Of a DNA stretch of 64,000 nucleotides, positions 1 through 64,000 are shown piece after piece. The DNA is from a phage. Both the position numbers and the translations under genes were made by a program. Below the pieces are notes generated by a model. It saw nothing but the letters and a program-made list of their open reading frames with translations. It had not been told where the DNA came from and made no database searches. Where the stretch lies: sequence record PZ452612.1, one strand, 5' to 3'. How positions within the stretch are numbered: position 1 is the first letter of the stretch; every line of letters begins with the position of its first letter.

Positions 1-1098
1 TGCTAACCCGTTTTTAGATAATTGACGTTTATAATATCTTTCACAATATGTACACGTCGTCCCGCAGATTTCATTAGCACAATCGAAATCTGGATGTCTG
101 AACCACCTTTTTTCTAAAAAGCCATCTAACAAAGAGGTTTCAATATTTACTGTATGTGAAAACTCAGTTTCGTTTTCAAGAGTGAAAATAGTCTCTAAAG
201 GCTTCCACAGTTCTAACAAATTACCTTCAAACTTTTCAGAAGCGTATGCTTCAAGAACTTTCAAAATGTAGTCTGTGCTACCTGTACGTCCTGAAACTTT
301 GAATTGAGTGATACCAATATCATTATAAAGTTTCAAATCTTGAGGACGAACAAAACGAGTTCTCAACCAGTTAAATGGGTCTGTATCACGAGCTTTAATA
401 CAGTGCTGCATAGGATATCCGTTTAAGGATTTAGCATCATCAGCTGTAACATCAGTACTATGGAAAATATAGCAAGAGTCACGATAGCTACAATGTGTTG
501 TATACCCTTTACCAGCATTAGAACAGAACTCATTTACAAGAACTTCAAATATTATATTGTTCTTATTGCAAAACTCTGCTGCACGCTTCAGGAAAGAAAC
601 TGAACGGTTCTTATGAATTCCACAGCAGACCTTTTTGATATTATACTGGTCATGCAAGTATTTGATTTGAGTTACAGCATCGACATGTAGAATTGTTGAA
701 ACTTCAATCTCAATGTCTTTATTGACTTCACGAACAATTTCCATAACAACAGGGTTAGCGATAGTAATACGCCATACGCCTATTGACCAAAGATACTGAA
801 CATAATCCTGAATAGCTTTCTTCTTCCACCCAACTAGTTCTCTTTTTGAACCAGGATTTATCGTGTTGAGTGTATAGTTAAAGCAAATACCTAATTCGTT
901 ACAACGTTTAACGTAATCTTCTAACATCTTTTTGTCAACGTCAGGAAGCCTAAAATCAGGTCTGGCTGCTACAAAAGCCATTTCTCTTGTAGAGCCGTAT
1001 ACTTCGTTTATCAAGCTATTAGGATAAGTTTTATTGAGCTCTACGATTTTATCAAGAAGAGCTAAATCAAAATTCGTTCCAATTTTAAAAGTATTCAT
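1..1098 (-). CDS. Hypothetical Cys-rich protein, partial (C-terminus runs off the window start); contains CX3CX2C near the visible end
   Basis: Manual reverse-complement translation from ATG at 1098: MNTFKIGTNFDLALLDKIVELNK...DFDCANEICGTTCTYCERYYKRQLSKNGLA, open to position 1. Not in the ORF track because it is open-ended. No family recognised. Confidence 0.5.
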   Translation of the reverse strand, partial: MNTFKIGTNFDLALLDKIVELNKTYPNSLINEVYGSTREMAFVAARPDFRLPDVDKKMLEDYVKRCNELGICFNYTLNTINPGSKRELVGWKKKAIQDYVQYLWSIGVWRITIANPVVMEIVREVNKDIEIEVSTILHVDAVTQIKYLHDQYNIKKVCCGIHKNRSVSFLKRAAEFCNKNNIIFEVLVNEFCSNAGKGYTTHCSYRDSCYIFHSTDVTADDAKSLNGYPMQHCIKARDTDPFNWLRTRFVRPQDLKLYNDIGITQFKVSGRTGSTDYILKVLEAYASEKFEGNLLELWKPLETIFTLENETEFSHTVNIETSLLDGFLEKRWFRHPDFDCANEICGTTCTYCERYYKRQLSKNGLA

Positions 1099-1154
1099 TT
1101 TTTTGCATCTCACGTTAATTGATGCGATGGTTTTTGCAGGTCTTACTTAAATTA

Positions 1155-1541
1155 TTATAGATTCGGTTTATATGATTTAAATGTTTCGAATTCGCCTTTA
1201 TTCATAAGAGCTTTGAATTCGTCAGGACGCATAGCTTTGTCGTCGATAATCCAATCATATACTGGTTTATGTGTTAGCAAATTATGGTACTTCAAACCAA
1301 TGTTTTCCAAGTTCTGAATCAGACTTGGGAGAATGTCAATTGCTATACGACCAGGACCTACTGACTTCATACCGCGAGCAGTGTAAAGCGTTATGGTATG
1401 CCCTGCATCATACAGGGCATTAATAGCAGTCACCATTTCGACGTCTGGTTTGAAGTTCACGTAATCACGATTGTTATTCCACTCTGTTATACAATCATCG
1501 ACATCAAAACAAAGATTAAGCATGTTTTCTACACGGTGCAT
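1155..1541 (-). CDS. HAD-superfamily phosphatase-like protein
   Basis: DxD motif FDVDDCIT near the N-terminus and a later IIDDKA motif fit HAD motifs I and IV. Start placed at the internal Met whose ATG overlaps the upstream stop (TAATG coupling); the track ORF extends to 1556. Confidence 0.5.
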   Translation of the reverse strand: MHRVENMLNLCFDVDDCITEWNNNRDYVNFKPDVEMVTAINALYDAGHTITLYTARGMKSVGPGRIAIDILPSLIQNLENIGLKYHNLLTHKPVYDWIIDDKAMRPDEFKALMNKGEFETFKSYKPNL

Positions 1542-3226
1542 TAGATTCGTTCCCATTGATGAGTGATATCGCCACCGATTGGACGATAAGAAACACCAGT
1601 TTCTTTATCAGTTAGTACCCATTTACCAGGATTTTTTGTAATCAGAGTAGCCGTTACAGGTTCTGCTACGTCATAACTAATAGAGCCGTCCTGAAGTACA
1701 CGGCCCATGTTACGTAATTGCTTAGTCAGAAGTTCCATACCTTTATAATATGCGGCTACCGCTTTAAGTGGATTATTCTTGAAATAACCACCTAATGCAA
1801 TCCAGATAATTGCTACAGCCAAATGATGATACTCGTTAAACGAACTCATCTTTCCATATTTGTAAACTAATGGATTGATGTTAATAGTCACATTACAAGT
1901 TGTTTCGTCAATAGTAAACTGTCCCCAGGTCGGATTAGCGTTGAATTCATCATAACCTGAAACAGCATAAAGCACTTTAGCTTCATCATACAATTTTGGC
2001 CCGTAAATCTTGGTTTCGCCAAAATATCCACGAGGGTCGATAAACTTGACTTCGCCGTTATCAGTAATCATAGTATTACTGAAGTTCGGGTCACCGTGAA
2101 TAACAGAGTACTGTCCCTGAGAACGGGTATGATAACGAATAAGATGTTCTAAAGCTTGCTTCAGCATTGGCTTCAGACGTCCAATCTTAGTGTAGTTCAC
2201 GTGTGTGATTTTACCAAATGAATCAATCAATGGCTGAATGCTTTCACAACGATCAATAACTTTCGTATAGAACTCTTTAGTGAAATCACGGCGAACAGTT
2301 TCAGGACTTACAAAATAAGTGTCTGTGCTGAATTTCAGTGCATCTAAAATTGCATCAACAATTTGTGGACGAGCAAGACTTGATTTGGATTTAATATATT
2401 CAAATGCTGGCTTACCTTTAATACGTTCCATTTCAAAATTATTTTCATTTACCGAAACTAACTGAGGAACTGAATCTGATTTCACTTTCAAATACCATGA
2501 AATCTCATCTTTTTGAAGAGCTCGACCTTGTTCGGTTAACGCGAATTTAGTTACAGTTTCTTCGCCAATTTCAACTGCATTAAAACTACGATTAAGTTCA
2601 CGAACTTCATGAGCTTTTTCAAGTTTAGGCATATCACCTAAATCAATTAGATTCATAAGCTCTGATTTATTGAATGCACTGCCGTAAAGGAATTCTACGA
2701 AATCACGTCCTTTGCAGTATTCATGAATTTCCTCATCAGTAGAACCCATGTAGAATTCCCAGTCTTTGAACTGATAAATTCCTACAACATTACCGCCTGT
2801 TGAACCTACGTTAGTGATATTTTCACCATCGAAATTATATCGACATTCATCACCCTTAACATAGATTGCGTTAACATTCCAAGACCATGAACCAAAATCA
2901 GGAATAATATCACACCAGTTAACAATTACGTTATGGCCATCTAAATCTTTGTATAATTTAGCAAGAGCATAAGCAGAACCATACGCTTCATCAACTGTAC
3001 GAATAGTCACATTGAACCCTTCTTGCTCGCAATAAGCTCGAACAGTTTCAGCAAATTTTGAATGAACTACTACAATAATTTCATCTGCGCCAAGGTCAGA
3101 ATAAATTGTATACAAATTGCTCAGAATAGTGTCTTGTTTATAGTTAACAAGAACTTTTGGAATATGATGCGTTATTGGATACAAACGAGTTGCCAGTCCA
3201 GCACCAAGAATAACAGCTTTTTTCAT
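1541..3226 (-). CDS. Bifunctional sugar-1-phosphate nucleotidyltransferase (N-terminal) / sugar kinase (C-terminal, APH/choline-kinase-like)
   Basis: N-terminus MKKAVILGAGLATRLYP matches the GxGxR loop of NTP-transferases. C-terminal half has IHGDPNFSNTMITDNGEVKFIDPRGYFG, an HGD...N...ID catalytic loop typical of phosphotransferase-fold kinases. 561 aa. Confidence 0.6.
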   Translation of the reverse strand: MKKAVILGAGLATRLYPITHHIPKVLVNYKQDTILSNLYTIYSDLGADEIIVVVHSKFAETVRAYCEQEGFNVTIRTVDEAYGSAYALAKLYKDLDGHNVIVNWCDIIPDFGSWSWNVNAIYVKGDECRYNFDGENITNVGSTGGNVVGIYQFKDWEFYMGSTDEEIHEYCKGRDFVEFLYGSAFNKSELMNLIDLGDMPKLEKAHEVRELNRSFNAVEIGEETVTKFALTEQGRALQKDEISWYLKVKSDSVPQLVSVNENNFEMERIKGKPAFEYIKSKSSLARPQIVDAILDALKFSTDTYFVSPETVRRDFTKEFYTKVIDRCESIQPLIDSFGKITHVNYTKIGRLKPMLKQALEHLIRYHTRSQGQYSVIHGDPNFSNTMITDNGEVKFIDPRGYFGETKIYGPKLYDEAKVLYAVSGYDEFNANPTWGQFTIDETTCNVTININPLVYKYGKMSSFNEYHHLAVAIIWIALGGYFKNNPLKAVAAYYKGMELLTKQLRNMGRVLQDGSISYDVAEPVTATLITKNPGKWVLTDKETGVSYRPIGGDITHQWERI

Positions 3227-3267
3227 GTTGTGGTCCTCATTGGTAAGTAGGTGTATTGTACACTATT

Positions 3268-3411
3268 CTAGTTAAAGCATTCATACTTTGCTTGTAGTCC
3301 AATCATAATCCATCCAATTACAAGTGTTGGAATCATTACTGGAGCCGTTAAGCTCCAGTAGATAGTCATGACAAGCATCAATAGTAAAAGTCCTATTGTT
3401 ATTGCTTTCAT
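3268..3411 (-). CDS. Small hydrophobic protein (47 aa), translationally coupled to the upstream isomerase gene
   Basis: Manual translation MKAITIGLLLLMLVMTIYWSLTAPVMIPTLVIGWIMIGLQAKYECFN; its ATG overlaps the stop of 3408..4043 (ATGA). Sits where T4 has imm/imm.1, but no sequence match is claimed. Confidence 0.3.
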   Translation of the reverse strand: MKAITIGLLLLMLVMTIYWSLTAPVMIPTLVIGWIMIGLQAKYECFN

Positions 3412-4043
3412 TGTTCGCCTCGTAACATGGCACCTAGTGCACCGCCTGGATGGAACTTAAGAAAGTCATTAGAGGTAAATCCACGTTCAGACGAAAGGTT
3501 GATAGCAAACGTATCGATAAGCGCTAACAACAATGTAGTGGACATAGTCGGAGCCAGAGAATTCTCATCAACCTCTACCGCGATGCCTGTACAGAAAGAG
3601 TAATCAAAAAGGGCTTCATTTTCTTGCGGAATGTCTGGGTTACAATGCAACAGAATCTGTTTGACATTTGGACGAATCATTTTAAGATGCTTAGCCACGC
3701 CTATCATTTCTTCAGTCTTACCAGAACGACTAATATGAATCAACACATCATTAGGCGCAATGAATCCTGCATCACCGTGAGAATAATGCCCAGTGTTCAA
3801 GTACATACTCGGGATACCGAGTGAAGCAAATGTCTCAGAAGCTTTAGTTGCAATATTAGCATTCTTACCAACACCTGTAATAATTACTCGGCTTTCATAA
3901 TTACTAAGTCCAGGGCGTCGAAGAGTTTCTAGAATAGCATTATAACGAGCAGGGTTTTGACTAATTACTTTGGCCATAGCGGCCAAAGAAGAAGCTTGTT
4001 TTATGATTGCGTCAATAGCGATAGTAATAGGAGTAGTTTTCAT
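3408..4043 (-). CDS. SIS-domain sugar-phosphate isomerase (arabinose-5-phosphate isomerase / phosphoheptose isomerase-like)
   Basis: 211 aa with VIITGVGKNANIATKASETFASLGIP, a SIS phosphosugar-binding signature. Lies directly downstream of gene 43. Confidence 0.6.
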   Translation of the reverse strand: MKTTPITIAIDAIIKQASSLAAMAKVISQNPARYNAILETLRRPGLSNYESRVIITGVGKNANIATKASETFASLGIPSMYLNTGHYSHGDAGFIAPNDVLIHISRSGKTEEMIGVAKHLKMIRPNVKQILLHCNPDIPQENEALFDYSFCTGIAVEVDENSLAPTMSTTLLLALIDTFAINLSSERGFTSNDFLKFHPGGALGAMLRGEQ

Positions 4044-4083
4044 ATTTCTCTCATTTAATTAGTTTACCGTCCATGACATTATA

Positions 4084-6795
4084 TCAAAAATCGAACATAT
4101 CGAACAGAGATGCTTTCTTCTCGTAATCGAGTTTCGCTGCTGATGTGAATCCTTCAAGTGGTTTAATAAATGTCTTCTCAAGGAGAACAGTGTAGTCCAT
4201 CCAATGAAGTACGTCATCTTTAATTAAATCTGTGATTTCAGTACCAGAAGGCCATGCGATACATTTATCACCGAACGGGTTTCCTTCACGTAAAGGCAGA
4301 ACATATACTTTTTCACCTTCTACAACTTGTGGAGCATCAATATTACCTTTGATAGCTCTGTTATATGTCAGAATTCCACGAATATGGAACGGACATTTAG
4401 GACCAGGGAATCCACCTACATCATATTTAGCAATGTTATTCGCAGAAGATACCGACGCGATGCTAATATAATTCAATTGACGGAATTCTTTTTCAAACTC
4501 TTTAAAATATTCTTGTAATGATTCTTCACCTTCTTGAAGCATACGACGAATACATTCTTTAAGAGCTTTCTGTACTGCTTTAGGGGTCGAAGATTTCTGA
4601 GTCTCTAGACCCATGATTTTGAGTTTAGGCTCAGCGTAACGAGTACCTTCCATATCCCACACGTTTAATGCGTAACGTTTCTTACCAGTCCAGAATCCAC
4701 CAATACCTTTAGAACCGAGCGGAGGACCAGCGATAGCTTCTCGGTCCATGAACATTAAGTGTTGTTTATTGTTCATGTATTCACACATTTCACGGAAACC
4801 TCTATCAATAGCAGGTTCCATACGTTCACGAGCGAACTTATCTAAGAAGTCTACCCAATGGTTGGTATCACGGAATTTAGATTCACCAACCTTATCGATA
4901 ATTTTATCAGCAGATACGTAAATAGAGTCTGTATCACCATAAAGAACGAAAGCTTCACCTTCTGTACCACAAACTTCGTTCAGATATTCATTAACTTTAC
5001 GTTCAATCCACTGTAAAGCCATTTGACCAAATGTTGTGATTGCAGTAGCATTACGCAAATCGTAATAACGGAACCAAACGTTGCCAAGTGCACCATAAAG
5101 TGAGTTGATAAGCAATTTACGGTTAATTTGTGCAGTCATACCTGCAACTTCAGTACGTTGAGCTCTAAACAACATTTCATTAAGAGATTTAGCAGACAAC
5201 TTTTTAATCTTTTCTTTAATCTCGTCAGTGAAGTCGAAACGATAATCAACATCTAATGGTTCGTCAACAGAAAGATTAGGATTATGCAACGCCTCTTTAA
5301 TTATTTCACCATTACGTTGAGCCGCAAGCATATAACCTTTATGTTCTTTACGTTGATTAAAGACCTTAGTGATTTCAGTTGGAACTACACCATCACGGTC
5401 TTTATAATACATCATGCCATTAGGAGAACAACTGTACACATCTGAAGGACGTTCAGCGATTGCGTTAATATAATCATGCAGTGGAGCTACTTTAAACGTT
5501 CCTGCTATTGTTTCCGGGCTAATATTCACTTGGCGAATAATACTTGGATACAGAGATGTAAGGTCGAAACTCATTACATATTTGTATCGATTTGGAATAG
5601 GTTCCTTAACAAAAGCGCCAGGATAAGGTTGAACCGGGTGAGAACGACCTTGTGGAATCACCTTGTTCTGCTCTTTAAGGCTATTAAAAATAATAGCATC
5701 CCATGTTTTAATTGGGCTAAACACAGATTGAATCTGTATCTTAGCATAATAACCCATGTCCAAACTCAAGTTGATGAACTGACGCTTAGCATCAATTTGC
5801 AATACACGATACACGTCGATAATGTTATAAGAAATATATCGTTGGTGATTGCTTTCACGAAGCTTAGAAATAGGGCCGTCATATTTCAGTTTACCAACGT
5901 TCAATTCAAATTCTGAAATGTAATCTAGAGAATACGACGGTTGATTGGTAAAAGAGAATTTTTTGTAAAGGTCGATATAATCAAGAACAGAGATACCGAA
6001 CAATGTAATGATTTCACGAGAACCATACATGTTTTCGATAACTTTAACACGAGTTTTACGATGCGGTGATAAACGTTTCGCAGTAGATTCGCCAAAAATA
6101 TTCTTGATTCGGTTATACACATATGGAATATCAAATGACTCAACGTTCCATCCAGTCAAAATGACAGGAGTTTTCTGTTGCCAGAAGTTGAGATATTCCA
6201 TCAACAATTCTTTTTCGTTATCGAACGGCATATAAATGATTTTATCGATAATTTCAGATGGAACTTCATCACCGCCTTGTTCTTGAAGCTTAGCAGCGAT
6301 TTCAATAGACCATTCTTCTACATTACCATATGGAGAATTCAATAGATCAAATACGTAGAACCTGTCGTCAATTGAGTCATAATGGGTGATAGCATCAATC
6401 GGATGTTTTGCTTGTGATGGCTCAGGGAACCCATCCGGAGATGTTACTTCGATGTCGAAGTTAGCCACACGAATTTTTGTATGGTCGTATTTGATTTCAT
6501 AGTTATAAGTGTCAGACAAATACGCCAATTTGAAATCGTCCATGCCAAGTGCTTCAAGTCCGATATCTTCCATGCGTTTAATCCATTGGGAGGCATCACG
6601 CATATTAGCGAACAACTTACGAGTACACGGCTTACCGTAGATATCGAAATATTTCGTAGCCTGACTTTCCGGACAATGAGCAAACAGTGATGGTTTATAT
6701 TCTACTTCACGAGTACGTTCACGGCCATTAGAATCGATGTAACGTTCAAAAATTGAATCACCAATCTGTTCAACCGTTAAGTAAAATTCTTTCAT
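4084..6795 (-). CDS. 43: DNA polymerase (family B), gp43
   Basis: 903 aa, MKEFYLTVEQIGDSIFERYIDSNGRERTREVEYKPSLFAHCPESQ... Contains exo motifs (FDIEV, YNIIDVYRV) and pol motifs (DTDS, KKRYA). Matches the RB69 gp43 sequence as recalled. Confidence 0.97.
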   Translation of the reverse strand: MKEFYLTVEQIGDSIFERYIDSNGRERTREVEYKPSLFAHCPESQATKYFDIYGKPCTRKLFANMRDASQWIKRMEDIGLEALGMDDFKLAYLSDTYNYEIKYDHTKIRVANFDIEVTSPDGFPEPSQAKHPIDAITHYDSIDDRFYVFDLLNSPYGNVEEWSIEIAAKLQEQGGDEVPSEIIDKIIYMPFDNEKELLMEYLNFWQQKTPVILTGWNVESFDIPYVYNRIKNIFGESTAKRLSPHRKTRVKVIENMYGSREIITLFGISVLDYIDLYKKFSFTNQPSYSLDYISEFELNVGKLKYDGPISKLRESNHQRYISYNIIDVYRVLQIDAKRQFINLSLDMGYYAKIQIQSVFSPIKTWDAIIFNSLKEQNKVIPQGRSHPVQPYPGAFVKEPIPNRYKYVMSFDLTSLYPSIIRQVNISPETIAGTFKVAPLHDYINAIAERPSDVYSCSPNGMMYYKDRDGVVPTEITKVFNQRKEHKGYMLAAQRNGEIIKEALHNPNLSVDEPLDVDYRFDFTDEIKEKIKKLSAKSLNEMLFRAQRTEVAGMTAQINRKLLINSLYGALGNVWFRYYDLRNATAITTFGQMALQWIERKVNEYLNEVCGTEGEAFVLYGDTDSIYVSADKIIDKVGESKFRDTNHWVDFLDKFARERMEPAIDRGFREMCEYMNNKQHLMFMDREAIAGPPLGSKGIGGFWTGKKRYALNVWDMEGTRYAEPKLKIMGLETQKSSTPKAVQKALKECIRRMLQEGEESLQEYFKEFEKEFRQLNYISIASVSSANNIAKYDVGGFPGPKCPFHIRGILTYNRAIKGNIDAPQVVEGEKVYVLPLREGNPFGDKCIAWPSGTEITDLIKDDVLHWMDYTVLLEKTFIKPLEGFTSAAKLDYEKKASLFDMFDF

Positions 6796-6807
6796 TTAAT
6801 TTCCTTT

Positions 6808-6823
6808 AGACGAGTTATTGTCT
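6808..6823 (-). promoter_or_regulatory. Putative gp43 translational operator hairpin (stem AGAC/GUCU, 8-nt loop AAUAACUC) just 5' of the gene 43 Shine-Dalgarno
   Basis: mRNA reads AGACAAUAACUCGUCU AAAGGAAAUUAA AUG. The loop sequence and position match the T4-type gp43 autoregulatory operator architecture. Confidence 0.5.
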
Positions 6824-6853
6824 TTTGTTTGTTGATGAACTTATTATACTCCA

Positions 6854-6873
6854 AATGGGACCGAAGTCCCATT
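6854..6873 (-). other. Stable hairpin (AUGGGAC-UUCG-GUCCCAU) immediately after the regA stop, followed by GGAGUAUAAU
   Basis: Perfect 7-bp inverted repeat with a UUCG tetraloop seen in sequence; no long U-tract follows. Confidence 0.4.
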
Positions 6874-6876
6874 GCT

Positions 6877-7245
6877 TTAATTACCAATTGTATATTTTGC
6901 TTTCAAAGTCCAGTCATCTTTCTGTTTAAAAGAGATAACACGGAAGTTATTAGTCAGGCCAAACAGATCTTCACGAGCAGAGTCTTCAATAACAATCAAT
7001 CCCCAGTCTTCAAGCAACTGAGCAATCGAATCACGTCGCTGATAGTCTTCACCATCAATATCAACCTGACGTCCGTCCATACGCAGCATTTCTTTAAAGT
7101 GGACGATGTAATATTTACCTTGCTTTTGGAGGATATGACAAGACTGGTAAAGGACTTTATCCTTGTTATTAGCGATGCCCATACGGGTTAGAGTCTCTTT
7201 GACTTTCAGAAAATCTTCAGGGTTCTTCAATTTAATTTCAATCAT
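6877..7245 (-). CDS. regA: Translational repressor RegA
   Basis: MIEIKLKNPEDFLKVKETLTRMGIANNKDKVLYQSCHILQK... matches T4 RegA as recalled; syntenic between 62 and 43. Start taken at the internal Met. Confidence 0.85.
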   Translation of the reverse strand: MIEIKLKNPEDFLKVKETLTRMGIANNKDKVLYQSCHILQKQGKYYIVHFKEMLRMDGRQVDIDGEDYQRRDSIAQLLEDWGLIVIEDSAREDLFGLTNNFRVISFKQKDDWTLKAKYTIGN

Positions 7246-7247
7246 TT

Positions 7248-7811
7248 TTACCATTCCAATGCTAATTTTTTAAATTGTTTTTGTTCTTTTACGTTTTTAG
7301 TAACTTCTTTGAGAAATTCATCAGTGACCATGGCCTTCAGTTCTTTAAGGACTATTGGCAGCTTGTTATTTTTTTCAAGGAGCCGCTTATACTCGGTAGC
7401 ATCATTCATGTTGATTGTGTAATGTTTCATCAACAGTTTGATAACTAGTAACTCTGAAGTGTCTTCGACTAGTTTAGCCCATTTAGAGAATCGACGACCA
7501 CGCGGAATTGCCGCCATCATATAGTTGAAGTGCGCTTCATCACTTAATTCAGAACCGACTAAGTTCATCATGTAAACGGCTGGCATACATTCTGGAAACT
7601 GGGATAACGAGTTCTCAACCATAAATTTTGAGTAGTCGACCTGAGCAATTGACATAGATTTCTTTTCATTAATAGCATTAATGATTTTAAAGAATTCATT
7701 CTCAGGTTTTTCTTTAAACATATCAGCACATTTTTGAATCGCATCAGCGTCATTAGACTTCCATGCAATTTGGTGCTCGTTAAGCTGGACGTCATCATCG
7801 AATAAGTTCAT
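7248..7811 (-). CDS. 62: Clamp loader small subunit gp62
   Basis: 187 aa, same length as T4 gp62; position between 44 and regA. Confidence 0.8.
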
Positions 7812-7812
7812 A

Positions 7813-8775
7813 TTATTTCCAAGTCAGTTCACAGGTCAGTTGAAGAAGCATATACATAACATGTAATTCAATATTACTTGCTAGTCCATGAAACTTATTA
7901 TTTTCGCCTGCAATTTCGTAAAGCGAAATAATACTTTTACCAGGTGCAACTTGGTCATAACATTCTGAAACTAATTTATCTATGAACCATGAATAATCTG
8001 CAGCATATTTTGGAGCTAATGCACGAAGTTGTTTGATATCTTTGTTCTTCATTGCTTCGATAACATCAGAGACTGTGCCACGGTCATTAGTTACGATAGA
8101 CAGAATACCTGCATCAAGAACACCTTTAGACGAGTACTGGTCTAATTGGCCAATTGTACGACGAAAGTCTGGGAAGTTCTTTTTAACCAGAGCTGCAACA
8201 ACTTTCATATCAGCGATTTCGATATTTTCGTTCTTACAGATTTCAACCATACGATGAATCATTTTCTTCATCATCGAGATTTTATCTTCTTCAGTCGGAC
8301 GACCGAATTCTATAACTCGACAACGGCTACGTAATGGTTCAATAATTCCATCAATGTTGTTGGCAGTAATAATAATAGAACAGTTACTAGAGAATTCTTC
8401 CATAAACGTACGAAGGTGACGTTGTGATTCGGCGAGGCCACTACGGTCAAATTCATCAATAACAATAACTTTAGGCTTGCCTTCCATTGAGACTGAACGA
8501 GCGAATGCAGTTAACGGACCACGCACAAAATCAATCTTACAATCAGAACCGTTGACGAACATCATTTCGGCATTGATATCATTACATAATGCTTTTGCTA
8601 CGGTTGTTTTACCTGTACCAGGAGAAGGAGAGTGCAAAATAATATGAGGAAGTTTTCCTTTAGATACTAAAGACTTGAATGTTTCATGGTCATACGCAGG
8701 CAGAATACATTCGTCAATGGAAGAAGGACGATATTTCTGTTCTAGAATGTGTTCTTTGGAATTGATAGTAATCAT
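7813..8775 (-). CDS. 44: Clamp loader large subunit gp44 (AAA+ ATPase)
   Basis: 320 aa; Walker [11 protein letters not shown], Walker [12 protein letters not shown] motif. Confidence 0.9.
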
Positions 8776-8850
8776 GTAATTTTCCTCATTATCATTAAAC
8801 TGGAGGATTTCTCCTCCATAATCGTATCACATTAAACGTAAATCTTTGTC

Positions 8851-9537
8851 TTAGAAGTCGTGAGTAGAATCGGCTTCCATTGCAATAACATAACTTACTT
8901 GAGAGCTTTCAAACTTGGCTGCAACTTTATCACCAGCTCCCCACAACATTACTTTATAGTTACCTGGCTGGATTTTCATATTAGCCATATTGATTACAAA
9001 GTTAAAGTTATTAGAACCATCATAATCGGTAAGAGTCAAAGAATACTTAGGACGAGTTAGTCCGGAATCTTCAACTTTATTGTAACCGTTGATAACAATT
9101 TTACCATCTTTATTTGTAATAGCAATTGTATCAATCTGGAGACCACGTGAAACTCGAAGCAATTGTTGAAGGTCTTCAGCTTTAATTTCAGTAATCACAG
9201 AAGCCACCGGGAATTGAATTGGCTTATTAGGAAAAACAATGGTGCTCTTGTCGGCAGCAGGCCAATAAACTGTGGAACGTGTATCTGCAATTTTAATATT
9301 GCCATCGGTGTGCATTGAAATTTCAGCATCATCAGACACTAGACTCAAAATGCTTAAGAAGCTATTCAAATCATAAAGTGCTACGTCAAAATCAATTTCA
9401 TCGGAGATATTTGCTTCTGCATAAGTGGTGCCATTAACTGCACGGGTCATAATAAATTTACCTTGACTCAGCAGAATGCCGGAGTTAATAGAGGCAAAGT
9501 TTTTCAGAATAGCGATAGTATCTTTAGACAGTTTCAT
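8851..9537 (-). CDS. 45: Sliding clamp gp45
   Basis: MKLSKDTIAILKNFASINSGILL...EADSTHDF matches T4 gp45 as recalled; start at internal Met. Confidence 0.9.
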   Translation of the reverse strand: MKLSKDTIAILKNFASINSGILLSQGKFIMTRAVNGTTYAEANISDEIDFDVALYDLNSFLSILSLVSDDAEISMHTDGNIKIADTRSTVYWPAADKSTIVFPNKPIQFPVASVITEIKAEDLQQLLRVSRGLQIDTIAITNKDGKIVINGYNKVEDSGLTRPKYSLTLTDYDGSNNFNFVINMANMKIQPGNYKVMLWGAGDKVAAKFESSQVSYVIAMEADSTHDF

Positions 9538-9579
9538 TTTATTTCCTTTCAAGACAATTCAAAGTTTATAACAAATTTA

Positions 9580-9996
9580 TTATGCAGCAACCATCTGCTT
9601 TTTAATAGCTTCAGGCAGTGATTCAATATATTCTGGAATTTTAGAAGCAACAATTTCGCCAGCTGCAATTAATTGTTCATCGGCATCAACACAGTAGAAA
9701 TCTTCCAGACGCTCAGAACCATCTTTATCAAGAACGATTTTTCCACCTGCTTCAATAGAATCTTTATAGTGCTTACGCATCAGATGAATCCACATATCAG
9801 ATACATCGTTATCAATAAAACCATAAATCATAAAACGAGTTTCTTGTGGCAAAGATTGAAGCTTTTTAGCACTTGCGTCATCACAATGCAGGACCCATGC
9901 TTTACGAACACGATTATGGTTATGCGGGTTAGCGTCAGTACGGATAGAAGTAACTTTCAGATCAGCAGCAGTGAAACCTTTAGCAGTAGTAAACAT
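9580..9996 (-). CDS. rpbA: RNA polymerase-binding protein RpbA (by synteny)
   Basis: 138 aa ORF between 45 and 46, the T4 rpbA slot. Confidence 0.55.
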   Translation of the reverse strand: MFTTAKGFTAADLKVTSIRTDANPHNHNRVRKAWVLHCDDASAKKLQSLPQETRFMIYGFIDNDVSDMWIHLMRKHYKDSIEAGGKIVLDKDGSERLEDFYCVDADEQLIAAGEIVASKIPEYIESLPEAIKKQMVAA

Positions 9997-10008
9997 ATTA
10001 TTTCTCTC

Positions 10009-10209
10009 TTATTCGTAGAAGTCAGTAACTGTCCATGCGGAATTGCGATTAGACATTATTTTATTATACTCATCTTTAAAAGCAGATTTGAGCATTTGTT
10101 CAGTAACAATATGTTCTTCACCTGAAAACGTATTGGTCAAAACATATTTTTTAATTTCAGGGACAACAAGAAGATGTTGTCCGGTTGAATACTCCATGTT
10201 GTTCTCCAT
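10009..10209 (-). CDS. Hypothetical small protein
   Basis: 66 aa ORF between 46 and rpbA. Confidence 0.4.
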   Translation of the reverse strand: MENNMEYSTGQHLLVVPEIKKYVLTNTFSGEEHIVTEQMLKSAFKDEYNKIMSNRNSAWTVTDFYE

Positions 10210-10251
10210 TTAATTTGATGTGGTCATTATAACCACATCGTGTTAAAGCGT

Positions 10252-11940
10252 TTATGAAACAGTCATTACAGTAAATCGTCCAACTTTGCTCATTTGAAGA
10301 TGTTGTCCATAACGTTGAGGGTCATGGTCTCTATGAGAAATAATGAACACGTTAGTATTTTGTAAACTTCCAAGAATGGTATCTATAGCCTTAACAGCCT
10401 CAGAATCTACAGCGCCGTCAAAAACTTCGTCAAGAATAAGAGTGTTGATTTTAACACCAGAGACCTTTTCAGCAATATCTCGCCATGTAAACAACAATGC
10501 GATATCGATACGTGCCTTTTCACCTTGACTAAATGAAGCATAACTAAAATCTTCACGACCACGTGATTTTATAGATTCATTGAATTCTTCATCAATAGAA
10601 AACACGTAATCGGCTTCCATGATTTTAAGATAATGGTTAATCTGCTTGTTGAACAGAGGCACATATTTTTTAATGATAGCACCTTTAATACCAGAATCTT
10701 TTAACATATCTGTGATAATACCACGATGGTATTTTTCAAGAACGATATCCGATTTTGTTTTAATGATTTTATCAAGTTCTTTTTGAAGCAAAGCTATCTC
10801 ATCGGCATGGTCGATAAATTCCGCCGAGGCTTGTTCTATTGCAGCTTTAACTTTCTTAGCTTTATCAATAGTGGCAATCATTGCTTGTTTCTTGGTACGA
10901 ATATCAGATGCAAGGTCCTGCTTAGTCTTAACATTAGCTCTATATTCGTCCACTAGGACACTCAGATTATCTCTGTGGCAGGTAAGTTGCTCGAATGAGT
11001 GATTACATTCATGAAGCTTATCGGTAATCTTAGAGACAATAGGGTCACCCTGGTGCAACTGTGATGCGCAAGTAGGACATGTACCGCCATCATGATACAT
11101 CTTAATAACTTTGTTATATGAGTCAATTTTAGATTTAATCAAGAATGCTTCTTGTCCTATCTTGTTGAATGCCTCAGTAGGGTCTTCGTCAAGAACGATA
11201 TTAAGTAGACGCTCGTTAGCTTCTTCGATTTCTGCTTTTAATGACCGAGCTTCTTTGGCTAGGTCGTCGTACATATTCTGTAGACGCGCTACATTATCAC
11301 CAGATAATTTCTTTTGACGTTCGATGTTCTCATTATAAATCTTAATTTGTTGGATAATACCATCTTTCTTGGCATCGAGAACTTGTCCCTGGGAATTAAG
11401 TTCTCGAACTTGAGACTTATTGATTTTATCCATTTCAGCGAGTGTGCCAACTTCTAATAAGTCTTCAACAAGCTTTCTGCGAGCAGGGGTGCTAAGAGCC
11501 ATGAAAGGGGTATACCCTGCCGTCCCAAGCACAACGATTTGTTTAAAAGACGCGTATGACATTCCGATGCTACGTTCAAATTCTTCTTGGAAGTCACGAC
11601 TGCTGGCAGATTCATCAAGACGAACACCGTCAACGGAGATTTCGAAAATATTGGGCTTTTGGCCACGTTTAATGAAGTATTTTTTACCATCGAATTCCAT
11701 CCAAAGCTCAACTAAGAGCTCTTTCTTGTTCGTGCTATTAATGATTTGTCCTTTCTTAACATCACGAAATGGTTTACCGAAAAGTCCGAAAGTGATGGCT
11801 TCTAACATCGTAGATTTACCACCGCCGTTTTTACCAGTGATTAATGTCTTTTGGACTTTATCTAATTGGATATCAATAGGATTCCCACCTACCGACATGA
11901 TGTTTTGATAACGAACACGATTTAATTTAAATGATTTCAT
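10252..11940 (-). CDS. 46: Recombination endonuclease subunit gp46 (SbcC/Rad50-like ATPase)
   Basis: 562 aa; Walker A GKNGGGKST, long coiled-coil middle, C-terminal LILDEVFD signature region. Confidence 0.9.
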   Translation of the reverse strand: MKSFKLNRVRYQNIMSVGGNPIDIQLDKVQKTLITGKNGGGKSTMLEAITFGLFGKPFRDVKKGQIINSTNKKELLVELWMEFDGKKYFIKRGQKPNIFEISVDGVRLDESASSRDFQEEFERSIGMSYASFKQIVVLGTAGYTPFMALSTPARRKLVEDLLEVGTLAEMDKINKSQVRELNSQGQVLDAKKDGIIQQIKIYNENIERQKKLSGDNVARLQNMYDDLAKEARSLKAEIEEANERLLNIVLDEDPTEAFNKIGQEAFLIKSKIDSYNKVIKMYHDGGTCPTCASQLHQGDPIVSKITDKLHECNHSFEQLTCHRDNLSVLVDEYRANVKTKQDLASDIRTKKQAMIATIDKAKKVKAAIEQASAEFIDHADEIALLQKELDKIIKTKSDIVLEKYHRGIITDMLKDSGIKGAIIKKYVPLFNKQINHYLKIMEADYVFSIDEEFNESIKSRGREDFSYASFSQGEKARIDIALLFTWRDIAEKVSGVKINTLILDEVFDGAVDSEAVKAIDTILGSLQNTNVFIISHRDHDPQRYGQHLQMSKVGRFTVMTVS

Positions 11941-12185
11941 ATGTATTCTCTTCGAATGAAGTCCTCTACATATTTTAACATGTCATCTCTATCAGCAAAA
12001 TACTCATCTAGTTCTGCATACATAACAACACCCGGTGCGTACTCACAGGTAACATACATTGTTCCAAAGAAACGAGGAGTTGTCTCCTCATAATTCTCAG
12101 TCCATTCAACGATACCAATATAACCGTCACCAATACTAAATTCGTGACGATGGATTTCATAGTCAGTCTTCGTCATTATACGCAT
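11937..12185 (-). CDS. Hypothetical protein (46.1-like position)
   Basis: 82 aa ORF between 47 and 46, start overlapping. Confidence 0.45.
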   Translation of the reverse strand: MRIMTKTDYEIHRHEFSIGDGYIGIVEWTENYEETTPRFFGTMYVTCEYAPGVVMYAELDEYFADRDDMLKYVEDFIRREYI

Positions 12186-12420
12186 CCTCGATACATGCTT
12201 CAGCCATTTTAAGAATAGAGCCAGGAGTATCGTTGTCCATTATATTAAAGCTAAATTCAATAGCCCAGTCGGTACAGACATGAACGGCTTTAACTTCATT
12301 GCCTTCAACGCGTAATGGCTCAATCCAATACTTGATAGTGTTCTCGAATCCATCATCATCTTTAACGTCTATTTCAACTTCAAGCCCAAGCCCGGCATTG
12401 TTAAATTCATCTAAAGTCAT
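12163..12420 (-). CDS. Hypothetical acidic protein (46.2-like position)
   Basis: 85 aa ORF, overlaps the gp47 stop. Confidence 0.45.
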   Translation of the reverse strand: MTLDEFNNAGLGLEVEIDVKDDDGFENTIKYWIEPLRVEGNEVKAVHVCTDWAIEFSFNIMDNDTPGSILKMAEACIEDAYNDED

Positions 12421-13436
12421 TGTGTTGCCTCAATATAAAGTTCGTTAGAATATTTGACCAGCGCTTCTCTGTCTTCGTCTGAGATATCTGGAATCGCGTC
12501 AATATATTCTTTAATGATATCTTGAAGTGATTTAATCTCGATTTCCTGGTCGTCATCAGATTCAACACTGTTATCAACTTTAGAAACCATACGAAGAGAG
12601 TGAACTACTTTTTCAAGTTCAGATTCAAACTTAGTCAACTCTGAATCAATTTCTGATACTATAACACGTACGGCTAGATTAGTATAATCAGAATAATTGA
12701 TTTTGCCTTTAAACGGATAAGTGATTCTTCGATGCCATGTTGTTTCATTAGGAATAAATTCCATACGTTCAACATCAGTGTCAAATACCCAGAATCCACG
12801 CGGGTCGTTCTCATCACCTGCAGTAAGGGTCCACGGTGTTCCAATATATTTGACGTTAGCAGCTTCAGAGATTGTGTGGAAGTGGCCTGACCAGACTTGT
12901 TTATAAGTCTTTAAGAAATCAGGTTCAAGCCCATGAGACTTCATCCCTTTATAGAAATAAAAGCCGTTCAGTTCCCAGTGCCCAACACAATACGCAGCAG
13001 AAGAAGTCTTGATGTGCTCTAAGATTTCACCTGTATTTTCTTCACACATCCATGGAACGATATCAATCAGACATCCGTCAAAATCTACAGTAGTCGGATG
13101 CTCATAAATAGTAAAGTTTTCAAATTGAGTTAACAATTCAGAAACAGTGTTAGGTGTTATTGTATTCTTAAACGCCATGTCATGGTTTCCTATCGTGACA
13201 TGAACGTGAATGCCTGCTTTAGAAATCATATCAACGATTTCACGATTGAATTCCATTGTACGATGTGTTATTGCTTTACGGACGTCAAACCAATCACCGT
13301 ACTGAATCCAAGTTTTAATCCCGTGTTTCTTAGAGTATTCAATTGCTTGTCGAATACCATCACGTTGAATATCTTGAACCCATGGGTCGTCTTGTTTGAC
13401 TCCGATATGGAAGTCGCCTAAGTGCAAAATTTTCAT
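12417..13436 (-). CDS. 47: Recombination endonuclease subunit gp47 (SbcD/Mre11-like phosphoesterase)
   Basis: MKILHLGDFHIG...GNHD...GHFH metallophosphatase motifs; 339 aa as in T4 gp47. Confidence 0.9.
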   Translation of the reverse strand: MKILHLGDFHIGVKQDDPWVQDIQRDGIRQAIEYSKKHGIKTWIQYGDWFDVRKAITHRTMEFNREIVDMISKAGIHVHVTIGNHDMAFKNTITPNTVSELLTQFENFTIYEHPTTVDFDGCLIDIVPWMCEENTGEILEHIKTSSAAYCVGHWELNGFYFYKGMKSHGLEPDFLKTYKQVWSGHFHTISEAANVKYIGTPWTLTAGDENDPRGFWVFDTDVERMEFIPNETTWHRRITYPFKGKINYSDYTNLAVRVIVSEIDSELTKFESELEKVVHSLRMVSKVDNSVESDDDQEIEIKSLQDIIKEYIDAIPDISDEDREALVKYSNELYIEATQ

Positions 13437-13478
13437 ATTATTTCCTCATTAGTTAATTCATTTTATCATCCGTTTATA

Positions 13479-13507
13479 AAGCAAAAAAGGAACTCCGAAG
13501 AGTTCCT
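13479..13507 (-). terminator. Rho-independent terminator (AGGAACUC-UUCG-GAGUUCCU followed by UUUUUUGC)
   Basis: Perfect 8-bp stem, UUCG loop and a 6-U tract read on the minus strand, directly after the stop of the small ORF 13506..13679. Confidence 0.6.
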
Positions 13508-13679
13508 ATCCACATAGTACACCGTACAGAGGCTCATTTGAACTTTTAAATCGAATTGGCTTGTACGTAATAGTTCCTTCGGCTTTAGCTTTATCATAAG
13601 ACTCTTTAAAACGTCTCATTCTTTCTGCTTTGCCTTTACGGATTTTATCGAAATTTTCAGAAGTCGGGATGTTCGTCAT
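13506..13679 (-). CDS. Small basic protein (57 aa)
   Basis: Manual translation MTNIPTSENFDKIRKGKAERMRRFKESYDKAKAEGTITYKPIRFKSSNEPLYGVLCG; GAGG Shine-Dalgarno upstream; terminator follows. Confidence 0.35.
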   Translation of the reverse strand: MTNIPTSENFDKIRKGKAERMRRFKESYDKAKAEGTITYKPIRFKSSNEPLYGVLCG

Positions 13680-13718
13680 GCATAAGCACCTCTCAGAAAA
13701 TGCCTAAATCAATTTCTC

Positions 13719-13940
13719 TCATCGTTTCCACCATTTCTTAACTTGAAATGAATCGGCCCACACGAGTTGTTTTGGGTCTGCCTTTACAATAGGCGGACAA
13801 ATTTCTGTAATAGAACCGTCGTGATATTCCTTTTCAGAAATTTTAACACAAAGAGGACCTCCCAATTTAAGGGTGAACCCTGCGTTCAGCTTCAGACGTT
13901 TAAACTTTGTTTGAACTAGCGCCATTAATGATGTCCTCAA
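13719..13940 (-). CDS. Hypothetical protein
   Basis: 73 aa track ORF in the 55-47 interval. Confidence 0.3.
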   Translation of the reverse strand: MRTSLMALVQTKFKRLKLNAGFTLKLGGPLCVKISEKEYHDGSITEICPPIVKADPKQLVWADSFQVKKWWKR

Positions 13941-14223
13941 TAGCCTGACGAGTAGTAACCCACTGGATTTTAATTAACTTGTCATTGTATGGTTGTCGTA
14001 GAATATCCCGAGATTTCTTAATAGCATATTCGTAAGCTTCGAAGTTGTTTTGAATTGCTGCTTCTTGAGCATGAGCATAAAGACGGTTTAGTTCAAAACG
14101 ATTCTTTTTAAGAATCTTTTCGGATTTTTTACGTGCTTCAGCTTCATTTTTCTTTTGGATTTCTTGTAGCATTTTAGCTACTGCATCTTCTGCTTCTTTA
14201 TTTTCAATAATCTCGGTAGTCAT
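13900..14223 (-). CDS. Hypothetical protein
   Basis: 107 aa ORF, charged, coiled-coil-like. Confidence 0.4.
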   Translation of the reverse strand: MTTEIIENKEAEDAVAKMLQEIQKKNEAEARKKSEKILKKNRFELNRLYAHAQEAAIQNNFEAYEYAIKKSRDILRQPYNDKLIKIQWVTTRQAIEDIINGASSNKV

Positions 14224-14224
14224 A

Positions 14225-14440
14225 TTATCTCATTAAATTAAAATAAAAACGTCCATCCTCTTCAATACAGAACTCATACTCAACTGGAGTCCCATTTATC
14301 GAAAATGACACGTCATGTGGGTTCAAAGGGTCGATGTCAAAATTAATTTTAAATTCACGACCCAACAGTTTTACCAAATAAGGGATTGCTTCGTCAAAAG
14401 GTTCTTCTAAGTAGTTAGAGATGTCAATTGTCATCCTCAT
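14225..14440 (-). CDS. Hypothetical protein
   Basis: Track ORF 14225..14518 trimmed to an internal Met so that it does not run deep into gene 55. Confidence 0.35.
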
Positions 14441-14999
14441 ATAAAAAATCCAAACTAGGCGAATCGCTAACAACTTCCTTCTTTTCAGCCCCAGGAGCTT
14501 TATAAGCGGATTCTTCATAATGCGTCATTTTATCGTAGATGTCTTGAATAAACGTTTCATCTACTAACGCTACCATATCATCGTCATGACTGTCGTAGAC
14601 ATTATGAACGAAGTAACTATATTTCTTTGCAACTTCCTTACGTTCTTTTTTGATACGTTGGACAAAAGCATTAAAACAAGCTCGAGTTATGTATGCATGT
14701 GGGTTATTGTACTTAGTTTCGTCGAAATTATGAAGTCCCTTAATAGAGGCTTCAATCCCATCTGCAATCATCTCCTGCTTCCAAGACTGGGTATATCCTG
14801 AAAAGTTGAAACGTTTGGACAGGCCTTCGGCGATAAGCATAATTGCTAAACCGATGGTATCATTCTGACGAATAATTTTGTTTGGGTCTTTATTATTTAA
14901 GAGCTCCTTTTTCCACTCGATTATAGCGGCGAGAAGCTCTTTATTATTCACATAGTTATTTTTAGGTTTTTGTTCAGTCATAAGTACCTCTTGGCTCAA
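14424..14999 (-). CDS. 55: Late-transcription sigma factor gp55
   Basis: ...[62 protein letters not shown]... matches T4 gp55 as recalled. Confidence 0.95.
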
Positions 15000-15053
15000 T
15001 TCATAGGTCTATTATATCATAATATTTAGAGACCTATCTTAAAGCACGAGATA

Positions 15054-15323
15054 CTATCGGAGCAAACAATAAGCCTGAAACACTTTTTCCATTAAACGTT
15101 TGAACTCATGGATATCGATATAAAGCTCAGTAAGACCTGCATTATAAAGAAAATCTAAAAAGTTCTCATGTGTTTCGTTATAGTCGCCTTCGTTTAATTG
15201 AGATACATGAGTTTCCCAAAAACCAACACCTTTAACGAATGGAAAATACGTGACTTTCATGTATTCGTCAACATAAAATTCGCCCAGCTTTTCTTCAGTT
15301 ATACTGATTCGAGTTAATTTCAT
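15054..15323 (-). CDS. Hypothetical early protein
   Basis: 89 aa ORF in tightly packed, same-strand array. Confidence 0.4.
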   Translation of the reverse strand: MKLTRISITEEKLGEFYVDEYMKVTYFPFVKGVGFWETHVSQLNEGDYNETHENFLDFLYNAGLTELYIDIHEFKRLMEKVFQAYCLLR

Positions 15324-15547
15324 TCTAGTTCCTTTGCTGCTTCAAGAGCAGCATCCAGCGAATCAAATTGGTCAACGAAATCAATATTCAACGCATCGTC
15401 AACCGTAGCATATAACCACCATTGTTTGAATTCGTATTCAAGAATAAATCCAGGACCTTCAATCTGAGGAAGACCTAGGCTATTTGTACCAACTTCGTAA
15501 CCAGCTAGACGCAGGTCATTAATCAAAGTTTCTGTTAATACGCTCAT
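15320..15547 (-). CDS. Hypothetical early protein
   Basis: 75 aa ORF; 4-nt overlaps with both neighbours. Confidence 0.4.
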   Translation of the reverse strand: MSVLTETLINDLRLAGYEVGTNSLGLPQIEGPGFILEYEFKQWWLYATVDDALNIDFVDQFDSLDAALEAAKELE

Positions 15548-15915
15548 TTTGCCGCCTTAACAATTTTCAGGTCAACGAATTTTTTCTTACGTTGATTTTT
15601 CATACGACGGATAGTCTTTTCAGAGATTTCATGTTTCTGATAAGCTTTAGATTCAACACCAAATGCAGCAACGTCAAATTCAGAAAGAATATATTGTACT
15701 AGAATTTCACGAATAGAATTACGTCCAATTTTCTGGTCGTGTTTTTGCATGATTTCATAAAGACGGAATTCCCACGCATCAAGAACTTGAGGAGTAACAA
15801 TATTGCCAGATTCCAGAAGAGCAACAACTTTATCGAAAGCGAAAGAATTAACTACGTTTTTGATTTTAGTAGACATATTATTTTCCTCGGTTATTTTATT
15901 ATCCAACGAGGGCAT
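15544..15915 (-). CDS. Hypothetical early protein
   Basis: 123 aa ORF. Confidence 0.4.
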   Translation of the reverse strand: MPSLDNKITEENNMSTKIKNVVNSFAFDKVVALLESGNIVTPQVLDAWEFRLYEIMQKHDQKIGRNSIREILVQYILSEFDVAAFGVESKAYQKHEISEKTIRRMKNQRKKKFVDLKIVKAAK

Positions 15916-15942
15916 TATACTCTGCTCTCAAGAGTCTGTACA

Positions 15943-16182
15943 CTATTTTTTAAGCATGAAAAGCAAGTAATTTGTATCGCGTGGGCTGATATCGACACCC
16001 ATATCAAAGATACCTTTATATATTGGGTATTTGTTTTCGGTTGTATCGAAGCTGAAACTATTTCCATCACAACTAACAGTAATAGCATCTGTTAAAATGT
16101 CATACTCAATCCTAACAATTGAATCCCCAATTTTAACGTCGAGGTGTTTTTTGAATTTGATAAAATCTAATTCTTGGGCCAT
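15943..16182 (-). CDS. Hypothetical early protein
   Basis: 79 aa ORF; GAGG Shine-Dalgarno upstream. Confidence 0.4.
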   Translation of the reverse strand: MAQELDFIKFKKHLDVKIGDSIVRIEYDILTDAITVSCDGNSFSFDTTENKYPIYKGIFDMGVDISPRDTNYLLFMLKK

Positions 16183-16245
16183 GATATTTTCCTCATTTTA
16201 AGACGATAGGAAGTCATGTTATTATCTTCCTATCGTTGTATATTA

Positions 16246-16458
16246 TTAACCGAACTTTTTAGCGCCTTTCCAGCCTTCGTACATAACTGCGCAAGTCAAT
16301 AGCACGGCATGTTGGCATTCTTTGTATTTGTAAATCCAGAACCAGCGTAAAAAGTCTTCATCCTCAACACCGTTGAGTTTCATATTGGCAAAGAATTCGG
16401 CACGTTCTTCACGAAGTTGCCATGACACAATATTTTCAGGATTCATTTTGTGTTCCAC
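16246..16458 (-). CDS. Hypothetical early protein
   Basis: 70 aa ORF. Confidence 0.4.
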   Translation of the reverse strand: MEHKMNPENIVSWQLREERAEFFANMKLNGVEDEDFLRWFWIYKYKECQHAVLLTCAVMYEGWKGAKKFG

Positions 16459-16670
16459 GCCCCATTTTCATCGATGAACTTAATCCAGTCATTTACAGAC
16501 CATTTAGTTGTATCACCCTTTGGATTAACATTTAAAGTATATAATCCCTGCTTAAAAAGCATTCGTTTGATATTCATAATTTCCTCAACTGTAACGATAA
16601 CATTCGTTAGCTTTACGTTTGGCTTCAGTATGAGAAGTATTATAATCATACTCTTCTTTACTGTAAACAT
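16443..16670 (-). CDS. Hypothetical early protein (start uncertain)
   Basis: 75 aa track ORF overlapping 16585..16905; the true start may be an internal Met near 16577. Confidence 0.3.
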   Translation of the reverse strand: MFTVKKSMIIILLILKPNVKLTNVIVTVEEIMNIKRMLFKQGLYTLNVNPKGDTTKWSVNDWIKFIDENGAWNTK

Positions 16671-16905
16671 CTTTTTTCAACTTACGAACTTCTTTGCGGA
16701 GTTGTCGATTCATTTCGTTCTTGACTTCAGAATCAACGCCTTTCATACGCTTCCATTTATCAGAGCGGAATATGTTTTCAACCATGTCTTTGTGGCTAAC
16801 ACCGTCAGGAGCTTTACGTTTACCAAAATAGTCATAATCGCGAACTTTCAAATCTTTACGACGATACGTTTTACCCATAAGTACCTCAGAGGTTGATTGA
16901 TACAA
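16585..16905 (-). CDS. Hypothetical basic protein
   Basis: 106 aa, Lys/Arg-rich. Confidence 0.4.
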   Translation of the reverse strand: MYQSTSEVLMGKTYRRKDLKVRDYDYFGKRKAPDGVSHKDMVENIFRSDKWKRMKGVDSEVKNEMNRQLRKEVRKLKKDVYSKEEYDYNTSHTEAKRKANECYRYS

Positions 16906-17134
16906 CGCGTTTGATAAAATTCACTTCACTTACTGAAAGGTCTTTAAGACCGATTGATTCTAAACGCTGAGTAAGCGTCAACATCGGGATATAATCCCAA
17001 TGAGTTTTATTTGCTTGATAAGTACGAACGCCATTAGCAATTTCAACATGCAAATCGGAAATGGTAACGAATACCGGACGTTCGTCATTAACTTTAAGGG
17101 TTAGAACAACTTTCTTTGAATCTAAACTAATCAT
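16886..17134 (-). CDS. Hypothetical early protein
   Basis: 82 aa ORF. Confidence 0.4.
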   Translation of the reverse strand: MISLDSKKVVLTLKVNDERPVFVTISDLHVEIANGVRTYQANKTHWDYIPMLTLTQRLESIGLKDLSVSEVNFIKRVVSINL

Positions 17135-17352
17135 GACTTAATTTCCTTCGCAATTGAACAGAAGATACCACGGTCACAAAGCATTTCACCAATTTCTGGA
17201 TATTTGATTGAACGGTACCAAACATCCAGGCTTGAAACTCTGGTTATCTGTACTGCATTACCGTTGACAGAATAGTACTGGTCAACCTTAATTTCTTTAT
17301 CTTCAATTGTCATTTTATTTTCCTCTGTGGTAGATGGTGTTAATCTTAACAT
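17131..17352 (-). CDS. Hypothetical early protein
   Basis: 73 aa ORF. Confidence 0.4.
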   Translation of the reverse strand: MLRLTPSTTEENKMTIEDKEIKVDQYYSVNGNAVQITRVSSLDVWYRSIKYPEIGEMLCDRGIFCSIAKEIKS

Positions 17353-17480
17353 ATCTATCGAGGATGTAAACTGGTTTTATGAAAATATTTTTGATTTGAG
17401 AGGGGCACAAGGAGATAGTGAAGTGAAGATTCCAATGGATTATATTAGAAATGAGATAAAGAAGACCAGGCGGCACCTGG

Positions 17481-17804
17481 TCAATCTTCTATGATATCAG
17501 AGTCGTATCCTAATGAAATCAAGGACTTTTTAAACTCTGCAATATTCTTTTGTTTCTTATCATTTAAAAATATGACAGGATAACGAATATTAAGTGAAGT
17601 GAATCCTGCACGTTTAGCAAGAGATACGATTAAAGGTCGGTCATATTCAATCTTACCATTATTAGTGAGGACTTTATAAAATGTATAAGGAGCATTGAGC
17701 TCCTTTAAAAGTTTTGTAACAGTATAACATCCTGGACAACGTCCTACTTCTTCAGGGATGCCATAAATTTCAATCTTGTTCTTTAAGTTCGAGTTTTGTT
17801 CCAC
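17481..17804 (-). CDS. nrdH: Glutaredoxin-like protein NrdH (start uncertain, possibly GTG)
   Basis: KIEIYGIPEEVGRCPGCYTVTKLLKE carries a CPGC redox motif. The long hydrophobic N-terminal extension in the track ORF is probably not translated; a GTG at 17804 with an AGGA upstream is proposed. Confidence 0.55.
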   Translation of the reverse strand: MEQNSNLKNKIEIYGIPEEVGRCPGCYTVTKLLKELNAPYTFYKVLTNNGKIEYDRPLIVSLAKRAGFTSLNIRYPVIFLNDKKQKNIAEFKKSLISLGYDSDIIED

Positions 17805-18087
17805 GAGAAATAATTCCTTGGTAAGCCCAATAAGGAGGATTAACAGAATCCTCGCCAGAGTTTTCTTCAGGAAAATAAACCTGGATAACAAATCCAGATG
17901 CATCAAAGGTAAAATAAACCGTAGGCAGTTCACCTAACAATTCGGCACGAGCATTAATTTCTTCGAGATCTCGTTCACGTCCAGCCCAAAAACTAGGATT
18001 TAGATTACATTCGTAAAAATAATAGTCATTACCGAACATATCAAACCCCTTCCAACTCTCTACCACATACCGCTCAAAACTAATCAT
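17770..18087 (-). CDS. Hypothetical protein
   Basis: 105 aa ORF. Confidence 0.4.
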   Translation of the reverse strand: MISFERYVVESWKGFDMFGNDYYFYECNLNPSFWAGRERDLEEINARAELLGELPTVYFTFDASGFVIQVYFPEENSGEDSVNPPYWAYQGIISRGTKLELKEQD

Positions 18088-18089
18088 AA

Positions 18090-18305
18090 TTAAGCCTTTT
18101 TATCAAGAACAGAATTCAGTTTATTAGTAATTTTGTCCAAACGTTCATTGAATTCGCTGGAGGATAAACCCTTTTCCGGAGAAATTAAACTAATCACGAA
18201 AAATACACCAGTAAAAGGAATAAGAAAAATAGCTCCAACTGCCATAAACAAAAAGAACGTTACAGTTGTAAGAAAATCAGCTAAACCTTTACGAAATTTA
18301 TACAT
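18090..18305 (-). CDS. Small membrane protein
   Basis: 71 aa with a hydrophobic N-terminal segment (FLFMAVGAIFLIPFTGVFFVISLI). Confidence 0.45.
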   Translation of the reverse strand: MYKFRKGLADFLTTVTFFLFMAVGAIFLIPFTGVFFVISLISPEKGLSSSEFNERLDKITNKLNSVLDKKA

Positions 18306-18416
18306 ATTTACCCTTAATTAATTAACCAAGCATTGATAAGCAAACCATATTGCGAATAAAATTCTGGACCAAAATGAAAAATCATATCATTTATAGTATC
18401 CATAATGTAGTTCAAT

Positions 18417-18887
18417 TTAATCATGTTTCCACACCCCATTGGTATTCGACCAAAGTCGCTGATTATCTGATCCTCGCCACAGTTTTTTGGTCGGAAGATT
18501 TTTCTCATACTTCCCATCAATAATAACATCAACATATTTAAGCATTTCTAGTTGTTTAATATCTTCAAACTTATATCCTGTCCACAACCAAATGCTTTTA
18601 TTGGGATAAATATTTTTTACTGTTTGAACAATGCAATGAACAACATCTCTATTATCAGGATAGAGAGGGTCGCCTCCGGTTATAGTCAATCCTTCTATAT
18701 AATCATTATTCAAACATTCAATTAATTGTTCTAGTGTCTCTCCAGTGAATGGAGCACCATTTCTAGCGTTCCATGTTGATTTATTATAACACCCTTCACA
18801 TTTATGCAAACAACCTGTAACGAAAAGAACGACCCTGCAACCAGGGCCATTCACAAAATCGCAAGGATAAAATCTATCATAATTCAT
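18417..18887 (-). CDS. nrdG: Anaerobic ribonucleotide reductase activating protein NrdG (radical SAM)
   Basis: CLHKCEGCYN is a CX3CX2C radical-SAM motif; 156 aa; immediately downstream of nrdD. Confidence 0.9.
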   Translation of the reverse strand: MNYDRFYPCDFVNGPGCRVVLFVTGCLHKCEGCYNKSTWNARNGAPFTGETLEQLIECLNNDYIEGLTITGGDPLYPDNRDVVHCIVQTVKNIYPNKSIWLWTGYKFEDIKQLEMLKYVDVIIDGKYEKNLPTKKLWRGSDNQRLWSNTNGVWKHD

Positions 18888-20701
18888 TGGTGTTTAACCC
18901 TATGCATGATTTCTTTATTTTTACCGAGATTAAATCCGCGTTCGTTCGGATTTCCCAAATAACCGCATGTTCTTCTTATGGTGTTCATCTTTTTAGGATC
19001 AGTTTCTCCGCAAACTGAACAAACAAATCCGTTTTCAGTAGGAGTCATTTCATGGGTACTTCCACATGTAAAACATTTATCTACTGGCATATTAACACCA
19101 AAATAATCTAAATGTTGTGCAGCATAATCCCAGACAGCCTCAAGTCCCTTTAAATTGTTTTTCATATCTGGAAGTTCAACATAAGAAATGTGACCACCTG
19201 TCGCAATGAAATGATATGGCGCTTCACGAGAAATCTTTTCAAACGGAGTAATATTTTCTTCTACTGAAACATGGAAACTATTAGTGTACCAGCCTTTATC
19301 TGTAACATCTTTTACACTTCCATATTTTTCTGTGTCTAGTTTACAGAAACGATAACAAAGGTTTTCAGCAGGTGTAGAATACAAGCTAAAAGCAAACCCA
19401 GTTCTTTCAGTCCATTGTTTAAGAAGAGCATTCATTTTAGTTAAAATTTCTTGTCCAATATCACGTCCGACAAGAATATTCAATTCGTGGATACCAATGT
19501 ATCCTAAAGACACTGAACTTCTACCGTTTTTAAATAACTCAATTATGTCGTCATCAGGTTTAAGACGAACCCCGAATGCACCTTCTTGGTAAAGAATAGG
19601 AGCAACAGTCGCTTTAACTCCTTTTAAGGAACTAATTCTACACATCAAGGCTTCAAAACACAGATCCATACGTTCATTGAATAATTCAACAAATTTCTGT
19701 TCATTGAACTGTGTTCCAATATAAGAATCTAATGCGATACGAGGAAGATTCAGTGTTACAACACCGAGATTATTACGTCCATCAAGAATTTCATTACCAG
19801 TCGAATCTTTCCATACGCTCAAGAAACTACGGCAACCCATTGGAGAAACTGGAACTGAAGAACCAGTAATAGCTTTATTATTCTTAGCTGAAATAATATC
19901 AGGATACATTCTTTTGCTTGCGCACTCTAGAGCAAGCTGCTTAATATCATAGTTCGGATCGTCTTTATAAAGATTAACACCTTCTTCAACGAACATAACA
20001 AGCTTAGGGAAAATAGGAGTTATTCCATCACGACCAAGACCTTTAATGCGGTTTTTAAGAATTGCCTTCTGAATCATTCGTTCAGTCCAATCGGCCCCCG
20101 TACCAAATGTAATTGTTACAAAAGGCGTTTGTCCGTTTGAACTAAAGAGAGTATTTACTTCATATTCATAAGCTTGGAACGCGTCATAGACATCTTTTTC
20201 TGTTTTGGATTGAGCATAATTCAACGCATCAGCGATTTGCCATTTTTCCGCATCTTCAACATGTTTAGCGTATGTGCGTTTAACATAAGGAGAAAGAACT
20301 TTATCGACATTTGCAAATGTAGTTCCGCCATACTGATGTGAAGCAACTTGTGCAGTAATTTGTGCCATAATTGCAGTAGCAACACCAATCGATTTAGGCG
20401 TTTCAATTTGAGCATTGCCTAATTTAAATCCGTTCTCAAGCATCCCCTTTAAATCGACTAAACAACAATTAGTAAACGGAAGAGCAGGAGAATAATCAAT
20501 ATCATGCATGTGGATAATTCCACTTTCATGCGCATTCATAATAAAAGACGGGACCATATTTTTGGCAATGTGCTTAGACACAATACCAGCCATAAGGTCC
20601 CGTTGAGTTGGAAAAACACGAGAATCTTTATTAGCATTCTCGTTTAAAAGGTCTTTATTAGTTTTATGAATTAATCCTTCAATTTCTTTTTCAATTTTCA
20701 T
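18884..20701 (-). CDS. nrdD: Anaerobic ribonucleoside-triphosphate reductase NrdD
   Basis: 605 aa; C-terminal glycyl-radical motif RRTCGYLG and a C-terminal Cys cluster. Confidence 0.95.
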   Translation of the reverse strand: MKIEKEIEGLIHKTNKDLLNENANKDSRVFPTQRDLMAGIVSKHIAKNMVPSFIMNAHESGIIHMHDIDYSPALPFTNCCLVDLKGMLENGFKLGNAQIETPKSIGVATAIMAQITAQVASHQYGGTTFANVDKVLSPYVKRTYAKHVEDAEKWQIADALNYAQSKTEKDVYDAFQAYEYEVNTLFSSNGQTPFVTITFGTGADWTERMIQKAILKNRIKGLGRDGITPIFPKLVMFVEEGVNLYKDDPNYDIKQLALECASKRMYPDIISAKNNKAITGSSVPVSPMGCRSFLSVWKDSTGNEILDGRNNLGVVTLNLPRIALDSYIGTQFNEQKFVELFNERMDLCFEALMCRISSLKGVKATVAPILYQEGAFGVRLKPDDDIIELFKNGRSSVSLGYIGIHELNILVGRDIGQEILTKMNALLKQWTERTGFAFSLYSTPAENLCYRFCKLDTEKYGSVKDVTDKGWYTNSFHVSVEENITPFEKISREAPYHFIATGGHISYVELPDMKNNLKGLEAVWDYAAQHLDYFGVNMPVDKCFTCGSTHEMTPTENGFVCSVCGETDPKKMNTIRRTCGYLGNPNERGFNLGKNKEIMHRVKHQ

Positions 20702-21171
20702 TTTAAACTCTTTCTAAGCTGCTTTTTGAATGAAGCTATTAATTGTGTTTTAGTATCAGATTCATTATATTCAAATCCTCTTTGAAGCATCTCAGTCATC
20801 ATTTCCTCTTTACCTAGTCTTGAGAACTCTTTAGTTTTGTCTGGAACAAAATTAGGATGGATATTATTATCAGAATAATCTTGTTTCAAATAAGCAAGAA
20901 GAGCTTCAAGCCATTCGAGGTAATCAACGTTTTGACCTTTAAGACCAGAACGGTTGAACTTATGCTTCATTTGACCTTCTGCTGCATTGCACAGGTTACA
21001 TAGTAAACCACGAACCTTACCAGCTTTTGGCCCGTTTAATTCATGGTCGTGGTCAAGATGGTTACCTTGAACATCAGGGTCTAATTCACGGTGGCAAATA
21101 GGACACTTACCATTCTGTGCATCATAAAATTTTTGTTTTTCTTCTTTATATTTTGCGCCTGATAATAACAT
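20698..21171 (-). CDS. 49: Endonuclease VII (Holliday junction resolvase) gp49
   Basis: MLLSGAKYKEEKQKFYDAQNGKCPICHRELD...HLDHDHELNG matches T4 endo VII as recalled; 157 aa. Confidence 0.9.
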   Translation of the reverse strand: MLLSGAKYKEEKQKFYDAQNGKCPICHRELDPDVQGNHLDHDHELNGPKAGKVRGLLCNLCNAAEGQMKHKFNRSGLKGQNVDYLEWLEALLAYLKQDYSDNNIHPNFVPDKTKEFSRLGKEEMMTEMLQRGFEYNESDTKTQLIASFKKQLRKSLK

Positions 21172-21221
21172 GATAAACCCTTACCTTAAATAGATAAGGG
21201 TATTTATAATTTAGTAAACGT

Positions 21222-21389
21222 TATAAAAGTCTCGATGGAAACGCTTATACTGACGAATCATTCTTTTAGTAGGACGAGTTTCTGAAATAATTGAAGTCCT
21301 CATATTTGGATTGTTTGGGGCCCAATCATAATAAATTTCCAGGATTTTTGCCCATTTTTTCTTTCGCCATAAAATAGTTCAGTTTTCAT
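21222..21389 (-). pseudogene. Frameshifted, degenerate copy of the small basic-protein gene at 21814..21984
   Basis: Two reading frames together reproduce the paralog: MKTELFYGERKNGQKSWKF... in one frame and ...DWAPNNPNMRTSIISETRPTKRMIRQYKRF in another, versus the intact ...LLYRLLKNGKHDWYLLIKTDPNFFSGQPFTVRPTKRQLRKAKRSHRNFYREY. DNA similarity includes a shared TATAAAAGT..CGATG..TTTAGTAGGACGA stretch. Confidence 0.3.
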
Positions 21390-21398
21390 AATAAGCCC

Positions 21399-21812
21399 TT
21401 AACTTAAACGTCTTTCTAAATATTCAATGTATTCCGCGGCGGCTTGCATCAGATTACCTTCATAACCGTCATTATTTTCTTGACCGGCTAATTTAGCTAA
21501 AGCATAAGAAATACGTTCACCTTCGAATTCGCCAAGACCACCATCACAAACTACTTGGTCAATTTCTTCGAGTTCATCTATTGAATGGGATTCCCAGAAG
21601 CACCAAAGAGAAGTATCACGGTCATAGATGCAAAGTTTCTCACCTGTGTTCAACATCACTTCGATAATGCCATGGTCGCCATAACCATCTTCGGTAGTAG
21701 TACCAATTACCTTGATGATTGTTCCTTTCTTTAATTCAGGAAACTTGACTTGTAGTTCTTCATCTTCTTTAACAATCTTGAACCATTTACCGCGAGTTTC
21801 AGAAATATTCAT
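21399..21812 (-). CDS. Hypothetical protein (pin-like position)
   Basis: Track ORF 21399..21950 trimmed to the internal Met MNISETRGKWFKIV..., which abuts the upstream gene. Sits between 49 and nrdC where T4 has pin; no sequence match claimed. Confidence 0.4.
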   Translation of the reverse strand: MNISETRGKWFKIVKEDEELQVKFPELKKGTIIKVIGTTTEDGYGDHGIIEVMLNTGEKLCIYDRDTSLWCFWESHSIDELEEIDQVVCDGGLGEFEGERISYALAKLAGQENNDGYEGNLMQAAAEYIEYLERRLS

Positions 21813-21813
21813 A

Positions 21814-21984
21814 TCAATATTCTCTATAAAAGTTACGATGAGAACGTTTAGCTTTGCGAAGCTGACGTTTAGTAGGACGAACTGTAAATGGTTGTCCAGA
21901 GAAAAAATTCGGATCGGTTTTAATAAGCAAATACCAATCATGTTTGCCATTTTTTAATAAACGGTACAATAATTTAACTTGCAT
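21814..21984 (-). CDS. Small basic protein (56 aa)
   Basis: MQVKLLYRLLKNGKHDWYLLIKTDPNFFSGQPFTVRPTKRQLRKAKRSHRNFYREY; has a degenerate paralog about 600 bp downstream. Confidence 0.4.
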   Translation of the reverse strand: MQVKLLYRLLKNGKHDWYLLIKTDPNFFSGQPFTVRPTKRQLRKAKRSHRNFYREY

Positions 21985-22112
21985 AATAATCTCTTCCCAT
22001 TTCCATATCAATTAATTCATTTATTGAAGGTTCATCATAACACGTTTCTTCGTCGTTGTAAACTGTTTCGACGTCTGGCTCGACCGTCTCCCATCGAGCC
22101 GAATACCACGGT

Positions 22113-22469
22113 TTAACCGCGGAGTTTATTGATCTCTTCATAATCAACCCAGGATTCTAGCCCAGATGGCAAATCAGATTCAATTTCCCAAAGAAGCTCT
22201 TCAATGGCTTGCAGGCGATTATATTCTTCAACGGTAATGGTAACCATTGGTGCAACCGGTTCTGCCTTTTTAACAATCATATCGTTCATCAGGATGTAAA
22301 GGTCATCACGAACGACAGTGTCGTTCCAACCCCATGATTTGGCTTCATAAGCTAATGATGAAGGGAGCACATTTAAAACTTCAATAATAGTTGGAGCATC
22401 AGGACCAAGTTCATTGGCACAAACTTCGTATACATCTTGGAAATCTTTAAGATTTAATGAATATGTCAT
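22113..22469 (-). CDS. Hypothetical acidic protein
   Basis: 118 aa ORF. Confidence 0.45.
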   Translation of the reverse strand: MTYSLNLKDFQDVYEVCANELGPDAPTIIEVLNVLPSSLAYEAKSWGWNDTVVRDDLYILMNDMIVKKAEPVAPMVTITVEEYNRLQAIEELLWEIESDLPSGLESWVDYEEINKLRG

Positions 22470-22729
22470 TTAAAATATTCTCGTAGTTGGTCAAAGCCAC
22501 CGATCGAAGTTCCATCAGGAGCAAACACTTGAGGCATAGTCAATCCAACTTGTGATTCACGTCCAAGCTTAACCAGAAGCTCAGCAATTTTCTCATCATC
22601 AAAAACACCTTTTTCTGGCATAACGTTAATGAATTCGAATGGTTGTTTCTTAACAGTCAGCAATCGTTTCGCATTATCACAATAAATGCATTTATGAATA
22701 GTAGAGTCATACCCGTACACTTTAAACAT
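22466..22729 (-). CDS. nrdC: Thioredoxin/glutaredoxin NrdC
   Basis: MFKVYGYDSTIHKCIYCDNAKRLLTVKKQPFEFINVMPEKGVFDDEKIAELL... matches T4 NrdC as recalled; CIYC redox motif. Confidence 0.85.
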   Translation of the reverse strand: MFKVYGYDSTIHKCIYCDNAKRLLTVKKQPFEFINVMPEKGVFDDEKIAELLVKLGRESQVGLTMPQVFAPDGTSIGGFDQLREYFK

Positions 22730-23135
22730 TATTTTTCCTTTCATCGATTAAATATGCAACGCCAAATACAATACATGTAATAAAACCTGTGATACAGATA
22801 GAAACCAACAACACTGTACCAAAGAACCAAATCAGGTTATCTTTAGTAGTTTGTTTTATATCCATCTCACGAATTTCTATAGCTATAGTATCACCTTTAT
22901 TCAGAAGCGTATAAAACGACGGTGATACATGCCTGTCAAAAACTCGTCCTTGCTCATCTTTATAGACTGCAATAAATTCTAATTTAGAATATTTTCCTGT
23001 AGATTGACCTGAGATTAATTCCACTACCTCCACAGGAATTACTTTAGTTTCCATGTAAGTATTCTGACTGTTCCAAATGAATGGAATAATAGCAAAAACT
23101 AAAGCTGCGATAAAACAACGAAGGCTATATCTCAT
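22722..23135 (-). CDS. Membrane protein
   Basis: 137 aa with N- and C-terminal hydrophobic segments. Confidence 0.45.
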   Translation of the reverse strand: MRYSLRCFIAALVFAIIPFIWNSQNTYMETKVIPVEVVELISGQSTGKYSKLEFIAVYKDEQGRVFDRHVSPSFYTLLNKGDTIAIEIREMDIKQTTKDNLIWFFGTVLLVSICITGFITCIVFGVAYLIDERKNNV

Positions 23136-23440
23136 TATAATGTTCTCTCAAATTTGTGGAAGCATTTACGGCATTTCAATTTCAAGTTATCACTGGTCCA
23201 GTTAACCAGTTGGACTTGGATAGTTCCACATTCCGGACATGGATGTTTTGCTGCCGATTTGGCAGCATTTTCACGTCGTTCAACCATTTTCATGATTTCG
23301 TTCCATGCTGGAGGAACGAACTCTTCTTCACCGTGGATTTTATCTCGCTGAACAAATTCAATCTTTGAACTATCGTCAATAAACTTAACCAAGCGGTGAT
23401 TAGTGTTCATATCAATATCCTCTAAAAGACGTAGTTTCAT
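23135..23440 (-). CDS. Zinc-ribbon protein
   Basis: CPECG...CRKC C2C2 arrangement in a 101 aa ORF. Confidence 0.5.
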   Translation of the reverse strand: MKLRLLEDIDMNTNHRLVKFIDDSSKIEFVQRDKIHGEEEFVPPAWNEIMKMVERRENAAKSAAKHPCPECGTIQVQLVNWTSDNLKLKCRKCFHKFERTL

Positions 23441-24384
23441 TATAACACCTCAATGGCATTTCGTAAACCATCCGCTTTCGCATTCAGAGCTTTTAACGAT
23501 TTAGTCTGTTCTTTAATCTGGGCTTCGACTTCTTTCAGACGAGATTTGAGATATTCGCGTTCTTCGGCCATGATATCGACCTTTTCTGCTTTAGGTTCTT
23601 TAATAGGCTTAAACACATTAGGGTTCTTCAGTTTAATTTTAATTCGAGAACTGAATAACATTGAACCGTTATCTTCGGTTTCGTCGAACATTTCAACAAC
23701 ATCCATAGTCTGTAACATCATGCGAAGTTTATAAGACAGAGAACGAATGGTTTTGTTGCGCTTATTAATTTCTTCGGCTTTCATGGTACCGAGATTACGT
23801 GAGTAATAATAAGGAACCTGGATATCAATTGATAACGATGCGTTACCATTACCAGTTGGTTTGAATACTGCAGTAACCCAATCTTTAACATGAACTTTAT
23901 TTGTACGACCATCGCCGCCTGTGAATAATTTACGTGAATGTTTAAAAAGCATATTCACTTGGTTATTGAATTCACAAGCAAATTTATCAGCAAATTTAGT
24001 TTCAGGAATGGTGGAGAACCAATCAGCTAAATGAGTCTTTTTAACATCATTAACAATAGTGAATTCAACCAAATCGGTTTTAGATGTCACAGATTTAATA
24101 AAGCTCGGTTTCATAAAGTTTTTAATGTTATCACGAGCCACAGTAGAAGATAATAAACGAGAACGTTTGAACCATTGAAGCAACGTCCCTAATGAATGAG
24201 AATATGCATTTTGAGTATCTTTACAGATATGATTTTCTTGGCCTGTGTATGTACCAAAATCGCGAAGAATACCACTTACTACATCTCGGTGTGGAACATC
24301 AAATCCTAATGAACCAGAAGCACGTTGGGCATGAACGTTAGCGATAAGACCTGCAAAGTATTCAATGTAATGTGAACGTGTCAT
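23440..24384 (-). CDS. Hypothetical protein with C-terminal coiled coil
   Basis: 314 aa; C-terminus REYLKSRLKEVEAQIKEQTKSLKALNAKADGLRNAIEVL; preceded by the GTTTAC-N18-TATAAT module at 24413..24442. Confidence 0.5.
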   Translation of the reverse strand: MTRSHYIEYFAGLIANVHAQRASGSLGFDVPHRDVVSGILRDFGTYTGQENHICKDTQNAYSHSLGTLLQWFKRSRLLSSTVARDNIKNFMKPSFIKSVTSKTDLVEFTIVNDVKKTHLADWFSTIPETKFADKFACEFNNQVNMLFKHSRKLFTGGDGRTNKVHVKDWVTAVFKPTGNGNASLSIDIQVPYYYSRNLGTMKAEEINKRNKTIRSLSYKLRMMLQTMDVVEMFDETEDNGSMLFSSRIKIKLKNPNVFKPIKEPKAEKVDIMAEEREYLKSRLKEVEAQIKEQTKSLKALNAKADGLRNAIEVL

Positions 24385-24412
24385 AATATTTTCCTCTCGT
24401 TAAGATAGATTC

Positions 24413-24442
24413 ATTATACTCCAACCATCCTTGGTTGTAAAC
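24413..24442 (-). promoter_or_regulatory. Early-type promoter: GTTTAC -35, 18-bp spacer containing hairpin CAACCA-AGGA-TGGTTG, TATAAT -10
   Basis: Minus strand reads GTTTACAACCAAGGATGGTTGGAGTATAAT, 28 nt upstream of the ATG at 24384. Confidence 0.55.
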
Positions 24443-24446
24443 TATT

Positions 24447-25406
24447 TTATGATTTTAACGCATTCATTGCGTTAAAAAGTTTAGAATACTGCAACTGGAG
24501 ATTCGTTACAACACTTTGAGCATCACGAAGCTTAGCTTGTGCTTTGTCAAGTTCAACAGACAGTTGGTCCATAGTGGCCTTGATTTGATTGTAATGGTAA
24601 TCTTCGGCCGGAAGAAGGTCATTAGAAACATTTAGTTTTACTGCAGACAGTTTGCACACATTTGGCAAACCTTTAAACATTGATTTACCCGAAGTAGAAT
24701 AAGCACTTAGGACTTCGGCCTGTTCAATTGGGGTCCCAGTAAGCGATGCTTCAAACAATGCATTTTCCTTTTTAAGATTTTGATAATATTCGGAGTCTTT
24801 GTGCCACCATGGCGCAGGAACCTTTTTACCAATAGATACACGAGCCTGGATAGCGATATGGCCCTTATTCTTGATAAGGTCGATAATATTAAGCTCACGA
24901 GAATAAATCGCTTTAATCTGGTGGATATTATCACCTAAAACTTCCAACGCTTGGTGGAATACACGAGCGACATTATCATTCTTAGGTTTATACGTAAGAG
25001 TGAACTCATTCTCACTGATAACCATGATTTCCAACTTATCGTAAGTATATTTCAAATGTTTCATGTTAATTGCTTGAGGACGAATACGAGAAGCAATGGC
25101 CATCAGATTGTTAAGGTTATTCCGGAACTGCTTAGCGAAATATTGTCCTTCACCGCCAATACAAAAATTACGAAGTTTCTGTTTGGCCAATAAACGGCTG
25201 AACTCACCATTTTTAATGAACTCTTTAACGGGTGTGTTAGTAACGCATTCAAATTGAGTAAACTTACGAGAAGTAATCCCATAATATGAACAGATTTCCT
25301 CAATCTCTTCAGGAGTCTTTACAGGCATACGGATAGGATTAGGTCCTGGAGTATATGCGTTCGAGGTAAATTCTTTGATAAGTTCTCTACGTGTAATAAA
25401 AGCCAT
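24447..25406 (-). CDS. Hypothetical protein with C-terminal coiled coil
   Basis: 319 aa; C-terminus ...MDQLSVELDKAQAKLRDAQSVVTNLQLQYSKLFNAMNALKS; its 5' region contains the same 27-nt module. Confidence 0.5.
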   Translation of the reverse strand: MAFITRRELIKEFTSNAYTPGPNPIRMPVKTPEEIEEICSYYGITSRKFTQFECVTNTPVKEFIKNGEFSRLLAKQKLRNFCIGGEGQYFAKQFRNNLNNLMAIASRIRPQAINMKHLKYTYDKLEIMVISENEFTLTYKPKNDNVARVFHQALEVLGDNIHQIKAIYSRELNIIDLIKNKGHIAIQARVSIGKKVPAPWWHKDSEYYQNLKKENALFEASLTGTPIEQAEVLSAYSTSGKSMFKGLPNVCKLSAVKLNVSNDLLPAEDYHYNQIKATMDQLSVELDKAQAKLRDAQSVVTNLQLQYSKLFNAMNALKS

Positions 25407-25461
25407 TTTATATTCCTCATGTTGAAAAATTTATTATACTCCAACCATCCTTGGTTGTACA

Positions 25462-26457
25462 TCATTCCTTAAGAAGTTTTACTACCTGAATAAGATTAGC
25501 TCGTTCTGTTTTATTTTTACCGTTTAAGCCTGCTAATCGTGAGATTTCATCGTCAGTCTGTTGAATAGTTACATTAAGTTCGTTAATCAAAGCTTCAAAG
25601 TATTTGATTTGCTCAGCATGTTTTGATTCAAATTTCTGAACCGGAATAACGTCTTGGTTCAGTTCATCAATAAGGTCTTTAAGAGCATCTTCTTGGTTGA
25701 TATCATATTCAACTTCTTTTATTTCTTCAACGAGCTCGTCTTTATATCTAACGTCTTTTAGTCCTGGAGCTGGTCCTGAAATCTCTTCTTTAAGAGTACA
25801 AACATACCCAATACGGTATCCAACGCCGTCTCGCTTGATATCAACTTCGTCGATAAATCCACAATGTTTAAGTCCAGAGCCGATTATGTCAAAATATCCT
25901 TGACGTCGTCCTTCAAACGTTACACGAACTACTAAGACGGTTTTGCCACCGACCTTTTGAAGCTCACATTTATAAAAGTTTGTTGAACCTGAATAACATG
26001 GATGAGTTTTAAAGTTCATCTGACGATCTAGGCCCATTTGTAAACGTGCTGTTACGGCCATAAAACGTGTTTGGTTCTCGTTAAGATGAGCAACAATCCA
26101 TTTCAAAGGCATTTTACCCTGTTCACGGCCGAACAAATCAGTACGTCCTAGATTACGCAGGATGTTGTTAGAGTTAATCATCGACAGAACGTTAAGTTTA
26201 TTCAGCGCGCTGAAGATTCCATCAGCCATTGATTTTCCATAACCTTTACACGCTTTAATAAGTGCTCGCGGCAGATTAGTATAGATTTCAGACGGCATAT
26301 GAAAATCAAATTTACTAGTCAGTAATTGATGAACTTGGATAGCAATTTGCTCATAATTAAGTGCTCTGCGATCGTTATGGTCTTTAAACCATACTTTAAT
26401 CTGTGAAGCACATAAACCGTTAATTTCATGTTTTACCGCATCAGATGTAATGCTCAT
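25462..26457 (-). CDS. Hypothetical protein with C-terminal coiled coil
   Basis: 331 aa; acidic linker then coiled coil. Confidence 0.5.
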   Translation of the reverse strand: MSITSDAVKHEINGLCASQIKVWFKDHNDRRALNYEQIAIQVHQLLTSKFDFHMPSEIYTNLPRALIKACKGYGKSMADGIFSALNKLNVLSMINSNNILRNLGRTDLFGREQGKMPLKWIVAHLNENQTRFMAVTARLQMGLDRQMNFKTHPCYSGSTNFYKCELQKVGGKTVLVVRVTFEGRRQGYFDIIGSGLKHCGFIDEVDIKRDGVGYRIGYVCTLKEEISGPAPGLKDVRYKDELVEEIKEVEYDINQEDALKDLIDELNQDVIPVQKFESKHAEQIKYFEALINELNVTIQQTDDEISRLAGLNGKNKTERANLIQVVKLLKE

Positions 26458-26519
26458 AACTATTTCCTCGGATTGAATTGGAACTCAAAACCATTATAAC
26501 CCGTCCTTGGGTAAAGCGT

Positions 26520-27047
26520 TTATGCGTGAACCGACTTTAAACGTTCTTCAAATTTCCGAAGAGTACTAATACGTTCTGCTTTCTGTTTTGTATAGTTTGC
26601 AATACGTTCTGAAGTGAGAGCGTATCGTTCGTTTACTGTTTCTTTCATGAAGTCAGGGATTTCACGAGAAGCTTTAATTTCATCAAACTTATCGAGTACT
26701 GCCTGGTCTTCAGCAATTAAATTTTCGTACATCTCGATATCTTTCTTGATGAAGTCGATATCTTCCTGGGTTACTTTGGATAAACGAGATGCTTTATCCT
26801 TTTTGTACTGCTCGTTAGTTTCACGAGACCAGAATAATGTACGTTTTTTGTTAGTGTTTTTGTAGACTTCCACAATTCCAACTGAATCGATGATAACAAT
26901 CCAATTCCAGCGAGATTTGAAAATCTGACCTCCGTCCACGGTAATCTCGTTACCATAAGCAATGTCATTAAAGAACTTACTTTGTGCTTCGGATTTAAAT
27001 TTACCGTCGTTATAATTTACCAGGTTGAAAATATCTTTAGCGTTCAT
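26520..27047 (-). CDS. Hypothetical protein
   Basis: 175 aa ORF. Confidence 0.45.
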   Translation of the reverse strand: MNAKDIFNLVNYNDGKFKSEAQSKFFNDIAYGNEITVDGGQIFKSRWNWIVIIDSVGIVEVYKNTNKKRTLFWSRETNEQYKKDKASRLSKVTQEDIDFIKKDIEMYENLIAEDQAVLDKFDEIKASREIPDFMKETVNERYALTSERIANYTKQKAERISTLRKFEERLKSVHA

Positions 27048-27074
27048 GTTTTACCTCCAGTAGTTGATAGGTCT

Positions 27075-27103
27075 ATAATAACATAACCATAGACCTTGTA
27101 AAC
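27075..27103 (-). promoter_or_regulatory. Early-type promoter (GTTTAC -35, TATTAT -10) overlapping palindrome AGGTCTA...TAGACCT
   Basis: Minus strand reads GTTTACAAGGTCTATGGTTATGTTATTAT upstream of 26520..27047. Confidence 0.45.
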
Positions 27104-27105
27104 AA

Positions 27106-27393
27106 CTAAAAGAAACTTTTTTCGGTATTTTTTCCACTGAACCAAACAGACTTCGGGATTTTTTGTAATTTTTCAGATTTAAGTTTCTCTTCCTGTTCTT
27201 TCTTATATACACCCTTGTCGTACTGGAGCATCTCTATGACATTCTTTTGCAAACGATCTAAGGTAATTAAGGCTTTAGTTTTTCCTTTCAAGGAAGAGTC
27301 CTGGCGAACCTCCTCGCTATATTGCATTGTAGAACTAACCATACGATGAGCATAGAGTTCGACTGCGGCTTTAATTTTTTGCATAAAATCCAT
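27106..27393 (-). CDS. Hypothetical protein
   Basis: 95 aa ORF; the overlapping 27288..27494 ORF is treated as an alternative, less likely frame. Confidence 0.35.
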   Translation of the reverse strand: MDFMQKIKAAVELYAHRMVSSTMQYSEEVRQDSSLKGKTKALITLDRLQKNVIEMLQYDKGVYKKEQEEKLKSEKLQKIPKSVWFSGKNTEKSFF

Positions 27394-27531
27394 AACATAT
27401 CCTCTTTGATTTGTACATCATTATTTTTAAATATTTCTATGCCCTCAGTAGGTTCCTGGTGTCCTTCTTTGAGGTAAGCCATATGATTATTCATCTTTAT
27501 GGCTTTTGTTACCTCAGAACTTCCTATAAGC

Positions 27532-28533
27532 TTATTTCAGTAAAGTAACTTCCGAGATTTCTTCCCAACCATCTTTATCAGTTGAAATAAAATCTGCTAC
27601 ATAAAGAGCCGTACGTAATGATACATTGCGAAGACGAGATACGTTAGCCTTCATCCAGGACAATGCTTTATACGTTTCTGCATCCGTCAGACCACGTTTC
27701 TGCATCATGTCAGTAGATAATATTACATCTTCAACTCGAACCATAATCTCTTCATTAGAGTGTACTCCAAGGTCGAGATACACTGAACGAGATACTAAAG
27801 CTTGAAGGTGTGGAGCAAGTTTCGAACCCCGTTCTAACTCTTTATCGATATCAACGTTTGTAATGAAAACGATAGTACCTTCAAACTCAAATTCTTTATC
27901 AATACCCTTATCCTCGAGATAAGATGACGCAGTGCTCCAACAAACTTTGCGTTTATCTCCGGTATCTAATGCTGCTTTAAGAAGGTTCAGGATGTCCATA
28001 TCTGAGAATACGTCAACGTCATCGATTAAGAGAACGCTGTCTTCATCACGGTTGAGCCAAAGTTGTTCGTAAAGGCCAATACCAGAGATTTTACCATTAA
28101 TGCTTTTGTATTTGATGAAACCATTATCATTAGCATTATTAAGTGCTTTATCCAGAGAATACGTCTTACCAATACCAGCTGCACCTGAAATAATGAGTGA
28201 ACGAATTTTGCCATCGATAATGCCATTCGTCATCATGTTCATTACTTTAAAGCGTTTGTTGATACGGGTTTTCATATCTTCAGTGCTTTCAACAACTGCA
28301 ACTGGTGATGTCTCAACTCCTTCCATTACGATGTCTGATTTGAAGACCCATACTCCACGTTCAGAACCATCAATCATAACGAAAATTTTACCATCACCTA
28401 AGTGGGAACATTCAGGATTAAGCTTTGCCGGGAACCAGGTCTTTGTGGCAACATAAGAACCAGAGATTTCGTTATTACGATAGATACCTTTTTTGATTTG
28501 AACGTTGAACATTTTATTCTCCAATTTACTCAT
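27532..28533 (-). CDS. P-loop NTPase (AAA-like ATPase)
   Basis: Walker A ISGAAGIGKTYS and Walker B VLLIDDVD in the C-terminal two thirds of a 333 aa ORF. Confidence 0.55.
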   Translation of the reverse strand: MSKLENKMFNVQIKKGIYRNNEISGSYVATKTWFPAKLNPECSHLGDGKIFVMIDGSERGVWVFKSDIVMEGVETSPVAVVESTEDMKTRINKRFKVMNMMTNGIIDGKIRSLIISGAAGIGKTYSLDKALNNANDNGFIKYKSINGKISGIGLYEQLWLNRDEDSVLLIDDVDVFSDMDILNLLKAALDTGDKRKVCWSTASSYLEDKGIDKEFEFEGTIVFITNVDIDKELERGSKLAPHLQALVSRSVYLDLGVHSNEEIMVRVEDVILSTDMMQKRGLTDAETYKALSWMKANVSRLRNVSLRTALYVADFISTDKDGWEEISEVTLLK

Positions 28534-28611
28534 TTCGTTTCGATAGGTCTATAGTATCATATCCTAAAAGCATGTACACTACTTTTTAAAAATATTTTAA
28601 CCCCCTAAAGG

Positions 28612-28627
28612 GACCCGAAGGTCCCCA
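28612..28627 (-). other. Hairpin GGGACC-UUCG-GGUCCC immediately 3' of the stop of 28631..28897
   Basis: 6-bp GC-rich stem with UUCG tetraloop; followed by UUUAGGGGGUUAAAAUAUUUUU rather than a clean U-tract. Confidence 0.4.
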
Positions 28628-28630
28628 CAT

Positions 28631-28897
28631 TTACTTATCACACTTAGCAACATAATTAGGCATATCACAGAATACAGAGCGAGTAACTACTCGACCCTTT
28701 GACCATGCTTCAGTTGCTTGTCCGGCCGTGCTATTAATATAGCTTGATTTAATGTTCTCAATACCCTGAGAATGTGATGCATTTACCGAACCGTTAGAAG
28801 GCCCAGAAGACTGGTTACCACCAGCTCCTGCGCCCGTGGTAGCACCAACAGAGAATGCCATCATTACTGCGAATAAACCAATTACTAATTTTTTCAT
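28631..28897 (-). CDS. Small secreted protein (signal peptide, two Cys)
   Basis: MKKLVIGLFAVMMAFSVGATTGAGAGG... N-terminal signal-like segment; 88 aa. Confidence 0.45.
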   Translation of the reverse strand: MKKLVIGLFAVMMAFSVGATTGAGAGGNQSSGPSNGSVNASHSQGIENIKSSYINSTAGQATEAWSKGRVVTRSVFCDMPNYVAKCDK

Positions 28898-28928
28898 ATT
28901 TACCTCAAGTTAATGGTTATTTATCTAT

Positions 28929-29918
28929 TTATTTATAGTAAGAATTATGATTTTCGAGATAGACTTGCTCAAGGAAGTCATCCCAGAAACTCATATCTAC
29001 TTTTTGTTGCATACCGTTCTTAGCGGCTTGTTCTGACGCATGTTCAACTTGGTCAACGATATCTTCTAGGAATTCTTGCACAGTTTTAAACGTATGTTTA
29101 CCAAGCTTAACATCGAGAATAAATGGAGCATCCTGAAGTGGGTAAACCAGGTCGCCGGTTTTGTAAATTTCCAATAATTGAAGTCCACCACGACATGCAT
29201 GACTCAATGCTTTCCAGTCAATACCTTCGTTAGCTTCTGCCTTACGAGCACGTTCGCCATAGTTCTCTTCCAGTTTAACCAGGATGGCATTGAACTCTTT
29301 ATTGGTTAACGTATCTTGGAATTTACGGTCTAACAGATTATAGAATGTTTGCTTACCTGTTTTCTCGTTTTCGGTTTCAACCCATGAAGCAAATTCACCT
29401 ACAGGCAGAACATTCTTCATATGTGATAAACGAATTACTGCACCATTATCAAAGTATTGTCCCCATTCATTAGAACGTTTAAGGGCTTGACGAAGAACAG
29501 CCAGTCGAGAACCCTTGACACCGTATTTAGAAGCTTGCTTACGGACATACCCTAAATAAGATTTCATGTTAGTGGTATAGAAACGAGACCTGTTATCTTG
29601 AATATACTTCCATACATCAGGCAAATCAGATTTAACTACTAGACTTTGTGGAGTGTGAAGCATATCTAATGCGACGGTTTCACCATCTGCAGCTAGTTTA
29701 AAGAAATATTTGAGACTATATAACTCATGGTCCACGTCGTCTTTTGTGTTCTTAGAAGATGTGTTATTAGTGTTCTTGCTCATGTGTTCTTTAACGTTAC
29801 CGGTCAAGATATCACGAGCATGAGGGACATAAATTTCTTTAAAATCGACGTCAGATTCAGGAGTAGACGTTCCATAAAGGTGGCTACCAAAGTAGCCTTT
29901 CATAATTGTTTTCATCAT
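28929..29918 (-). CDS. Nucleotidyltransferase-fold protein (pol-beta superfamily)
   Basis: GSHLYGTSTPESDVDF near the N-terminus fits the minimal NTase signature G[SG]x9-13 DxD; 329 aa. Confidence 0.5.
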   Translation of the reverse strand: MMKTIMKGYFGSHLYGTSTPESDVDFKEIYVPHARDILTGNVKEHMSKNTNNTSSKNTKDDVDHELYSLKYFFKLAADGETVALDMLHTPQSLVVKSDLPDVWKYIQDNRSRFYTTNMKSYLGYVRKQASKYGVKGSRLAVLRQALKRSNEWGQYFDNGAVIRLSHMKNVLPVGEFASWVETENEKTGKQTFYNLLDRKFQDTLTNKEFNAILVKLEENYGERARKAEANEGIDWKALSHACRGGLQLLEIYKTGDLVYPLQDAPFILDVKLGKHTFKTVQEFLEDIVDQVEHASEQAAKNGMQQKVDMSFWDDFLEQVYLENHNSYYK

Positions 29919-30388
29919 TTAGCCTTATATTCAAGAGTAGGACAGACTTTTTCTTTACGAGCTTTAAGGTATTCGCCTATTAATGATTTCTTACGTTCAA
30001 TAGGCTCAAGTCCATTTTTAATTCGTTCTTGGTTTTGCGCAATGAGCTCAATTTCTTTATAATATTTTCTGTCGTTATATTTGTCTAACAACCAAGACGG
30101 ACCAATTACCAACCCGGTAGCAATAAAAGCCATGACTGCTACAATTAAAATGCCTACACCAATTGAGGCTGGAACTAATGTCCATAGACTGCTAAAAACA
30201 AAGAATTTAGTTAAAATTTCCTGGCCAATGATTGTGACTGCTGCTAAAATCGCAAATCCAATAATTGAAACAGCCAATACCGGGATTAACGTTTTCCAAA
30301 AATAAGCACACAACGTTTTCGGACGATTCCATGTACTATTGAACGCGGCATAAATTTTAAAGTGCCAAGAGTTTTCATTGATAATCAT
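29915..30388 (-). CDS. Integral membrane protein
   Basis: 157 aa with at least three hydrophobic helices. Confidence 0.45.
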   Translation of the reverse strand: MIINENSWHFKIYAAFNSTWNRPKTLCAYFWKTLIPVLAVSIIGFAILAAVTIIGQEILTKFFVFSSLWTLVPASIGVGILIVAVMAFIATGLVIGPSWLLDKYNDRKYYKEIELIAQNQERIKNGLEPIERKKSLIGEYLKARKEKVCPTLEYKAK

Positions 30389-30397
30389 AATAATTCC

Positions 30398-30928
30398 TTA
30401 TTTCAAAGTTGGGATAATAGAATCGAGATAAGCTTTAAGAGCAACTGCTTCATCTTTGTCTAATGTAACGATATGTTGACGAAGGTCATCAATTTGACGA
30501 ATAACTACAACATCGCCATCTTCATAAGAAGGATTAACGCCTAGGACCGTTGTATAGTCAGGGCGGTCCTGATTTGTAATAAAAGCATTACGGCATTTAG
30601 CCCATTGAAGTTTGGCCTTTTTGGCTATTTCAGATTCCATTAATTCTTTCACCTTAGTGACGAATGTTTTCCAATTATTGATAGAAAGGCATTCATCTTC
30701 TGTTTCGATATTAACCCCACTATAAAGACCGTGATAAAAACGAACTTGAAGGTCTTCATCGATGTTAATTACAGATGCATGGCCTGGCGGATTGAGTTTC
30801 AAAATCTTGTCCAGTTCCATAGGAAGAATAGTAACAGAATCATCTTCTTGTGTCAGAACGTAAGCATAACCACGTTTTTCGATACATAAATCACCAAACA
30901 ACTCGGTTGTTTCAATTACAATTTTCAT
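30398..30928 (-). CDS. Hypothetical protein
   Basis: Track ORF trimmed to the ATG at 30928 (MKIVIETTELFG...); the track start appears to be a non-ATG codon. Confidence 0.45.
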   Translation of the reverse strand: MKIVIETTELFGDLCIEKRGYAYVLTQEDDSVTILPMELDKILKLNPPGHASVINIDEDLQVRFYHGLYSGVNIETEDECLSINNWKTFVTKVKELMESEIAKKAKLQWAKCRNAFITNQDRPDYTTVLGVNPSYEDGDVVVIRQIDDLRQHIVTLDKDEAVALKAYLDSIIPTLK

Positions 30929-30929
30929 A

Positions 30930-31109
30930 TTATTCACCAATTAAAGTTTCAACAAAATTCACCAAAGCATTCTGGCACGCATCAACCTGATTTTCATAAA
31001 AGTCTCCGTTATCATTTACCGCGTGATAAGCTACATCATTCAAATCTGAATCGGCTTCACGTAGGTCACGGATAAGGTCCATCAATTTATTAGCTTGTTC
31101 ACGGGTCAT
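30930..31109 (-). CDS. Small acidic protein (59 aa)
   Basis: Manual translation MTREQANKLMDLIRDLREADSDLNDVAYHAVNDNGDFYENQVDACQNALVNFVETLIGE; ATGA overlap with the upstream small ORF. Confidence 0.3.
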   Translation of the reverse strand: MTREQANKLMDLIRDLREADSDLNDVAYHAVNDNGDFYENQVDACQNALVNFVETLIGE

Positions 31110-31216
31110 TTTACCATACTCGTTTCAATAAGATTCACTATGCCGTTTACCATGTTATAAGTAAACATCGGATAATTGTATTGTACTACAACATAAGCGA
31201 TAAGCAAAAGTTTCAT
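31106..31216 (-). CDS. Small hydrophobic peptide (36 aa)
   Basis: MKLLLIAYVVVQYNYPMFTYNMVNGIVNLIETSMVK with GGAG Shine-Dalgarno 8 nt upstream; downstream of the early promoter at 31245..31274. Confidence 0.25.
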   Translation of the reverse strand: MKLLLIAYVVVQYNYPMFTYNMVNGIVNLIETSMVK

Positions 31217-31244
31217 TTTGTTCTCCGTTTGTTTTGGTAGGACT

Positions 31245-31274
31245 ACTATAACATAGTCCTACCAAGATGTAAAC
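31245..31274 (-). promoter_or_regulatory. Early-type promoter (GTTTAC -35, 18-bp spacer, TATAGT -10) embedded in a perfect 10-bp-arm palindrome GGTAGGACTA-N8-TAGTCCTACC
   Basis: Minus strand reads GTTTACATCTTGGTAGGACTATGTTATAGTAGTCCTACC; the palindrome spans plus 31237..31264. Confidence 0.5.
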
Positions 31275-31507
31275 TACCGATTGTGTTTTAAATGTTGATA
31301 AAGTTCTTCAACTTGTTTTGGGTCTAAAACAATTAGGTCATTTTCTTGGCGAAGATAAATCCATCCCTTATCCCCAGGACCATTTTTACAAAACATTGCC
31401 ACCATATCATCATCTTCAGCGCTTTCAGGTAAAAGTTCAAGCACACCGTCTTCAGATTTTCTAGTATAATCGTAAAGCATAATATCCTCACATAATCTCG
31501 TTAACAT
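31274..31507 (-). CDS. Hypothetical protein
   Basis: 77 aa ORF. Confidence 0.4.
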   Translation of the reverse strand: MLTRLCEDIMLYDYTRKSEDGVLELLPESAEDDDMVAMFCKNGPGDKGWIYLRQENDLIVLDPKQVEELYQHLKHNR

Positions 31508-31694
31508 ACATTTGCAATTCAGTGTGGGCGTCGGCCATCTTTTTCATAGCTCTGTTAATGTCGATGTCTCCATCTTCGCACCCATGAGCATTTTCCCAAT
31601 CAGATACCGCATTAGCATACTCTTCAATCAAAAACATCAACTTAGAAATCTTTTCTTTACGTGTCATAGCGTTCTCCTATAGTAAGTAAGGACT

Positions 31695-31723
31695 ACTATA
31701 ACACAACCTGAGGAGAAGTAAAC
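31695..31723 (-). promoter_or_regulatory. Early-type promoter (GTTTAC -35, 17-bp spacer, TATAGT -10)
   Basis: Minus strand reads GTTTACTTCTCCTCAGGTTGTGTTATAGTAGTCC upstream of 31274..31507. Confidence 0.45.
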
Positions 31724-31768
31724 TGATAGATGCCAAAAAGCCCCAACCATAAGGAAGGGGCTAGTAAA

Positions 31769-32071
31769 TTAGATAGATGTAGGCTCTAATTTTATTTTCA
31801 TGAACTCGGCAAATTGTCTGGCAGTTTTTATGCCTTGTTCATGACATTCAAATGCATCATCACAGGGACTATTTTTGTAATGCTTTGCCATATACTTATA
31901 GAATTTTTCAGAATTCTCGACATTTTGAATTTCAAACAAAGTATATACGTTTTTAATCCCTGATTCCATAAAGTTATCAAAATATGGGTCGATATATGCA
32001 GTACCAACGATAGGAGTTGTTGCTGCAAAAAACCCCAGCATCGCCATGACAGCTATCGCTCTTAAGGCCAT
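31769..32071 (-). CDS. rI: Lysis inhibition regulator rI (periplasmic antiholin-type)
   Basis: MALRAIAVMAMLGFFAA...DPYFDNFMESGIKNVYTLFE...YKNSPCDDAFEC... resembles T4 rI as recalled; 100 aa with signal anchor. Confidence 0.7.
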   Translation of the reverse strand: MALRAIAVMAMLGFFAATTPIVGTAYIDPYFDNFMESGIKNVYTLFEIQNVENSEKFYKYMAKHYKNSPCDDAFECHEQGIKTARQFAEFMKIKLEPTSI

Positions 32072-32083
32072 ATAGGCCTCCTG

Positions 32084-32296
32084 TTAATTTTGGCCAGTAT
32101 TTATTTTTCGCCTTTGGACGGCCTTAACATCTGTGAGGTATTTTTCCAGCTTGCGCTTGCGTGTATAATCAGCTTTAGAACCAGTTTGACGGATATCCTC
32201 GTTTAAATGAGAAATAGAATGTCCTAATTCTCTTCGGATTTCATCCAATTGGGTTACAGTAAGATTACGAAGTTGTCTTTCGTTTAATTGCTGCAT
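32084..32296 (-). CDS. Hypothetical protein
   Basis: 70 aa ORF. Confidence 0.4.
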
Positions 32297-32323
32297 ATAT
32301 ACCTCTTGGTTAGATATTAGTAT

Positions 32324-32905
32324 TTATAACAACCCTGTCAAATCATTCCAATGCTTCCGGCATAATGACACGTATCTATCGGTATCACCAATTTCAATTT
32401 GACTGCCATCTGTAATTGGAAGTCCGTCTTCCGTGACTCTAGCTACCATTGTGGCCTTTTTACCGCAATGACAGACACCTTTAAGTTCAACAAGCTTATC
32501 GGCAATAGCCATTAATGCTTGAGAACCTTCAAATAGATTACCTTTAAAATCTGTTCGTAGTCCATATGCCATTACTGGCACATTGTATACGTCAACAATA
32601 CGACTAAGTTGATACACCTTTTCAGTAGTTAAGAACTGAGCTTCGTCAACAAATACACAGTGAATATCCTTTTGTGCTGCAGCCCATTTATAGAATTCAA
32701 AGATATCCATGTCTTTTGTAATTATATTGGCATCCTGACGAATACCAATACGAGAGACTATTTCACCTTTTGAATCACGAGTATCAATAGCCGGTTTAAG
32801 AACTAATACACCCATGCCACGTTCTTTATAGTTATGTGCGGCAGTAAGTAATGAAGAAGACTTACCAGCGTTCATAGCGGCATATGTAAAAATTAAACTA
32901 GCCAT
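32324..32905 (-). CDS. tk: Thymidine kinase
   Basis: MASLIFTYAAMNAGKSSSLL (P-loop) and a C-terminal CHCG...C zinc motif; 193 aa. Confidence 0.9.
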   Translation of the reverse strand: MASLIFTYAAMNAGKSSSLLTAAHNYKERGMGVLVLKPAIDTRDSKGEIVSRIGIRQDANIITKDMDIFEFYKWAAAQKDIHCVFVDEAQFLTTEKVYQLSRIVDVYNVPVMAYGLRTDFKGNLFEGSQALMAIADKLVELKGVCHCGKKATMVARVTEDGLPITDGSQIEIGDTDRYVSLCRKHWNDLTGLL

Positions 32906-32914
32906 AAGAGTCCC

Positions 32915-33097
32915 TTATAGTGAATTCACGTAGTCAATGAGTTCTTGTTCTTTCCTGTCAAATGATTCCAACAATGCTTGATATTCTTCATCTGTTAAAG
33001 GAGCATATTCATCGTACGCATTGGTGGCTGCTTGCTCATCCAATAGGTCATGGATAAGTTCGAATAGTTTAGCTTTCTCTTCTTTAGTTAATTTCAT
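32915..33097 (-). CDS. Hypothetical small acidic protein
   Basis: 60 aa ORF. Confidence 0.35.
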   Translation of the reverse strand: MKLTKEEKAKLFELIHDLLDEQAATNAYDEYAPLTDEEYQALLESFDRKEQELIDYVNSL

Positions 33098-33321
33098 TTA
33101 GGTTCACCTTCTTTAACGAAATCTGGGTAAGGGTAAAATCCTGAGTAAAACCCTTCACCTTTATGATTGCTACAACCTTTGTTCGAACAGTAACACCAAT
33201 AATCAAAATCACAAGCCATTTCGTCATTGCATAAAGCAAAAACTACAGGCCATTCGCATTTTTCGCATTTAGCACCTGTAAGAATTTTTGTTTGACTCAT
33301 AACCATGTCACCTTTAAGCAA
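33094..33321 (-). CDS. Small Cys-rich protein
   Basis: 75 aa with CEKCEW...C...C...CYC...C pattern, suggesting metal binding. Confidence 0.4.
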   Translation of the reverse strand: MLKGDMVMSQTKILTGAKCEKCEWPVVFALCNDEMACDFDYWCYCSNKGCSNHKGEGFYSGFYPYPDFVKEGEPK

Positions 33322-33524
33322 TATTCTTCTACATGTTGTTTACGGCCTTTCTTATCAATAAAGGTATATTCAACGAATGTTCCGATGTAGTCTTTATCTA
33401 CATCATGTGGACTATTAATTGGACATTTGGTACGACAAATGCGTTCCCATTGACGAATAATTACTGCCTTATTCTTTGGGTCATATGGATGTGGATAATG
33501 TATATTCATAATAACGGTTCCCAA
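33297..33524 (-). CDS. Hypothetical small protein
   Basis: 75 aa ORF. Confidence 0.35.
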   Translation of the reverse strand: MGTVIMNIHYPHPYDPKNKAVIIRQWERICRTKCPINSPHDVDKDYIGTFVEYTFIDKKGRKQHVEEYCLKVTWL

Positions 33525-34003
33525 TCAACAATCACAATTTCTAGTTTAGTGGAATACGTATCTAAAATCTCTTCGATGACATCCCAGTTTCCGCCACCGA
33601 TACCTGCACCAATTCTTGGCATATAAATTACAGGCTTTGTTATCTTATTCTTTCCGAATTCATTTAATTCTATTATACAATTCATTAAAGCAGAGTACTC
33701 AAAATTAGGTCCCGGCTCAAACTGCGTATAAAGATTAAAGCAATAAGCTTTATGGGTCTTAAAATATTTTTCATAAACCGAATAAGTCCCGAGTTTAGAC
33801 TCGTCTCCGAATTCGGTTTGAAGTTTATCGGCTTCCAGAATTTTTGGATAAGCCTTTGCTAATTGTCCTGCCACACCGGCGCCCATTGTATGAAAACAAT
33901 TACACCCATGAGCAATATTATTACCTTTAGAAAACAGGGCGACAATATCGCCCTTGATATAGTTTTTAATCACTTGCTGCAAGTCCTCTAGTATAAGAGT
34001 CAA
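33506..34003 (-). CDS. Macro-domain protein (ADP-ribose binding/processing fold)
   Basis: NIAHGCNCFHTMGAGVAGQLAKAYP and MPRIGAGIGGGNW resemble the two glycine-rich loops of macro domains; 165 aa. Confidence 0.55.
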   Translation of the reverse strand: MTLILEDLQQVIKNYIKGDIVALFSKGNNIAHGCNCFHTMGAGVAGQLAKAYPKILEADKLQTEFGDESKLGTYSVYEKYFKTHKAYCFNLYTQFEPGPNFEYSALMNCIIELNEFGKNKITKPVIYMPRIGAGIGGGNWDVIEEILDTYSTKLEIVIVDWEPLL

Positions 34004-34313
34004 CTAGACGGTCCACCATAGAATTGCATGCTGCCTTATCTTTAGGTTCCGCCACCGAGCATTCTAATATTTGCCATTTTTTATAGTATCTTTTAATTAA
34101 GGTAGACGCCTTGAACCTACTAGACGCCCCATCTTTTTCTCCGTCTTTATACGCGTATAACAATTTTTGTGAAAAATCTACTTTACACTCTTGACTTTTA
34201 CCACAATAATCAGACGCCGTTCTGTTTGTATACTCCGTTACATCAGTATATGTAGTATTAGCAAGAGCGTTAAATGAAACCAAGCTAACTATTAAAGCCA
34301 ACATTTTGGTCAT
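33966..34313 (-). CDS. Secreted protein (signal peptide, four Cys)
   Basis: MTKMLALIVSLVSFNALA signal-like N-terminus; 115 aa. Confidence 0.45.
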   Translation of the reverse strand: MTKMLALIVSLVSFNALANTTYTDVTEYTNRTASDYCGKSQECKVDFSQKLLYAYKDGEKDGASSRFKASTLIKRYYKKWQILECSVAEPKDKAACNSMVDRLVDSYTRGLAASD

Positions 34314-34852
34314 TCTTTTATTTCCAGTAGTTTATTTGATTTAAGGTAATTAGCCTTTTCTAGGACTTCAGAAGCATATTTACTTCCAGCACTTGTCTTC
34401 CATCCCGCATTATATGAGGATATGGCTTTTCTTATATCCCCGTTATGTATATTTAACCAATAAGAAAATTCGATATAAGCCCATCTGGCTGAATTAGACC
34501 GCTTAGATAGCATTTTCTTAATTTGGGCATCAGTCATATTATAACCAAGCTGGTTAATTCTTGCCCTCATTGTTGGTAGATAGTTTTGGAACATTCCATA
34601 CGCATGGTGACCTTTCTTATCTTTAAGATTAATACCGGCAGATGATTCTTGCCATAGTATTGCGGCCATTATGTATCCAAGTCCTTTCTTATGCATATTT
34701 TCATGCGTTTTAAATTTTCCATCCTTAGAAAACTGTTCCCCAAACTGATAAGCATAATTCAAGTTATCGAGTTGGACATTACTAAAAGTATGCTCGGAGC
34801 TATGTGCTGATAACGAAAGAGCAAATAGACCAGCGAGTAGTGCTTTTCTCAT
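34310..34852 (-). CDS. Secreted lytic transglycosylase-like protein (SLT domain)
   Basis: Signal peptide MRKALLAGLFALSLSAHS, then ILWQESSAG...YGMFQ, which resembles the SLT catalytic Glu-Ser and GLMQ motifs; 180 aa. Confidence 0.55.
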   Translation of the reverse strand: MRKALLAGLFALSLSAHSSEHTFSNVQLDNLNYAYQFGEQFSKDGKFKTHENMHKKGLGYIMAAILWQESSAGINLKDKKGHHAYGMFQNYLPTMRARINQLGYNMTDAQIKKMLSKRSNSARWAYIEFSYWLNIHNGDIRKAISSYNAGWKTSAGSKYASEVLEKANYLKSNKLLEIKE

Positions 34853-34860
34853 GTTTACCT

Positions 34861-35319
34861 CTAGATTTTAATCACTGCTTTAGAAGCTTTTCCTGGTAGT
34901 CGTTTACTGTTAATAATAGCCATTCTGCATTGAAGAGTCTTCATTTTGAATGCTGGATTTTCGCGACAAACTGTAAGTCCTAACCAAAGATTTCCATCAG
35001 TTATTTCTAAACGGCCTGGGCGATATTCGACACCTTCGACAAAATCTTCATCAACATCTGGACGGGCTGGCATTGATAAAAATTCTGCAACTTCTTTAAC
35101 ATGATTTTTTACTTTATGAAATAATTCAAAAACGTAATTCTCATCTATTTCTCTCTGGATGGCACGATCTAAGAGATGTTGAGAATACTTGATATGAAAG
35201 CCTGGTAGTCCAAGAGACTTTGCAGCATCTTTTATACTGGCATTTATTTTGCGGAACTCCGTTTCAAAGATTCGACGGAGTTTATTGCGGCGGATAAAAA
35301 CGTCTGAATTGATAGTCAT
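34861..35319 (-). CDS. regB: Endoribonuclease RegB
   Basis: MTINSDVFIRRNKLRR...YSQHLLDRAIQREIDENYVFELFHK...QCRMAIINSKRLPGKASKAVIKI matches T4 RegB as recalled; 152 aa. Confidence 0.85.
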   Translation of the reverse strand: MTINSDVFIRRNKLRRIFETEFRKINASIKDAAKSLGLPGFHIKYSQHLLDRAIQREIDENYVFELFHKVKNHVKEVAEFLSMPARPDVDEDFVEGVEYRPGRLEITDGNLWLGLTVCRENPAFKMKTLQCRMAIINSKRLPGKASKAVIKI

Positions 35320-35346
35320 TTTGATTTCTCCTCTAGTTGACAGGTC

Positions 35347-35376
35347 TATAGTAACACAACTAGAGGAGAAGTAAAC
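35347..35376 (-). promoter_or_regulatory. Early-type promoter (GTTTAC -35, TACTAT-like -10) upstream of regB
   Basis: Minus strand reads GTTTACTTCTCCTCTAGTTGTGTTACTATAGACC. Confidence 0.4.
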
Positions 35377-35717
35377 TACTCTTTGAAAGGAATTAACTTT
35401 TTAACTGCTTTAGATACTTCGTCACGAACCTGGTGGAAGTTCTTGAGCTGTTCAAGGCGTTGTTCGTAATACGCAATCTCATCTTCTTCAAGACAATCGT
35501 CAGCGTCTTCTTTCAGATATGCCTTGTACTCATTAAAGAGGGCCCATAGGCGGTTCTCAAAGTCATCAAGGCTTTGAATTTTCTTGTGCTTCGGAACAAG
35601 GCCAAAAGGATTGCTTTCAGTTATGCGTCGAGATGCTTCATAATGAGTTCCAAAGCCTGATAGGATTTGAGCCATTAGTATTTTTCCTCTGGTTGAAATA
35701 CCGCACGACAAGCCCAC
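35376..35717 (-). CDS. Hypothetical protein
   Basis: 113 aa ORF. Confidence 0.4.
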
Positions 35718-35920
35718 ATACTAGCTTCCTTTAGGCGTTCTTTAGCACAGTTCAATTGGGACAAAGCTGTCAAAGCTTCAGGAGTATTCGCAGACAACGC
35801 TTCTTCCGCCAAGGCATCGAAAATAAGCCCTAATCGAACTTCTGCATCTTTAATAGCGTTCACTTTACCGATTTTATCATCGGTATGCGGCTTGTAGCCT
35901 TTGATGTCTTCAATCGACAT
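35675..35920 (-). CDS. Hypothetical protein
   Basis: Track ORF 35675..36088 trimmed to the internal Met [18 protein letters not shown]... Confidence 0.35.
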
Positions 35921-36134
35921 AAGGAATTTCCTCATCGGTGGCAAGGTCATATTCGACCAATTGGATAGGCTCATTAATACCATATCCACGTACAGTGATA
36001 TCGGTTGTCGGATATTTTCCAGTAATATCACCCATTCTAAATGCTTCAGTGAATGATTGCTCGCCTGAGCAACTAAACCAGGCGGCAAAACATTTTAAAA
36101 CATCTTCAGACCCTTCTATAATCAATTTAGCCAT
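35910..36134 (-). CDS. Hypothetical acidic protein
   Basis: 74 aa ORF. Confidence 0.4.
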   Translation of the reverse strand: MAKLIIEGSEDVLKCFAAWFSCSGEQSFTEAFRMGDITGKYPTTDITVRGYGINEPIQLVEYDLATDEEIPYVD

Positions 36135-36496
36135 TATAGACTCTCAGTAAAGGTACGAGCGATAACGTCGCGCTGCTGTTCCGGGGTCAGAGAGTTAAAG
36201 CGAACTGCATAACCGGATACACGGATGGTCAGCTGTGGATATTTTTCCGGATGCTTAACTGCATCTTCCAGAGTTTCGCGACGCAGAACGTTAACGTTCA
36301 GATGTTGACCACCTTCAATTTTAACTTTAGGTTGATGTTCAATTTCAATTTCACGGGCATTCAAACCGTAGAAAATTTCCGGGTCTACAATAGCGTCTTC
36401 TTTAAAAGTCTTAGAGACGATAATCCGGGCTTGAGTACCGTCTTCAAAATAAATAGTGCCTTTATGTGCACCTTCAAGAATTTGATATGCTTTCAT
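36134..36496 (-). CDS. grcA: Autonomous glycyl radical cofactor GrcA/YfiD-like
   Basis: C-terminal ...[62 protein letters not shown] carries the RVSGY glycyl-radical motif and appears near-identical to enterobacterial GrcA as recalled. Confidence 0.85.
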
Positions 36497-36502
36497 ATAA
36501 CC

Positions 36503-36811
36503 TCAATTAGAAAATAAATTTATCCAAGTTTTTTCTTTAATCAAAAATGGGTCAGAACTAAACGCCATTAAACTTTGAGTGATTAATCCCTTAAATGGCC
36601 CATCAATAAATTCCATTTTGAAATGCGGAATACTAGTCATCAACCGTGCGTTAGGAGCAGTACAAAGAACCTGCTGCCCTGCGAACGGACCTTTAGTCAA
36701 ACGGTATCGTTTAGGTTTAAAATGGTAAATCTCGTAATTTTCTACAAGAGCCCTTTTATTGCATACTGGGCTGTTATAACAATATTCAAAAACTTCAATA
36801 GTGGTCATCAT
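36503..36811 (-). CDS. Hypothetical protein
   Basis: 102 aa ORF. Confidence 0.4.
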   Translation of the reverse strand: MMTTIEVFEYCYNSPVCNKRALVENYEIYHFKPKRYRLTKGPFAGQQVLCTAPNARLMTSIPHFKMEFIDGPFKGLITQSLMAFSSDPFLIKEKTWINLFSN

Positions 36812-37347
36812 TGCATTCCAATCACAAAAAATTGAGGACGAGCATTACCGCCGATGCAATATTTGCTTTTGCAGCAGTACTGTACTGTTTTAATATGGAC
36901 ATTGTAAATCTTATCCATATCAGGAGCTTTAATAGGCTCGTCAATTATATACAGAATACGAGAAAGCGTTAATCCACGGAATTTAGAACCTTCATTGCCA
37001 ATAAAACTACGAACAGAATCAGTAAATAAACGGAATCGAATATCATCGCTAGAATAACGAGAAAATTCTTTTTCAATGTTACCAGCAGAAATTTTAGCAT
37101 AAGCTGAAGTATTAGAAAGAACAATAACTGTTCCGCCATCATACAGCCAATTAGCAGCAAAGTTAGTCACAGCAATTGATTTACCGGATTGTCTGCCACC
37201 GTCTAAACGAAGTGTACAGTACTGCTTGAGTACGTCTTCAAACGGTGGGATATAACCGTTCTTACAAATTTCTTCTACTCTAGCATCAGAATGGTGTGTA
37301 AAAGCATTCATCAGGGATAGATAAGGTCCAGTTAAAAATGTTCTCAT
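36808..37347 (-). CDS. Hypothetical protein with a P-loop-like motif
   Basis: DGGRQSGKS in a 179 aa ORF. Confidence 0.4.
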   Translation of the reverse strand: MRTFLTGPYLSLMNAFTHHSDARVEEICKNGYIPPFEDVLKQYCTLRLDGGRQSGKSIAVTNFAANWLYDGGTVIVLSNTSAYAKISAGNIEKEFSRYSSDDIRFRLFTDSVRSFIGNEGSKFRGLTLSRILYIIDEPIKAPDMDKIYNVHIKTVQYCCKSKYCIGGNARPQFFVIGMQ

Positions 37348-37520
37348 TTAGTTTCTCTTTTATGTTGGGCCATTCCGTGGCACATGTTAGGTCCTTCGAC
37401 TCGCTATGTAAACCCATTACCGCACTTGGGCTCGACATTATTACAGGTTGGAAAAGGTACATCACTCAGAGGACTCGACGTTCATGAGGAGAGGTTGCGT
37501 TTCCCTTTATTAGGCAAGAA

Positions 37521-37850
37521 TTATACTCTAGGCTTTTGAGCTTGTTTGGTATTGGATTCCCATGCGGCTTTGGTAATTTTGTTAGTGGCATAACCAAAGG
37601 CATTAGATAGAACACCTTTAGAGTTGAATACATCCAATCCAATAAGTACACCGGCTGTGTTAAATTTAGGAGCAAAGTACGCATTAGTTTTAGAAAGAGC
37701 TTTTTTCAATTCAGGGTCTTGAACCAAACCATCAAAAACGCCTTTACTATTTACTTTATATGTTACTTTGGGATTTTTACCTTCTTCGATAGCAGCTTTC
37801 TGTTCCGCAGATAATGTAACTTCAGTGATAAACTCCTGATATGTTTTCAT
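37521..37850 (-). CDS. Internal (capsid-packaged) protein with N-terminal capsid-targeting sequence
   Basis: Starts MKTYQEFITEV, the conserved T4 internal-protein targeting leader; 109 aa, Lys-rich. Confidence 0.7.
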   Translation of the reverse strand: MKTYQEFITEVTLSAEQKAAIEEGKNPKVTYKVNSKGVFDGLVQDPELKKALSKTNAYFAPKFNTAGVLIGLDVFNSKGVLSNAFGYATNKITKAAWESNTKQAQKPRV

Positions 37851-37858
37851 TTTGTTCC

Positions 37859-38272
37859 TTAGTAAATTGATTTACCATAGTATTTGTACCAAGTCGGACG
37901 TTGAGCAATTTTTTCATCTAAGCGTGCTTGACTTATCGCAATGGACGCTTCGGACGGGACGTAATTATTACGAAATTCTACAGGAATGTCGGAAATATCC
38001 TGGACTGTCGTGTCCTTGATTTTGAAACCACGTTTCAAGCATTCGGCGATTAGCTCGATTTGACGTAAACGTAAAAATTCGAGTTTGTCGTAAAAGAATG
38101 TTACGTGACCTGTGCCTAAGATAAATGTTGGAGAGATTTTAAAATCCTTTACACGTTTACCGTTTTGAACATGTTTACGGACTGCACCAAATACGCGTGG
38201 TAATTCACGATACTCAGCCATAAGATGTTGGTCGGACAGTTCAGAAACAAGTGTTAAATTGATACGAGTCAT
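37859..38272 (-). CDS. denV: Endonuclease V (pyrimidine dimer DNA glycosylase) DenV
   Basis: [35 protein letters not shown]...[12 protein letters not shown] matches T4 endo V as recalled. Confidence 0.9.
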
Positions 38273-38299
38273 AATTTCCTCCAAGTAGTTGATGAATGT

Positions 38300-38329
38300 A
38301 TAGTATCAAAACTCTTGGAGGAAGTAAAC
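38300..38329 (-). promoter_or_regulatory. Early-type promoter (GTTTAC -35, TACTAT -10) upstream of denV
   Basis: Minus strand reads GTTTACTTCCTCCAAGAGTTTTGATACTAT. Confidence 0.4.
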
Positions 38330-38330
38330 A

Positions 38331-38612
38331 CTATTTTTCTGAAGCGCCTGAAATATATTTTTCAAGACGTTGTTTCATCAGCGAGCCGTTCTTAGCGATT
38401 TCTTCCGGTTTATCGCACATACGCAACAAGGCTTCAAGCTTAACGATATCACTGGTGCGCTCAAATTTGCGAGTATCTATCTTACTGGCAAGTTCAGAAA
38501 TACGTGCTAATAGACTTTCAGCTTCAACCAAAGCTGCACCTAGCTTAGTTGCAAATGTGTCAGTAGCTTCGTTAAGAATAGATTCTGATAAAAATTCACT
38601 ATATGTTTTCAT
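38331..38612 (-). CDS. Internal protein (capsid-targeting leader MKTYSEFL)
   Basis: Start at the internal Met; ATG overlaps the stop of gene e. Confidence 0.6.
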
Positions 38613-39097
38613 ATATACGCTTTCCAAGTTCCTGTTTTAAATGTTGAGATTACGCGTTTCGCTCGATTAGGTGTCTGACGGTACCATTTAGATTGGGCTA
38701 GATTTACTGCCGCTTCATCCCAACGTTTCTGTTGAAGCATACGAAGAGAATTAGTAAAACCAGCGACGCCTGCTACACCCATTTGGAAGACCATATTGAC
38801 CAATGCACATCGACGAACCGCATCTAAAGAATCATATACCGGTTTAAGTTTAGCATTACCCAAGATTCCGCGAACGGCTTTATCAACGTCTTCATTAAAT
38901 AGCTTTTCAGCCTCATCAAGGGTAATTGTACCGTTGCATTTACGTCCGATCATTCTGTCAAGTTCAGCTTTAGCTACGGCTAAAGACGGGTTCTTTGTTA
39001 CTAAATGGCCTATGCCAATCGTCCAAAAGCCTTCAGTGTCTTTGTATAAAGTCAGTCTAAGACCTTCGTCATTACGAAGCATTTCAAATATATTCAT
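38609..39097 (-). CDS. e: Endolysin (T4-type lysozyme) e
   Basis: [32 protein letters not shown]... matches T4 lysozyme as recalled, with the catalytic Glu and Asp in EMLRNDEG / YKDTEG. Confidence 0.9.
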
Positions 39098-39131
39098 AAT
39101 ACCTCCCACGTTTATAGGAGGTATTTATTAC

Positions 39132-39590
39132 TTATAGGATGGTAGTGAGCACCTTATATAATGATTTACCCATTACATATTCCCATTGAGAAGGTTTAAT
39201 TAAAGCGAATGCATCAAATTCAGGAATCTGTCGTCCGTCTGGGAATGTATGATAGGAATTACAAACACTGTTTCTGAATTGCTCGTGCTCTACAGGGATG
39301 GTATATAGGAACAGATGAATATTCTTATTGTCTGAGTAATGATGTTCACCTAGGTCTTTCAGGAAGGCAGGGTCATATTGTGTAAACCCAGTTTCTTCTT
39401 CGCATTCACGAATAGCGGCTTCAATAGGAGATTCGCCAGGTTCGACACGGCCTTTAGGAATATCCCACCGATGAGTTAATGCACCTTTAGGACGAGAACC
39501 AGTTACACGCCCCATGAATAACTCTTTATCTTCGGTAAGGAAAATAATACCGGCTGATAGCTCTTTCACTTTATTTTTCTTACTCATCAT
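39132..39590 (-). CDS. nudE: Nudix hydrolase NudE
   Basis: Nudix box GRVEPGESPIEAAIRECEEETG; 152 aa. Confidence 0.8.
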   Translation of the reverse strand: MMSKKNKVKELSAGIIFLTEDKELFMGRVTGSRPKGALTHRWDIPKGRVEPGESPIEAAIRECEEETGFTQYDPAFLKDLGEHHYSDNKNIHLFLYTIPVEHEQFRNSVCNSYHTFPDGRQIPEFDAFALIKPSQWEYVMGKSLYKVLTTIL

Positions 39591-39831
39591 CTCGGTCCCA
39601 TGATTTGGCCATTAATTCGGACATAAATTCTTCAATGCGCGTTTCTTTAGATGGACTTTCACTATTAGAGACCGCAAGTTTGTAATCTGCAATAGGACAG
39701 AACATATCAAGGTCCGTATTAAGGTCGTCTTTGATTTTTTCTTCTGACACATCTTTATCGTATGTGTACAGATAACTATCACATGATTCTGATTTAATGT
39801 AAATTGCTATACTCATCTCAAATTCCTGCAT
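39580..39831 (-). CDS. Hypothetical acidic protein
   Basis: 83 aa ORF. Confidence 0.4.
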   Translation of the reverse strand: MQEFEMSIAIYIKSESCDSYLYTYDKDVSEEKIKDDLNTDLDMFCPIADYKLAVSNSESPSKETRIEEFMSELMAKSWDRDDE

Positions 39832-40304
39832 TCGGTAATAAAACGTTCAACTTCATTATTCTTGGCCTTTATCTTGTCTTTATGTTCTTGTAAACTACTT
39901 TTAATAAGATTAATAATGATGGCGGCGGTACCGCCGCCAATGATGCCACCAACAACACTTATGATACTAGATGCTAATAAGATAGCAATAATATCAACAA
40001 AACTGAAAGAACTCACCTTAGTACTAAAAAACCATACCGACGGTGCAAATATAATCCATCCTGTTATCCATTGGCACTTATTGAAAAACTTTTCAAGATC
40101 AGCTTGAGTTGTTCGTATTACTTCATCGATAGGTTGATATCCATTAATGTATCTGTTCACAATAATACCTGCTGGCTGGTCGATTTTAAATTCTTGGCAA
40201 ATACGTTTCACTAAGTAGGATGGACATCCTGTCCAATCTACTGAATAGTATGAAATACCTTCATTGCCATCGTCTATATTAGACCAATATGTTTTGTTAA
40301 TCAT
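39813..40304 (-). CDS. Membrane protein
   Basis: 163 aa; hydrophobic segments WITGWIIFAPSVWFF and IIAILLASSIISVVGGIIGGGTAAIIINLI. Confidence 0.45.
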   Translation of the reverse strand: MINKTYWSNIDDGNEGISYYSVDWTGCPSYLVKRICQEFKIDQPAGIIVNRYINGYQPIDEVIRTTQADLEKFFNKCQWITGWIIFAPSVWFFSTKVSSFSFVDIIAILLASSIISVVGGIIGGGTAAIIINLIKSSLQEHKDKIKAKNNEVERFITECRNLR

Positions 40305-40990
40305 TACCAGCCTTCCATAGGGAATTCCAGATAAACTTGGGTATTGACACGAATTTCATTGGTAATCTTTTTAACTCGGTCTGTATTACGAGATACACGT
40401 CCGAACCAACGCCATCCATTACTAATTGCACGAGAACCAGTGTGCCATGTTTGCCAATCAAACTGAAGAAGAGTACGATCTGGAGCTTCCCATTTCTCTA
40501 GTTCGCCTTTTTCGATTTTTTCGAGGACTTCTTTGTGCCACTGGCGATAGATAAGTTCGCCATCAGGAATCTGACTGAACTCTGCAGTTCCTGTTGCAAA
40601 ATGAGTAGGACACACATCAGCGTTAACAAGACCAAGAATATGTTCAGACAAATAGCGAGGATTGTCATAGTCAGGTTGTCCTGCAGTAATAAAATGTTGA
40701 CCAACCGGAATATCCGGGCGTGGTACGTCATCATGGTGATAACCAGGAATAGCAGGATACCAACCAGGCATCAGCATATGGACTCGTGAATCAAATACTA
40801 CATCCGAGTCTTTCCAATCGTCAGGGAGATTTTGGATAAAGCTACGAGTAATTGGACCGCCGTTATCAAAAGCAAAATTCAAATCGCAATTAAAGAACAT
40901 AGGCTCGTTTTTAATCTGGTCATTTTTAATCGCATGAGCAAAACCACCTACTGCACGAGCTTGACTATTAAACACTTTAGAACTATTCAT
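40304..40990 (-). CDS. Hypothetical protein
   Basis: 228 aa ORF; no motif recognised. Confidence 0.45.
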   Translation of the reverse strand: MNSSKVFNSQARAVGGFAHAIKNDQIKNEPMFFNCDLNFAFDNGGPITRSFIQNLPDDWKDSDVVFDSRVHMLMPGWYPAIPGYHHDDVPRPDIPVGQHFITAGQPDYDNPRYLSEHILGLVNADVCPTHFATGTAEFSQIPDGELIYRQWHKEVLEKIEKGELEKWEAPDRTLLQFDWQTWHTGSRAISNGWRWFGRVSRNTDRVKKITNEIRVNTQVYLEFPMEGW

Positions 40991-40991
40991 A

Positions 40992-41297
40992 TTATTTTCC
41001 TCGACATTCTTTAATGAAATTTTCTAGATTGGTAGATTCAATAGCTTTTTTACGAGCTTCTGCGTGTTCTTCTTCAGACAATTTACATTTATAATTGACC
41101 CAGACGTTATGGTCGAAACTAGTCGTGGCATATAATAACAATGCTCCAACGAATAGCAAAAACGGCGATAAGAATACAAAACCAGGAACACCATCCATAC
41201 TGTAAGCCTTTTGTAATACTGCAACAGAAAGAGCTGCGTAAAAAAGTGATACAAATATTGTTAAAAGACCAATTCGGTTGGTTTCGCCTAATTTCAT
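40992..41297 (-). CDS. Small membrane protein
   Basis: 101 aa with two hydrophobic helices. Confidence 0.45.
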   Translation of the reverse strand: MKLGETNRIGLLTIFVSLFYAALSVAVLQKAYSMDGVPGFVFLSPFLLFVGALLLYATTSFDHNVWVNYKCKLSEEEHAEARKKAIESTNLENFIKECRGK

Positions 41298-41325
41298 AAT
41301 ATTCTCCTCATGTTTTAATAGGACT

Positions 41326-41355
41326 ACTATAACATAGTCCTATCATCATGTAAAC
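41326..41355 (-). promoter_or_regulatory. Early-type promoter (GTTTAC -35, 18-bp spacer, TATAGT -10) inside palindrome ATAGGACTA-N8-TAGTCCTAT
   Basis: Minus strand reads GTTTACATGATGATAGGACTATGTTATAGTAGTCCTAT. Confidence 0.5.
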
Positions 41356-41357
41356 TA

Positions 41358-41621
41358 TTAAATACCAGCTTCGCGTTTAACATAATCGACGTAAGCTTGG
41401 ATAGCTTTCTTGCTGGTAATTTTTACCTGGCCACGACCATTGCCTTCTTTAGAGTTTTTCTTAACAACTACATTACCATCTTTAACACCCCATACATGGA
41501 CGTAAGTACCGATGTTTCGGTCGTAGAACATTGCATGGTCATTGTTGTAAGAGAATGATTCATAGTTCTCTGTCAAAGCAAAAGATTCGGATTCTGCGAT
41601 AAATTCTTTATACGTTTTCAT
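41358..41621 (-). CDS. Internal protein (capsid-targeting leader MKTYKEFIAE)
   Basis: 87 aa; N-terminus matches the T4 internal-protein leader. Confidence 0.7.
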   Translation of the reverse strand: MKTYKEFIAESESFALTENYESFSYNNDHAMFYDRNIGTYVHVWGVKDGNVVVKKNSKEGNGRGQVKITSKKAIQAYVDYVKREAGI

Positions 41622-41653
41622 TTATTTTTCCGTTTGGTTGTTTTGATAGGACT

Positions 41654-41683
41654 ACTATAACATAGCCCTATCAAGATGTAAAC
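41654..41683 (-). promoter_or_regulatory. Early-type promoter (GTTTAC -35, 18-bp spacer, TATAGT -10) inside palindrome GATAGGACTA-N8-TAGCCCTATC
   Basis: Minus strand reads GTTTACATCTTGATAGGGCTATGTTATAGTAGTCCTATC. Confidence 0.5.
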
Positions 41684-41686
41684 TAC

Positions 41687-41974
41687 TTACAGAAGAGTTT
41701 TTGCAATAATTTTAAGCTGAGCTACAGAAATATGCTTAGCTTTAAACAGTGCGGTCTCTTCAGCCGGAGAGATAACAATAGTAGCGCCATCTTTCTTAGC
41801 AGACCATCCATCCCCTAAGTAAACAGTACCTTTTACTTCTTCGCCGTCAACCAGACTAATCATTGGTTTACCCTCACGTCCTTTATTTGCTTTAATAACT
41901 TCGGAAGTAAGGGTTGCTTCGGTCAGAGTAGAAACGTTAGCAACAGGTGATATAAATTCTTTATAGGTTTTCAT
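41687..41974 (-). CDS. Internal protein (capsid-targeting leader MKTYKEFISP)
   Basis: 95 aa; leader as above. Confidence 0.65.
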   Translation of the reverse strand: MKTYKEFISPVANVSTLTEATLTSEVIKANKGREGKPMISLVDGEEVKGTVYLGDGWSAKKDGATIVISPAEETALFKAKHISVAQLKIIAKTLL

Positions 41975-42051
41975 TTTATTTCCTTGAGGTTGTTTATTTG
42001 ATAGGATGATAGTATCACACCATCATACTTATGTAAACTGTTTTGTGAAAA

Positions 42052-42737
<686 letters not shown>

Positions 42738-42741
42738 TTTA

Positions 42742-43476
42742 TTACCTTAAGATTGTTTCAATTTTAGAATAAAGCTCTTCTAAAGAGCCGTCGTTTGTAA
42801 TAACTAAATCGCCTTCTTCAATAGGCAACCCAGCTTCTGTAATATGTTTATCAGTGGATTCCGTACCAGAGCGAACCACATGAATAACTGTAGCACCCAT
42901 CGCTCTAGCGGTTTCCATTTCATGGACTTGGCGTGTATCGGTTACAACATAGTAATCGAAATCACTTCCAATATAATCCATATAGTTTAATGCAAAAAGT
43001 TTAACCCAATACATACGGTCAAATAAATTAACGACAACATCCGTACCGAGGGCTTGCATAAGACGGCGGATTGACCATGTGTCGTTGATATTATTTATAG
43101 CTTCACGCAGGGCTTCATACGGTTTAATATCTAGATATGAATACCCACCTTCTAAGGATGATAATACTTTAACATTATTAATTGGTAAATATTGACTTTG
43201 TAAATAAATTAGCGCTTCTTCCAATAATTCAATAACATCCAACTTATTGAGATTTAATGGTGTTTCACGGTCATATCCGACACCTTCAAAGTATTCGTAT
43301 TTCAACTCTGTGAATACATTAGGGTTTTCGGCATGTTTACGTCCCCAGGCTATTGCTAGAGCGTCTTTAATCGGATATGCCAATTGGTATTTTACGGATT
43401 TAAAGTTTGAATTGATGTAATCAGCAGTGGTGTCTTTACCACTACGTTTGACGCCACTTAAAAAGATTAGCTCCAT
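42742..43476 (-). CDS. 1: Deoxynucleoside monophosphate kinase gp1
   Basis: MELIFLSGVKRSGKDTTADYI P-loop N-terminus as in T4 gp1; 244 aa. Confidence 0.9.
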   Translation of the reverse strand: MELIFLSGVKRSGKDTTADYINSNFKSVKYQLAYPIKDALAIAWGRKHAENPNVFTELKYEYFEGVGYDRETPLNLNKLDVIELLEEALIYLQSQYLPINNVKVLSSLEGGYSYLDIKPYEALREAINNINDTWSIRRLMQALGTDVVVNLFDRMYWVKLFALNYMDYIGSDFDYYVVTDTRQVHEMETARAMGATVIHVVRSGTESTDKHITEAGLPIEEGDLVITNDGSLEELYSKIETILR

Positions 43477-43529
43477 AGGTTTTCCTCATATAATTTATGA
43501 GTGATTATAACATACGGAGCTAGAAGCGA

Positions 43530-44120
43530 TTAACGCAAGGAAGGGTGTCTAGAAATGGATTTAGATTCGACTGCTTGACGTGGTTGTTGAGATACAATGA
43601 CTTCACCATCCTTTTCTATCGTCATATACGCATAGTGAATAGTTGCTACGCACGTAACGGCAGGGTCAGAATCTTCAGTGTAACTAAATTCAATTTCGCT
43701 CAGATCGGAAATCCATGGTTTATAGAAATTTGCCGTCAAAACTACTTCTGTCTTATTGTTATTTAAAATGTGCAAAGTAACAAACTCAGGACCATCGGAG
43801 TGGGCAGTATTATGTCCGGTTATATAGTTATTAGTGCTGAGCATCCATTTATACATGTTCATCCAGGACGTCATGTCTTCATCAACTATAAATCGTACAA
43901 TAAAAGGGTCGTATTCAAATGTGGTGCCTGCACGCATTGCACGTCCTAACCCCATTGTGCCTGTCACAGTTTCAACAACAGGAATTCTCACACCTGGCAA
44001 CGGTGCCGTTTGAGCATTGAGCACAAAACCCGAAGTTCGTGTACTATCTGGGATATCCACAACAAAGTTTGTTATATTTGTTTGGTTAAAAATCTGTCTC
44101 GTTGGACGAGTCATAAGCAC
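43530..44120 (-). CDS. 3: Tail completion / sheath stabiliser gp3 (by synteny)
   Basis: 196 aa ORF between gp1 and gp2. Confidence 0.55.
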   Translation of the reverse strand: MLMTRPTRQIFNQTNITNFVVDIPDSTRTSGFVLNAQTAPLPGVRIPVVETVTGTMGLGRAMRAGTTFEYDPFIVRFIVDEDMTSWMNMYKWMLSTNNYITGHNTAHSDGPEFVTLHILNNNKTEVVLTANFYKPWISDLSEIEFSYTEDSDPAVTCVATIHYAYMTIEKDGEVIVSQQPRQAVESKSISRHPSLR

Positions 44121-44216
44121 CTCAAAAACGCTTTAATAAAAATGCAGTATAATGGTTTTAGGTCTCTTCCATTAATCTGGTTCAACAGAATATCAGAAGA
44201 ACGGAAGAGAATAGAA

Positions 44217-45038
44217 TTAAGATTTCCAAACAGTATTCGCAGAGAAACGTTTTCCTTTTGACATAAATTGCTGAGTAGGTAACATGATTATGTTAGCCCA
44301 GTCTTTAGGAGCTATTTCTGTTATTGTTCCTCTAATGTGGCCTGGCAGGTATGCTTTAATCATTTTGTCCGCACCTTGAAATCCTTTCACCTTGCTCCAG
44401 TCTATCTTCAACTTTGTGTTATTAGTAATAGTAGTTGTGCTAGCATATTGCTTCAGCAATTCTTCAAGAAACTGTTGTCGTGCTTTAGGTGGGATATAGT
44501 GCAAGTTTAACCCATACATCAAATTATGTTTACCTAATCCTAAATAAATAATCAAAGGATATCTGTCCCAATACGGCAGAGTATCTTTATGTTTAGCATC
44601 ATACACGTAAGTATAAATTTTGCCTGGCGTAGGCTTGACTACTTTATGACCTTTTACACTTTTCTTAATTGTTTCAACAAACCACTTAGATGATTTGTTG
44701 TTTACTGCTGCGCCTTCATTTCTAATCTTTTCTCGTATTGAACTGCGAAACGAGTTTATCATCAGAAGTTGACGTTCTTGCTTATTGAGTTTATTTTTAG
44801 GTTTAGATTCAAGCGTTTCAATTTTCTGTGCAGTCTTAATAGATGATGCATATCTAGACATTGCAGATGTAAACGACGAGTATTTTATTCCTTTTGATTC
44901 TGCAAATGCTTTTGCAGTGATTCCTTTCTCTTTAGCTTTCTTGTATTCTAATCCTATCTCAATCCATTTTCTTTCATTCATAGACTGAGCAATCTTAGGG
45001 GCTTGTACGCCTTCAGATATAATTTGGAATATGCTCAT
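44217..45038 (-). CDS. 2: DNA end-protector protein gp2
   Basis: 273 aa ORF, basic, in the T4 gene 2 position and size. Confidence 0.8.
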
Positions 45039-45040
45039 AA

Positions 45041-45490
45041 TTACCCCTTGTATCCGAGTTTTCTAAGACCATCTTCGGTTAGAACTCGAAATTTTATATT
45101 TCTCTTTTCAGCAACAGCTGAGGCAGCTTTCCATTTGTCACAGTTCACAGACCAGGTATATATTTCATTCATATAACGTTTCTTTGCTGCGGTAGTAAGA
45201 TTTGCGGGCTTAATAGGTGGTTGAGTTTCTTTCTTTGGTTTTATTTCTACAAAGAACTCTTGACCTGATGCATCTTTCATCCATATGTCCATATAGTATC
45301 GACGTTTCTTACCTTCAGCATTACAAAAATATGGAATTACTGCTGTTTCACTACCCCATGCAATAATTTCTGGATTTTTATCCAACCATTCGAAAAAGAA
45401 TTTTTCCCAGTTTGAACGATACGTTATTTTGGTATGGTCTCCACGGTATTTTTTTAAATTTTTTGGGACCCATTTACCAGAGTAGGCCAT
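45041..45490 (-). CDS. 4: Head completion protein gp4
   Basis: Start at the internal Met [18 protein letters not shown]...; the 48-codon N-terminal extension in the track ORF covers the promoter region. Confidence 0.8.
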
Positions 45491-45502
45491 GTTGTCCTCC
45501 TT

Positions 45503-45510
45503 ATAAATAG
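45503..45510 (+). promoter_or_regulatory. Late promoter TATAAATA for gene 53
   Basis: Exact TATAAATA on the plus strand 41 nt upstream of the gene 53 ATG. Confidence 0.6.
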
Positions 45511-45516
45511 TATTAT

Positions 45517-45524
45517 TATTTATA
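45517..45524 (-). promoter_or_regulatory. Late promoter TATAAATA for genes 4-2-3
   Basis: Exact TATAAATA on the minus strand 27 nt upstream of the gp4 ATG. Confidence 0.55.
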
Positions 45525-45551
45525 CCAATTTCATATTGGAAGGAGACTATC

Positions 45552-46127
45552 TTGTTATTTACATTCTTCGACCCAATAGGATATAGTGCTAAAACAGTTG
45601 ATAAGAATGCACCTACTATTCCTATGACAGACATATTTCGTAACTATAAAGAGTACTTTAAGCGTGTGGCTGCCAATTATAGATTACGTTCTTATTATAT
45701 TAAAGGCTCTCCGCGTCCTGAAGAACTAGCGAATATCATTTATGGCAACCCTCAATTATACTGGGTCCTTTTGATGTGCAACGATAACTACGACCCGTAT
45801 TATGGTTGGATTACATCTCAGGAAGCAGCGTATCAAGCTTCTATTCAGAAATATGCTAATGCTGGCGGCGACCAAGTTCTTTATCATATTAATGAAAATC
45901 GTGAGAAATTTTACAATTTGGTTTCATATCCGGACGAGCCTTTAGTGTGGTATGATAAAGGTGATGAAGCTCGTAAGTATCCGCAATATAAAGGACCTTT
46001 AGCTGCAGTAGATACTTATGAAGCTGCAGTATTAGATAATGAAAAACTTCGTAAAATAAAAATTGTTGCAAAAGAAGATATAAACTCGTTTATCACAGAT
46101 TTGATTCGTGAGATGGAGATTGCATAA
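45552..46127 (+). CDS. 53: Baseplate wedge protein gp53
   Basis: 191 aa ORF directly upstream of and overlapping gene 5. Confidence 0.85.
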   Translation: MLFTFFDPIGYSAKTVDKNAPTIPMTDIFRNYKEYFKRVAANYRLRSYYIKGSPRPEELANIIYGNPQLYWVLLMCNDNYDPYYGWITSQEAAYQASIQKYANAGGDQVLYHINENREKFYNLVSYPDEPLVWYDKGDEARKYPQYKGPLAAVDTYEAAVLDNEKLRKIKIVAKEDINSFITDLIREMEIA

Positions 46128-47860
46128 TGGAAATGATTAGCAGTAGCCTTAATTGGTTCGTGGGTGTTGTCGAGGACAGAATGGACCCATTAAAACAAGG
46201 GCGAGTTCGAGTTCGAGTCGTTGGTCTTCATCCAGCACAGAGAGCACAAGGTGATGTACAAGGTATTCCTACAGAAAAACTTCCATGGATGACTGTTATT
46301 CAACCTATTACGTCTGCATCAATGTCAGGTATTGGTGGTTCTGTTACAGGTCCTGTTGAAGGAACTCGAGTATATGGTCATTTCTTAGACAAATGGAAAA
46401 CAAACGGGATTGTACTTGGTACATACGGCGGAATCGTACGTGAAAAGCCTAATAGACTTGAAGGTTTTTCAGACCCGACAGGCCAGTATCCGCGACGTTT
46501 AGGTAATGATACGAACGTATTAAACCAAGGTGGTGAAGCTGGTTATTATTCAAACTCTAACGTAATTCAAGATAACAACTTGGATTATGGTATAAACCCG
46601 GATGATACAGATTTAGCAAATATTCCGGAAGATGATGACCCTAATTTTACAATAACAGAAATGTTACGTCGTGACGAAGGTCTTCGTGATAAAGTGTATT
46701 GGGACCATCTCGGATATCCTACCGTAGGTATTGGACACCTTATAGTAATGGAAAAAACCCGAGATATGTCTAGAATTAATAAATTGTTATCCGATCAAGT
46801 AGGGCGTGAAGTAACAGGAAATCCTGGGACTATTACATTAGAAGAAGCAACAGCGTTATTTGAGAAAGACCTTGCTAAGATGCAGAAAGACATTCGTTCT
46901 AATTCTAAAGTAGGTCCTGTTTATGCTAAAATGAACAGATCTCGCCAAATGGCATTAGAAAACATGTGCTTCCAAATGGGCGTTGGTGGTGTAGCAAAAT
47001 TCAATACTATGCTTAAAGCAATGGCCGAAGGCGATTGGAAAACTGCATACAAATCTGGACGCGATTCATTATGGTTCCAACAGACTAAAGGGCGTGCTTC
47101 ACGTGTAACAACAATTATTTTAACCGGTAACATGGAATCATACGGTGTTCCTGTTAAAACACCGCCTTCACCAGGAGTTGGTGCTGATTTAGTTACTAGA
47201 AATACCGATCCGGAAGACCCTGCTGGTCCTCCTGTTCCATTAGATTCACGTATCCTTTTTAAAGAACCTGAATCAAGTTATCGTGGTGAGTATCCATACG
47301 TTCATGCTATGGAAACAGAAAGTGGTCATATCCAAGAGTTTGACGATACTCCAGGTAATGAACGTTATCGCTTAGTTCATCCAACAGGGTCATATGAGGA
47401 AGTTTCTCCGTCTGGGCGTCGTACTCGTAAAACTGTAGAAGACCTTTTTGACATCACTAATGGTGATGGGAACTTCTTGATTTCTGGCGATAAGCTTGTT
47501 AACGTTGGTGCTAATGAAATATATTATAACATGGCAGACCGCCTCCATCAAATAGACGGCAATGACACAATCTTTATTCGTGGTAACCAATCTAAAACTG
47601 TTGAAGGCGATGGAACTCTTTACGTTAAGGGTAATATCAAAATAGTTGTTGACGGAAATGCAGATATTCTTGTTAAAGGTGATGCTAAAACTCAGGTCGA
47701 AGGGAATCATGATTACACCGTCAACGGAAACGTTAAATGGACTGTTAATGGTAATGTTGATATGACTGTTGCCGGTGATTGGGCAGAAAGAATGTCTACA
47801 ATGAGCTCAGTAGCTTCAGGACAATACACTGTTGACGGATCTCGTATTGATATTGGGTAA
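46127..47860 (+). CDS. 5: Baseplate hub and tail lysozyme gp5
   Basis: N-terminal OB-fold region, a central lysozyme domain (ITEMLRRDEGLRDKVYWDHLGYPTVGIGHL) and C-terminal VxGxxxxxV beta-helix repeats; 577 aa. Confidence 0.95.
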   Translation: MEMISSSLNWFVGVVEDRMDPLKQGRVRVRVVGLHPAQRAQGDVQGIPTEKLPWMTVIQPITSASMSGIGGSVTGPVEGTRVYGHFLDKWKTNGIVLGTYGGIVREKPNRLEGFSDPTGQYPRRLGNDTNVLNQGGEAGYYSNSNVIQDNNLDYGINPDDTDLANIPEDDDPNFTITEMLRRDEGLRDKVYWDHLGYPTVGIGHLIVMEKTRDMSRINKLLSDQVGREVTGNPGTITLEEATALFEKDLAKMQKDIRSNSKVGPVYAKMNRSRQMALENMCFQMGVGGVAKFNTMLKAMAEGDWKTAYKSGRDSLWFQQTKGRASRVTTIILTGNMESYGVPVKTPPSPGVGADLVTRNTDPEDPAGPPVPLDSRILFKEPESSYRGEYPYVHAMETESGHIQEFDDTPGNERYRLVHPTGSYEEVSPSGRRTRKTVEDLFDITNGDGNFLISGDKLVNVGANEIYYNMADRLHQIDGNDTIFIRGNQSKTVEGDGTLYVKGNIKIVVDGNADILVKGDAKTQVEGNHDYTVNGNVKWTVNGNVDMTVAGDWAERMSTMSSVASGQYTVDGSRIDIG

Positions 47861-47863
47861 TAT

Positions 47864-48379
47864 ATGGCACAAATACTTCCTTTAAATACCGACTTAGGAG
47901 AAGACATGGAAGGGGCGTCTATTGACGTCCTTTTTACTCCACAGTTAGAAACAACCGAAACTTTAGTGTCAATAAATATAACAGATTATGAACCGACACA
48001 AGGCATTACGGTAGACGGCAATCGTTTATATGGAACATATGAAAGTGTGTTTAGCTTTTCTTCGGATGCATTGAAATACCGATTAAATGATGATTTTGAA
48101 ACAGCATCTTCATGGGATGATTTACCAAAAGATGAATCCACACAGTTATATTTGTGGAGAGCTCCTCAGAATCTTCGTAAAGTGTTTAGTTATACGGTTG
48201 AAATGATTTATAACTACCAAGAAGAAAGTTCATCAGGCGGTTCTAGAAGTGACTCTGGTACAGAACCTCCACCGGCTCCAGTACAAAAAACTCTTACTAA
48301 GGTTTATACAAAAACTATAGTAGGAAATTGGAGCAAATGGGCTCATCAATTACGAAACTATGTTTATGTGAGGCCGTGA
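47864..48379 (+). CDS. 5.1: Hypothetical protein gp5.1 (by position)
   Basis: 171 aa ORF between 5 and 5.4. Confidence 0.5.
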
Positions 48380-48381
48380 AA

Positions 48382-48675
48382 ATGTCTGGCTTAAGTTACG
48401 ACAAGTGCGTTACAACAGGTCATGAAGCATGGCCTCCTACTGTAATAAATGCTTCCCAATCTAAAGTATTCACCGGCGGTATTCCTGTTCTTGTAGCAGG
48501 AGACCAAATAACACCTCATACAGAAATTAAAAAACCATACGAGACTCATGGAGGTGTTACTGAACCTCGTACATCTAAAGTATACGTCACCGGTAAAAAG
48601 GCCGTTCAAATGGCTGACCCAATTTCATGCGGGGATACTGTTTCTCAGGCCTCGTCAAAAGTCTTTATAAAATAG
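48382..48675 (+). CDS. 5.4: PAAR-repeat spike-tip protein gp5.4
   Basis: Internal start [14 protein letters not shown]...; 97 aa with conserved Cys/His, size and position as T4 gp5.4. Confidence 0.6.
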
Positions 48676-48683
48676 GAATTAAA

Positions 48684-50657
48684 ATGGCAAACACTCCTGT
48701 AAATTATCAATTAACCCGAACAGCGAATGCTATTCCCGAGATTTTTATCGGGGGCACATTTGCCGAAATCAAACAGAACATTATCGAATGGCTCCATGGA
48801 CAGAATGAATTTCTTGACTATGATTTTGAAGGTTCACGCTTAAACGTATTGTGCGACCTTTTAGCATATAACACTCTTTACATCCAACAGTTCAGTAATA
48901 GTGCAGTGTATGAAAGTTTTATGCGCACTGCAAACTTGCGTAGCTCTGTTGTACAAGCGGCTCAAGATAACGGATATCTGCCTTCATCTAAATCAGCAGC
49001 ACAAACAGAAATTATGCTCACATGTACGGATGCGTTAAATAGAAACTATATCACCATTCCACGTGGCACTCGTTTCTTAGCATATGCTAAAGATACTTCT
49101 GTTAACCCATATAACTTTGTTTCTACTGAAGATGTCATTGTAGTTAAAGACAAAAATAACCAATATTTCCCACGTCTTAGATTAGCTCAGGGACGTATTG
49201 TTCGTACTGAATTAACATTTGATAAATTAAAACCTATCATTATTCGTGATAAGAACATTGACCGTAATTTAGTTAAGTTGTACGTTGATGGAGCAGAATG
49301 GATTAACTGGACTCGTAAGTCGATGGTTCACGCTGGTTCTACGTCAACAATCTATTATATGCGTGAAACAGTTGATGGGAACACCGAATTTTATTTTGGT
49401 GAAGGCGAAATCTCTATTAACACATCAGAAGGTGCGTTAACATCCAACTATATTGGTGGCCTTAAACCTGTTCAGGGTTCTAAAATCGTAATTGAGTATA
49501 TTTCTACTAATGGCGCAGATGCTAACGGTGCTGTAGGATTTTCTTATGCTGATACATTAGCTAATATCACGGTAATCGATATTAATGAGAACCCTAGCAA
49601 TAACCCAGACTTTGTCGGGGCCGATGGCGGCGGCGACCCTGAAGATATTGAACGTATTCGAGAATTAGGCACAATTAAACGCGAAACTCAACAACGTTGT
49701 GTAACCGCTTCCGACTATGACACATTCGTCTCTGAGCGGTTTGGTTCTATTATTCAAGCAGTTCAAACATTCACAGATTCGTCTAAACCTGGGTATGCAT
49801 ACATTGCTGCTAAGCCTAAATCTGGATTGTATTTGACTTCTGTCCAACGTGATGATATCAAAAACTATTTGAATGATTATAACTTAGGGACTATTACACC
49901 TGTTGTTATTTCGCCTGATTATTTGTTTATCAAAATGAATATCAAAGTTACGTACGCGTTGAATAAACTCCAAGAATCAGAACAATATCTTGAAGGGCAA
50001 ATTATTAATAAAATTGACCGATATTATATTGAAGATGTAGAAATTTTTAACTCATCGTTTGCAAAATCTAAAATGCTAACTTATGTCGATGATGCAGATA
50101 TTTCTATTATTGGTTCTTCAGCTACTATTCAAATGGTTCGCGAAGTACAGAACTTTTATAAAACGCCTGAGGCCGGTATTAAATACAATAATCAGATTAA
50201 AGATAGATCGATGGAATCTAATATATTCTCGTTTGATTCGCACAGACCTAATCCAGAAAATGCAAACGAAACTATTAAATACGGTGTTCGCATAGTATCT
50301 TCTGACCGTAATGACCGTGGCATAGGTCAAGTTATTATTGGTCCATTTGCAGATGGCGATGTTGTTGAAAACGAAAATATACAACCTTATACAGGTAATG
50401 ATTTTAATAAACTTACTGTTACTGACGGACGAAACAAATACTATTCAATTGGTGAGGTGAATTATCCTGCCGATTCGATTTATTGGAACATTGCTAAAAT
50501 TGACCTCACTTCAGACCGTTTTGAAGTTCAGACAATTGAACTTTATTCCGACCCTGCAGATGATATTATTTTTACAAAGGATGGTTCTTTAATCGTATTC
50601 GAAAATGACTTACGTCCTCAGTACTTAACTATAGATTTGGAGCCTATTTCACAATGA
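48684..50657 (+). CDS. 6: Baseplate wedge protein gp6
   Basis: MANTPVNYQLTRTANAIPEIFIGGTFAEIKQNIIEWL... matches T4 gp6 as recalled. Confidence 0.9.
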   Translation: MANTPVNYQLTRTANAIPEIFIGGTFAEIKQNIIEWLHGQNEFLDYDFEGSRLNVLCDLLAYNTLYIQQFSNSAVYESFMRTANLRSSVVQAAQDNGYLPSSKSAAQTEIMLTCTDALNRNYITIPRGTRFLAYAKDTSVNPYNFVSTEDVIVVKDKNNQYFPRLRLAQGRIVRTELTFDKLKPIIIRDKNIDRNLVKLYVDGAEWINWTRKSMVHAGSTSTIYYMRETVDGNTEFYFGEGEISINTSEGALTSNYIGGLKPVQGSKIVIEYISTNGADANGAVGFSYADTLANITVIDINENPSNNPDFVGADGGGDPEDIERIRELGTIKRETQQRCVTASDYDTFVSERFGSIIQAVQTFTDSSKPGYAYIAAKPKSGLYLTSVQRDDIKNYLNDYNLGTITPVVISPDYLFIKMNIKVTYALNKLQESEQYLEGQIINKIDRYYIEDVEIFNSSFAKSKMLTYVDDADISIIGSSATIQMVREVQNFYKTPEAGIKYNNQIKDRSMESNIFSFDSHRPNPENANETIKYGVRIVSSDRNDRGIGQVIIGPFADGDVVENENIQPYTGNDFNKLTVTDGRNKYYSIGEVNYPADSIYWNIAKIDLTSDRFEVQTIELYSDPADDIIFTKDGSLIVFENDLRPQYLTIDLEPISQ

Positions 50658-53600
50658 CAGTAAAAGCGCCAGCAGTCACAAGTCTCAGAATATCCAAGTT
50701 GTCCGCTAACCAAGTTCAAATACGCTGGGATGACGTTGGTGCTAATTTCTACTATTTCGTAGAAATCGCTGAGACTAAAACGGCAGACGGGGAAATAATT
50801 CCCCCTGCCAGCTACAGATGGATAAATTTAGGATATACCCCTAATAACAACTGGTTCGAAAGTAGCTTAGACCCATTAACTTCTTATATTATTCGTGTAT
50901 CAACTGCCGCTGAAGGCTTCGAGAGATCTGATTGGGTATATACCGAAATATTTGAATCATTTCAGACTAACGCGTATACATTTCAACATATGATTGAAAT
51001 GCAATTGGCTAACACTTTTATTAGAGAAAAATTTACAAATAACAACATGGCTTATGTCGATTTTAATAACGACACTATAATGGCAGCTCTAATGAATGAA
51101 TCGTTCCAATTTAGCCCTGCTTATGCAGATATTTCATCTATTAAAAATTTCATTATTGGCGAAAATGAGTATCATGAAATTCAAGGTTCGATTCAACAGG
51201 TGTGTCATGATATAAACCGTGTTTATTTGATGGAATCCGAAGGAATTCTTTATTTGTTTGAACGGTATCAGCCTGTGGTTAAAGTCTCTAATGATAAGGG
51301 ACAAACCTGGAAATCGGTTAAATTGTTTAATGACCGTGTAGGGTACCCTGTATCAAGAACAGTGTATTACCAGACAGATTACACCACGTATGTTCTTGGG
51401 TATGATAAATTATTTTACGGCCGTAAATCAACTGACGTTCGTTGGTCTGCTGATGATGTGAGATTTAGTTCTCAAGATATAACATTTGCTAAAATTGGTG
51501 ACCAGTTAAATTTAGGATTTGATGTAGAAATATTTGGTAACTACGCATCATTACCTGCTAACGTGTCACGTATTGCAGAAGCTATCGTTTGCAATGACGA
51601 TTATGTGTACGTCGCTGCTCGAGATAAAGTTCGTTTTATTAAAACTAGTAATGCCCCTATCGATTCAGACCCGTTATCTCCGACGTATTCCGAACGTTTG
51701 TTTGAACAAGAAACATTTAACATCACAGGTAACCCTAAGGCAGTTTGTTATAAAATGGATTCTGTCGGCGGTAAAATATTTGCACTGATTATCGGTGAAG
51801 TTGTTAATCTTAATGACGACCCGAGGACCACTCCTATTGTTGATTCTGCTGATAAGGGTATTTACGTTCTAGACCATGATGCTGGCACATTTAAACGTGT
51901 GTTTGGTAATACTGAAGAAGAACGCCGTCGTATTGAACCTGGGTACACCAGTATGTCTACTGATGGTGTTGAGTTATCTATTTCATCTAGTAATTTTAAA
52001 TTTCTAGAATCGGATATTGTTGATGACCCAAAAACGCAAATCAAGTACGGTTTAATCGGTGCTGTTAAATATGAGTATCCTCGCGAATGGTTGGCTGATA
52101 AACATTATCATATGATGGCATTTATTTCAACTGAAGACTCTCAATGGGAATCGTTCACTCCTCAACCGATGGAATACTATGCTGAGCCATTCTTTAGTTA
52201 TTCTAGAAAGTCTGGTACTCGTTGTTGGATTAATAACTCAGACAAGGCCGTTGTAATTTATTCTGATTTACTTTACACTAAGGTTATTGAGAATCATCCA
52301 CTTAGTTCTTCAGACCGTGAAGTTCATGAATATTGGAAGGACGGTGACTGTACAATAGTGATGCCTAACGTGGATTTCACCGGATTTAAAAAATATGCAT
52401 CCGGCATGATTTTCTATAAATCATCAGGTGAGATTATTTCTTATTATGATTTTAGTTATCGTGTTAGAGATAATGTTTCTATAATTTGGAAGCCTACTAA
52501 TATATTCTTAACAGCATCATTACAAAACCAAGAAAAAGATACCACATGGACTCCTGTAGAAGAGAATGGTATTGCAGACCCAGATTTACGTCCATTGCTC
52601 ACTACAATGATGCCGGAGTCTTATCTTTTAGATAATACAAACTTTGAAGCGTTCTGCGAGGCTTATATTCAGTATCTTTCTGACGGTTATGGGACCCATT
52701 ATAACAACCTTTTGAATCTTATTAAAAATCAATATCCGCGCGAAGAACATGCGTGGGAATACTTATGGTCTGAGATTTATAAACGAAACATTTACTTAAA
52801 CGCCGAAAAACGCGATTTAGTGTCTCGTTTCTTTGAATCAAGAAGTTATGACTTCTATTCAACTAAAGGAACTGAAGCATCATATAAATTCTTGTTTAAA
52901 GTGCTTTATAACGAAGATGTTGAAATTGAAATTGAATCTAGTTCCGGGACCGAATATGATATCATCATTGAATCTGATTCGTTGACAGAAGATTTGGTCG
53001 GACAAACCATATACACCGCTACAGGACGTTGTAATGTGACGTATATCGAGAGAAGTTACTCTAAAGGTAAATTACAATGGACTGTAACAATTCACAACCT
53101 CTTAGGTCGTTTAATCCAAGGACAGGAAGTTAAAGCTGAAAGACTCCCTGGTTTTGAAGGTGAAATTGTTCGTGGTATTAAAGGTAAAGAGCTTTCTCAG
53201 AACAACATCGATTACATAAATCGTGGTAGAGCATACTACGTAATGAAGATTAAATCTAAACTTCCGTCATCTCGTTGGAAATCAGACGTATTACGTTTTG
53301 TTCATCCGGTTGGATTTGGATTTATCGCAATTACCCTTCTCACAATGTTTATTAACACCGGATTAACACTTAAACATGTTGAAACCATTATTAATAAATA
53401 CAAAAACTATAAGTGGGATTCTGGATTACCGACTAAATATGCAGACCGAGTGGCTAAATTAGACCCACAAGGAAATGTTGAGTTTGACCCTATTACAGGT
53501 AAAGCGATATATGAAATAGGCCCTATGGCTGGTCAAGATTATCCATTGCCTGAAGATTATAACGCTGAAAACAATAACTCCATATTTCAAGGTCAACTTC

Positions 53601-53752
53601 CATCGGAACGACGTAAACTGATGAGCCCATTATTTGATGCGTCCGGAACAACATTCTCTAGATTTAGAGATTTGGTTGAACAACGGTTAATCGATAATGT
53701 AGGAAATCCAAGAGACCCCGTGAATCCACCACAGGTTAAATTAGATGAATGA
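50654..53752 (+). CDS. 7: Baseplate wedge protein gp7
   Basis: 1032 aa, same length as T4 gp7; syntenic. Confidence 0.9.
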   Translation: MTVKAPAVTSLRISKLSANQVQIRWDDVGANFYYFVEIAETKTADGEIIPPASYRWINLGYTPNNNWFESSLDPLTSYIIRVSTAAEGFERSDWVYTEIFESFQTNAYTFQHMIEMQLANTFIREKFTNNNMAYVDFNNDTIMAALMNESFQFSPAYADISSIKNFIIGENEYHEIQGSIQQVCHDINRVYLMESEGILYLFERYQPVVKVSNDKGQTWKSVKLFNDRVGYPVSRTVYYQTDYTTYVLGYDKLFYGRKSTDVRWSADDVRFSSQDITFAKIGDQLNLGFDVEIFGNYASLPANVSRIAEAIVCNDDYVYVAARDKVRFIKTSNAPIDSDPLSPTYSERLFEQETFNITGNPKAVCYKMDSVGGKIFALIIGEVVNLNDDPRTTPIVDSADKGIYVLDHDAGTFKRVFGNTEEERRRIEPGYTSMSTDGVELSISSSNFKFLESDIVDDPKTQIKYGLIGAVKYEYPREWLADKHYHMMAFISTEDSQWESFTPQPMEYYAEPFFSYSRKSGTRCWINNSDKAVVIYSDLLYTKVIENHPLSSSDREVHEYWKDGDCTIVMPNVDFTGFKKYASGMIFYKSSGEIISYYDFSYRVRDNVSIIWKPTNIFLTASLQNQEKDTTWTPVEENGIADPDLRPLLTTMMPESYLLDNTNFEAFCEAYIQYLSDGYGTHYNNLLNLIKNQYPREEHAWEYLWSEIYKRNIYLNAEKRDLVSRFFESRSYDFYSTKGTEASYKFLFKVLYNEDVEIEIESSSGTEYDIIIESDSLTEDLVGQTIYTATGRCNVTYIERSYSKGKLQWTVTIHNLLGRLIQGQEVKAERLPGFEGEIVRGIKGKELSQNNIDYINRGRAYYVMKIKSKLPSSRWKSDVLRFVHPVGFGFIAITLLTMFINTGLTLKHVETIINKYKNYKWDSGLPTKYADRVAKLDPQGNVEFDPITGKAIYEIGPMAGQDYPLPEDYNAENNNSIFQGQLPSERRKLMSPLFDASGTTFSRFRDLVEQRLIDNVGNPRDPVNPPQVKLDE

Positions 53753-54749
53753 TTCAAGTGTTATCTATCGTGCAATAGTTACATCAAAATTTAGAACAGA
53801 GAAAATGCTGAATTTTTATAATTCAGTTGGGGATGGAGATGATAAGAACTCCATTTATATTACGTTTGGACGTTCAGAGCCTTGGGCGTCAAATGAAAAT
53901 GAGGTGGGCTTCGCCCCACCTTATCCTACAGATTCTGTTCTTGGTGTTACTGATATGTGGACCCATATGATGGGTACCGTTAAAGTTTTACCTTCAATGT
54001 TAGATTCTGTTATTCCTAGACGTGATTGGGGAGATGTGCGATATCCAGACCCTTACACGTTTAGAATTAACGATATAGTCGCATGTAATACTGCTCCGTA
54101 CAACGCGACAGAAGTTGGAGCTGGTTGGTTAATTTACCGTTGTTTAGATGTCCCTGACGTAGGGCTCTGTTCAATAGAATCTTTAGATAATAAAGATGAA
54201 TGTCTTAAATTAGGTGGTAAATGGACTCCGTCTGTTCGTTCTATGTCTCCTCCTGAAGGCAGAGGCGATGCTAATGGGGTCATCGAAACAGGTGATGGAT
54301 ATATTTGGGAATATCTTTATGAGATTCCTGCTGATGTGTCAATTAACCGTTGCACTAACGAATATCTTGTAGTTCCATGGCCGGAAGAAATTAAAGAAGA
54401 CCCCACCCGTTGGGGATATGAAAATAACTTAACTTGGCAACAAGATGACTACGGTTTGATTTACCGTGTTAAAGCTAATACGATGCGGTTTAAAGCATAT
54501 TTTGATTCTGTTTATTTCCCTGAGGCAGCTTTGCCTGGTAACAAGGGTTTTAGACAGATATCAATTATCGCAAACCCGTTAGAAGCTAAGAAAAATCCAA
54601 ATGACCCTAATGTTAAAGCAGAAAAGGATTATTACGACCCTAGAGACCTGCAACGTCATTCCGGTGAAATGATTTATATGGAAAACCGACCACCTGTTAT
54701 TATGGCAATGGACCAAACAGAAGAAATTAACATTTTGTTTATGTTTTAA
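53745..54749 (+). CDS. 8: Baseplate wedge protein gp8
   Basis: 334 aa, as T4 gp8; syntenic. Confidence 0.9.
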   Translation: MNDSSVIYRAIVTSKFRTEKMLNFYNSVGDGDDKNSIYITFGRSEPWASNENEVGFAPPYPTDSVLGVTDMWTHMMGTVKVLPSMLDSVIPRRDWGDVRYPDPYTFRINDIVACNTAPYNATEVGAGWLIYRCLDVPDVGLCSIESLDNKDECLKLGGKWTPSVRSMSPPEGRGDANGVIETGDGYIWEYLYEIPADVSINRCTNEYLVVPWPEEIKEDPTRWGYENNLTWQQDDYGLIYRVKANTMRFKAYFDSVYFPEAALPGNKGFRQISIIANPLEAKKNPNDPNVKAEKDYYDPRDLQRHSGEMIYMENRPPVIMAMDQTEEINILFMF

Positions 54750-54752
54750 TTA

Positions 54753-54777
54753 GGGAGCCTTCGGGCTCCCATTTTTG
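54753..54777 (+). terminator. Rho-independent terminator (GGGAGCC-UUCG-GGCUCCC followed by AUUUUUG) after gene 8
   Basis: Perfect 7-bp GC-rich stem, UUCG loop and U-tract, 3 nt after the gp8 stop. Confidence 0.65.
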
Positions 54778-54781
54778 TATC

Positions 54782-54789
54782 TATAAATA
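54782..54789 (+). promoter_or_regulatory. Late promoter TATAAATA for gene 9
   Basis: Exact TATAAATA 32 nt upstream of the gp9 ATG, just after the terminator. Confidence 0.6.
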
Positions 54790-54821
54790 GAATATAATAT
54801 CGGACAACAAAAGGCAGAATT

Positions 54822-55694
54822 ATGGCATTTTTTAAGCAAACTCCTAAACAATTAATCGATACCGGCGAAATTGGTAATGCCTCAACAGGTGATATCTTAT
54901 TCGACGGTGGTAATAAAATAAATGACGATATCAACGCTATTTACAATGCATTTGGCGATCAACGTAAAATGGCCGTAGCAGATGGAACCGGACCTACAGG
55001 TCAAACTATTCATGCCACAGGTTATTATCAAAAAGGAAAGGCAGCCGATTATCAAACTCCTATTAAACCCGGCACCATGCATGATATTGATGCTTCTGAT
55101 GGCGGTGTGATTGTTATTATTGACCGTCCTGAATTAGGTGACTCTGTAGAATTCATAAACTCTAATGGGTCTATTTCTGTTAACAATCCTTTAAGTATCC
55201 AAGTAACTGATGGTTCGATTAAAGGTGTTCTTAATAATCTTGTTATTTCCACCCCTTATACCCATGTTGTTCTTCGTTGTGTTGAACTTAATGGGCCAAC
55301 TTCAGTATGGAATTATTCTACTGATAGCATGTTTGGGCAGAAAGAATCTCCTGTCGATGGGACTTGGAGTCTTACAGGAAACACAGTTTCTATTCCTCTG
55401 TTTTATCGCACGGATTATAACATGGCCAAATTGCTTGTTACATGCCAATCCGCCGACGGTAGAAAAATAAAAACATGCGAAATAAATATTCTAATAGATA
55501 CAATTAACTCAGAAGTTCTTTCTACCGAATTTGCAGTAATGCGAGTTGGTAATGTAGATGAAACCGACGAGATTGCTAATATTAGCTTTAGTATTATTAA
55601 CAACTTTGCTACTATGACGATTACATCCGATATTATTGGATTACGTTCGGCAGTTAAAATTATCTCAACTCAGAAAATTGGGGTCGCTCAATAA
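54822..55694 (+). CDS. 9: Baseplate wedge / long tail fiber socket protein gp9
   Basis: ...QLIDTGEIGNASTGDILFDGGNKINDDINAIYNAFGDQRKMAV... matches T4 gp9 as recalled. Confidence 0.9.
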   Translation: MAFFKQTPKQLIDTGEIGNASTGDILFDGGNKINDDINAIYNAFGDQRKMAVADGTGPTGQTIHATGYYQKGKAADYQTPIKPGTMHDIDASDGGVIVIIDRPELGDSVEFINSNGSISVNNPLSIQVTDGSIKGVLNNLVISTPYTHVVLRCVELNGPTSVWNYSTDSMFGQKESPVDGTWSLTGNTVSIPLFYRTDYNMAKLLVTCQSADGRKIKTCEINILIDTINSEVLSTEFAVMRVGNVDETDEIANISFSIINNFATMTITSDIIGLRSAVKIISTQKIGVAQ

Positions 55695-57499
55695 TGAAAC
55701 AAAATATTAAAATTGGTAACGTCGTTGATGACGGACAAGGCGATTACCTTCGTCGAGGTGGTGAAAAAATAAATGAGAACTTTGACGAAATCTATTATGA
55801 ATTAGGTGATGGTGAAGTTCCTTATGCAGCTGGTGCATGGAAGACTTATGATGCGGCTGATGGTCTTAATCTTAAGGCTGCTTGGGGTAAATCTTATGCA
55901 ATTAATACTACTTCTGGGCGAGTTTCGGTAAATCTTCCTAAAGGGACAATTGCAGACTATAATAAAGTTATTCGTGCTCGTGACGTATTTGCAACTTGGA
56001 ACATTAACCCTGTTACTTTAATTCCGGCAAACGGAGACACGATTAAAGGTTCTTCATCTCCGGTAGAAATTAACGTTCAGTTCTCTGATTTAGAATTAGT
56101 TTATTGTGCTCCTGGACGTTGGGAATACATCAAGAACAAACAAATTGATAAAATAGTTAGCTCTGACATTAGTAATGTTGCTCGTAGAGAATATCTTGTT
56201 GAAACCCAAGGTCAGACCGATTTCATGGATGTTTTTAACGGGACCTCTTATAACGTTAACAACATTCGCGTAAAACATCGTGGCAACGAATTGTATTATG
56301 GTGATGTATTCAGTGATAATAGTGATTTTGGTTCTCCGGGCGCTAATCCTGGTGAACTGGTTGCACTCGATGGATTTAATATTAGATTACGCCAACCATG
56401 TAATGTTGGGGACACTGTACAAATTGAGACATTCCTAGACGGTGTTTCTCAGTGGCGTAGTTCATATACTCGTCGCCAAGTTCGCATTTTAGATAGTAAA
56501 TTGACTGCTAAAAAGTCTATTGACGGAAGTATTTACGTCACTGATTTGAGTACGTTCAGGTCTATTCCATTTACAGCATTTGGTATTAATCCTACGGAAC
56601 CACCTAACCCGAATTCATTAGAAGTTCGCTTCAATGGTATTCTCCAAGAATTAGCTGGTACTGTTGGAACTCCTATTTTCCGTTGTGAAGGTGTGGATGC
56701 TGATTCTGAAGAGTCATGCGCTAATCTCGGTGGGACATGGACTCAATCGTATACAGATTATGCGATTGAATATACTGATAATATCCCTAGCGCAATTCTG
56801 TTTGACCGTCAATTTGAAGACCAAGACATTATTACCATAACATGGTTTAATAACGATTTAGGAACTCTTCTTGAAATGGAAGAAATTCTTGATGTCGCTG
56901 ATGAGAAATATGTTTCTCAAGGGTCTAACATTGAAATTACTGGTGACGTTGCATTAACCGATTTCGATAAAATTGGATGGCCTAATGTAGAACCTGTTCC
57001 TAAGTATGAACGTGAATTCTCGACTATCTCAGCAATATTTGACACAATTTATCCTGTTGGGACTATTTACGAAAATGCTGTTAACCCTAATAATCCGGCC
57101 ACTTATTTAGGTTTTGGTTCATGGAAAATTTGGGGGCAAGGCAAAGTATTAGCAGGTTGGAATGACGACGCGTCGGATCCTAATTTTGCATTAAATAATA
57201 ATGACCTTGACGTCAATGGTAACCCTACTCATACCGCAGGTGGTACCGTTGGTGTAACAACCATCACATTAGAAAATGCTGATTTACCGGCTACACAAAC
57301 CGATGAAAAGGTTCTTATTTCTGATGATAATGGTACAGTAATTATAGGCGGCTGCCAATATGACCCGGATGAAGAAGGTCCTATTTACACTAAATATCGT
57401 GAAGACCATGCAAAGACTAATGGATCTCATGTTCCAGCGCGTTCTATAACTAATATTCAGCCATCTATAACTGTATACCGTTGGGTAAGGATTGCATAA
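55694..57499 (+). CDS. 10: Baseplate wedge / tail pin protein gp10
   Basis: 601 aa, syntenic, size as T4 gp10. Confidence 0.9.
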
Positions 57500-58158
57500 T
57501 GACTGTACTTAATACAAAGGCGGGAGTTATTTCCCGTCATGCTGATTTTTTGAATTACAGAAAAAATCCAGATCAAATTGATGTTTTAAACAACCAAGCT
57601 GTAGGTTCCGTGACTATTTCTCAGTTAGCTCGCGGTTTTTATGATGCTAACGTAGAATCTGCAATAAATGATGTCCATAATATGGCACGAGCTGATATTG
57701 GTACTGTTGTCACAAACACTTCAGGCGTATCGCCTGAAGGTACAGCACAAGTTGATTATTGGACTTTTTCTGGTGATGTTCTCGACGATACTTTGGCCCC
57801 TGGAACGCCGGTCGTTATTAACGTATTTGGACTTGCTGTTAAAGCAACAATCGGTATGACTGATAACGAATTAACGGCACAAGTTCGTATAGCTTTACAA
57901 GAAGCCATTGCTAATCAAATCGCTATTTCTTCTTATAAAGACCATCCGTCCGAAGGTAATAAACTTCAGGTGACATATTTAGATAACCAACGTCATGTGT
58001 TGCCAACATATGCTTCGTTTGGTGTAACAATTTCGCAAGAAATTTTGTCTGAAGCAAAATCCGGATACGGAACATGGAATTTACTGGGTGCCCAAACGGT
58101 TACTCTTGATAACCATAATACTCCTACCGTTTTCTACCACTTTGTGAGAGCCTCATGA
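57499..58158 (+). CDS. 11: Baseplate wedge / short tail fiber attachment protein gp11
   Basis: Start at the [21 protein letters not shown]...; matches T4 gp11 as recalled. The track ORF begins at an upstream non-ATG codon. Confidence 0.9.
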
Positions 58159-59738
58159 GTAATAACAATACATACCAACACGTTTCAAACGAATCCATTT
58201 ACGTTGAATTCGACCCTACGGGGTCGAATTTTCCAGATACAGTCACTAATGTCCAAGCCGCATTAGCTGCTATTTCTCCTTCAGGTGTTAATGGTGTACC
58301 GGAAGCAACAACTACTACACCAGGAATTATTCAAATAGCTACTCCACAAGAAGTTATTGATGGACTAGATAATAGTAAAGCTGTTACTCCGGCATCACTG
58401 AATGCTCGTCTACAATATCCTAATGCAACCGAAACTCAATATGGCTTAACTCGTTATGCTACTGAAGATGAAGCAGTAACAGGAACTATTGACGATGCAT
58501 CAATTACTCCGCTTAAATTGAATCAAAAAATAGACAATGTATTCCAGACAAAAGTGTCAACAGAAGCATCAAATGGTGTAATTAAAATTTCGACTTCTGC
58601 TGCGGCATTAGCCGGTTCTGACGATACGACGGCAATGACTCCGTTAAAAACGCAACAATTGGCAATTAAACTTATTTCGCAAATTGCTCCAAATAATAGT
58701 GACGCCACTGAATCTATTACCGGTGTTGTTCGTTTGGCTACAGTTGCTCAAGCGCAACAAGGCACCCTGCGTGAAGGCTATGCAATTTCACCTTATACCT
58801 TTATGAATTCAGTAGCATCAGAAACTAATAAAGGTGTCGTTAAACTAGGGACACAGACTGAAGTAAATAGTAACAACTCTTCAGTTGTAGTGACCGGCGC
58901 AACATTAAACGGGCGTGGGGCTACAACTTCTTTACGTGGAGTTGTTCGTTTAACTACACAAGCTGGTAGCCAATCAGGTGGTGATGGTTCTTCTGCCCTT
59001 GCTTGGAATGCTGATGTTATCCACCAACGAGGCGGACAAACTATTAATGGCACGCTTCGCATTAATAATACGTTGACTGTTGGTTCTGGTGGCGCTAATA
59101 TAACGGGTAATGTCAATATGACCGGTGGTTATATTCAAGGCAATCGTATTGTGACTCAAAATGAATTAGACCGAATTCTCCCAGTTGGCGCTATTACAAT
59201 GTGGGCTGCAGATAGTTTACCGAGTTCTGACTGGCGCTTCTGTCACGGTGGGACCGTTTCTGCTTCAGAATGTCCGGTATATGCTTCCAGAATTGGGACA
59301 CGATATGGCGGTAGTTCTTCTAACCCAGGCTTGCCTGATATGCGTGGATTATTTGTTCGCGGCTCAGGTCGTGGCTCTCACTTAACAAATCCAAATGTTA
59401 ATGGTAATGACCAGTTTGGTAAGCCTAGATTAGGTGTAGGTTGTACCGGTGGATATGTCGGTGAAGTGCAAAAACAACAGATGTCATATCATAAGCATGC
59501 TGGCGGTTTTGGTGAACATGATGATTCTGGAGCATTCGGTAATACCCGTAGATCAAATTTTGTTGGTACACGTAAAGGACTTGACTGGGATAACCGTTCA
59601 TACTTCACCAATGACGGATATGAAATTGACCCGGCATCACAACGAAATTCCAAATATACATTAAATCGTCCTGAATTAATTGGAAATGAAACACGTCCAT
59701 GGAACATTTCTTTAAACTATATCATTAAGGTAAAATAA
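58155..59738 (+). CDS. 12: Short tail fiber protein gp12
   Basis: 527 aa, same length as T4 gp12; repetitive Thr/Gly-rich fibre region and a C-terminal His/Cys-containing head domain. Confidence 0.9.
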
Positions 59739-61186
59739 TGGCTGATATAACTCTGGTAGATTTACCATATGTTGACGGCCCGCCAGACGCGGGTCAGAGT
59801 CGTATTGAATGGATTAAAAACGATGAAGAAATAACAGGTGCTGACACAAAATACGGTTCTGAAGGTGTAATGAACCGTCCTATTGTTGAAGTTCAACGTA
59901 ACGTAGAAGCGTTAGATGTTAATATTAAAACTATAGCATCTTCTTTGAATACGGCCAATGAAGATATCAAAGCTATTCAAGGTATTTTAGATGTTTCTGG
60001 GGATGTTGATGCTCTTGCACAGATAGGCCAGAACACCCAAGATATTGATGTCATTAAAGTCACAGTTCAAACCCATGCTAGTGAATTGAATGATTTGAAT
60101 GAACATATTGATGCGAATACTGATGATATTGGTGTTTATAATCAGGAAAAAGATTCAGTTTATAGAACGGTTCGTAACGACCTGCTTTGGATTAAAAATG
60201 AATTAGGACAATATACTGGTCAAGATATTAATGGGGTTCCTACTCCAGGAAATGATAGCACTGGTATGAAACGCCGTATTATGACTAATAGCTCCGTAAT
60301 TGTTGACCACGGTGTTCGATTAACTGATCTAGAAACTAAATTTGCTGATTCTGACGTCGGCTCTTTAACTACTGAAGTCGAACACTTGCGCGAAGAAATG
60401 GGACCTCGCACTTCTTTCACTACTCCAGTGTTTAGTCGTCTTTCCAGTATTGATTTAACTTTGTCGCGTCAAAATGCTGACTTGGATGGCATTAAACAGT
60501 CTATTGGGTATCCTAATACGACTTCTATTATTACTACCACTAATGCAAATAGTTCAGCAATAAACGACATTAATCTTGAGCTCAATCAATCAGGTGGTAT
60601 TAAACCTCGTTTGACTACAGTAGAAACTGCCATTGGCGCTGATGATTTGCCTACTACAATCCAAGGACGTATTAAACTCAATACTGATGCTATCGGAGCA
60701 TTGAACACTGTTGTCGGCTCTGATTCTTCGTCAGGACTGCGTTTTAATGTGTCATGGTTAAATAACGTAGTTGGTGTTGACGCTTCAGGCGGAAAACCGG
60801 AACCAGACGGCTCTTTGCTTTATCGTACTCGAGAGCTTGAAGGAACTATCAGTGGGATGAGTAATGACATTCAGAACATTCAAACTGATGTTGGGACTAC
60901 TTCCACAGGAATTAAGGGTTCTGTAAACACATTAAATACTCTTATAAATGGCACCAACCCAAATGGTTCGACTGTTGAAGAACGCGGTATATTGCCTACA
61001 GTTAAAAGTCATGATACGACAATTAATGGTTTAACTTCTAGAATTGCTACTCTTGAAACTGACTTGGCCGCTGCAGAAGCTGAAATCCAAACTCTTAAGG
61101 ACGCTGGATATATTGAAGATGCTCCTTCAGACGGTAAATTCTATGTTCGCAAAGATGGTGCATGGGTTGAACTTCCTACAGCTTAA
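59738..61186 (+). CDS. wac: Fibritin (whisker antigen control) wac
   Basis: Long coiled-coil protein ending in a foldon-like GYIEDAPSDGKFYVRKDGAWVELPTA. Confidence 0.9.
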   Translation: MADITLVDLPYVDGPPDAGQSRIEWIKNDEEITGADTKYGSEGVMNRPIVEVQRNVEALDVNIKTIASSLNTANEDIKAIQGILDVSGDVDALAQIGQNTQDIDVIKVTVQTHASELNDLNEHIDANTDDIGVYNQEKDSVYRTVRNDLLWIKNELGQYTGQDINGVPTPGNDSTGMKRRIMTNSSVIVDHGVRLTDLETKFADSDVGSLTTEVEHLREEMGPRTSFTTPVFSRLSSIDLTLSRQNADLDGIKQSIGYPNTTSIITTTNANSSAINDINLELNQSGGIKPRLTTVETAIGADDLPTTIQGRIKLNTDAIGALNTVVGSDSSSGLRFNVSWLNNVVGVDASGGKPEPDGSLLYRTRELEGTISGMSNDIQNIQTDVGTTSTGIKGSVNTLNTLINGTNPNGSTVEERGILPTVKSHDTTINGLTSRIATLETDLAAAEAEIQTLKDAGYIEDAPSDGKFYVRKDGAWVELPTA

Positions 61187-61192
61187 TGAAAA

Positions 61193-61206
61193 GGGCCTTC
61201 GGGCCC
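61193..61206 (+). other. Stable hairpin GGGCC-UUCG-GGCCC between wac and gene 13
   Basis: Perfect 5-bp GC stem with UUCG tetraloop, 12 nt before the gene 13 ATG; no U-tract follows. Confidence 0.45.
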
Positions 61207-61218
61207 TAAAGGATTTAT

Positions 61219-62145
61219 ATGTCAGGTTATAATGCACAAAACCCTAAAGAATTAAAGGATGTAATATTACGTCGTTTAGGCGCTCCTATTGTAAATGTTG
61301 AATTAACTACGGACCAAATTTATGATTGTATTTCACGAGCGTTAGAACTTTATGGCGAATACCATTTTGACGGGTTGAATAAAGGTTTCCATGTATTTTT
61401 TGTTGATGACGAAGAAAAATACCGTCACGGCGTATTTGATATGCGTGGTTCTAATGTATTTGCCGTAACAAGAATTATAAGAACAAATGTTGGCTCTATT
61501 ACTTCAATGGATGGTAATGCAACTTATCCATGGTTCACCGATTTCCTTTTAGGAATGGCTGGTGTTTCAGGTGGTATGGGTAGTAATTGTGGTAAATTCT
61601 ACGGTCCGAACGCTTTTGGCGCTGACCTCGGGTATTATTCTCAATTAGTATCTTATATGGGTATGCTTCAAGATATGATTGCTCCTCTTCCAGATTTTTG
61701 GTTTAACTCTGCAAACGAGCAATTAAAAGTAATGGGTAACTTTAGACAAAAAGATGTCATTATCGTTGAATCGTATGTTCGCTCTTATATCGAGACCCAT
61801 AAGATGGTAGGAAATACAGTAGGGTACGGACAGGTCGGTCCTCGTGATTCATGGTCTATTTCTGAACGTTATGATAATCCAGACCATAATTTGGTCGGAC
61901 GTCGAGTTGGTGAAGATCCTGCAACTAAACAAGGCGCATATAACAACCGCTGGGTTAAAGATTATGCAACTGCATTAGCTAAAGAGCTTAATGGACAAAT
62001 TCTTGCTAAACATCAAGGTATGATGTTACCGGGTGGCGTCACTGTTGATGGTGTTCGATTAATTGAAGAAGCTCGTTTAGAGAAAGAAGCTTTACGAGAA
62101 GAGTTATATTTACTGGACCCTCCTGCAGGTATTTTGGTAGGTTAA
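61219..62145 (+). CDS. 13: Neck protein gp13
   Basis: 308 aa, syntenic after wac. Confidence 0.85.
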
Positions 62146-62146
62146 T

Positions 62147-62911
62147 ATGGCAACTTATGATAAAAATCTTTTCGCCAAACTAGAAAATCGTGGTGGGTAT
62201 TCTAAAACTAATGAAACCGAGATTTTAAACAAATATGTGAATTTTAATAATTACGAGAATAGTCAGACATTAGCTGATGTTCTAGTGGCAGAAAGCATAC
62301 AGATGCGCGGTATTGAATGTTTTTATGTTCCACGTGAATATGTTGCCGTGGACCTTATCTTTGGTGAGGACCTTAAAAATAAATTTACTAAAGCATGGAA
62401 ATTTGCTGCATATCTGAACTCTTTTGAAGGTTATGAAGGAGCGAAATCGTTCTTCAGCAACTTCGGAATGCAAGTTCAAGACGAAGTTACATTATCTATT
62501 AACCCAGGTCTTTTCAAACACCAGGTCAACAATCAGGAGCCCAAGGAAGGTGATTTAATATACTTCCCAATGGACAACAGTTTGTTTGAGATTAACTGGG
62601 TTGAACCATATGACCCATTCTATCAAGTAGGTAAAAATGCGATTCGTAAAATTACTGCAGGCAAGTTTATTTACTCTGGCGAAGAAATCAATCCGGTGCT
62701 TCAGAAAAATGAAGGTATCAATATACCTGAATTTAGTGACTTGGAACTTAACCCTGTTAGAAATCTTGACGGTATCCATGACATTAATATCGATGAATAT
62801 TCTGAAGTTGAGCAAATCAATTCAGAGGCAAGTGAATACGTTGAGCCGTATGTAGTAGTTAACAACCGTGGTAGACAAAATTCACCATTTGACGATGGGT
62901 TTATGAATTAA
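62147..62911 (+). CDS. 14: Neck protein gp14
   Basis: 254 aa, syntenic. Confidence 0.85.
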
Positions 62912-62963
62912 TAAATAGATAAGATAAAGCAAACACCGGTCGAAAGGCCGGTTAGGAGAAATG

Positions 62964-63785
62964 ATGTTTGGTTATTTTTACAACTCGTCGTTCAGGCGAT
63001 ATATCACAATGATGGGCGATTTGTTTTCAAATATCCAAGTTAACCGTCAATTGTCTACAGGCAATAAATTAATTAGAGTTCCTATCACGTATGCATCTAA
63101 AGAGCACTTTATGATGAAACTTAATAAATGGACCTCTATAAACTCACAAGAAGATGTGGCTAAAGTCGAAACTATCCTACCACGTATAAATCTCCAAATG
63201 GTAGATTTCGTTTATAACCCGACGTTTAAAACGAATATATTGAATAACTCTCTTTTGAGTAAATCGACTAAGGATATTGTAGACCAATACAACCCATCAC
63301 CAATTAAAATGATTTTTGAACTGAGCATCTTTACTCGTTATGAAGATGATATGTTCCAAATCGTTGAGCAAATTATTCCATATTTTCAGCCACATTTTAA
63401 TACGACTATGATTGAGCAATATGGGCAGGATATTCCATTTGAAAGGGATATTAAGGTCGTATGGATGGCTGCGGCAATGGATGAACAAATAGATGGTGAT
63501 AATTTATCCCGTAGACGTTTAGAGTGGTCATTAACATTTGAAGTAAATGGATGGATGTATCCTCCGGTAGGCGCAGCAGAAGGTCTTATTAAAACGACTT
63601 ATCTTGATTTTCATGCTAATGAACGAGACCTTCAAACAGCCGAAAGCGTTTTTGAATCAGTTGATACAGAAATTAAACCGAGAGACGTTGAAGTACAAGA
63701 TTGGAATGGTGAAGTTGAACAAACTTATACTCATGATATTCCAATTCCGACTCCACCAACCCCTCCTGGTCCTAGAAAACAATAA
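62964..63785 (+). CDS. 15: Tail sheath stabiliser / tail terminator gp15
   Basis: MFGYFYNSSFRRYITMMGDLFSNIQVNRQ... matches T4 gp15 as recalled. Confidence 0.9.
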   Translation: MFGYFYNSSFRRYITMMGDLFSNIQVNRQLSTGNKLIRVPITYASKEHFMMKLNKWTSINSQEDVAKVETILPRINLQMVDFVYNPTFKTNILNNSLLSKSTKDIVDQYNPSPIKMIFELSIFTRYEDDMFQIVEQIIPYFQPHFNTTMIEQYGQDIPFERDIKVVWMAAAMDEQIDGDNLSRRRLEWSLTFEVNGWMYPPVGAAEGLIKTTYLDFHANERDLQTAESVFESVDTEIKPRDVEVQDWNGEVEQTYTHDIPIPTPPTPPGPRKQ

Positions 63786-63794
63786 GAGGTAAAT

Positions 63795-64000
63795 ATGGAA
63801 GGTCTAGATATTAATAAGCTTTTAGATATCTCTGACCTCCCTGGAATATCTGGGGAGGAAGTAGAGGTATATGCTCCTTTACAATTGGTGGAAGTTCAAA
63901 GTAATCCTCAAAACCGCACCCCGGATTTGGAAGATGACTATAGCGTTGTTCGTAAGAATATGCACTTCCAACAACAAATGTTAATGGACGCTGCCAAGAT
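63795..64000 (+). CDS. 16: Terminase small subunit gp16 (partial, runs off the window end)
   Basis: [49 protein letters not shown]... matches the T4 gp16 N-terminus as recalled. Confidence 0.85.

Follow-up and report, generated by a model that had tools for sequence, protein, structure and literature searches.

A probable UDP-arabinofuranose supply line beside gene 43 of an RB69-like phage, adjoined by a U32-family protein that may be an oxygen-independent hydroxylase

In the phage DNA analyzed here (64,000 nt of PZ452612.1, hereafter the window), the minus-strand genes at positions 1155..4043 very probably form the UDP-D-arabinofuranose supply line of an RB69-like Mosigvirus. The steps of this pathway have been demonstrated in the near-identical phages RB69 and HY126 and are carried over to the present genome via homology. 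The new lead at the locus is the adjacent U32-family gene, which may encode an unrecognized oxygen-independent cytosine hydroxylase.

Sequence comparison of positions 1-4100, a stretch that stops just within gene 43 (4084..6795), gave 100% identity to E. coli O157 typing phages 3/6/13 and 98.5% identity to RB69 (genus Mosigvirus), in agreement with the RB69-like polymerase noted by the first-pass annotation of this DNA. The gene order is that of RB69 from gp55 to gp50, according to the RB69 annotation, and downstream of gene 43 the minus strand carries the isomerase, a 47-aa ORF, the fusion, the HAD phosphatase and a partial Cys-rich gene. Gene 43, the upstream neighbor, fixes the place of the cassette within the T4-type gene order. 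The features are as follows:

4084..6795, minus strand, gene 43 DNA polymerase, 903 aa (ORF and RB69 annotation)
3408..4043, minus strand, predicted single-domain SIS D-arabinose-5-phosphate isomerase, 211 aa (RB69 gp55 homologue)
3268..3411, minus strand, conserved hydrophobic small ORF, predicted membrane protein, 47 aa (phrog_3610; position of RB69 ORF054c)
1541..3226, minus strand, predicted bifunctional nucleotidyltransferase/kinase fusion, 561 aa (RB69 gp52:53 homologue; HY126 AfhE analogue)
1155..1541, minus strand, predicted HAD-type phosphatase, 128 aa (RB69 gp51 and HY126 AfhF homologue)
1..1098, minus strand, predicted U32-family Fe-S protein, partial, 366 codons with the 3' end past the window edge (RB69 gp50 homologue)

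The first-pass annotation had described four co-directional, translationally coupled genes. All four ORFs are present on the minus strand, but a fifth had been overlooked, the 47-aa ORF, which matches phrog_3610 over its full length (6.8e-27) and has a counterpart at the same position in the RB69 annotation (ORF054c). Coupling is evident at two junctions, a TAATG overlap between fusion and phosphatase (1541-1543) and an ATGA overlap between isomerase and 47-aa ORF (3408-3411), whereas the remaining junctions are separated by gaps of 40-56 nt. The phosphatase gene has a second possible start, an ATG upstream at 1556.

The three sugar enzymes proposed from the sequence were all recovered in profile and structure searches. 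The isomerase matched the SIS domain (PF01380, 1e-10), the KpsF/GutQ subfamily (TIGR00393, 2e-32) and the KdsD model (7e-31), remaining below the equivalog cut-offs of the last two because the CBS pair is absent. Its top solved structure was the single-domain arabinose-5-P isomerase 3etn (2.6e-25), with further matches to 5uqi and 2xhz, and it belongs to phrog_5670, "arabinose 5-phosphate isomerase" (4e-116). The fusion, a single ORF here (phrog_4098, 1.7e-294), carries an N-terminal NTP_transferase domain (PF00483, 1.3e-9, residues 3-99) and matched the cytidylyltransferase structure 1jyk (2.4e-5), while the kinase-fold matches of its C-terminal half were sub-threshold only (Fructosamin_kin, 0.0044, residues 354-409). 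Both activities have been reported for AfhE of HY126, as summarized in PMC13326640. Resequencing of RB69 likewise found gp52:53 to be one ORF (PMC6024577); the split in the RB69 GenBank record is due to a sequencing error. The phosphatase matched TIGR01689 (2e-13), PDB 1xpj (1.8e-10) and, with ~98% identity over all 128 residues, PDB 9IQW (2.4e-86), an entry that shares its deposit series with 9IQC, 9IQU and 9IR2, all near-identical to gp48.

RB69 DNA carries arabinose, and UDP-Ara synthesis was proposed for ORF53_52c and ORF055c (PMC6024577). More recently, gp55, gp52:53 and gp51 were placed in the UDP-arabinose pathway (PMC13326640), a study that also summarizes the AfhE/AfhF biochemistry of HY126 (He et al. 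2026). By homology to gp55, whose role was assigned there, the product of 3408..4043 is predicted to interconvert ribulose-5-P and arabinose-5-P, and would thus draw on host ribulose-5-P. The C-terminal domain of the fusion, weakly recognizable by sequence, is the predicted Ara5P kinase and would phosphorylate C1 to give arabinose-1,5-bisphosphate; the phosphatase, as a gp51/AfhF homologue, would then take off the 5-phosphate, yielding Ara1P. Finally, the N-terminal domain of the fusion, the predicted uridylyltransferase, would condense Ara1P with UTP to UDP-arabinofuranose. This order departs from the initial proposal, in which the phosphatase preceded the kinase and released a free sugar.

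The acceptor also had to be corrected. The first reading took hydroxymethylcytosine as the glycosylated base, but the 2018 assignment of that base in RB69 was revised, and the modified base is arabinosyl-5-hydroxycytosine, with gp48 as the 5hodCMP synthase that incorporates 18O from O2 (PMC13326640). In the present phage, 5-hydroxycytosine would fully replace cytosine, being supplied as 5hodCMP by a flavin/O2-dependent ThyA homologue, gp48, and DNA arabinosyltransferases of the RB69 gp46:47 and gp3 types, encoded outside the window, would add one or two arabinoses, so that the DNA would withstand restriction enzymes. The gp48 gene lies just past the window edge. The core of the first-pass idea, a phage-made NDP-arabinose drawn from pentose phosphate for glycosylation of modified-cytosine DNA, has been demonstrated experimentally with what are essentially the same proteins (PMC6024577, PMC13326640). 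It is not new, the donor pathway being already in print (Thomas 2018, Mahler 2025, He 2026, Lee 2026).

Automatic names might suggest instead that the cassette alters the host envelope, by supplying arabinose-5-P for Kdo, LPS or capsule, or a capsule-type sugar nucleotide: the genes are labeled "KpsF", "GlmU" and "capsule biosynthesis phosphatase" (TIGR01689), and 9IQW is titled "Capsule biosynthesis protein". We consider this highly improbable, given that every cytosine of RB69 virion DNA is arabinosylated and homologous enzymes yield UDP-arabinose (PMC6024577, PMC13326640). Moreover, the cassette genes always cluster with a cytosine hydroxylase, a dNMP-kinase-like gene and DNA glycosyltransferases, both in T4-like and in unrelated phages, and the isomerase lacks the CBS domains found in KdsD and GutQ.

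The product of 1..1098 had been counted among the sugar enzymes as a Cys-rich partial protein. Cys-rich and partial it is (13 Cys within 366 codons; RB69 gp50 has 389 aa), but its place in the sugar pathway did not hold, since its profile match (Peptidase_U32, PF01136, 42.4 bits; cut-off 22.4) and predicted fold identify it as a U32-family Fe-S protein outside the known pathway. Its AlphaFold2 model (pLDDT 93) found the U32 protein 5d88 as top PDB match. Ten Cys are invariant across a 31-sequence family alignment, three of which align with Fe-S ligands of RlhA, TrhP and UbiU, while the CX6CX15CX3-4C motif lacks its fourth canonical Cys. It is also the best-conserved protein at the locus, with 82-89% identity across T4-like genera versus 65-79% for the DNA polymerase. 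The family name and many GenBank records would make it a "peptidase" or "collagenase-like protease", a true proteolytic role that we regard as very unlikely: U32 "peptidases" have no established catalytic mechanism, the invariant Cys, with the Fe-S ligands among them, are indicative of a redox enzyme, and the gene context is nucleotide metabolism.

No published role for the phage U32 protein was found in the accessible literature, and it passes no NCBIfam equivalog model (UbiU: 17.9 bits versus 440). When compared with the U32 proteins of E. coli, of which there are four, it gave its best profile match to RlhA, the ho5C synthase (E 3e-5). RlhA, TrhP and UbiU-V need prephenate and Fe-S clusters (PMC5727448, PMC6599085, PMC10990095), although in vitro hydroxylation is not yet demonstrated for any U32 protein (PMC10990095). 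In 51 phage records, a chorismate mutase gene (PF01817, above cut-off) lies between the U32 and ThyA-like genes. Furthermore, at 39 non-T4-like phage loci the U32 gene is linked to GT, AfhE-like, SIS, HAD and dNMP-kinase genes, sometimes also with DAHP-synthase/chorismate-mutase fusions, and no gp48-type hydroxylase was found within 10 kb of it (the search in uncultured contigs spanning +/-10 kb around U32). From this context and the family analogy, we infer with about an even chance of being right that gp50-type U32 proteins act as pyrimidine C5-hydroxylases, installing the 5-hydroxyl group in a reaction that depends on prephenate and not on O2. Against it, Dhakaviruses, which infect E. coli, carry gp48, AfhE and HAD genes without U32, which is therefore dispensable for modification aerobically, and the chorismate mutase gene is not present in Mosigviruses themselves. 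The missing fourth Cys and the failed equivalog models likewise count against it.

The proximity to RlhA would also suit an enzyme hydroxylating RNA, host or phage tRNA at U34 or rRNA at C2501, that tunes translation during infection as a TrhP/RlhA analogue; tRNA genes are present in T4-like phages, and cmo5U synthesis is another process that draws on prephenate. This appears quite unlikely, as the phage protein (366-389 aa) has none of the additional C-terminal domains found in TrhP (453 aa) and RlhA (653 aa) and, in all lineages examined, is encoded within modules for DNA precursors and DNA glycosylation (GT, dNMP kinase, dCMP deaminase, dUTPase, DNA polymerase). Somewhat less unlikely, but still doubtful, is a reductase or epimerase acting on a sugar or heterocycle, for instance tailoring arabinose or a second sugar. 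Lee et al. 2026 tentatively label the protein a "sugar or heterocycle reductase" (PMC13326640 Table 1), a 2026 paper mentions an "epimerase" in the U32/sugar gene cluster, the gene directly adjoins the sugar genes, and the TIM-barrel structurally resembles, if weakly, sugar-phosphate isomerases/epimerases and aldolases. However, the UDP-Araf pathway is already complete without U32, and in Acinetobacter phages and Dhakaviruses the entire sugar pathway occurs with no U32 gene. In addition, characterized U32 members are all tied to aromatic or pyrimidine ring hydroxylation and none to sugars, and sugar chemistry gives no rationale for the recurrent chorismate mutase neighbor.

Compared with known systems, the locus belongs to the arabinosyl-5-hydroxycytosine system of RB69, HY126 and DLP3 (RB69 gp45-gp55; HY126 AfhE, AfhF): genes, order and the slot between gene 43 and uvsX are common to both, and nothing substantive differs in the three sugar genes. 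In T4, the same slot after gene 43 is taken by the glucosyl-hydroxymethylcytosine system (gene 42, alpha-gt, beta-gt, host UDP-glucose). The two systems follow one logic: dCMP is modified by an enzyme of the ThyA superfamily, DNA synthesis takes up the resulting dNTP, and the base then receives its sugar within DNA as an anti-restriction measure. Unlike in T4, the base is 5-hydroxycytosine (O-C5 ether) rather than hydroxymethylcytosine, and the sugar is arabinofuranose rather than glucose, whose donor must be phage-made because Enterobacteria lack NDP-arabinose. The usual alpha-gt slot is without that gene, as first noted; the interval from gene 47 (12417..13436) to gene 55 (14424..14999) holds no ORF of the size expected for an alpha-glucosyltransferase. 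The isomerase shares its SIS catalytic domain with KdsD, GutQ, KpsF and the single-domain enzyme of Bacteroides fragilis (PDB 3etn), but falls far under the KdsD/GutQ equivalog cut-offs, and its product would go to DNA glycosylation, not Kdo.

The phage U32 protein, in turn, shares PF01136 and the TIM-barrel with RlhA (ho5C2501, 23S rRNA), TrhP (ho5U34, tRNA) and UbiU-UbiV (anaerobic ubiquinone), together with three of the four Fe-S ligand positions and the FKxxGR motif. As in RlhA, there is an additional C-terminal Cys cluster, and the proposed product base, 5-hydroxycytosine, is also the same; the link to prephenate is genomic, through chorismate mutase, its maker. It differs in forming a separate phage-restricted subfamily with weak profile similarity to these proteins, in its Cys spacing (C-x10-C-x5-C-x23-C versus CX6CX15CX3-4C) and in its presumed substrate, a deoxynucleotide or DNA. 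The adjacent gp48 (flavin/O2) and gp50 (U32) recall the aerobic/anaerobic pairs of E. coli, TrhO/TrhP and UbiI,H,F/UbiU-V, and would hypothetically be redundant in the same way. Unlike those pairs, the hydroxylase of the E. coli Dhakaviruses has no U32 partner; phages with both gp48 and gp50 also carry NrdDG, and their hosts are facultative anaerobes.

Over its first 4.1 kb, the window shows 100% identity to Escherichia coli O157 typing phages 3, 6 and 13 and 98.5% identity to RB69 (genus Mosigvirus). The cassette genes reported in the first-pass annotation are present on the minus strand, together with a 47-aa ORF that it overlooked. The features are arranged as follows.

4084..6795, minus strand: gene 43, DNA polymerase, at the upstream end of the cassette
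3408..4043, minus strand: SIS protein, 211 aa, first gene downstream of gene 43
3268..3411, minus strand: conserved hydrophobic ORF, 47 aa (phrog_3610), with an ATGA overlap with the isomerase stop codon
1541..3226, minus strand: 561-aa protein, fusion of a nucleotidyltransferase and a putative kinase
1155..1541, minus strand: HAD phosphatase, 128 aa, with an alternative start at 1556
1..1098, minus strand: U32 gene, 366 codons in the window, continuing past its edge

The RB69 annotation gives the same order (gp55, ORF054c, gp53 + gp52, gp51, gp50), with ORF054c annotated shorter than the 47-aa ORF at the same position. Beyond the equivalent of the window, RB69 continues with gp49, the ThyA homologue gp48, gp47/46, gp45 and uvsX, in that order. 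Translational coupling, first proposed for the whole cassette, holds at the 561-aa/128-aa junction (TAATG overlap) and at the SIS/47-aa junction (ATGA overlap), but not at the remaining junctions, which have gaps of 40 to 56 nt. Scans for promoters and terminators in the cassette region returned no matches above chance. One sigma-70-like match at 1154..1181 on the minus strand (TTTAAA, 16-nt spacer, TATAAT; 10/12 positions), itself not significant, lies a short way ahead of the U32 gene, inside the phosphatase gene at its 3' end. The 561-aa fusion is intact as a single ORF in the window phage, and Mosigvirus copies are 96 to 100% identical. It is a putative orthologue of the characterised HY126 AfhE, with indirect support from this identity and from the close match of the neighbouring phosphatase to 9IQW. 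In the RB69 reference record it is split as gp53/gp52 (L001:8561-9226 and 7540-8580), and the glycosyltransferase is split as gp47/gp46 (L001:4043-4943); the literature puts these split ORFs down to sequencing errors. The polymerase, previously described as RB69-like, is that of RB69. The absence of alpha-glucosyltransferase from its usual slot was also borne out: between gene 47 and gene 55 the window has no ORF of its size and none above 107 aa, and RB69 has a-gt.2 to a-gt.5 annotated there but not a-gt.

The SIS protein matched PF01380 at 41.9 bits (cut-off, 25), the KpsF/GutQ subfamily model TIGR00393 at 2e-32, and PDB entries 3etn, 5uqi and 2xhz at 1e-19 to 1e-25, the best being 3etn (2.6e-25). 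The SIS plus two CBS architecture is absent from this 211-aa protein, with model positions matched only to about 200, and for this reason it falls below the equivalog cut-offs of KdsD (107.7 bits versus 505) and GutQ (80.8 bits versus 481). It is thus of the single-domain type, like the solved arabinose-5-phosphate isomerase 3etn. Interconversion of Ru5P and Ara5P by gp55 has been assigned from homology and structure prediction (PMC13326640). Residues 3-99 of the 561-aa protein matched PF00483 (38.4 bits versus a cut-off of 21.2; 1.3e-9), and its N terminus also matched several NCBIfam nucleotidyltransferase models, down to 1e-13, and PDB 1jyk, which makes this a sugar-1-phosphate nucleotidyltransferase domain. 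The C-terminal half gave sub-threshold kinase-fold matches only (Fructosamin_kin, 16.7 bits versus 22.4, and Bud32). Sequence searches for solved structures of the fusion gave distant relatives only, and structural matches to 3ham and 6hwl are published for RB69 gp52:53 (PMC13326640). The 128-aa protein, which shows the Asp-rich nucleophile motif FDVDD, is a HAD phosphatase of the AfhF type, with matches to PDB 9IQW (2.4e-86 over residues 1-128, about 98% identical), 1xpj (1.8e-10) and TIGR01689 (2e-13). Entries 9IQC, 9IQU and 9IR2, of the same deposit series as 9IQW, are near-identical to RB69 gp48, in agreement with the crystal structures reported for phage HY126.

The biochemistry of this system has been described. 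RB69 DNA contains arabinose, ORF053c and ORF052c are a single gene of 561 codons, and this gene and ORF055c were proposed to act in UDP-arabinose synthesis (Thomas et al. 2018, PMC6024577). The modified base is mono- and di-arabinosylated 5-hydroxycytosine, not hydroxymethylcytosine, and the route from Ru5P to NDP-arabinofuranose has been assigned to gp55, gp52:53 and gp51 (Lee et al. 2026, PMC13326640). The 5hodCMP synthase, gp48, takes up 18O from O2 and copurifies with a flavin (FMN-like) cofactor (PMC13326640). In HY126, according to He et al. 2026 as cited in PMC13326640, AfhE acts both as arabinose-5-phosphate kinase and as UDP-arabinose pyrophosphorylase, and arabinose-1,5-bisphosphate is dephosphorylated by AfhF, a Mg-dependent phosphatase. 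Consequently, the central idea of the first-pass annotation, a phage-made NDP-arabinose donor for DNA glycosylation, is correct but was already published by these authors for RB69 and HY126 (PMC6024577, PMC13326640): the cassette is real and its main reading right, and it describes a known system. Three details of that reading need to be replaced. The acceptor is 5-hydroxycytosine rather than hmC (PMC13326640); the kinase precedes the phosphatase, without the free sugar that a phosphatase-first order would produce (PMC13326640); and the Cys-rich fourth gene, taken for a sugar-pathway enzyme, encodes a U32-family protein with no step in that pathway. The cassette belongs to the arabinosyl-5-hydroxycytosine system, a DNA hypermodification against restriction that the literature has settled; it influences which hosts these coliphages can infect, how sensitive they are to defence systems and how they can be used in therapy and typing.

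The U32 protein (gp50 in RB69) matched PF01136 at 42.4 bits (cut-off, 22.4). Its AlphaFold2 model (pLDDT, 93) had the U32 protein Mk0906 (5d88; E, 4e-7; TM, 0.72) as the best Foldseek match, with only generic TIM barrels besides in the PDB fold search; sequence searches found no solved relatives. The product of 1..1098 is therefore assigned to the Peptidase U32 family, with a predicted U32 TIM-barrel fold. In an alignment of 31 members, with identity down to 48%, ten cysteines are invariant. Among them, C192, C209 and C233 align with [4Fe-4S] ligands 1 to 3 of RlhA, TrhP and UbiU (canonical positions from bioRxiv 10.1101/587956). Ligand 4 of the CX6CX15CX3-4C arrangement of those proteins is absent from the phage protein; its place may be taken by C203, also invariant, which lies in an inserted hairpin. 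Residues 340-352, near the C terminus, hold a further invariant cluster, CX4CX3CX2C, and the FKxxGR motif is kept. The family name would suggest a true peptidase; for a protein with cysteines at Fe-S ligand positions, we find this barely credible.

Profile comparison (hhalign) of the phage family with the E. coli U32 proteins gave RlhA at E 3e-5, TrhP at 4.5e-3, UbiU at 9.7e-3 and nothing for UbiV. The best match among these four, RlhA, is the 23S rRNA 5-hydroxycytidine synthase, which might indicate an RNA-hydroxylating phage protein. The phage protein passed none of the curated subfamily models (for NF047963, UbiU, 17.9 bits versus a cut-off of 440), and by these scores it belongs to a distinct subfamily outside UbiU, UbiV, TrhP and RlhA. 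Its genes lie among those for DNA modification, and RNA hydroxylation appears highly improbable. Of the 54 U32 loci examined, L004 alone, with cellular-looking flanks, is not on a phage-like contig. In the published account, gp50 is tabulated as a "sugar or heterocycle reductase" (Lee et al. 2026, PMC13326640), and the text sets the hydroxylation pathways of RlhA and TrhP apart from the ThyA-type enzyme as unrelated (PMC13326640). A full-text literature search, with He 2026 and Mahler 2025 outside its coverage, returned no link of U32 to phage DNA modification.

The gene is strongly conserved in cultured phages. A tblastn search returned 222 phage records, every one with at least 82% identity and all from phages of Enterobacterales or Shewanella. 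Between Mosigvirus and other T4-like genera, identity is 82 to 89% for U32, 74 to 83% for gp48, 65 to 79% for DNA polymerase and 42 to 72% for the AfhE homologue. None of the phage records with a gp48 homologue from Acinetobacter (57) or Rhizobium (22) was among the U32 matches. In Acinetobacter phages, the isomerase, AfhE, HAD and ThyA-like genes are contiguous, with no U32 or chorismate mutase gene. Both Dhakavirus IME341 and Acinetobacter phage Apostate have AfhE-like, HAD, ThyA-like, glycosyltransferase and kinase genes after the DNA polymerase gene; Apostate has the isomerase gene, IME341 has an unannotated 166-aa gene in that position, and neither cluster contains U32 or chorismate mutase. 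IME341 also keeps imm between the polymerase gene and the modification cluster. The distribution is suggestive of U32 presence tracking the oxygen lifestyle of the host, across few independent lineages and with the Dhakaviruses of E. coli as an exception.

In 12 of 15 T4-like IMG/VR loci, U32 is followed by a gene of 79 to 132 aa, either immediately or after one intervening small gene; the Mosigvirus locus is among the exceptions. All five representatives scanned (5/5) encode a chorismate mutase type II (PF01817, 36 to 47 bits versus the Pfam cut-off of 27). They come from T4-like phages of Enterobacter, Klebsiella, Proteus, Serratia and Yersinia, and the gene lies between the U32 and ThyA-like 5hodCMP synthase genes.

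L019:11158-11397, chorismate mutase type II, PF01817 above cut-off
L020:11158-11403, the same
L022:11387-11785, the same
L025:11158-11502, the same
L026:11366-11671, the same

The gene was found by tblastn in 51 phage records and, where annotated, adjoins a "peptidase" and/or "thymidylate synthase" gene. The phage enzymes retain EcCM residues R11, R28, K39, E52, S84 and Q88, and R51 is lost. Mosigvirus lacks the gene and has the unrelated 79-aa gp49 in that position. Four uncultured-phage loci have a DAHP-synthase/chorismate-mutase fusion one gene from U32, and in two a DAHP synthase gene comes next after U32, so that in uncultured phages shikimate-pathway genes sit inside the DNA-modification cluster.

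L041:8411-9433, L044:7302-8357, L045:8332-9387 and also L043: DAHP-synthase/chorismate-mutase fusions, 340-351 aa
L006:11145-11891 and L029:9384-10130: stand-alone DAHP synthase, 248 aa, next to U32

Furthermore, 39 non-T4-like U32 loci from IMG/VR and metagenomes, on contigs of up to 466 kb, were inspected over 10 kb on either side; their U32 homologues are 40 to 58% identical. U32 is tightly linked to a homologue of the gp46:47 glycosyltransferase in 17 loci, to an AfhE-like fusion in 17 and to SIS in 10, and likewise to KdsC-like HAD phosphatase and dNMP-kinase-like genes. These counts rest on direct BLAST, since single-linkage clustering joined glycosyltransferases with dNMP-kinase-like proteins, some of which are fused. 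A 326- to 334-aa protein upstream of U32 was considered as a UbiV-like partner and rejected (hhalign E, 0.3 to 0.7); it is the homologue of the RB69 gp46:47 glycosyltransferase. A compact operon of glycosyltransferase (sometimes fused to a dNMP-kinase-like domain), SIS isomerase, AfhE-like fusion, KdsC-like HAD and U32 recurs in non-T4-like viral contigs.

L036, L039, L041, L044, L045, L048, L054 and L058, at about 4000-11100 in each: compact glycosyltransferase-SIS-AfhE-HAD-U32 operon
L010:10001-12000, with the same layout in L037: TET-associated-type DNA glycosyltransferase (PF20691, 4e-8) right after U32

The compact operon suggests that glycosylated 5-hydroxypyrimidine DNA occurs far outside Straboviridae. 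No gp48-type hydroxylase was detected within 10 kb in the 39 loci by tblastn or HMM, the sole ThyA-family match being an ordinary dUMP-type thymidylate synthase (L030), and a sample of unannotated U32 neighbours contained no TET/JBP or other oxygenase.

Other neighbours vary among the loci. L010 and L037 have a dUTPase/DCD gene and a UDP-galactopyranose mutase gene near U32, and in L012 and L013 radical SAM/SPASM genes precede the glycosyltransferase-U32 pair. Genes for SAM-dependent methyltransferases lie close to U32 at L040:11963-12775, with a weak, threshold-level O-methyltransferase-domain match, and at L004:7912-9156, and dCMP-deaminase and dUTPase genes occur near such loci, where a 5-methoxy-pyrimidine DNA base is conceivable. 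The L004 cluster (10001-16360) combines U32 with a 5'-nucleotidase, a PnuC-like transporter, a deoxynucleoside kinase, a radical SAM/SPASM protein, a second, weak U32 paralogue and a nucleoside deoxyribosyltransferase-like gene.

In E. coli, TrhP has an O2-dependent counterpart, TrhO, and UbiU-UbiV has UbiI/H/F. RlhA, TrhP and UbiU-UbiV have all been connected with hydroxylation without O2, for which Fe-S clusters and prephenate are required (PMC5727448, PMC6599085, PMC10990095). A cytosine-replacing phage with an O2-dependent enzyme, in a facultative anaerobe of the gut, plainly needs a route that works in anoxia, and the window phage is equipped for DNA-precursor synthesis without oxygen, since it carries both anaerobic ribonucleotide reductase genes.

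18417..18887, minus strand: NrdG, anaerobic ribonucleotide reductase activase
18884..20701, minus strand: NrdD, anaerobic ribonucleotide reductase

From U32 homology, gene context and this need, we propose, with evenly divided confidence, that gp50 is a phage-specific U32 Fe-S enzyme, an O2-independent C5-hydroxylase of pyrimidine deoxynucleotides or DNA with prephenate as the oxygen donor. RB69-like phages would then have an anaerobic equivalent of gp48, the flavin/O2-dependent enzyme, and a phage that has done away with dCTP could go on replicating in an anoxic gut. In the many uncultured phages with no gp48 homologue near the cluster, the hydroxyl would come from U32 alone, to be glycosylated or possibly methylated afterwards, and the phage chorismate mutases and DAHP synthases would supply prephenate. 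Action at the nucleotide level is favoured because dNMP-kinase-like genes are adjacent. Against a hydroxylase stand the Dhakaviruses of E. coli without U32, the Mosigviruses without a chorismate mutase gene, the missing fourth canonical cysteine, the failure of all curated subfamily models, and the fact that in vitro hydroxylation by any U32 protein has not yet been shown (PMC10990095). Sugar tailoring would fit the position of U32 directly beside the sugar genes; given Acinetobacter phages with the sugar genes and no U32, it seems unlikely. Taken together, the evidence points to a role of gp50 other than "sugar or heterocycle reductase".

If gp50 is such a hydroxylase, it would explain the anaerobic replication of phages that rely on an O2-requiring hydroxylase and make sense of the chorismate mutase and DAHP synthase genes that phages carry. 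The prephenate-dependent U32 hydroxylases would gain their first substrate among DNA precursors, a soluble one that could open the way to a long-sought in vitro assay, and 5-hydroxypyrimidine-based DNA modifications would be predicted in many uncultured phages, jumbo phages included. The U32 gene at the window edge is the part of the locus worth following up. The cassette itself departs from the T4 glucosyl-hmC system: behind gene 43, in the position of beta-gt, stand the arabinose genes.

Follow-up and report, generated by a model that had tools for sequence, protein, structure and literature searches.

Background

The U32 family carries the name "peptidase" for historical reasons, with no established catalytic mechanism (PMC5727448, PMC6747719). 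In E. coli, the U32 protein RlhA synthesizes 5-hydroxycytidine in a reaction that needs C169/C176, a C-terminal Cys cluster, prephenate, and the isc genes (PMC5727448). TrhP is a prephenate-dependent 5-hydroxylase of tRNA U34, for which TrhO is the O2-dependent alternative (PMC6599085). UbiU-UbiV, an anaerobic backup for flavin monooxygenases, has been shown by experiment to bind [4Fe-4S] (PMC6747719, PMC10990095) and to draw its O from prephenate (PMC10990095). As of the PNAS 2024 paper, direct hydroxylase activity had been reconstituted for no U32 protein, and in vitro assays were awaited (PMC10990095).

The RB69-type 5-hydroxycytosine pathway, elucidated in 2025-26, runs through an O2-dependent hydroxylase. 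This enzyme, gp48, is a thymidylate-synthase-like 5hodCMP synthase whose chemistry uses O2 and flavin; gp48 and a kinase suffice for 5hodC in E. coli DNA in air, and C in virion DNA is completely replaced (PMC13326640). The sufficiency of gp48 plus kinase means that gp50 is dispensable in that setting. Acinetobacter phage DLP3 makes tri-arabinosyl-5hoC, and its ThyA homolog gene gp80 adjoins the phosphatase gene gp81 (PMC13326640). RB69p050 was labeled "sugar or heterocycle reductase" in Table 1 of Lee et al. 2026 from a fold match to 5d88 (PMC13326640). Since the hydroxylase of this pathway depends on O2, DNA modification in the anoxic gut is a question, and the U32 gene described here offers a testable answer.

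A Cys-rich gene in the arabinosyl-5-hydroxycytosine cassette

We analyzed a 64,000-nt stretch of phage DNA (PZ452612.1), hereafter the window, which is 100% identical to E. coli O157 typing phages 3/6/13 and 98% identical to RB69. The window phage is an RB69-like coliphage of the Mosigvirus lineage. A Cys-rich gene is cut off by the window edge (1-1098, minus strand): 366 codons run without a stop from an ATG at 1098-1096, and each of the other five frames contains 16-52 stops. The frame is open at the edge, just as the original prediction, made from the DNA letters, had described for a gene of at least 366 aa. That prediction had also proposed to obtain the full gene from the adjacent sequence, and the identical record NC_041864 supplies it: the protein is 386 aa long, with 20 residues and the stop missing from the window. 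The gene, of which the window shows residues 1-366 of 386, is homologous to RB69 gp50 and lies inside the arabinosyl-5-hydroxycytosine DNA-modification cassette (RB69 gp45-gp55; PMC13326640), between the sugar-activation genes and gp48.

The neighboring cassette genes are also encoded on the minus strand. Directly upstream is the RB69 gp51 homolog (1155..1556), reported as a HAD-like, AfhF-like arabinose-1,5-bisphosphate phosphatase (PMC13326640); it has no Pfam match. Beyond it are an intact 561-aa nucleotidyltransferase plus kinase for UDP-arabinose synthesis (RB69 gp52:53, AfhE-like; 1541..3226; PMC13326640, PMC6024577), a SIS-domain arabinose-5-phosphate isomerase (RB69 gp55 homolog; 3408..4043; PMC13326640), and DNA polymerase gp43 (4084..6795), which forms the boundary of the cassette. 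A promoter-like site, TTTAAA-N16-TATAAT (1154..1181, minus strand), is located 56 nt upstream of the gp50 start codon; such sites are no more numerous in the region than expected by chance.

Membership in the U32 family

The phage gene belongs to the U32 family, which includes the O2-independent, prephenate-dependent Fe-S hydroxylases UbiU/UbiV, TrhP, and RlhA. Pfam PF01136 (Peptidase_U32) matches residues 94-286 at 42.4 bits, against a curated gathering cut-off of 22.4. It is the only Pfam domain in the protein (DUF3656 and the U32 C-terminal domain are absent), and it is precomputed on nearly all homologs. The AF2 model (pLDDT 94.2, pTM 0.92) has as its top PDB match the U32 protein Mk0906 (5d88; Foldseek E 1.5e-7, TM 0.68 on target), and the other matches are generic TIM barrels. 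Neither the protein sequence alone nor a profile of 51 sequences retrieved anything relevant from the PDB; 5d88 is seen by fold comparison only. An HMM of the phage U32 family finds E. coli TrhP (43.5 bits), RlhA (43.3 bits), and UbiU (24.3 bits) and does not find UbiV, while hhalign aligns the phage family with RlhA at 86% probability over 205 columns, placing C209 on RlhA C176. The NCBIfam UbiU match is weak and far below its cut-off, so the phage protein is no ortholog of UbiU/UbiV, TrhP, or RlhA; it also lacks the DUF3656 domain and ~650-aa length of RlhA orthologs.

A U32 signature had been sought by eye in the original prediction and not found. The strict PROSITE-type pattern, E-x-F-x2-G-[SA]-[LIVM]-C-x4-G-x-C-x-[LIVM]-S, checked on the E. 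coli paralogs, is indeed absent from the query and from the phage family (0/250 members), whereas UbiU, RlhA, and TrhP match it. In the phage family, this region can be recognized if an insertion is allowed, NEFC-x10-C-x5-C. To dismiss U32, as the original prediction implied, is not supported, however, given the Pfam score, the Mk0906 fold match, and the detection of TrhP, RlhA, and UbiU by the family HMM. Altogether, the phage protein is a virus-specific branch of the U32 family. In sequence records and in PHROG 5757, the gene is annotated as "peptidase" or "peptidase family U32."

Conserved cysteines

The visible part of the protein contains 8 His and 13 Cys (66, 72, 158, 159, 177, 192, 203, 209, 233, 340, 345, 349, and 352). 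Its Cys content of 3.6% (median 0.9%) is the second highest among the 52 window ORFs of at least 150 aa. The original prediction had called these residues conserved-looking and had named a lack of conservation among homologs as grounds for rejection; instead, 10 Cys never vary across 51 homologs (48-88% identity), and in 249 relatives with identities as low as 25%, seven (C192, C203, C233, and the C-terminal four) show 95-100% conservation.

The U32 core of the TIM barrel contains C192-x10-C203-x5-C209-x23-C233 (codons at 397..525, minus strand), which departs from the canonical U32 spacing CX6CX15CX3/4C. Conservation is 99-100% for C192, C203, and C233; for C209, it drops from 100% in close relatives to 45% in the most distant. 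The phage segment RDSCYIFHS aligns with RlhA SGQCYISHA, so that C209 corresponds to the essential RlhA C176. Near the visible C-terminal end, the CX3CX2C motif CGTTCTYC, correctly noted at the outset, spans residues 345-352 within a longer motif with four Cys, CX4CX3CX2C (residues 340-352; codons at 40..81, minus strand), a candidate second [4Fe-4S] or metal site. The spacing of this motif varies within the family (CX4CX3CX2C in 138 members, CX3CX2CX2C in 27, CX3CX3CX2C in 25, and CX4CX2CX2C in 22), but the fourth Cys is always present.

The conserved Cys pattern is compatible with an Fe-S enzyme. The initial suggestion of a metal or Fe-S enzyme completing the pathway thus stands as far as a real gene that is functionally part of the cassette and a fitting Cys pattern; Fe-S binding itself is a predicted property.

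Linkage to chorismate mutase and DAHP synthase

A CM_2 chorismate mutase (Pfam, 32.8-46.8 bits against a cut-off of 27) is encoded directly downstream of U32 in all seven non-Mosigvirus phage genera tested and in 13 of 15 T4-like IMG/VR loci. The residues of these phage chorismate mutases that we equate with AroQ catalytic residues do not vary. This chorismate mutase occurs in 51 phage records, in all of which the features annotated under the match are peptidase genes, thymidylate-synthase genes, or unnamed ORFs. Unrelated uncultivated viruses show similar linkages: CM_2 is downstream of U32 in L056 and the L057 group, a DAHP-synthase-CM_2 fusion is upstream of U32 in L051 and L052/53, and a DAHP-synthase-like gene is found alongside U32 in L021. 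Conserved adjacency of U32 to one of these shikimate-pathway genes, seen in three gene arrangements that are unrelated to each other, serves as a proxy for prephenate dependence.

In the window phage, gp49 occupies the chorismate-mutase slot. We considered gp49 as a diverged chorismate mutase and rejected it, as it has no Pfam match, an hhalign probability of 0.2% against the phage chorismate mutases, and a separate PHROG (8601). No chorismate mutase was found elsewhere in the window or in L001/L002.

Distribution across viral lineages

Among phages with Enterobacterales/Shewanella-type hosts, 222 records contain U32. Among those that infect the strict aerobe Acinetobacter, none was seen with U32, and 57 encode a gp48 homolog; Acinetobacter phage Apostate has the same cassette minus exactly U32 and chorismate mutase. 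This absence from phages that have the O2-dependent enzyme serves as a proxy for U32 activity without O2. The Acinetobacter absence represents one phage clade and so roughly one evolutionary event. Dhakavirus coliphages also carry the cassette without U32, and their host is a facultative anaerobe.

We also examined 25 divergent viral lineages, with U32 44-57% identical. A homolog of gp46:47 (phrog_3891) occurs in 18 of the 25, as does a gp45-like kinase at most 10 kb from U32, and in seven lineages, a transferase gene abuts or overlaps U32. RB69 gp46:47 is the predicted first DNA arabinosyltransferase. Other U32 neighbors include SIS isomerases, sugar nucleotidyltransferases, Glf, dCMP deaminase, dUTPase/DCD, and NT5C/dNK. 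A gp48-type hydroxylase was found in none of the 25 lineages, even at E<=1, within 7-10 kb on either side of U32, and the rest of the contigs may hold a ThyA-type hydroxylase. Likewise, Thymidylat_synt was not among the recurrent families in a Pfam census of 148 neighboring ORFs, as judged from 25 of 75 families, which leaves room for a single match.

Proposed function and alternative explanations

We propose, with a probability of roughly 0.6, that the gp50 homolog is an anaerobic, prephenate-dependent dCMP 5-hydroxylase. From the family membership, fold, Cys conservation, and gene linkages established above, we infer Fe-S binding, prephenate use, the substrate, and independence from oxygen. 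The enzyme would hydroxylate cytosine at C5, most likely on dCMP, and the resulting 5-hydroxy-dCMP would be a precursor that phage kinases and polymerase carry into DNA, where phage glycosyltransferases would arabinosylate it. In this way, gp50 may serve as the oxygen-independent counterpart of the neighboring thymidylate-synthase homolog gp48, making the same product, a pairing that would resemble those of TrhO with TrhP in tRNA modification and of UbiIHF with UbiUV in ubiquinone synthesis. On the model of the scheme put forward for UbiUV, the ring would undergo a two-electron oxidation, with electrons leaving via one or two [4Fe-4S] clusters, one putatively on core Cys 192/203/209/233 and another on C-terminal Cys 340/345/349/352. 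The hydroxide would come from decarboxylation of prephenate to phenylpyruvate and CO2. In most related phages, their own small chorismate mutase would supply the prephenate; Mosigvirus has lost this gene and would rely on host PheA/TyrA.

Several observations weigh against this reading. The protein departs from both the canonical U32 Cys spacing and the PROSITE-like signature, and C209 falls to 45% in distant relatives. The window phage has no chorismate mutase, and the Dhakavirus cassette lacks U32 despite a facultatively anaerobic host. In addition, gp48 and a kinase are enough for 5hodC in air (PMC13326640), and for no U32 protein has direct hydroxylase activity been reconstituted (PMC10990095).

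The same U32/prephenate chemistry might instead act post-replicatively, on cytosine already in phage DNA, perhaps to mop up unmodified C. The closest characterized relatives, RlhA and TrhP, do act on polymers, rRNA and tRNA (PMC5727448, PMC6599085), and a predicted DNA glycosyltransferase gene abuts U32 in seven lineages. However, RlhA and TrhP have additional C-terminal domains that the phage protein lacks, and the full replacement of C seen in virion DNA (PMC13326640) is reached more easily before replication. U32 also travels with a nucleotide kinase (18/25 divergent lineages), dCMP deaminase, dUTPase/DCD, and NT5C/dNK, which argues for mononucleotide metabolism, so we consider action on finished DNA unlikely.

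The gene's position between the sugar-activation genes and gp48 could also suit a redox helper that is not a hydroxylase, working in the arabinose branch or serving the gp48 flavin. Electron shuttling is common among Fe-S proteins, and the published "sugar or heterocycle reductase" label, drawn from the 5d88 fold match, points the same way (PMC13326640, Table 1). Yet Acinetobacter phages lack U32 and DLP3 still makes tri-arabinosyl-5hoC (PMC13326640), and the cassette of Dhakaviruses has no U32 either; neither the arabinose branch nor gp48 therefore needs U32. Conversely, the 25 divergent lineages have U32 with transferase and kinase but without gp48 nearby, and a reductase leaves the repeated chorismate mutase/DAHP synthase linkage unexplained. 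A helper role is thus quite improbable.

Because TrhP and RlhA score as high as any characterized protein, we also weighed a viral RNA hydroxylase that would modify host or phage tRNA/rRNA and tune translation during infection. This is very improbable: the phage protein has neither DUF3656 nor the U32 C-terminal domain, hosts encode their own TrhP and RlhA, and in T4-like and unrelated viruses alike, the context is one of DNA-precursor and DNA-glycosylation genes. A genuine collagenase-like peptidase, as the database annotation would have it, is hardly credible given the historical origin of the name, the lack of a known catalytic mechanism (PMC5727448, PMC6747719), and invariant Cys, chorismate-mutase linkage, and nucleotide context unlike those of proteolysis. 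In radical SAM enzymes, CX3CX2C has an aromatic residue before the last Cys, and CGTTCTYC shares this spacing and residue, but such an enzyme is almost certainly not encoded here, as there is no Radical_SAM profile match, the fold is a U32 TIM barrel, and the C-terminal motif, whose position had already been judged atypical for radical SAM, has variable spacing (CX2CX2C in 49 relatives) and a constant fourth Cys.

Significance

If the gp50 homolog is indeed a dCMP 5-hydroxylase, the U32 prephenate-dependent hydroxylases would extend from quinones and RNA to DNA precursors and viruses. There would also be a reason for phage-borne chorismate mutase and DAHP synthase, and a function for a gene annotated as "peptidase" in >200 phage genomes. 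We give about even odds to a broader scenario in which viruses recruited U32/prephenate hydroxylation for O2-free 5-hydroxypyrimidine DNA precursors. In RB69-like phages, it would work alongside the O2/flavin enzyme and protect DNA across the gut oxygen gradient; in many uncultivated phages, some on contigs of 128-466 kb, it would be the sole hydroxylase, with DAHP synthase and chorismate mutase as auxiliary metabolic genes feeding it.

In our literature search, which covered recent pathway papers incompletely, no paper linked U32, prephenate, or chorismate mutase with phage 5-hydroxycytosine or hypermodification. The U32 gene is not discussed in the Thanatos paper or the 2018 RB69 paper, and a phage Tn-seq preprint has no data on it. 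As a small, soluble enzyme acting on the soluble mononucleotide dCMP, if that is its substrate, gp50 would give the U32 family its first simple in vitro assay, allowing a direct test of prephenate-as-oxygen-donor chemistry. The proposal also bears on phage therapy and on evasion of restriction and defense under anaerobic conditions.

Comparison with known systems

The best structural match, Mk0906 of Methanopyrus kandleri, is 11% identical to the phage protein and 247 aa long. UbiU-UbiV share the U32 family with the phage protein, though the similarity is weaker than for TrhP and RlhA. The two proteins pair as a heterodimer, each subunit with its own cluster; their substrate is a lipid, and they use an accessory protein, UbiT. 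The phage protein may instead accommodate two clusters within a single chain.

RB69 gp48, DLP3 gp80, and the HY126 homolog make the product proposed for gp50, and gp48 is encoded two genes away in the same cassette. These synthases differ from the phage U32 protein in their unrelated fold, their dependence on flavin and O2, and their occurrence in Acinetobacter phages without U32.

TrhP (YegQ) matches the phage family HMM as well as RlhA does and also hydroxylates a pyrimidine at C5. Its dual pathway with TrhO, one branch O2-dependent and the other prephenate-dependent, follows the same logic as gp48 and gp50. TrhP differs in its length (453 aa), its tRNA substrate, its canonical CX6CX15CX3C spacing, and the lack of a C-terminal four-Cys motif.

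RlhA (YdcP), which modifies C2501 of E. coli 23S rRNA, shares the U32 core, and its product, like phage 5hoC, is a cytosine hydroxylated at C5. Its essential pair C169/C176 aligns with the phage "C..RDSCY," and a C-terminal Cys cluster, essential in RlhA, is common to both. RlhA is a 653-aa protein with DUF3656 that acts on pre-50S rRNA; the 386-aa phage protein combines the U32 domain with a CX4CX3CX2C tail, lacks the strict signature, and has a DNA precursor as its proposed substrate.

The open frame and its place in the cassette

The last cassette gene inside the window is a U32 gene at 1-1098 (-). The original prediction of an open-ended, Cys-rich gene of at least 366 aa with a CX3CX2C motif proved accurate: the frame runs for 366 codons without a stop from an ATG at 1098-1096, and the remaining five frames hold 16-52 stops each over the same span. 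The visible part encodes 13 Cys (3.6%; the median is 0.9% among 52 window ORFs with 150 aa or more), and CGTTCTYC occupies residues 345-352, within CX4CX3CX2C at 340-352. Identity over the window's initial 8 kb is 100% to E. coli O157 typing phages 3, 6, and 13 and 98.4% to RB69 (genus Mosigvirus). Adjacent sequence, which the prediction had proposed to obtain, completes the gene: it encodes 386 aa in the records of these phages, placing 20 residues (ENSISIIDITNSDDALRYPE) beyond the window edge. Over these residues (L001:3941-4000 (-); L numbers denote loci carrying U32 homologs, examined with their flanks), T4-like members have an acidic tail with a conserved terminus, ...D(D/E)xxRYPE. This tail is missing from divergent viral U32 homologs and is possibly a docking tail.

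The gene is the homolog of RB69p050, annotated as "peptidase," and lies inside the arabinosyl-5-hydroxycytosine DNA cassette, RB69 gp45-gp55 (Lee et al., NAR 2026, PMC13326640). Transcription proceeds from DNA polymerase through arabinose-5-phosphate isomerase (3408-4043), nucleotidyltransferase/kinase (1541-3226 (-), a single intact 561-aa ORF), and phosphatase (1155-1556) to the U32 gene, which is followed beyond the window by gp49, gp48 (the thymidylate-synthase-like 5-hydroxy-dCMP synthase), gp46:47 (the predicted first DNA arabinosyltransferase), and gp45 (kinase). gp48, which carries a flavin, makes 5-hydroxy-dCMP with an oxygen atom from O2 (PMC13326640). In the RB69 reference record, a known sequencing error splits the nucleotidyltransferase/kinase into ORF052c/053c; ORF046c/047c is split likewise. 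A sigma-70-like TTTAAA-N16-TATAAT (10/12) at 1154-1181 (-) falls within the last part of the phosphatase gene and 56 nt 5' of the U32 start; such sites are not more numerous in the region than expected by chance. Proteus phage Pm5461 has an annotated terminator just 5' of its U32 gene.

Family, fold, and cysteines

The protein belongs to the U32 family and has its fold. Pfam Peptidase_U32 scores 42.4 bits (cut-off 22.4), PHROG 5757 covers the protein end to end, and NCBIfam gives only a weak UbiU match. AlphaFold2, another check proposed at the outset, yielded a confident model (51 homologs as input; pLDDT 94.2, pTM 0.92) that, among solved folds, most closely matches the U32 protein Mk0906 (5d88, E 1.5e-7), with generic TIM barrels next; sequence profiles reached no PDB entry. 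An exhaustive profile search returned 1,691 cluster representatives at E<=1e-3 and 476 at E<=1e-30, mostly 350-390 aa. Among the E. coli paralogs, an HMM of 249 relatives scored TrhP at 43.5 bits, RlhA at 43.3, and UbiU at 24.3, with no score for UbiV. Alignment to RlhA by hhalign (205 columns, probability 86%) places RDSCYIFHS on SGQCYISHA, with C209 opposite RlhA C176.

The cysteines that had looked conserved are so: 10 are invariant in 51 homologs (48-88% identity), and seven are 95-100% conserved in the 249 relatives (identity down to 25%), namely C192, C203, and C233 (99-100%) and four C-terminal Cys (about 95%). In the most distant bin of these relatives, C209 falls to 45% and C158 to 42%. 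The family core pattern is NEFC-x(3-15)-C-x5-C-x(20-23)-C. The conserved Cys are sufficient in number for two [4Fe-4S] clusters, which the protein would bind in core and tail. The strict U32 signature (a pattern checked on UbiU, RlhA, and TrhP) was found in no family member, which explains why it was not seen by eye.

Linkage to chorismate mutase and prephenate supply

A chorismate mutase gene (Pfam CM_2) overlaps the U32 stop codon in two phages, Entb_45 of Enterobacter and LC53 of Serratia, and it lies zero or one gene away in phages of Klebsiella, Pectobacterium, Yersinia, Proteus, and Shewanella. Viruses that are not T4-like repeat the linkage, and three independent gene arrangements tie this U32 branch to the prephenate route. 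First, CM_2 is directly 3' of U32 in L056 and in the L057 group. Second, a fused DAHP synthase-CM_2 lies just 5' of U32 in uncultivated viral contigs (L051:8399-9430; L053:7290-8354; L052:3-968; Pfam 89-125 and 65-72 bits). Third, a DAHP-synthase-like gene alone occurs alongside U32 (L021:8145-8891). The fusion and the lone DAHP-synthase-like gene look like shikimate-pathway auxiliary metabolic genes.

The CM_2 proteins of all these phages score over the Pfam cut-off of 27 bits, and these small proteins have invariant Arg, Arg, Lys, Glu, Ser, and Gln positions, which are putatively catalytic and which we take to be the AroQ catalytic residues, as in E. coli PheA. By tblastn, the gene is in 51 phage records, in all of which the match falls on features annotated as peptidase or thymidylate synthase, or on unnamed ORFs. 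It is present in 13 of 15 T4-like IMG/VR loci, the exceptions being a Mosigvirus and Klebsiella phage Marfa. In Mosigvirus, gp49 (79 aa, PHROG 8601; L001:3702-3941 (-), just outside the window) fills the position between U32 and the ThyA-like gene; it was compared with L006:6158-6394 and L008:3658-3900. gp49 has no detectable relation to chorismate mutase, no chorismate mutase was found elsewhere in the 64-kb window, and this lineage has apparently lost or replaced the gene. Marfa (L028) has neither gp49 nor chorismate mutase.

Distribution in phages and divergent viruses

We found U32 in 222 phage records (identity 80% or more throughout), with hosts including Escherichia, Klebsiella, Shigella, Serratia, Proteus, Yersinia, Enterobacter, Providencia, Edwardsiella, Shewanella, and similar genera, which are facultative anaerobes. 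For gp48, homologs are present in 346 records, 57 of them from Acinetobacter phages. Acinetobacter phage Apostate has the same cassette, but its phosphatase and ThyA-homolog genes are directly adjacent, with neither U32 nor chorismate mutase; both are likewise absent from Dhakavirus coliphages. The pair is therefore an accessory module. Few independent events lie behind the aerobe/anaerobe contrast in U32 occurrence.

Metagenomes commonly contain proteins with 44-58% identity to the phage protein, on viral contigs up to 466 kb. Their neighbors serve replication and nucleotide metabolism and include DNA polymerase III alpha or family B polymerase, SSB, primase, UDG, dCMP deaminase, dUTPase/DCD, thymidylate-kinase-like genes, NT5C, and dNK; a Pfam census of 148 neighboring ORFs added SIS isomerases, sugar nucleotidyltransferases, DAHP synthase, Glf, and GT47-type transferases. 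We scanned 25 lineages (U32 <90% identical to one another) with HMMs from T4-like cassette proteins. The gp46:47 homolog (PHROG 3891; full-length BLASTP E 4e-13 in L024 and 5e-14 in L023) and the gp45-like kinase were each found in 18 of 25, and in seven lineages U32 is directly adjacent to or overlapped by the transferase gene. Transferase and kinase are fused in four loci (three lineages). No gp48-type gene was found within the 7-10 kb flanks in any of the 25, even at E<=1. Thus, in the divergent viruses, U32 holds the hydroxylase place in a kinase-transferase-hydroxylase set. Both U32 and gp48 are present in each of the 15 T4-like loci.

The apparent fusions, each a single ORF (~550-606 aa, matching both HMMs; L047:2591-4408, L055:5237-7054 (= L066), L061:5318-7003), lie a few kb from U32. 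Radical SAM genes, some with SPASM, recur at similar distances from divergent U32 (L003:1-249, L024:4980-6011, L004:12160-13185). L004 has two different U32 paralogs (8001-9098, 13227-14360) along with NT5C, deoxynucleoside kinase, an NMN transporter, radical SAM-SPASM, nucleoside deoxyribosyltransferase, and methyltransferases. A distant 377-aa member lies in a bacterial gene cluster from a human gut metagenome (L016:3095-10184; its protein cluster includes Agathobacter rectalis) with AgrB, a ThiF/MccB-like enzyme, AAA ATPase, MFS transporter, ATP-grasp ligase, and S66 (MccF-like) peptidase, reminiscent of a microcin-C-type peptide-nucleotide cluster.

Proposed function and alternatives

We propose, with a probability of roughly 0.6, that the U32 protein hydroxylates pyrimidine at C5, using prephenate and no O2, and so provides 5-hydroxy-dCMP when the O2/flavin enzyme gp48 cannot work. 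That the protein is a prephenate-dependent U32 hydroxylase, taken by itself, is quite likely. Its family, fold, Cys conservation, and gene linkages are shown directly; we infer its cofactor, oxygen donor, substrate, and oxygen independence. By analogy with the UbiUV scheme (PMC10990095), the pyrimidine ring would be oxidized, with electrons leaving through the Fe-S clusters, and hydroxide would come from prephenate decarboxylation. As a rough estimate, a 168-kb genome at 37% G+C has ~62,000 cytosines, so a burst of 100-200 phages would use several million prephenate molecules. This would explain a phage-borne, unregulated mini chorismate mutase, and even DAHP synthase.

The nearest alternative keeps the U32/prephenate chemistry and has it act on DNA instead of dCMP. 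A redox helper or reductase would agree with the sole mention of RB69p050 in PMC13326640, a table entry reading "sugar or heterocycle reductase" from a fold match to 5d88; however, arabinosyl-5-hydroxycytosine is still made by phages without U32, and many viruses with U32, transferase, and kinase have no gp48 nearby, which weakens both readings. An RNA hydroxylase would suit the TrhP and RlhA scores, and the linkage to DNA arabinosylation genes points elsewhere. A true peptidase would match the annotation; neither the invariant Cys nor the chorismate mutase linkage and nucleotide-gene neighborhood speaks for proteolysis. A radical SAM enzyme, suggested by CX3CX2C, is least likely: the tail always has four Cys, spaced 4-3-2 in 138 members, 3-2-2 in 27, 3-3-2 in 25, and 4-2-2 in 22, so the resemblance is an accident of this gene's sub-branch.

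Comparison with known U32 hydroxylases

The gene itself is not new, being long annotated and in the 2026 table (PMC13326640). In our literature search, no paper connected phage 5-hydroxycytosine with U32, chorismate mutase, or prephenate; two publications outside its reach, He et al. (Nat Chem Biol 2026) and PMC13326640's reference 56, might already address the gene. New would be a viral U32 hydroxylase that acts on a new class of substrate, comes with its own supply of prephenate, and differs in Cys architecture.

In the known systems, prephenate is the oxygen donor of UbiUV reactions (PMC10990095), and UbiU and UbiV each hold one [4Fe-4S] cluster via conserved Cys, with a four-Cys motif common to most U32 subfamilies (PMC6747719). 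Two routes lead to ho5U, one dependent on prephenate (TrhP) and one on O2 (TrhO) (PMC6599085). Formation of ho5C2501 by RlhA needs prephenate synthesis and isc genes, as well as C169, C176, and two of its C-terminal cluster Cys (PMC5727448). RlhA is a precedent for Cys in core plus C-terminus, as in the phage U32 protein.

Follow-up and report, generated by a model that had tools for sequence, protein, structure and literature searches.

The stretch of phage DNA analysed here (sequence record PZ452612.1, 64,000 nucleotides, hereafter the window) carries at 1541..3226, on the minus strand, a single intact open reading frame (ORF) that starts with ATG and, from the ORF list and its translation, encodes a protein of 561 amino acids. 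A GAGGA ribosome-binding site stands 7 nt 5′ of the gene start, and the product is matched over its full length by phrog_4098 (E 1.7e-294). Bases 1–4100 match typing phages 3, 6, and 13 of Escherichia coli O157 at 100% identity, and RB69 at 98.5%; all of these are T-even phages of the genus Mosigvirus. The gene sits between uvsX and the DNA polymerase gene gp43 (4084–6795), which lies upstream of it, exactly as in RB69; the block is present in RB69 and missing from T4. The genes around it are tightly packed and all on one strand, and a scan for consensus promoters and terminators over positions 1–7000 stayed at chance level. From the ORF, the alignment with RB69 and the phrog_4098 match, it can be described as the gene of a bifunctional AfhE-like enzyme orthologous to RB69 ORF53_52c (also gp52:53).

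Its neighbors are of the same RB69 type. At 3408..4043 (minus strand) lies a SIS-domain arabinose-5-phosphate isomerase of 211 residues, ortholog of RB69 gp55 (Pfam SIS, 41.9 bits; phrog_5670). It is a KpsF/GutQ-type SIS domain devoid of CBS domains, and it matches the NCBIfam models KpsF/GutQ (112.9 bits) and KdsD (107.7 bits) over their SIS part only. A 47-codon hydrophobic ORF (3268..3411, minus strand; RB69 ORF054c region) separates the isomerase gene from the bifunctional one, and its start overlaps the isomerase stop (ATGA). On the other side, at 1155..1541 (minus strand), is the gene for a small phosphatase of the HAD family, orthologous to RB69 gp51 and AfhF-like, recognized by NCBIfam TIGR01689 (capsule biosynthesis phosphatase, E 2e-13), by a weak HAD-IIIA match and by the HAD motifs FDVDD...YTAR...K...IIDD in its translation; databases mis-annotate it as “phosphoheptose isomerase.” The probable start of this gene is an ATG that overlaps the bifunctional gene's TAA stop codon (TAATG), which suggests translational coupling of the one to the other. 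Further along, a Peptidase-U32-family gene (1..1107, minus strand; ortholog of RB69 gp50; Pfam Peptidase_U32, 42.4 bits) is cut by the window edge and, from the RB69 annotation, is part of this RB69-specific module. RB69 gp50 appears in Table 1 of PMC13326640 as a “sugar or heterocycle reductase.” The thymidylate-synthase-like and transferase genes are located past the window's left edge.

The protein is identical to the corrected RB69 ORF53_52c at 559 of 561 positions, the two being of equal length and differing only by the substitutions Q233H and T367N. The GenBank record of RB69 divides the region into ORF053c and ORF052c, and the DNA alignment reveals one extra C in RB69 (GCAGTTcGAAATT) relative to the window. 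Re-sequencing by Thomas et al. (2018) established that this extra C is a sequencing error; the product was renamed ORF53_52c (561 aa, 63.9 kDa), its expression gave a band of that size, and, together with ORF055c, it was proposed as a candidate for UDP-arabinose synthesis (PMC6024577). Orthology to gp52:53 is supported both by the near-identity once the extra C is removed and by synteny with the SIS isomerase, HAD and U32 neighbors. In Bas47 (97.8% DNA identity), the annotation of the ortholog already reads “putative enzyme involved in UDP-arabinose biosynthesis.” Since a near-identical ortholog of a characterized enzyme has been published, the enzyme of the window is already known, and its detection here is a rediscovery.

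The N-terminal part of the protein (residues ~1–205; 2612..3226, minus strand) is a sugar-1-phosphate nucleotidyltransferase (NTase) domain, with the signature G8-A-G10-L-A-T-R14 ... P23-K24 followed by D106, D195, D198, and K201. Pfam NTP_transferase (PF00483) matches residues 3–99 with 38.4 bits, for a cut-off of 21.2, and 40 of the 47 family members match the same model. In an alignment of 47 homologs reaching down to ~30% identity, G10, R14, K24, G83, D106, D195, D198, and K201 are invariant, and the aspartates among them would serve as acidic metal ligands. A PDB sequence search with the single protein gave no close solved structure, and by family profile the best solved relative is HddC, a heptose-1-phosphate guanylyltransferase (6jq8, E 1.5e-13). 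The NTase fold, which is RmlA/MurU-like, is recovered from a high-confidence structure model. V78, the equivalent of the base-reading Gln in RmlA/GlmU, varies within the family, and nucleotide specificity is not readable there.

The second domain (residues ~210–510; 1697..2599, minus strand) is a small-molecule kinase of the choline-kinase/APH-like type. The motif H377-G-D379-PNFS-N384 is preceded by K227 and E241 and followed by D397, which together make up the entire HxDxxxxN...D plus Lys/Glu set known from small-molecule kinases of the protein-kinase-like kind; K227, E241, D379, N384, and D397 are invariant in the 47 sequences, and H377 is found in 46. Outside this catalytic set, the basic residues R213, R326, R399, K417, and K488 are likewise invariant in the kinase half of all 47. 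No Pfam gathering threshold is reached by the domain itself: residues 344–409 give below-threshold matches to APH (13.9 bits, cut-off 23.2), fructosamine kinase (Fructosamin_kin, 16.7 bits, cut-off 22.4) and RIO. Among the homologs, 20 of 47 match APH at E≤0.01, the best at 6.1e-10. PDB searches, whether by the protein's own sequence or by the family profile, returned only nucleotidyltransferases and no kinase at E<0.01; the kinase assignment therefore rests on the bilobal fold recovered from the high-confidence model, on the motifs and on the relatives' Pfam matches. Beyond the kinase, residues 511–561 (1544..1696, minus strand) form a C-terminal extension modelled mostly as short strands (pLDDT 80–89). 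It is present in 29 of the 47 aligned homologs, the closer, T4-like-phage members, and missing from the 18 most distant; the alignment of distant homologs stops at about residue 500.

Identical GenBank records name the product either “glmU: bifunctional protein GlmU” or “hypothetical.” Apart from this database label, a GlmU-type bifunctional enzyme could appeal to the N-terminal part, which weakly resembles GlmU uridylyltransferase domains, and GlmU does share an N-terminal domain of the uridylyltransferase type with the protein. The NCBIfam glmU model (TIGR01173), however, scores 21.6 bits for a cut-off of 366.85 and covers residues 3–104 only, and the C-terminal half has a kinase fold and not the left-handed β-helix of the GlmU acetyltransferase. 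Fold and score refute this reading, to which we leave next to no probability, and the GlmU name on these records is a wrong annotation.

By tblastn, the protein was found in 374 phage records, and in 364 of them the match spans 80% or more of the query. Relative to the window protein, identity stands at 95–100% within Mosigvirus, ~70% in Erwinia, Kosakonia, and Enterobacter phages, ~56% in Acinetobacter phages, 54% in Shewanella phage Thanatos, ~43% in Klebsiella and other E. coli T4-like phages, and ~28% in Vibrio and Tenacibaculum phages. Being found across so many records, the NTase-kinase fusion is the usual arrangement here and no oddity. The genes that accompany it recur as well. Acinetobacter phage DLP1 carries an isomerase, the fusion, a HAD protein, a thymidylate-synthase-like gene, a thymidylate kinase and a glycosyltransferase, and SIS and GT2 genes, the fusion, a HAD gene and one for thymidylate synthase occur together on a phage-like metagenomic contig of 350 kb. 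In Tenacibaculum phage PTm5 (28% identity), genes for a histidine phosphatase and a thymidylate-synthase-like protein come after the fusion; this phosphatase is of a different family, and the phosphatase step was therefore kept despite the swap. PTm5 is a case of non-orthologous replacement of the HAD phosphatase. No phage SIS isomerase accompanies the Klebsiella Marfavirus homolog; that phage presumably uses arabinose-5-phosphate from its host, and the isomerase is thus dispensable where the host supplies this compound. Finally, there are single polypeptides of ~900 aa that combine HAD, SIS, NTase and kinase, a kind of fusion classically taken as evidence that the activities concerned belong to one pathway. 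Such four-domain fusions are of the giant-virus type.

These data bear on what a first-pass annotation of the same DNA had proposed from the sequence. It described one 561-aa polypeptide with an N-terminal GxGxR NTase and a C-terminal kinase loop, and the invariant residues and the two modelled folds agree with that description; the motifs it quoted were located at residues 1–17 and 376–403, and the catalytic residues that it expected to be conserved in homologs are so. The domain-wise profile searches that it suggested detect the NTase in the protein itself and the kinase only through its 20 APH-matching homologs. Its qualification of the fusion as “unusual” does not stand, given the near-identity to RB69 ORF53_52c and the spread of the fusion in the group.

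TH1_060, the homolog in Thanatos, is indispensable for propagation of that phage, and it displayed no pyrophosphorylase activity with xylose-1-phosphate and five NTPs (PMC12838424), a result that says nothing about arabinofuranose-1-phosphate but gives the UDP-arabinose reading no support either. Could the protein be itself a DNA glycosyltransferase, as suggested for TH1_060? The authors of that study retain the option (PMC12838424), and the GT-A-like Rossmann fold bears the CDD label “glycosyltransferase family A.” Against it, the GxGxR...K signature is invariant, the nearest structures are all nucleotidyltransferases, and RB69 has separate arabinosyltransferases, which have been identified (PMC13326640). 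A direct role in DNA glycosylation was rejected on score, fold and context, and its likelihood is close to nil.

The chemistry of the phage DNA gives the frame in which the enzyme can be understood. RB69 DNA contains arabosylated 5-hydroxycytosine and not hydroxymethylcytosine (PMC13326640, NAR 2026), and the DNA of Mosigvirus NP contains 5-arabinosyl-dC together with a di-arabinosyl form (PMC13390438). In RB69, gp55, gp52:53 and gp51 have been assigned to a route from ribulose-5-phosphate to NDP-arabinofuranose, and gp52:53 has been equated with AfhE of phage HY126 (PMC13326640). In the part of that article devoted to HY126, where the biochemistry of He et al. [quoted passage not shown] HY126 is not among the best 60 megablast matches to the window.

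With this in hand, the ORF at 1541..3226 is very probably the Mosigvirus bifunctional enzyme for UDP-D-arabinofuranose, from which arabinose is passed on to 5-hydroxycytosine, its kinase acting first, then the phosphatase, then its NTase. The reading draws on the architecture, the folds, the conservation of residues, the near-identity to RB69 gp52:53 and the linkage to the phosphatase and the thymidylate-synthase-like gene; the substrates, the order of the steps and the specificity for UDP would be those reported for the orthologs AfhE and AfhF in the HY126 part of PMC13326640. The role in making an NDP-sugar, which the first-pass annotation had put forward, agrees with the RB69 gp52:53/AfhE assignment. 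That neither nucleotide nor sugar identity could be read from the sequence was half right: for the nucleotide it holds, UDP being taken from the literature, and for the sugar it does not, since the adjoining arabinose-5-phosphate isomerase and the arabinosylated DNA of the genus point to D-arabinose.

The proposed pathway would run as follows. The SIS isomerase would convert host ribulose-5-phosphate to D-arabinose-5-phosphate, after which the APH/choline-kinase-like domain, using ATP, would phosphorylate the anomeric C1 hydroxyl to give arabinofuranose-1,5-bisphosphate. In this second step D379 probably acts as the catalytic base, Mg would be bound by N384 and D397, and K227 and E241 would hold the ATP phosphates. 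The small HAD phosphatase encoded directly downstream would then remove the 5-phosphate, and the NTase domain (G10, R14, K24, D106) would join the resulting arabinofuranose-1-phosphate to UTP, yielding UDP-arabinofuranose and PPi. Arabinosyltransferases encoded outside the window would finally move the sugar onto 5-hydroxycytosine in the phage DNA. With such a bisphosphate route, the two fused activities would be the second and fourth steps and therefore not consecutive. A 5-phosphate enforces the furanose ring; no mutase should be needed, because the route would lock the sugar in this form.

A different order is conceivable, in which the HAD phosphatase would make free D-arabinose from arabinose-5-phosphate, to be taken up by an AmgK-like anomeric 1-kinase and then by the NTase in consecutive steps. 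Against it, the sugar on the DNA is furanosyl, whereas free arabinose is mainly a pyranose, and the invariant R213, R326, R399, K417, and K488 would fit a phosphorylated substrate. The resemblance of the NTase domain to MurU, partner of the anomeric kinase AmgK, speaks for this salvage-like order, as does Table 1 of PMC13326640, which gives precisely these roles to RB69 gp51 and to the C-terminal domain of gp52:53; the passage of the same article on HY126 has, on the contrary, AfhE acting on arabinose-5-phosphate and AfhF on the bisphosphate. On balance, we consider the salvage order quite unlikely. The two-step salvage of a free sugar by a 1-kinase and a uridylyltransferase, to which the first-pass annotation had likened the fusion, is probably wrong for the same reason: from what is reported of HY126 in that article, the AfhE kinase substrate is arabinose-5-phosphate and a phosphatase intervenes.

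The route through the bisphosphate has well-known counterparts in heptose metabolism. The ADP-heptose pathway (GmhA, HldE, GmhB) and the GDP-heptose pathway (GmhA, HddA, GmhB, HddC) follow the same logic: a SIS isomerase, an anomeric kinase that turns a sugar phosphate into a bisphosphate, a HAD phosphatase that takes off the distal phosphate and lastly a nucleotidyltransferase. HldE also has its kinase and NTase activities on one polypeptide although they are non-consecutive. Its kinase is N-terminal and of the ribokinase/PfkB fold, and its transferase has a cytidylyltransferase-type fold; in the window enzyme, by contrast, the kinase is C-terminal and APH/choline-kinase-like, the NTase is RmlA/MurU-like, and the sugar is a pentofuranose and not a heptose. 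Neither the PfkB nor the HldE family occurs among the family and structure matches listed for the 561-aa protein. The window enzyme is an analogue of HldE, not a homologue.

The same pair of folds, APH/choline-kinase-like and minimal RmlA-like, is met in AmgK with MurU (MurNAc salvage) and in LicA with LicC (phosphocholine activation). These are separate proteins which carry out consecutive steps on an unphosphorylated substrate, whereas the domains of the window protein are fused and need an intervening phosphatase step. Could the protein be a LicA-LicC-type fusion making a CDP-alcohol, or an enzyme for some other NDP-sugar, for instance a pentose linked to GDP or CDP? The gene is linked across phages to an arabinose-5-phosphate isomerase, a phosphatase and a DNA-modification module, and arabinose has been chemically found on Mosigvirus DNA (PMC6024577, PMC13390438); moreover, UDP-arabinose is the product reported for AfhE in the HY126 part of PMC13326640. 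This alternative is very improbable, and a LicA/LicC-type function was rejected on score, fold and context.

Returning to the UDP-arabinofuranose enzyme, one may wonder what the fusion is for. The C-terminal extension (511–561) and the fixed two-domain arrangement could dock the HAD phosphatase, so that arabinofuranose-1,5-bisphosphate would be relayed among three active sites in a metabolon. We hold this speculation to be rather unlikely; if true, it would explain both the fusion of non-consecutive activities and the translational coupling of the phosphatase gene.

The value of the present analysis lies in the correction of annotations, with “GlmU” or “hypothetical” to be replaced for the enzyme and “phosphoheptose isomerase” for its phosphatase partner. 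For the phages themselves, arabinosylated 5-hydroxycytosine is a shield against restriction enzymes, DNA glycosylases, and some CRISPR-Cas systems. Arabinosylation also bears on the engineering of these phages and on their use in phage therapy, and it is the sugar donor for this modification that the enzyme encoded at 1541..3226 very probably supplies.

The public database names of two genes of the arabinosylation module are misleading. The bifunctional gene (1541-3226, minus strand), which encodes the fused nucleotidyltransferase (NTase) and kinase, is called either "GlmU" or "hypothetical protein" in GenBank KP869101, NC_041863 and other records, and the HAD phosphatase gene (1155-1556, minus strand) is named "phosphoheptose isomerase" in GenBank records, a label repeated in PHROG 1238. 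Between the isomerase gene and the bifunctional gene lies a 47-codon ORF read from the sequence (3268-3411, minus strand), whose product is strongly hydrophobic (MKAITIGLLLLMLVMTIYWSLTAPVMIPTLVIGWIMIGLQAKYECFN) and whose ATG overlaps the isomerase stop codon. RB69 has a shorter form of this ORF under the name ORF054c, which carries the annotation "similar to T4 42-imm intercistronic region."

The module also includes a peptidase-U32-family gene truncated at the window edge (1-1107, minus strand; Pfam, 42.4 bits). The U32 family contains O2-independent hydroxylases: UbiU/UbiV, TrhP, which makes 5-hydroxyuridine in tRNA, and RlhA, which makes 5-hydroxycytidine in rRNA. Given this family membership, the U32 product is a candidate that could provide an anaerobic source of 5-hydroxycytosine alongside the O2-dependent flavin synthase. 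In the study of RB69 DNA arabosylation (PMC13326640), the gene is listed only as a "sugar or heterocycle reductase," and such an anaerobic role is not discussed.

In Tenacibaculum phage PTm5, whose homolog has 28% identity, the NTase-kinase fusion is followed by a histidine-phosphatase-family gene (locus L007, 6571-7275) in place of the HAD gene, and then by a thymidylate-synthase-like gene; here the phosphatase step appears to have undergone non-orthologous replacement. The homolog of Klebsiella phage vB_KpnM-VAC36 (43% identity) comes immediately after the DNA polymerase gene, close to U32, thymidylate kinase and thymidylate-synthase-like genes. At this locus the phage SIS isomerase is absent, and the position of the HAD gene is taken by a small protein annotated as "polynucleotide kinase." In five metagenomic homologs of about 788 aa (P0107, P0108, P0111, P0113, and P0119), the NTase-kinase pair is extended by a C-terminal region, described by one source as a cupin-type mannose-6-phosphate-isomerase-like domain, and this architecture may represent a variant pathway acting on a different sugar.

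Longer fusions are found as well: homologs of about 900 aa unite HAD, SIS, NTase and kinase domains in a single chain. One of them, P0084 (locus L002, 8001-10781), is encoded on a 103-kb contig that looks like that of a giant (nucleocytoplasmic) virus, with a MutS-plus-HNH gene and the RNA polymerase subunits Rpb2 and Rpb10 as neighbors. Another locus, L009, carries two paralogous HAD-NTase-kinase fusions (1-2144 and 8001-10679, the latter P0118), adjoining sugar epimerases, a GT2 gene and a UDP-GlcNAc-2-epimerase-like gene, and a similar protein (P0091) occurs in the transcriptome of Ceratiomyxa fruticulosa. Neither these fusions nor an NDP-pentose route in eukaryotic viruses is mentioned in PMC13326640. 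Taken together, the ~900-aa fusion on the giant-virus-like contig, L009 and P0091 suggest that the NDP-pentose route is also used by eukaryotic viruses, perhaps for glycans instead of DNA.

Follow-up and report, generated by a model that had tools for sequence, protein, structure and literature searches.

The phage DNA analysed here, a stretch of 64,000 nucleotides (sequence record PZ452612.1, hereafter called the window), encodes a 211 aa SIS-domain protein that is very probably a single-domain D-arabinose-5-phosphate (A5P) isomerase (API, EC 5.3.1.13 type) supplying A5P for the arabinosylation of the phage DNA. The gene and its surroundings are organized as follows:

1-1098, minus strand: U32-family ('peptidase U32') gene, the counterpart of RB69 gp50, with its left end cut by the window edge (from the annotation of an identical record)
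1155-1556 (RefSeq start 1541), minus strand: HAD-like phosphatase of 128-133 aa (TIGR01689), the counterpart of RB69 gp51
1541-3226, minus strand: 561 aa nucleotidyltransferase (NT)/kinase protein, predicted to consist of an N-terminal sugar-1-phosphate nucleotidyltransferase and a C-terminal APH/choline-kinase-like domain (Pfam, NCBIfam, phrog_4098)
3268-3411, minus strand: small hydrophobic ORF of 47 aa, MKAITIGLLLLMLVMTIYWSLTAPVMIPTLVIGWIMIGLQAKYECFN (a CDS in NC_041864; phrog_3610, E=7e-27)
3408-4043, minus strand: predicted SIS-domain A5P isomerase gene, 211 aa (ATG-to-stop ORF; PF01380, PHROG 5670)
4044-4083, minus strand: spacer of 40 nt between the gp43 stop and the start of the SIS gene (direct sequence reading)
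4084-6795: T4-type DNA polymerase gp43, followed by regA, gp62, gp44 and gp45

The 211 aa ORF is confirmed as a real and well-conserved SIS-domain gene with exact coordinates, on evidence that goes far beyond chance. The Pfam SIS profile (PF01380) matches residues 51-181 with E=1e-10 and 41.9 bits (cutoff 25), and the Pfam scan of the protein returned no other domain. PHROG 5670, which is named 'arabinose 5-phosphate isomerase', matches over the full length with E=4e-116, and tblastn found the gene in 276 phage records. The initial annotation had placed an isomerase with a SIS domain at this position, quoting the peptide VIITGVGKNANIATKASETFASLGIP (residues 53-78 of the protein), and both the domain and the boundaries of the gene held up. 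A GAGAG sequence resembling a Shine-Dalgarno site (4052-4048) lies 4 nt 5' of the ATG, and the 47 aa ORF starts at an ATG that shares bases with the stop codon of the SIS gene (ATGA). A TGnTATAAT-like string at 4086-4078 overlaps the gp43 stop codon. Because the sigma-70-like matches in a promoter and terminator scan of positions 900-7300 were no commoner than in shuffled sequence, we treat this -10-like string as a pattern match only and claim no transcription unit.

Over positions 1-7000, the window is 98.4% identical to RB69 DNA and matches the E. coli O157 typing phages 3, 6 and 13 (Mosigvirus) at 100% identity. The phage is RB69-like and T4-type, and belongs with the O157 typing phages of E. 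coli (Mosigvirus 0157tp3). Every residue of the 211 aa protein is identical to RB69 gp55 (ORF055c, NP_861745.1), so that there is no difference at the protein level, and the gene resides in the same cassette and at the same genome position as in RB69. Its GC content (0.41) and GC3 (0.32) are close to those of gp43 and of the whole window; by these two measures no signal of recent acquisition was seen. In RefSeq, the gene carries the label kpsF.

An API role for exactly this protein is no new idea, as it has been proposed in print (2018, 2026). In 2018, Thomas et al. (PMC6024577) described arabinose on RB69 DNA, picked out ORF055c together with ORF53_52c as potential makers of UDP-arabinose and drew attention to bacterial proteins that join an NT/kinase and a SIS domain in one chain. 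The accessible text of Lee et al. 2026 (PMC13326640) revises the chemistry of RB69 DNA to mono- and di-arabosylated 5-hydroxycytosine. It shows that 5hodCMP is made by the ThyA homologue gp48, models the fused gp46:47 product as an arabinosyltransferase and proposes, in a purely computational treatment, that gp55 converts Ru5P into Araf5P, which feeds UDP-arabinofuranose. DLP3 gp83 is reported there to be 56.7% identical to RB69 gp55. According to the summary of He et al. 2026 in the same paper, the HY126 proteins AfhE (kinase and pyrophosphorylase) and AfhF (phosphatase) turn Araf5P into UDP-arabinose. In the virion DNA of Mosigvirus NP, the same arabinosyl-5-hydroxycytosine modification has been measured. 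The initial annotation had suggested that an intermediate of the pentose phosphate pathway is diverted into a phage-specific sugar. This expectation agrees with the RB69 work, by analogy with which the sugar would be D-arabinofuranose on 5-hydroxycytosine (PMC13326640, accessible text).

Sequence, profiles and predicted fold all support placing the 211 aa protein with the A5P isomerases (KdsD, c3406, B. fragilis API). A PDB sequence search gave only four matches, all of them APIs or API-like: the B. fragilis API (3etn, 2.6e-25), E. coli CFT073 c3406 (5uqi, 4e-23), the SIS domain of KdsD (2xhz, 3.5e-19) and the Listeria SIS protein 3fxa. The best NCBIfam models were kpsF/GutQ (2e-32) and KdsD (7e-31), with the top non-API model at 1e-6. 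The regulator models HexR, AlsR and MurR matched weakly (1e-6 to 3e-3) and covered the SIS part alone, and no GmhA model was found at E<=0.01. We also modelled the protein with AF2, using 46 homologues as input (pLDDT 94.8, pTM 0.90). The model has a five-strand alpha/beta core, and the N-terminal 45 residues form two helices, as is typical of APIs. Its top Foldseek matches in the PDB were 5uqi, 2xhz and 3etn (~1e-13), led by the A5P complex of c3406 (E=1.3e-13, TM 0.80/0.89); the TM values against API structures were 0.75-0.81. The non-API matches (NanR, RpiR, MurR, GmhA) had E-values of 3e-8 or weaker, in the 1e-8 to 1e-6 range, and 13-18% identity, which puts the regulators and GmhA 5-6 orders of magnitude behind the APIs. 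GmhA structures appeared at rank 39 or lower, with E ~6e-7 to 9e-7.

Of the kinship with KdsD/GutQ and GmhA that had been suggested initially, the API part therefore stands (3etn, 5uqi and 2xhz are best), but not the GmhA part. The protein has the SIS fold in common with GmhA, yet at 16-17% identity it is not a member of that family, and a GmhA identity was rejected on the NCBIfam and Foldseek scores. The possibility that the closest homologs are SIS regulators had been raised as well; catalytic APIs lead the searches, and regulators are far weaker. We rejected an identity as RpiR/MurR/HexR-type regulator, since the Pfam scan showed SIS only, with no HTH, and the matches to the SIS part were weak.

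Within the API family, the phage protein is a single-domain API rather than a KdsD/GutQ/KpsF protein in the strict sense. It has 211 aa, compared with ~320-330, no CBS domain was found by Pfam, and the score against the kpsF model (TIGR00393) was 112.9 bits, below the curated cutoff of 203.7, with positions 2-153 of 268 matched. The scores against kpsF and KdsD fall under the curated cut-offs because the phage protein corresponds to the SIS half only and does not have the tandem C-terminal CBS domains of KdsD/GutQ/KpsF, with which it shares a homologous SIS domain. Its identity to the host KdsD is ~36%. In architecture, it resembles c3406 (PDB 5uqi/5vhu) and the B. fragilis API (3etn), which are its best sequence and fold matches and which likewise have one SIS domain, a length of ~190-220 aa, no CBS pair and Lys, His and Glu at the same catalytic positions. 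These two proteins are only 34-37% identical to the phage protein, and they differ in context: the cellular enzymes supply the synthesis of Kdo or capsule, and the phage gene is part of a DNA hypermodification cassette.

The active site tells the same story. The active-site residues of E. coli KdsD, which from the KdsD and B. fragilis API structures we take to be K59, H88, E111, E152 and H193, align with K60, H89, E112, E157 and H198 of the phage protein, all five being conserved. The alignment was made against PDB fragments; 2xhz is a mutant structure with Ala in place of K59. Two histidines of 3etn likewise coincide with H89 and H198. None of the five residues varies among 46 phage homologues with identities down to 41%, and the phosphate-loop motifs GxGK and SxSGxT are equally invariant; the Ser/Thr-rich phosphate loops of the phage protein read GVGK, SRSGKT and APTxSTT. 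The catalytic Glu, His and Lys, whose absence the initial annotation had named as counter-evidence, are thus in place, and in the active-site comparison with KdsD that it had proposed, made here by alignment with PDB fragments, each of the five positions corresponded. We predict that K60, H89, E112, E157 and H198 form the catalytic set.

As had been noted before, the SIS gene lies beside DNA replication genes, namely gp43 and then regA, gp62, gp44 and gp45. On its other side, the 47 aa ORF is syntenic with the isomerase gene in relatives, and a 144 bp ORF occupies the same place after the API gene of Serratia phage CHI14. The 561 aa protein matches the Pfam family NTP_transferase (1.3e-9) and NCBIfam nucleotidyltransferases, and it has weak matches to kinase families at residues 354-409. 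Its RB69 counterpart is ORF53_52c, and the single ORF seen here agrees with the corrected RB69 sequence. This protein is the analogue of HY126 AfhE (A5P 1-kinase and UDP-arabinose pyrophosphorylase), and the HAD protein is the analogue of AfhF, which acts on Araf-1,5-P2 to give Araf-1-P. The best family of the HAD protein is the NCBIfam capsule biosynthesis phosphatase TIGR01689 (2e-13). The label 'phosphoheptose isomerase' that RefSeq and PHROG attach to it is wrong, as Pfam finds no SIS domain in it. The U32-family gene is part of the same cassette as the isomerase; its full-length protein matches Pfam Peptidase_U32 (7e-11), with a faint UbiU match and Cys-rich motifs.

Further genes of the cassette lie to the left of the window in the identical record NC_041864. 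They include a ThyA-like gene (L001 1943-2659, Pfam 2.3e-15), a 299 aa ORF (L001 1044-1943) in place of RB69 genes 46 and 47, and a thymidylate-kinase-like gene. With an NT/kinase, a HAD protein, a ThyA-like synthase and a predicted arabinosyltransferase all in the genome, the cassette appears, from its gene content, to be of the arabinosyl-5-hydroxycytosine hypermodification type (RB69 gp45-55 / Afh). D-arabinofuranose would be put onto 5-hydroxycytosine in DNA, and this would explain why the SIS gene is found among genes for replication and nucleotide metabolism. It would make the predicted isomerase the entry point that links the pentose phosphate metabolism of the host to DNA modification.

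A pathway of five steps can be proposed. The SIS enzyme would interconvert D-ribulose-5-phosphate from the host's pentose phosphate pathway and A5P, an aldose-ketose isomerization in which the five conserved residues (one Lys, two His, two Glu) would take part; this reaction is predicted from homology, from the active site and from the fold. The kinase domain of the 561 aa protein would then phosphorylate A5P at C1 to give Araf-1,5-P2, the HAD phosphatase would strip the 5-phosphate to leave Araf-1-P, and the nucleotidyltransferase domain would combine Araf-1-P with UTP to form UDP-Araf. These three steps have been shown for the HY126 analogues, as summarised in PMC13326640, where the characterised part of the Afh pathway begins at Araf5P; the predicted isomerase step would precede it. 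Here, the analogous NT/kinase and HAD phosphatase are encoded directly downstream of the isomerase. Finally, phage DNA arabinosyltransferases would attach arabinose to 5-hydroxycytosine, the substitute for cytosine. The modified base has been demonstrated in RB69 virion DNA (PMC13326640, accessible text), and by analogy with RB69 we infer that the DNA of the O157 typing phages carries arabinosylated 5-hydroxycytosine as well. This hypermodification, which was characterised recently, blocks many restriction enzymes and alters the sensitivity to modification-dependent defences. Arabinosylation would thereby protect the phage DNA against restriction and CRISPR nucleases.

The order SIS gene, small ORF, NT/kinase and HAD gene, beside a ThyA-like gene and a glycosyltransferase gene, is found in Mosigvirus, in the Winklervirus (Serratia) CHI14, in Acinetobacter phage Acj9 and also in RB69. 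Acj9p080 was considered as a U32 homologue and rejected (21% identity with long gaps, no NCBIfam match). The distant jumbo phage PAU has a SIS gene as well, paired with a homologue of the NT/kinase gene (30% identity, 2e-33). PAU gp214 failed as a HAD homologue, with no BLASTP similarity and no Pfam match, and we therefore limit the statement on PAU to the pairing of SIS and NT/kinase genes.

The NT/kinase gene is more widespread than the SIS gene (374 versus 276 phage records). Of the NT/kinase matches, 25 are in Klebsiella phages, compared with at most 3 of the SIS matches. In Dhakavirus LHE83 and Klebsiella phage HMGUkp2, the cassette (gp43, NT/kinase, HAD, kinase, (U32), ThyA-like, GT) has no SIS gene. 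A 166 aa ORF between gp43 and the NT/kinase gene of LHE83 was examined as a substitute isomerase and rejected; it has no meaningful Pfam match and belongs to phrog_1754, a family of unknown function. Since ~100 phage records carry the cassette without a SIS gene, the isomerase is an optional module that is dispensable for at least some versions of the pathway. In these phages, either the host API suffices or another sugar is used. The isomerase may serve to increase flux without being essential. The SIS-less cassettes weaken the claim that the isomerase is essential, not the claim that it is an API.

These cassettes also bear on the first of three alternatives to the API reading, all of which we disfavour. 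The protein could be a sugar-phosphate isomerase that has the API fold but uses or yields something else in the cell, for example a different pentulose or pentose phosphate, or that catalyses a later step of the pathway, while the A5P for DNA arabinosylation comes from the host KdsD/GutQ. Besides the ~100 records with the NT/kinase cassette and no SIS gene, this would accord with the identity of only ~34-37% to characterised APIs, with the different pentose borne by the related phage Thanatos, and with the accessible literature, in which we found no activity assay for gp55 or its phage homologues (He et al. 2026 being represented by its summary in PMC13326640). However, the phage protein keeps the phosphate loops and the full set of five catalytic residues known from KdsD, the structure closest in fold is that of an API with A5P in the crystal, and the sugar on RB69 DNA is arabinose, and we consider a different substrate improbable.

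As a second alternative, the gene could be an auxiliary metabolic gene of the KpsF kind, which serves Kdo/LPS or capsule synthesis of the host during infection instead of DNA modification. Its RefSeq name, the best family of the neighbouring HAD protein ('capsule biosynthesis phosphatase') and the presence of bacterial relatives of the cassette genes in capsule loci would all fit. The location of the gene does not: it sits in an early region for replication and nucleotide metabolism, together with genes for a 5hodCMP synthase and a DNA arabinosyltransferase, and no KdsA, KdsB or KdsC gene was seen in the cassette in the NC_041864 and RB69 neighbourhoods. A lytic T4-type phage would moreover gain little from building the host envelope. 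A role in Kdo or capsule synthesis is therefore very improbable. That the protein is a non-catalytic SIS sensor or regulator (RpiR/MurR/NanR-like) or a heptose isomerase of the GmhA type is hardly credible at all: such proteins do contain SIS domains and do appear as weak matches in NCBIfam (HexR, AlsR, MurR, of the order of 1e-6 to 1e-3) and Foldseek (NanR, RpiR, MurR, GmhA, 1e-8 to 1e-6), but they trail the APIs by at least 20 orders of magnitude in the sequence searches and by 5-6 in the fold search, at 13-18% identity, and the phage protein has no HTH domain in Pfam, no GmhA family at E<=0.01 and invariant API catalytic residues.

If the protein is an API, as we prefer, the question arises what it adds to the metabolism of the host. 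E. coli has its own KdsD and GutQ, and the A5P step is not strictly absent from the host. The phage isomerase would most likely serve to raise the A5P supply above the level that KdsD/GutQ provide. There are ~63,000 cytosines per duplex genome, and the burst size is taken as 100-200. With 1-2 arabinose units per cytosine, ~6e6 to 2.5e7 units would be required per infected cell in less than half an hour. Such an arabinose load would equal or exceed the amount of Kdo that the host normally needs.

It is possible, if rather doubtful, that the API without CBS domains acts as a deregulated flux valve, which escapes the host control of A5P (for example CMP-Kdo feedback) and produces a surplus of A5P to sustain the ~1e7 arabinosylations of DNA in each burst. 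If so, the lineages without an API (Dhakavirus, Klebsiella T4-likes) would depend on the host API or on another sugar, and the SIS gene would help to determine how densely the DNA is modified and how far the phage depends on its host. For the annotation of these genomes, the API reading implies that the SIS gene should be described as a probable API for DNA modification and not as a capsule kpsF, and its neighbours not as 'GlmU' and 'phosphoheptose isomerase'.

The 5-hydroxycytosine/arabinose cassette contains a U32-family gene within its bounds, which we found at the left edge of the window.

1-1098, minus strand: U32-family ('peptidase U32') gene, cut by the window edge (Pfam 7e-11, faint UbiU match)

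The complete gene lies at 2938-4098 (minus strand) of NC_041864, the identical genome record that extends further left, and encodes a Cys-rich protein whose motifs include CANEICGTTCTYC. Mosigvirus has it, as do Winklervirus CHI14 (83% identity) and, under the annotation 'peptidase', Klebsiella phage HMGUkp2; the equivalent cassette position of Acj9 lacks it. Members of the U32 family include the O2-independent hydroxylases RlhA, TrhP and UbiU/V, and the product of RlhA is 5-hydroxycytidine in 23S rRNA. The phage protein could offer an anaerobic route to 5-hydroxy-C, complementing the O2/flavin-dependent ThyA-like synthase. In Lee et al. 2026 (PMC13326640), its RB69 counterpart gp50 is given just as 'sugar or heterocycle reductase', and a link to the U32 O2-independent hydroxylases is not drawn.

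The T4-type relatives LHE83 (an Escherichia phage of the genus Dhakavirus) and HMGUkp2 carry a cassette of NT/kinase, HAD, kinase, ThyA-like and GT genes directly after gp43, and the SIS isomerase is absent from this post-gp43 cassette in both. Over all phage records, the NT/kinase occurs in 374, as against 276 for the SIS gene. Cassettes of this kind raise the question of which sugar is attached and where its precursor originates.

Two database names in the cassette are misleading. The HAD-like phosphatase (1155-1556, minus strand) is called 'phosphoheptose isomerase' by RefSeq and PHROG; it is without a SIS domain, and the family it matches best is the capsule biosynthesis phosphatase TIGR01689. 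The NT/kinase (1541-3226, minus strand) carries the annotation 'bifunctional protein GlmU', but its nucleotidyltransferase likeness is confined to about 100 N-terminal residues and the acetyltransferase domain is absent. The latter gene is a single intact ORF of 561 aa here and is split into ORF052c/053c in the RB69 reference record; likewise, an intact 299-aa ORF (NC_041864 1044-1943, minus strand) corresponds to the split ORF046c/047c. Published statements attribute the RB69 splits to sequencing errors, and the intact reading frames agree with this.

The isomerase is followed by a small ORF.

3268-3411, minus strand: 47-aa ORF, strongly hydrophobic (phrog_3610)

Its start is translationally coupled to the isomerase stop codon by an ATGA overlap. 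Serratia phage CHI14 has a 144-bp ORF at the equivalent position, and the RB69 annotation describes the region as 'similar to T4 42-imm intercistronic region'. In LHE83, by contrast, a true homologue of Imm (superinfection immunity) follows gp43 in place of this ORF.

The cumulative GC skew of the window is lowest around 44-46 kb, where the skew changes sign. This change (about 44000-46000) would be in keeping with genes passing from the minus to the plus strand there; the orientation of genes was checked for the first 12 kb.
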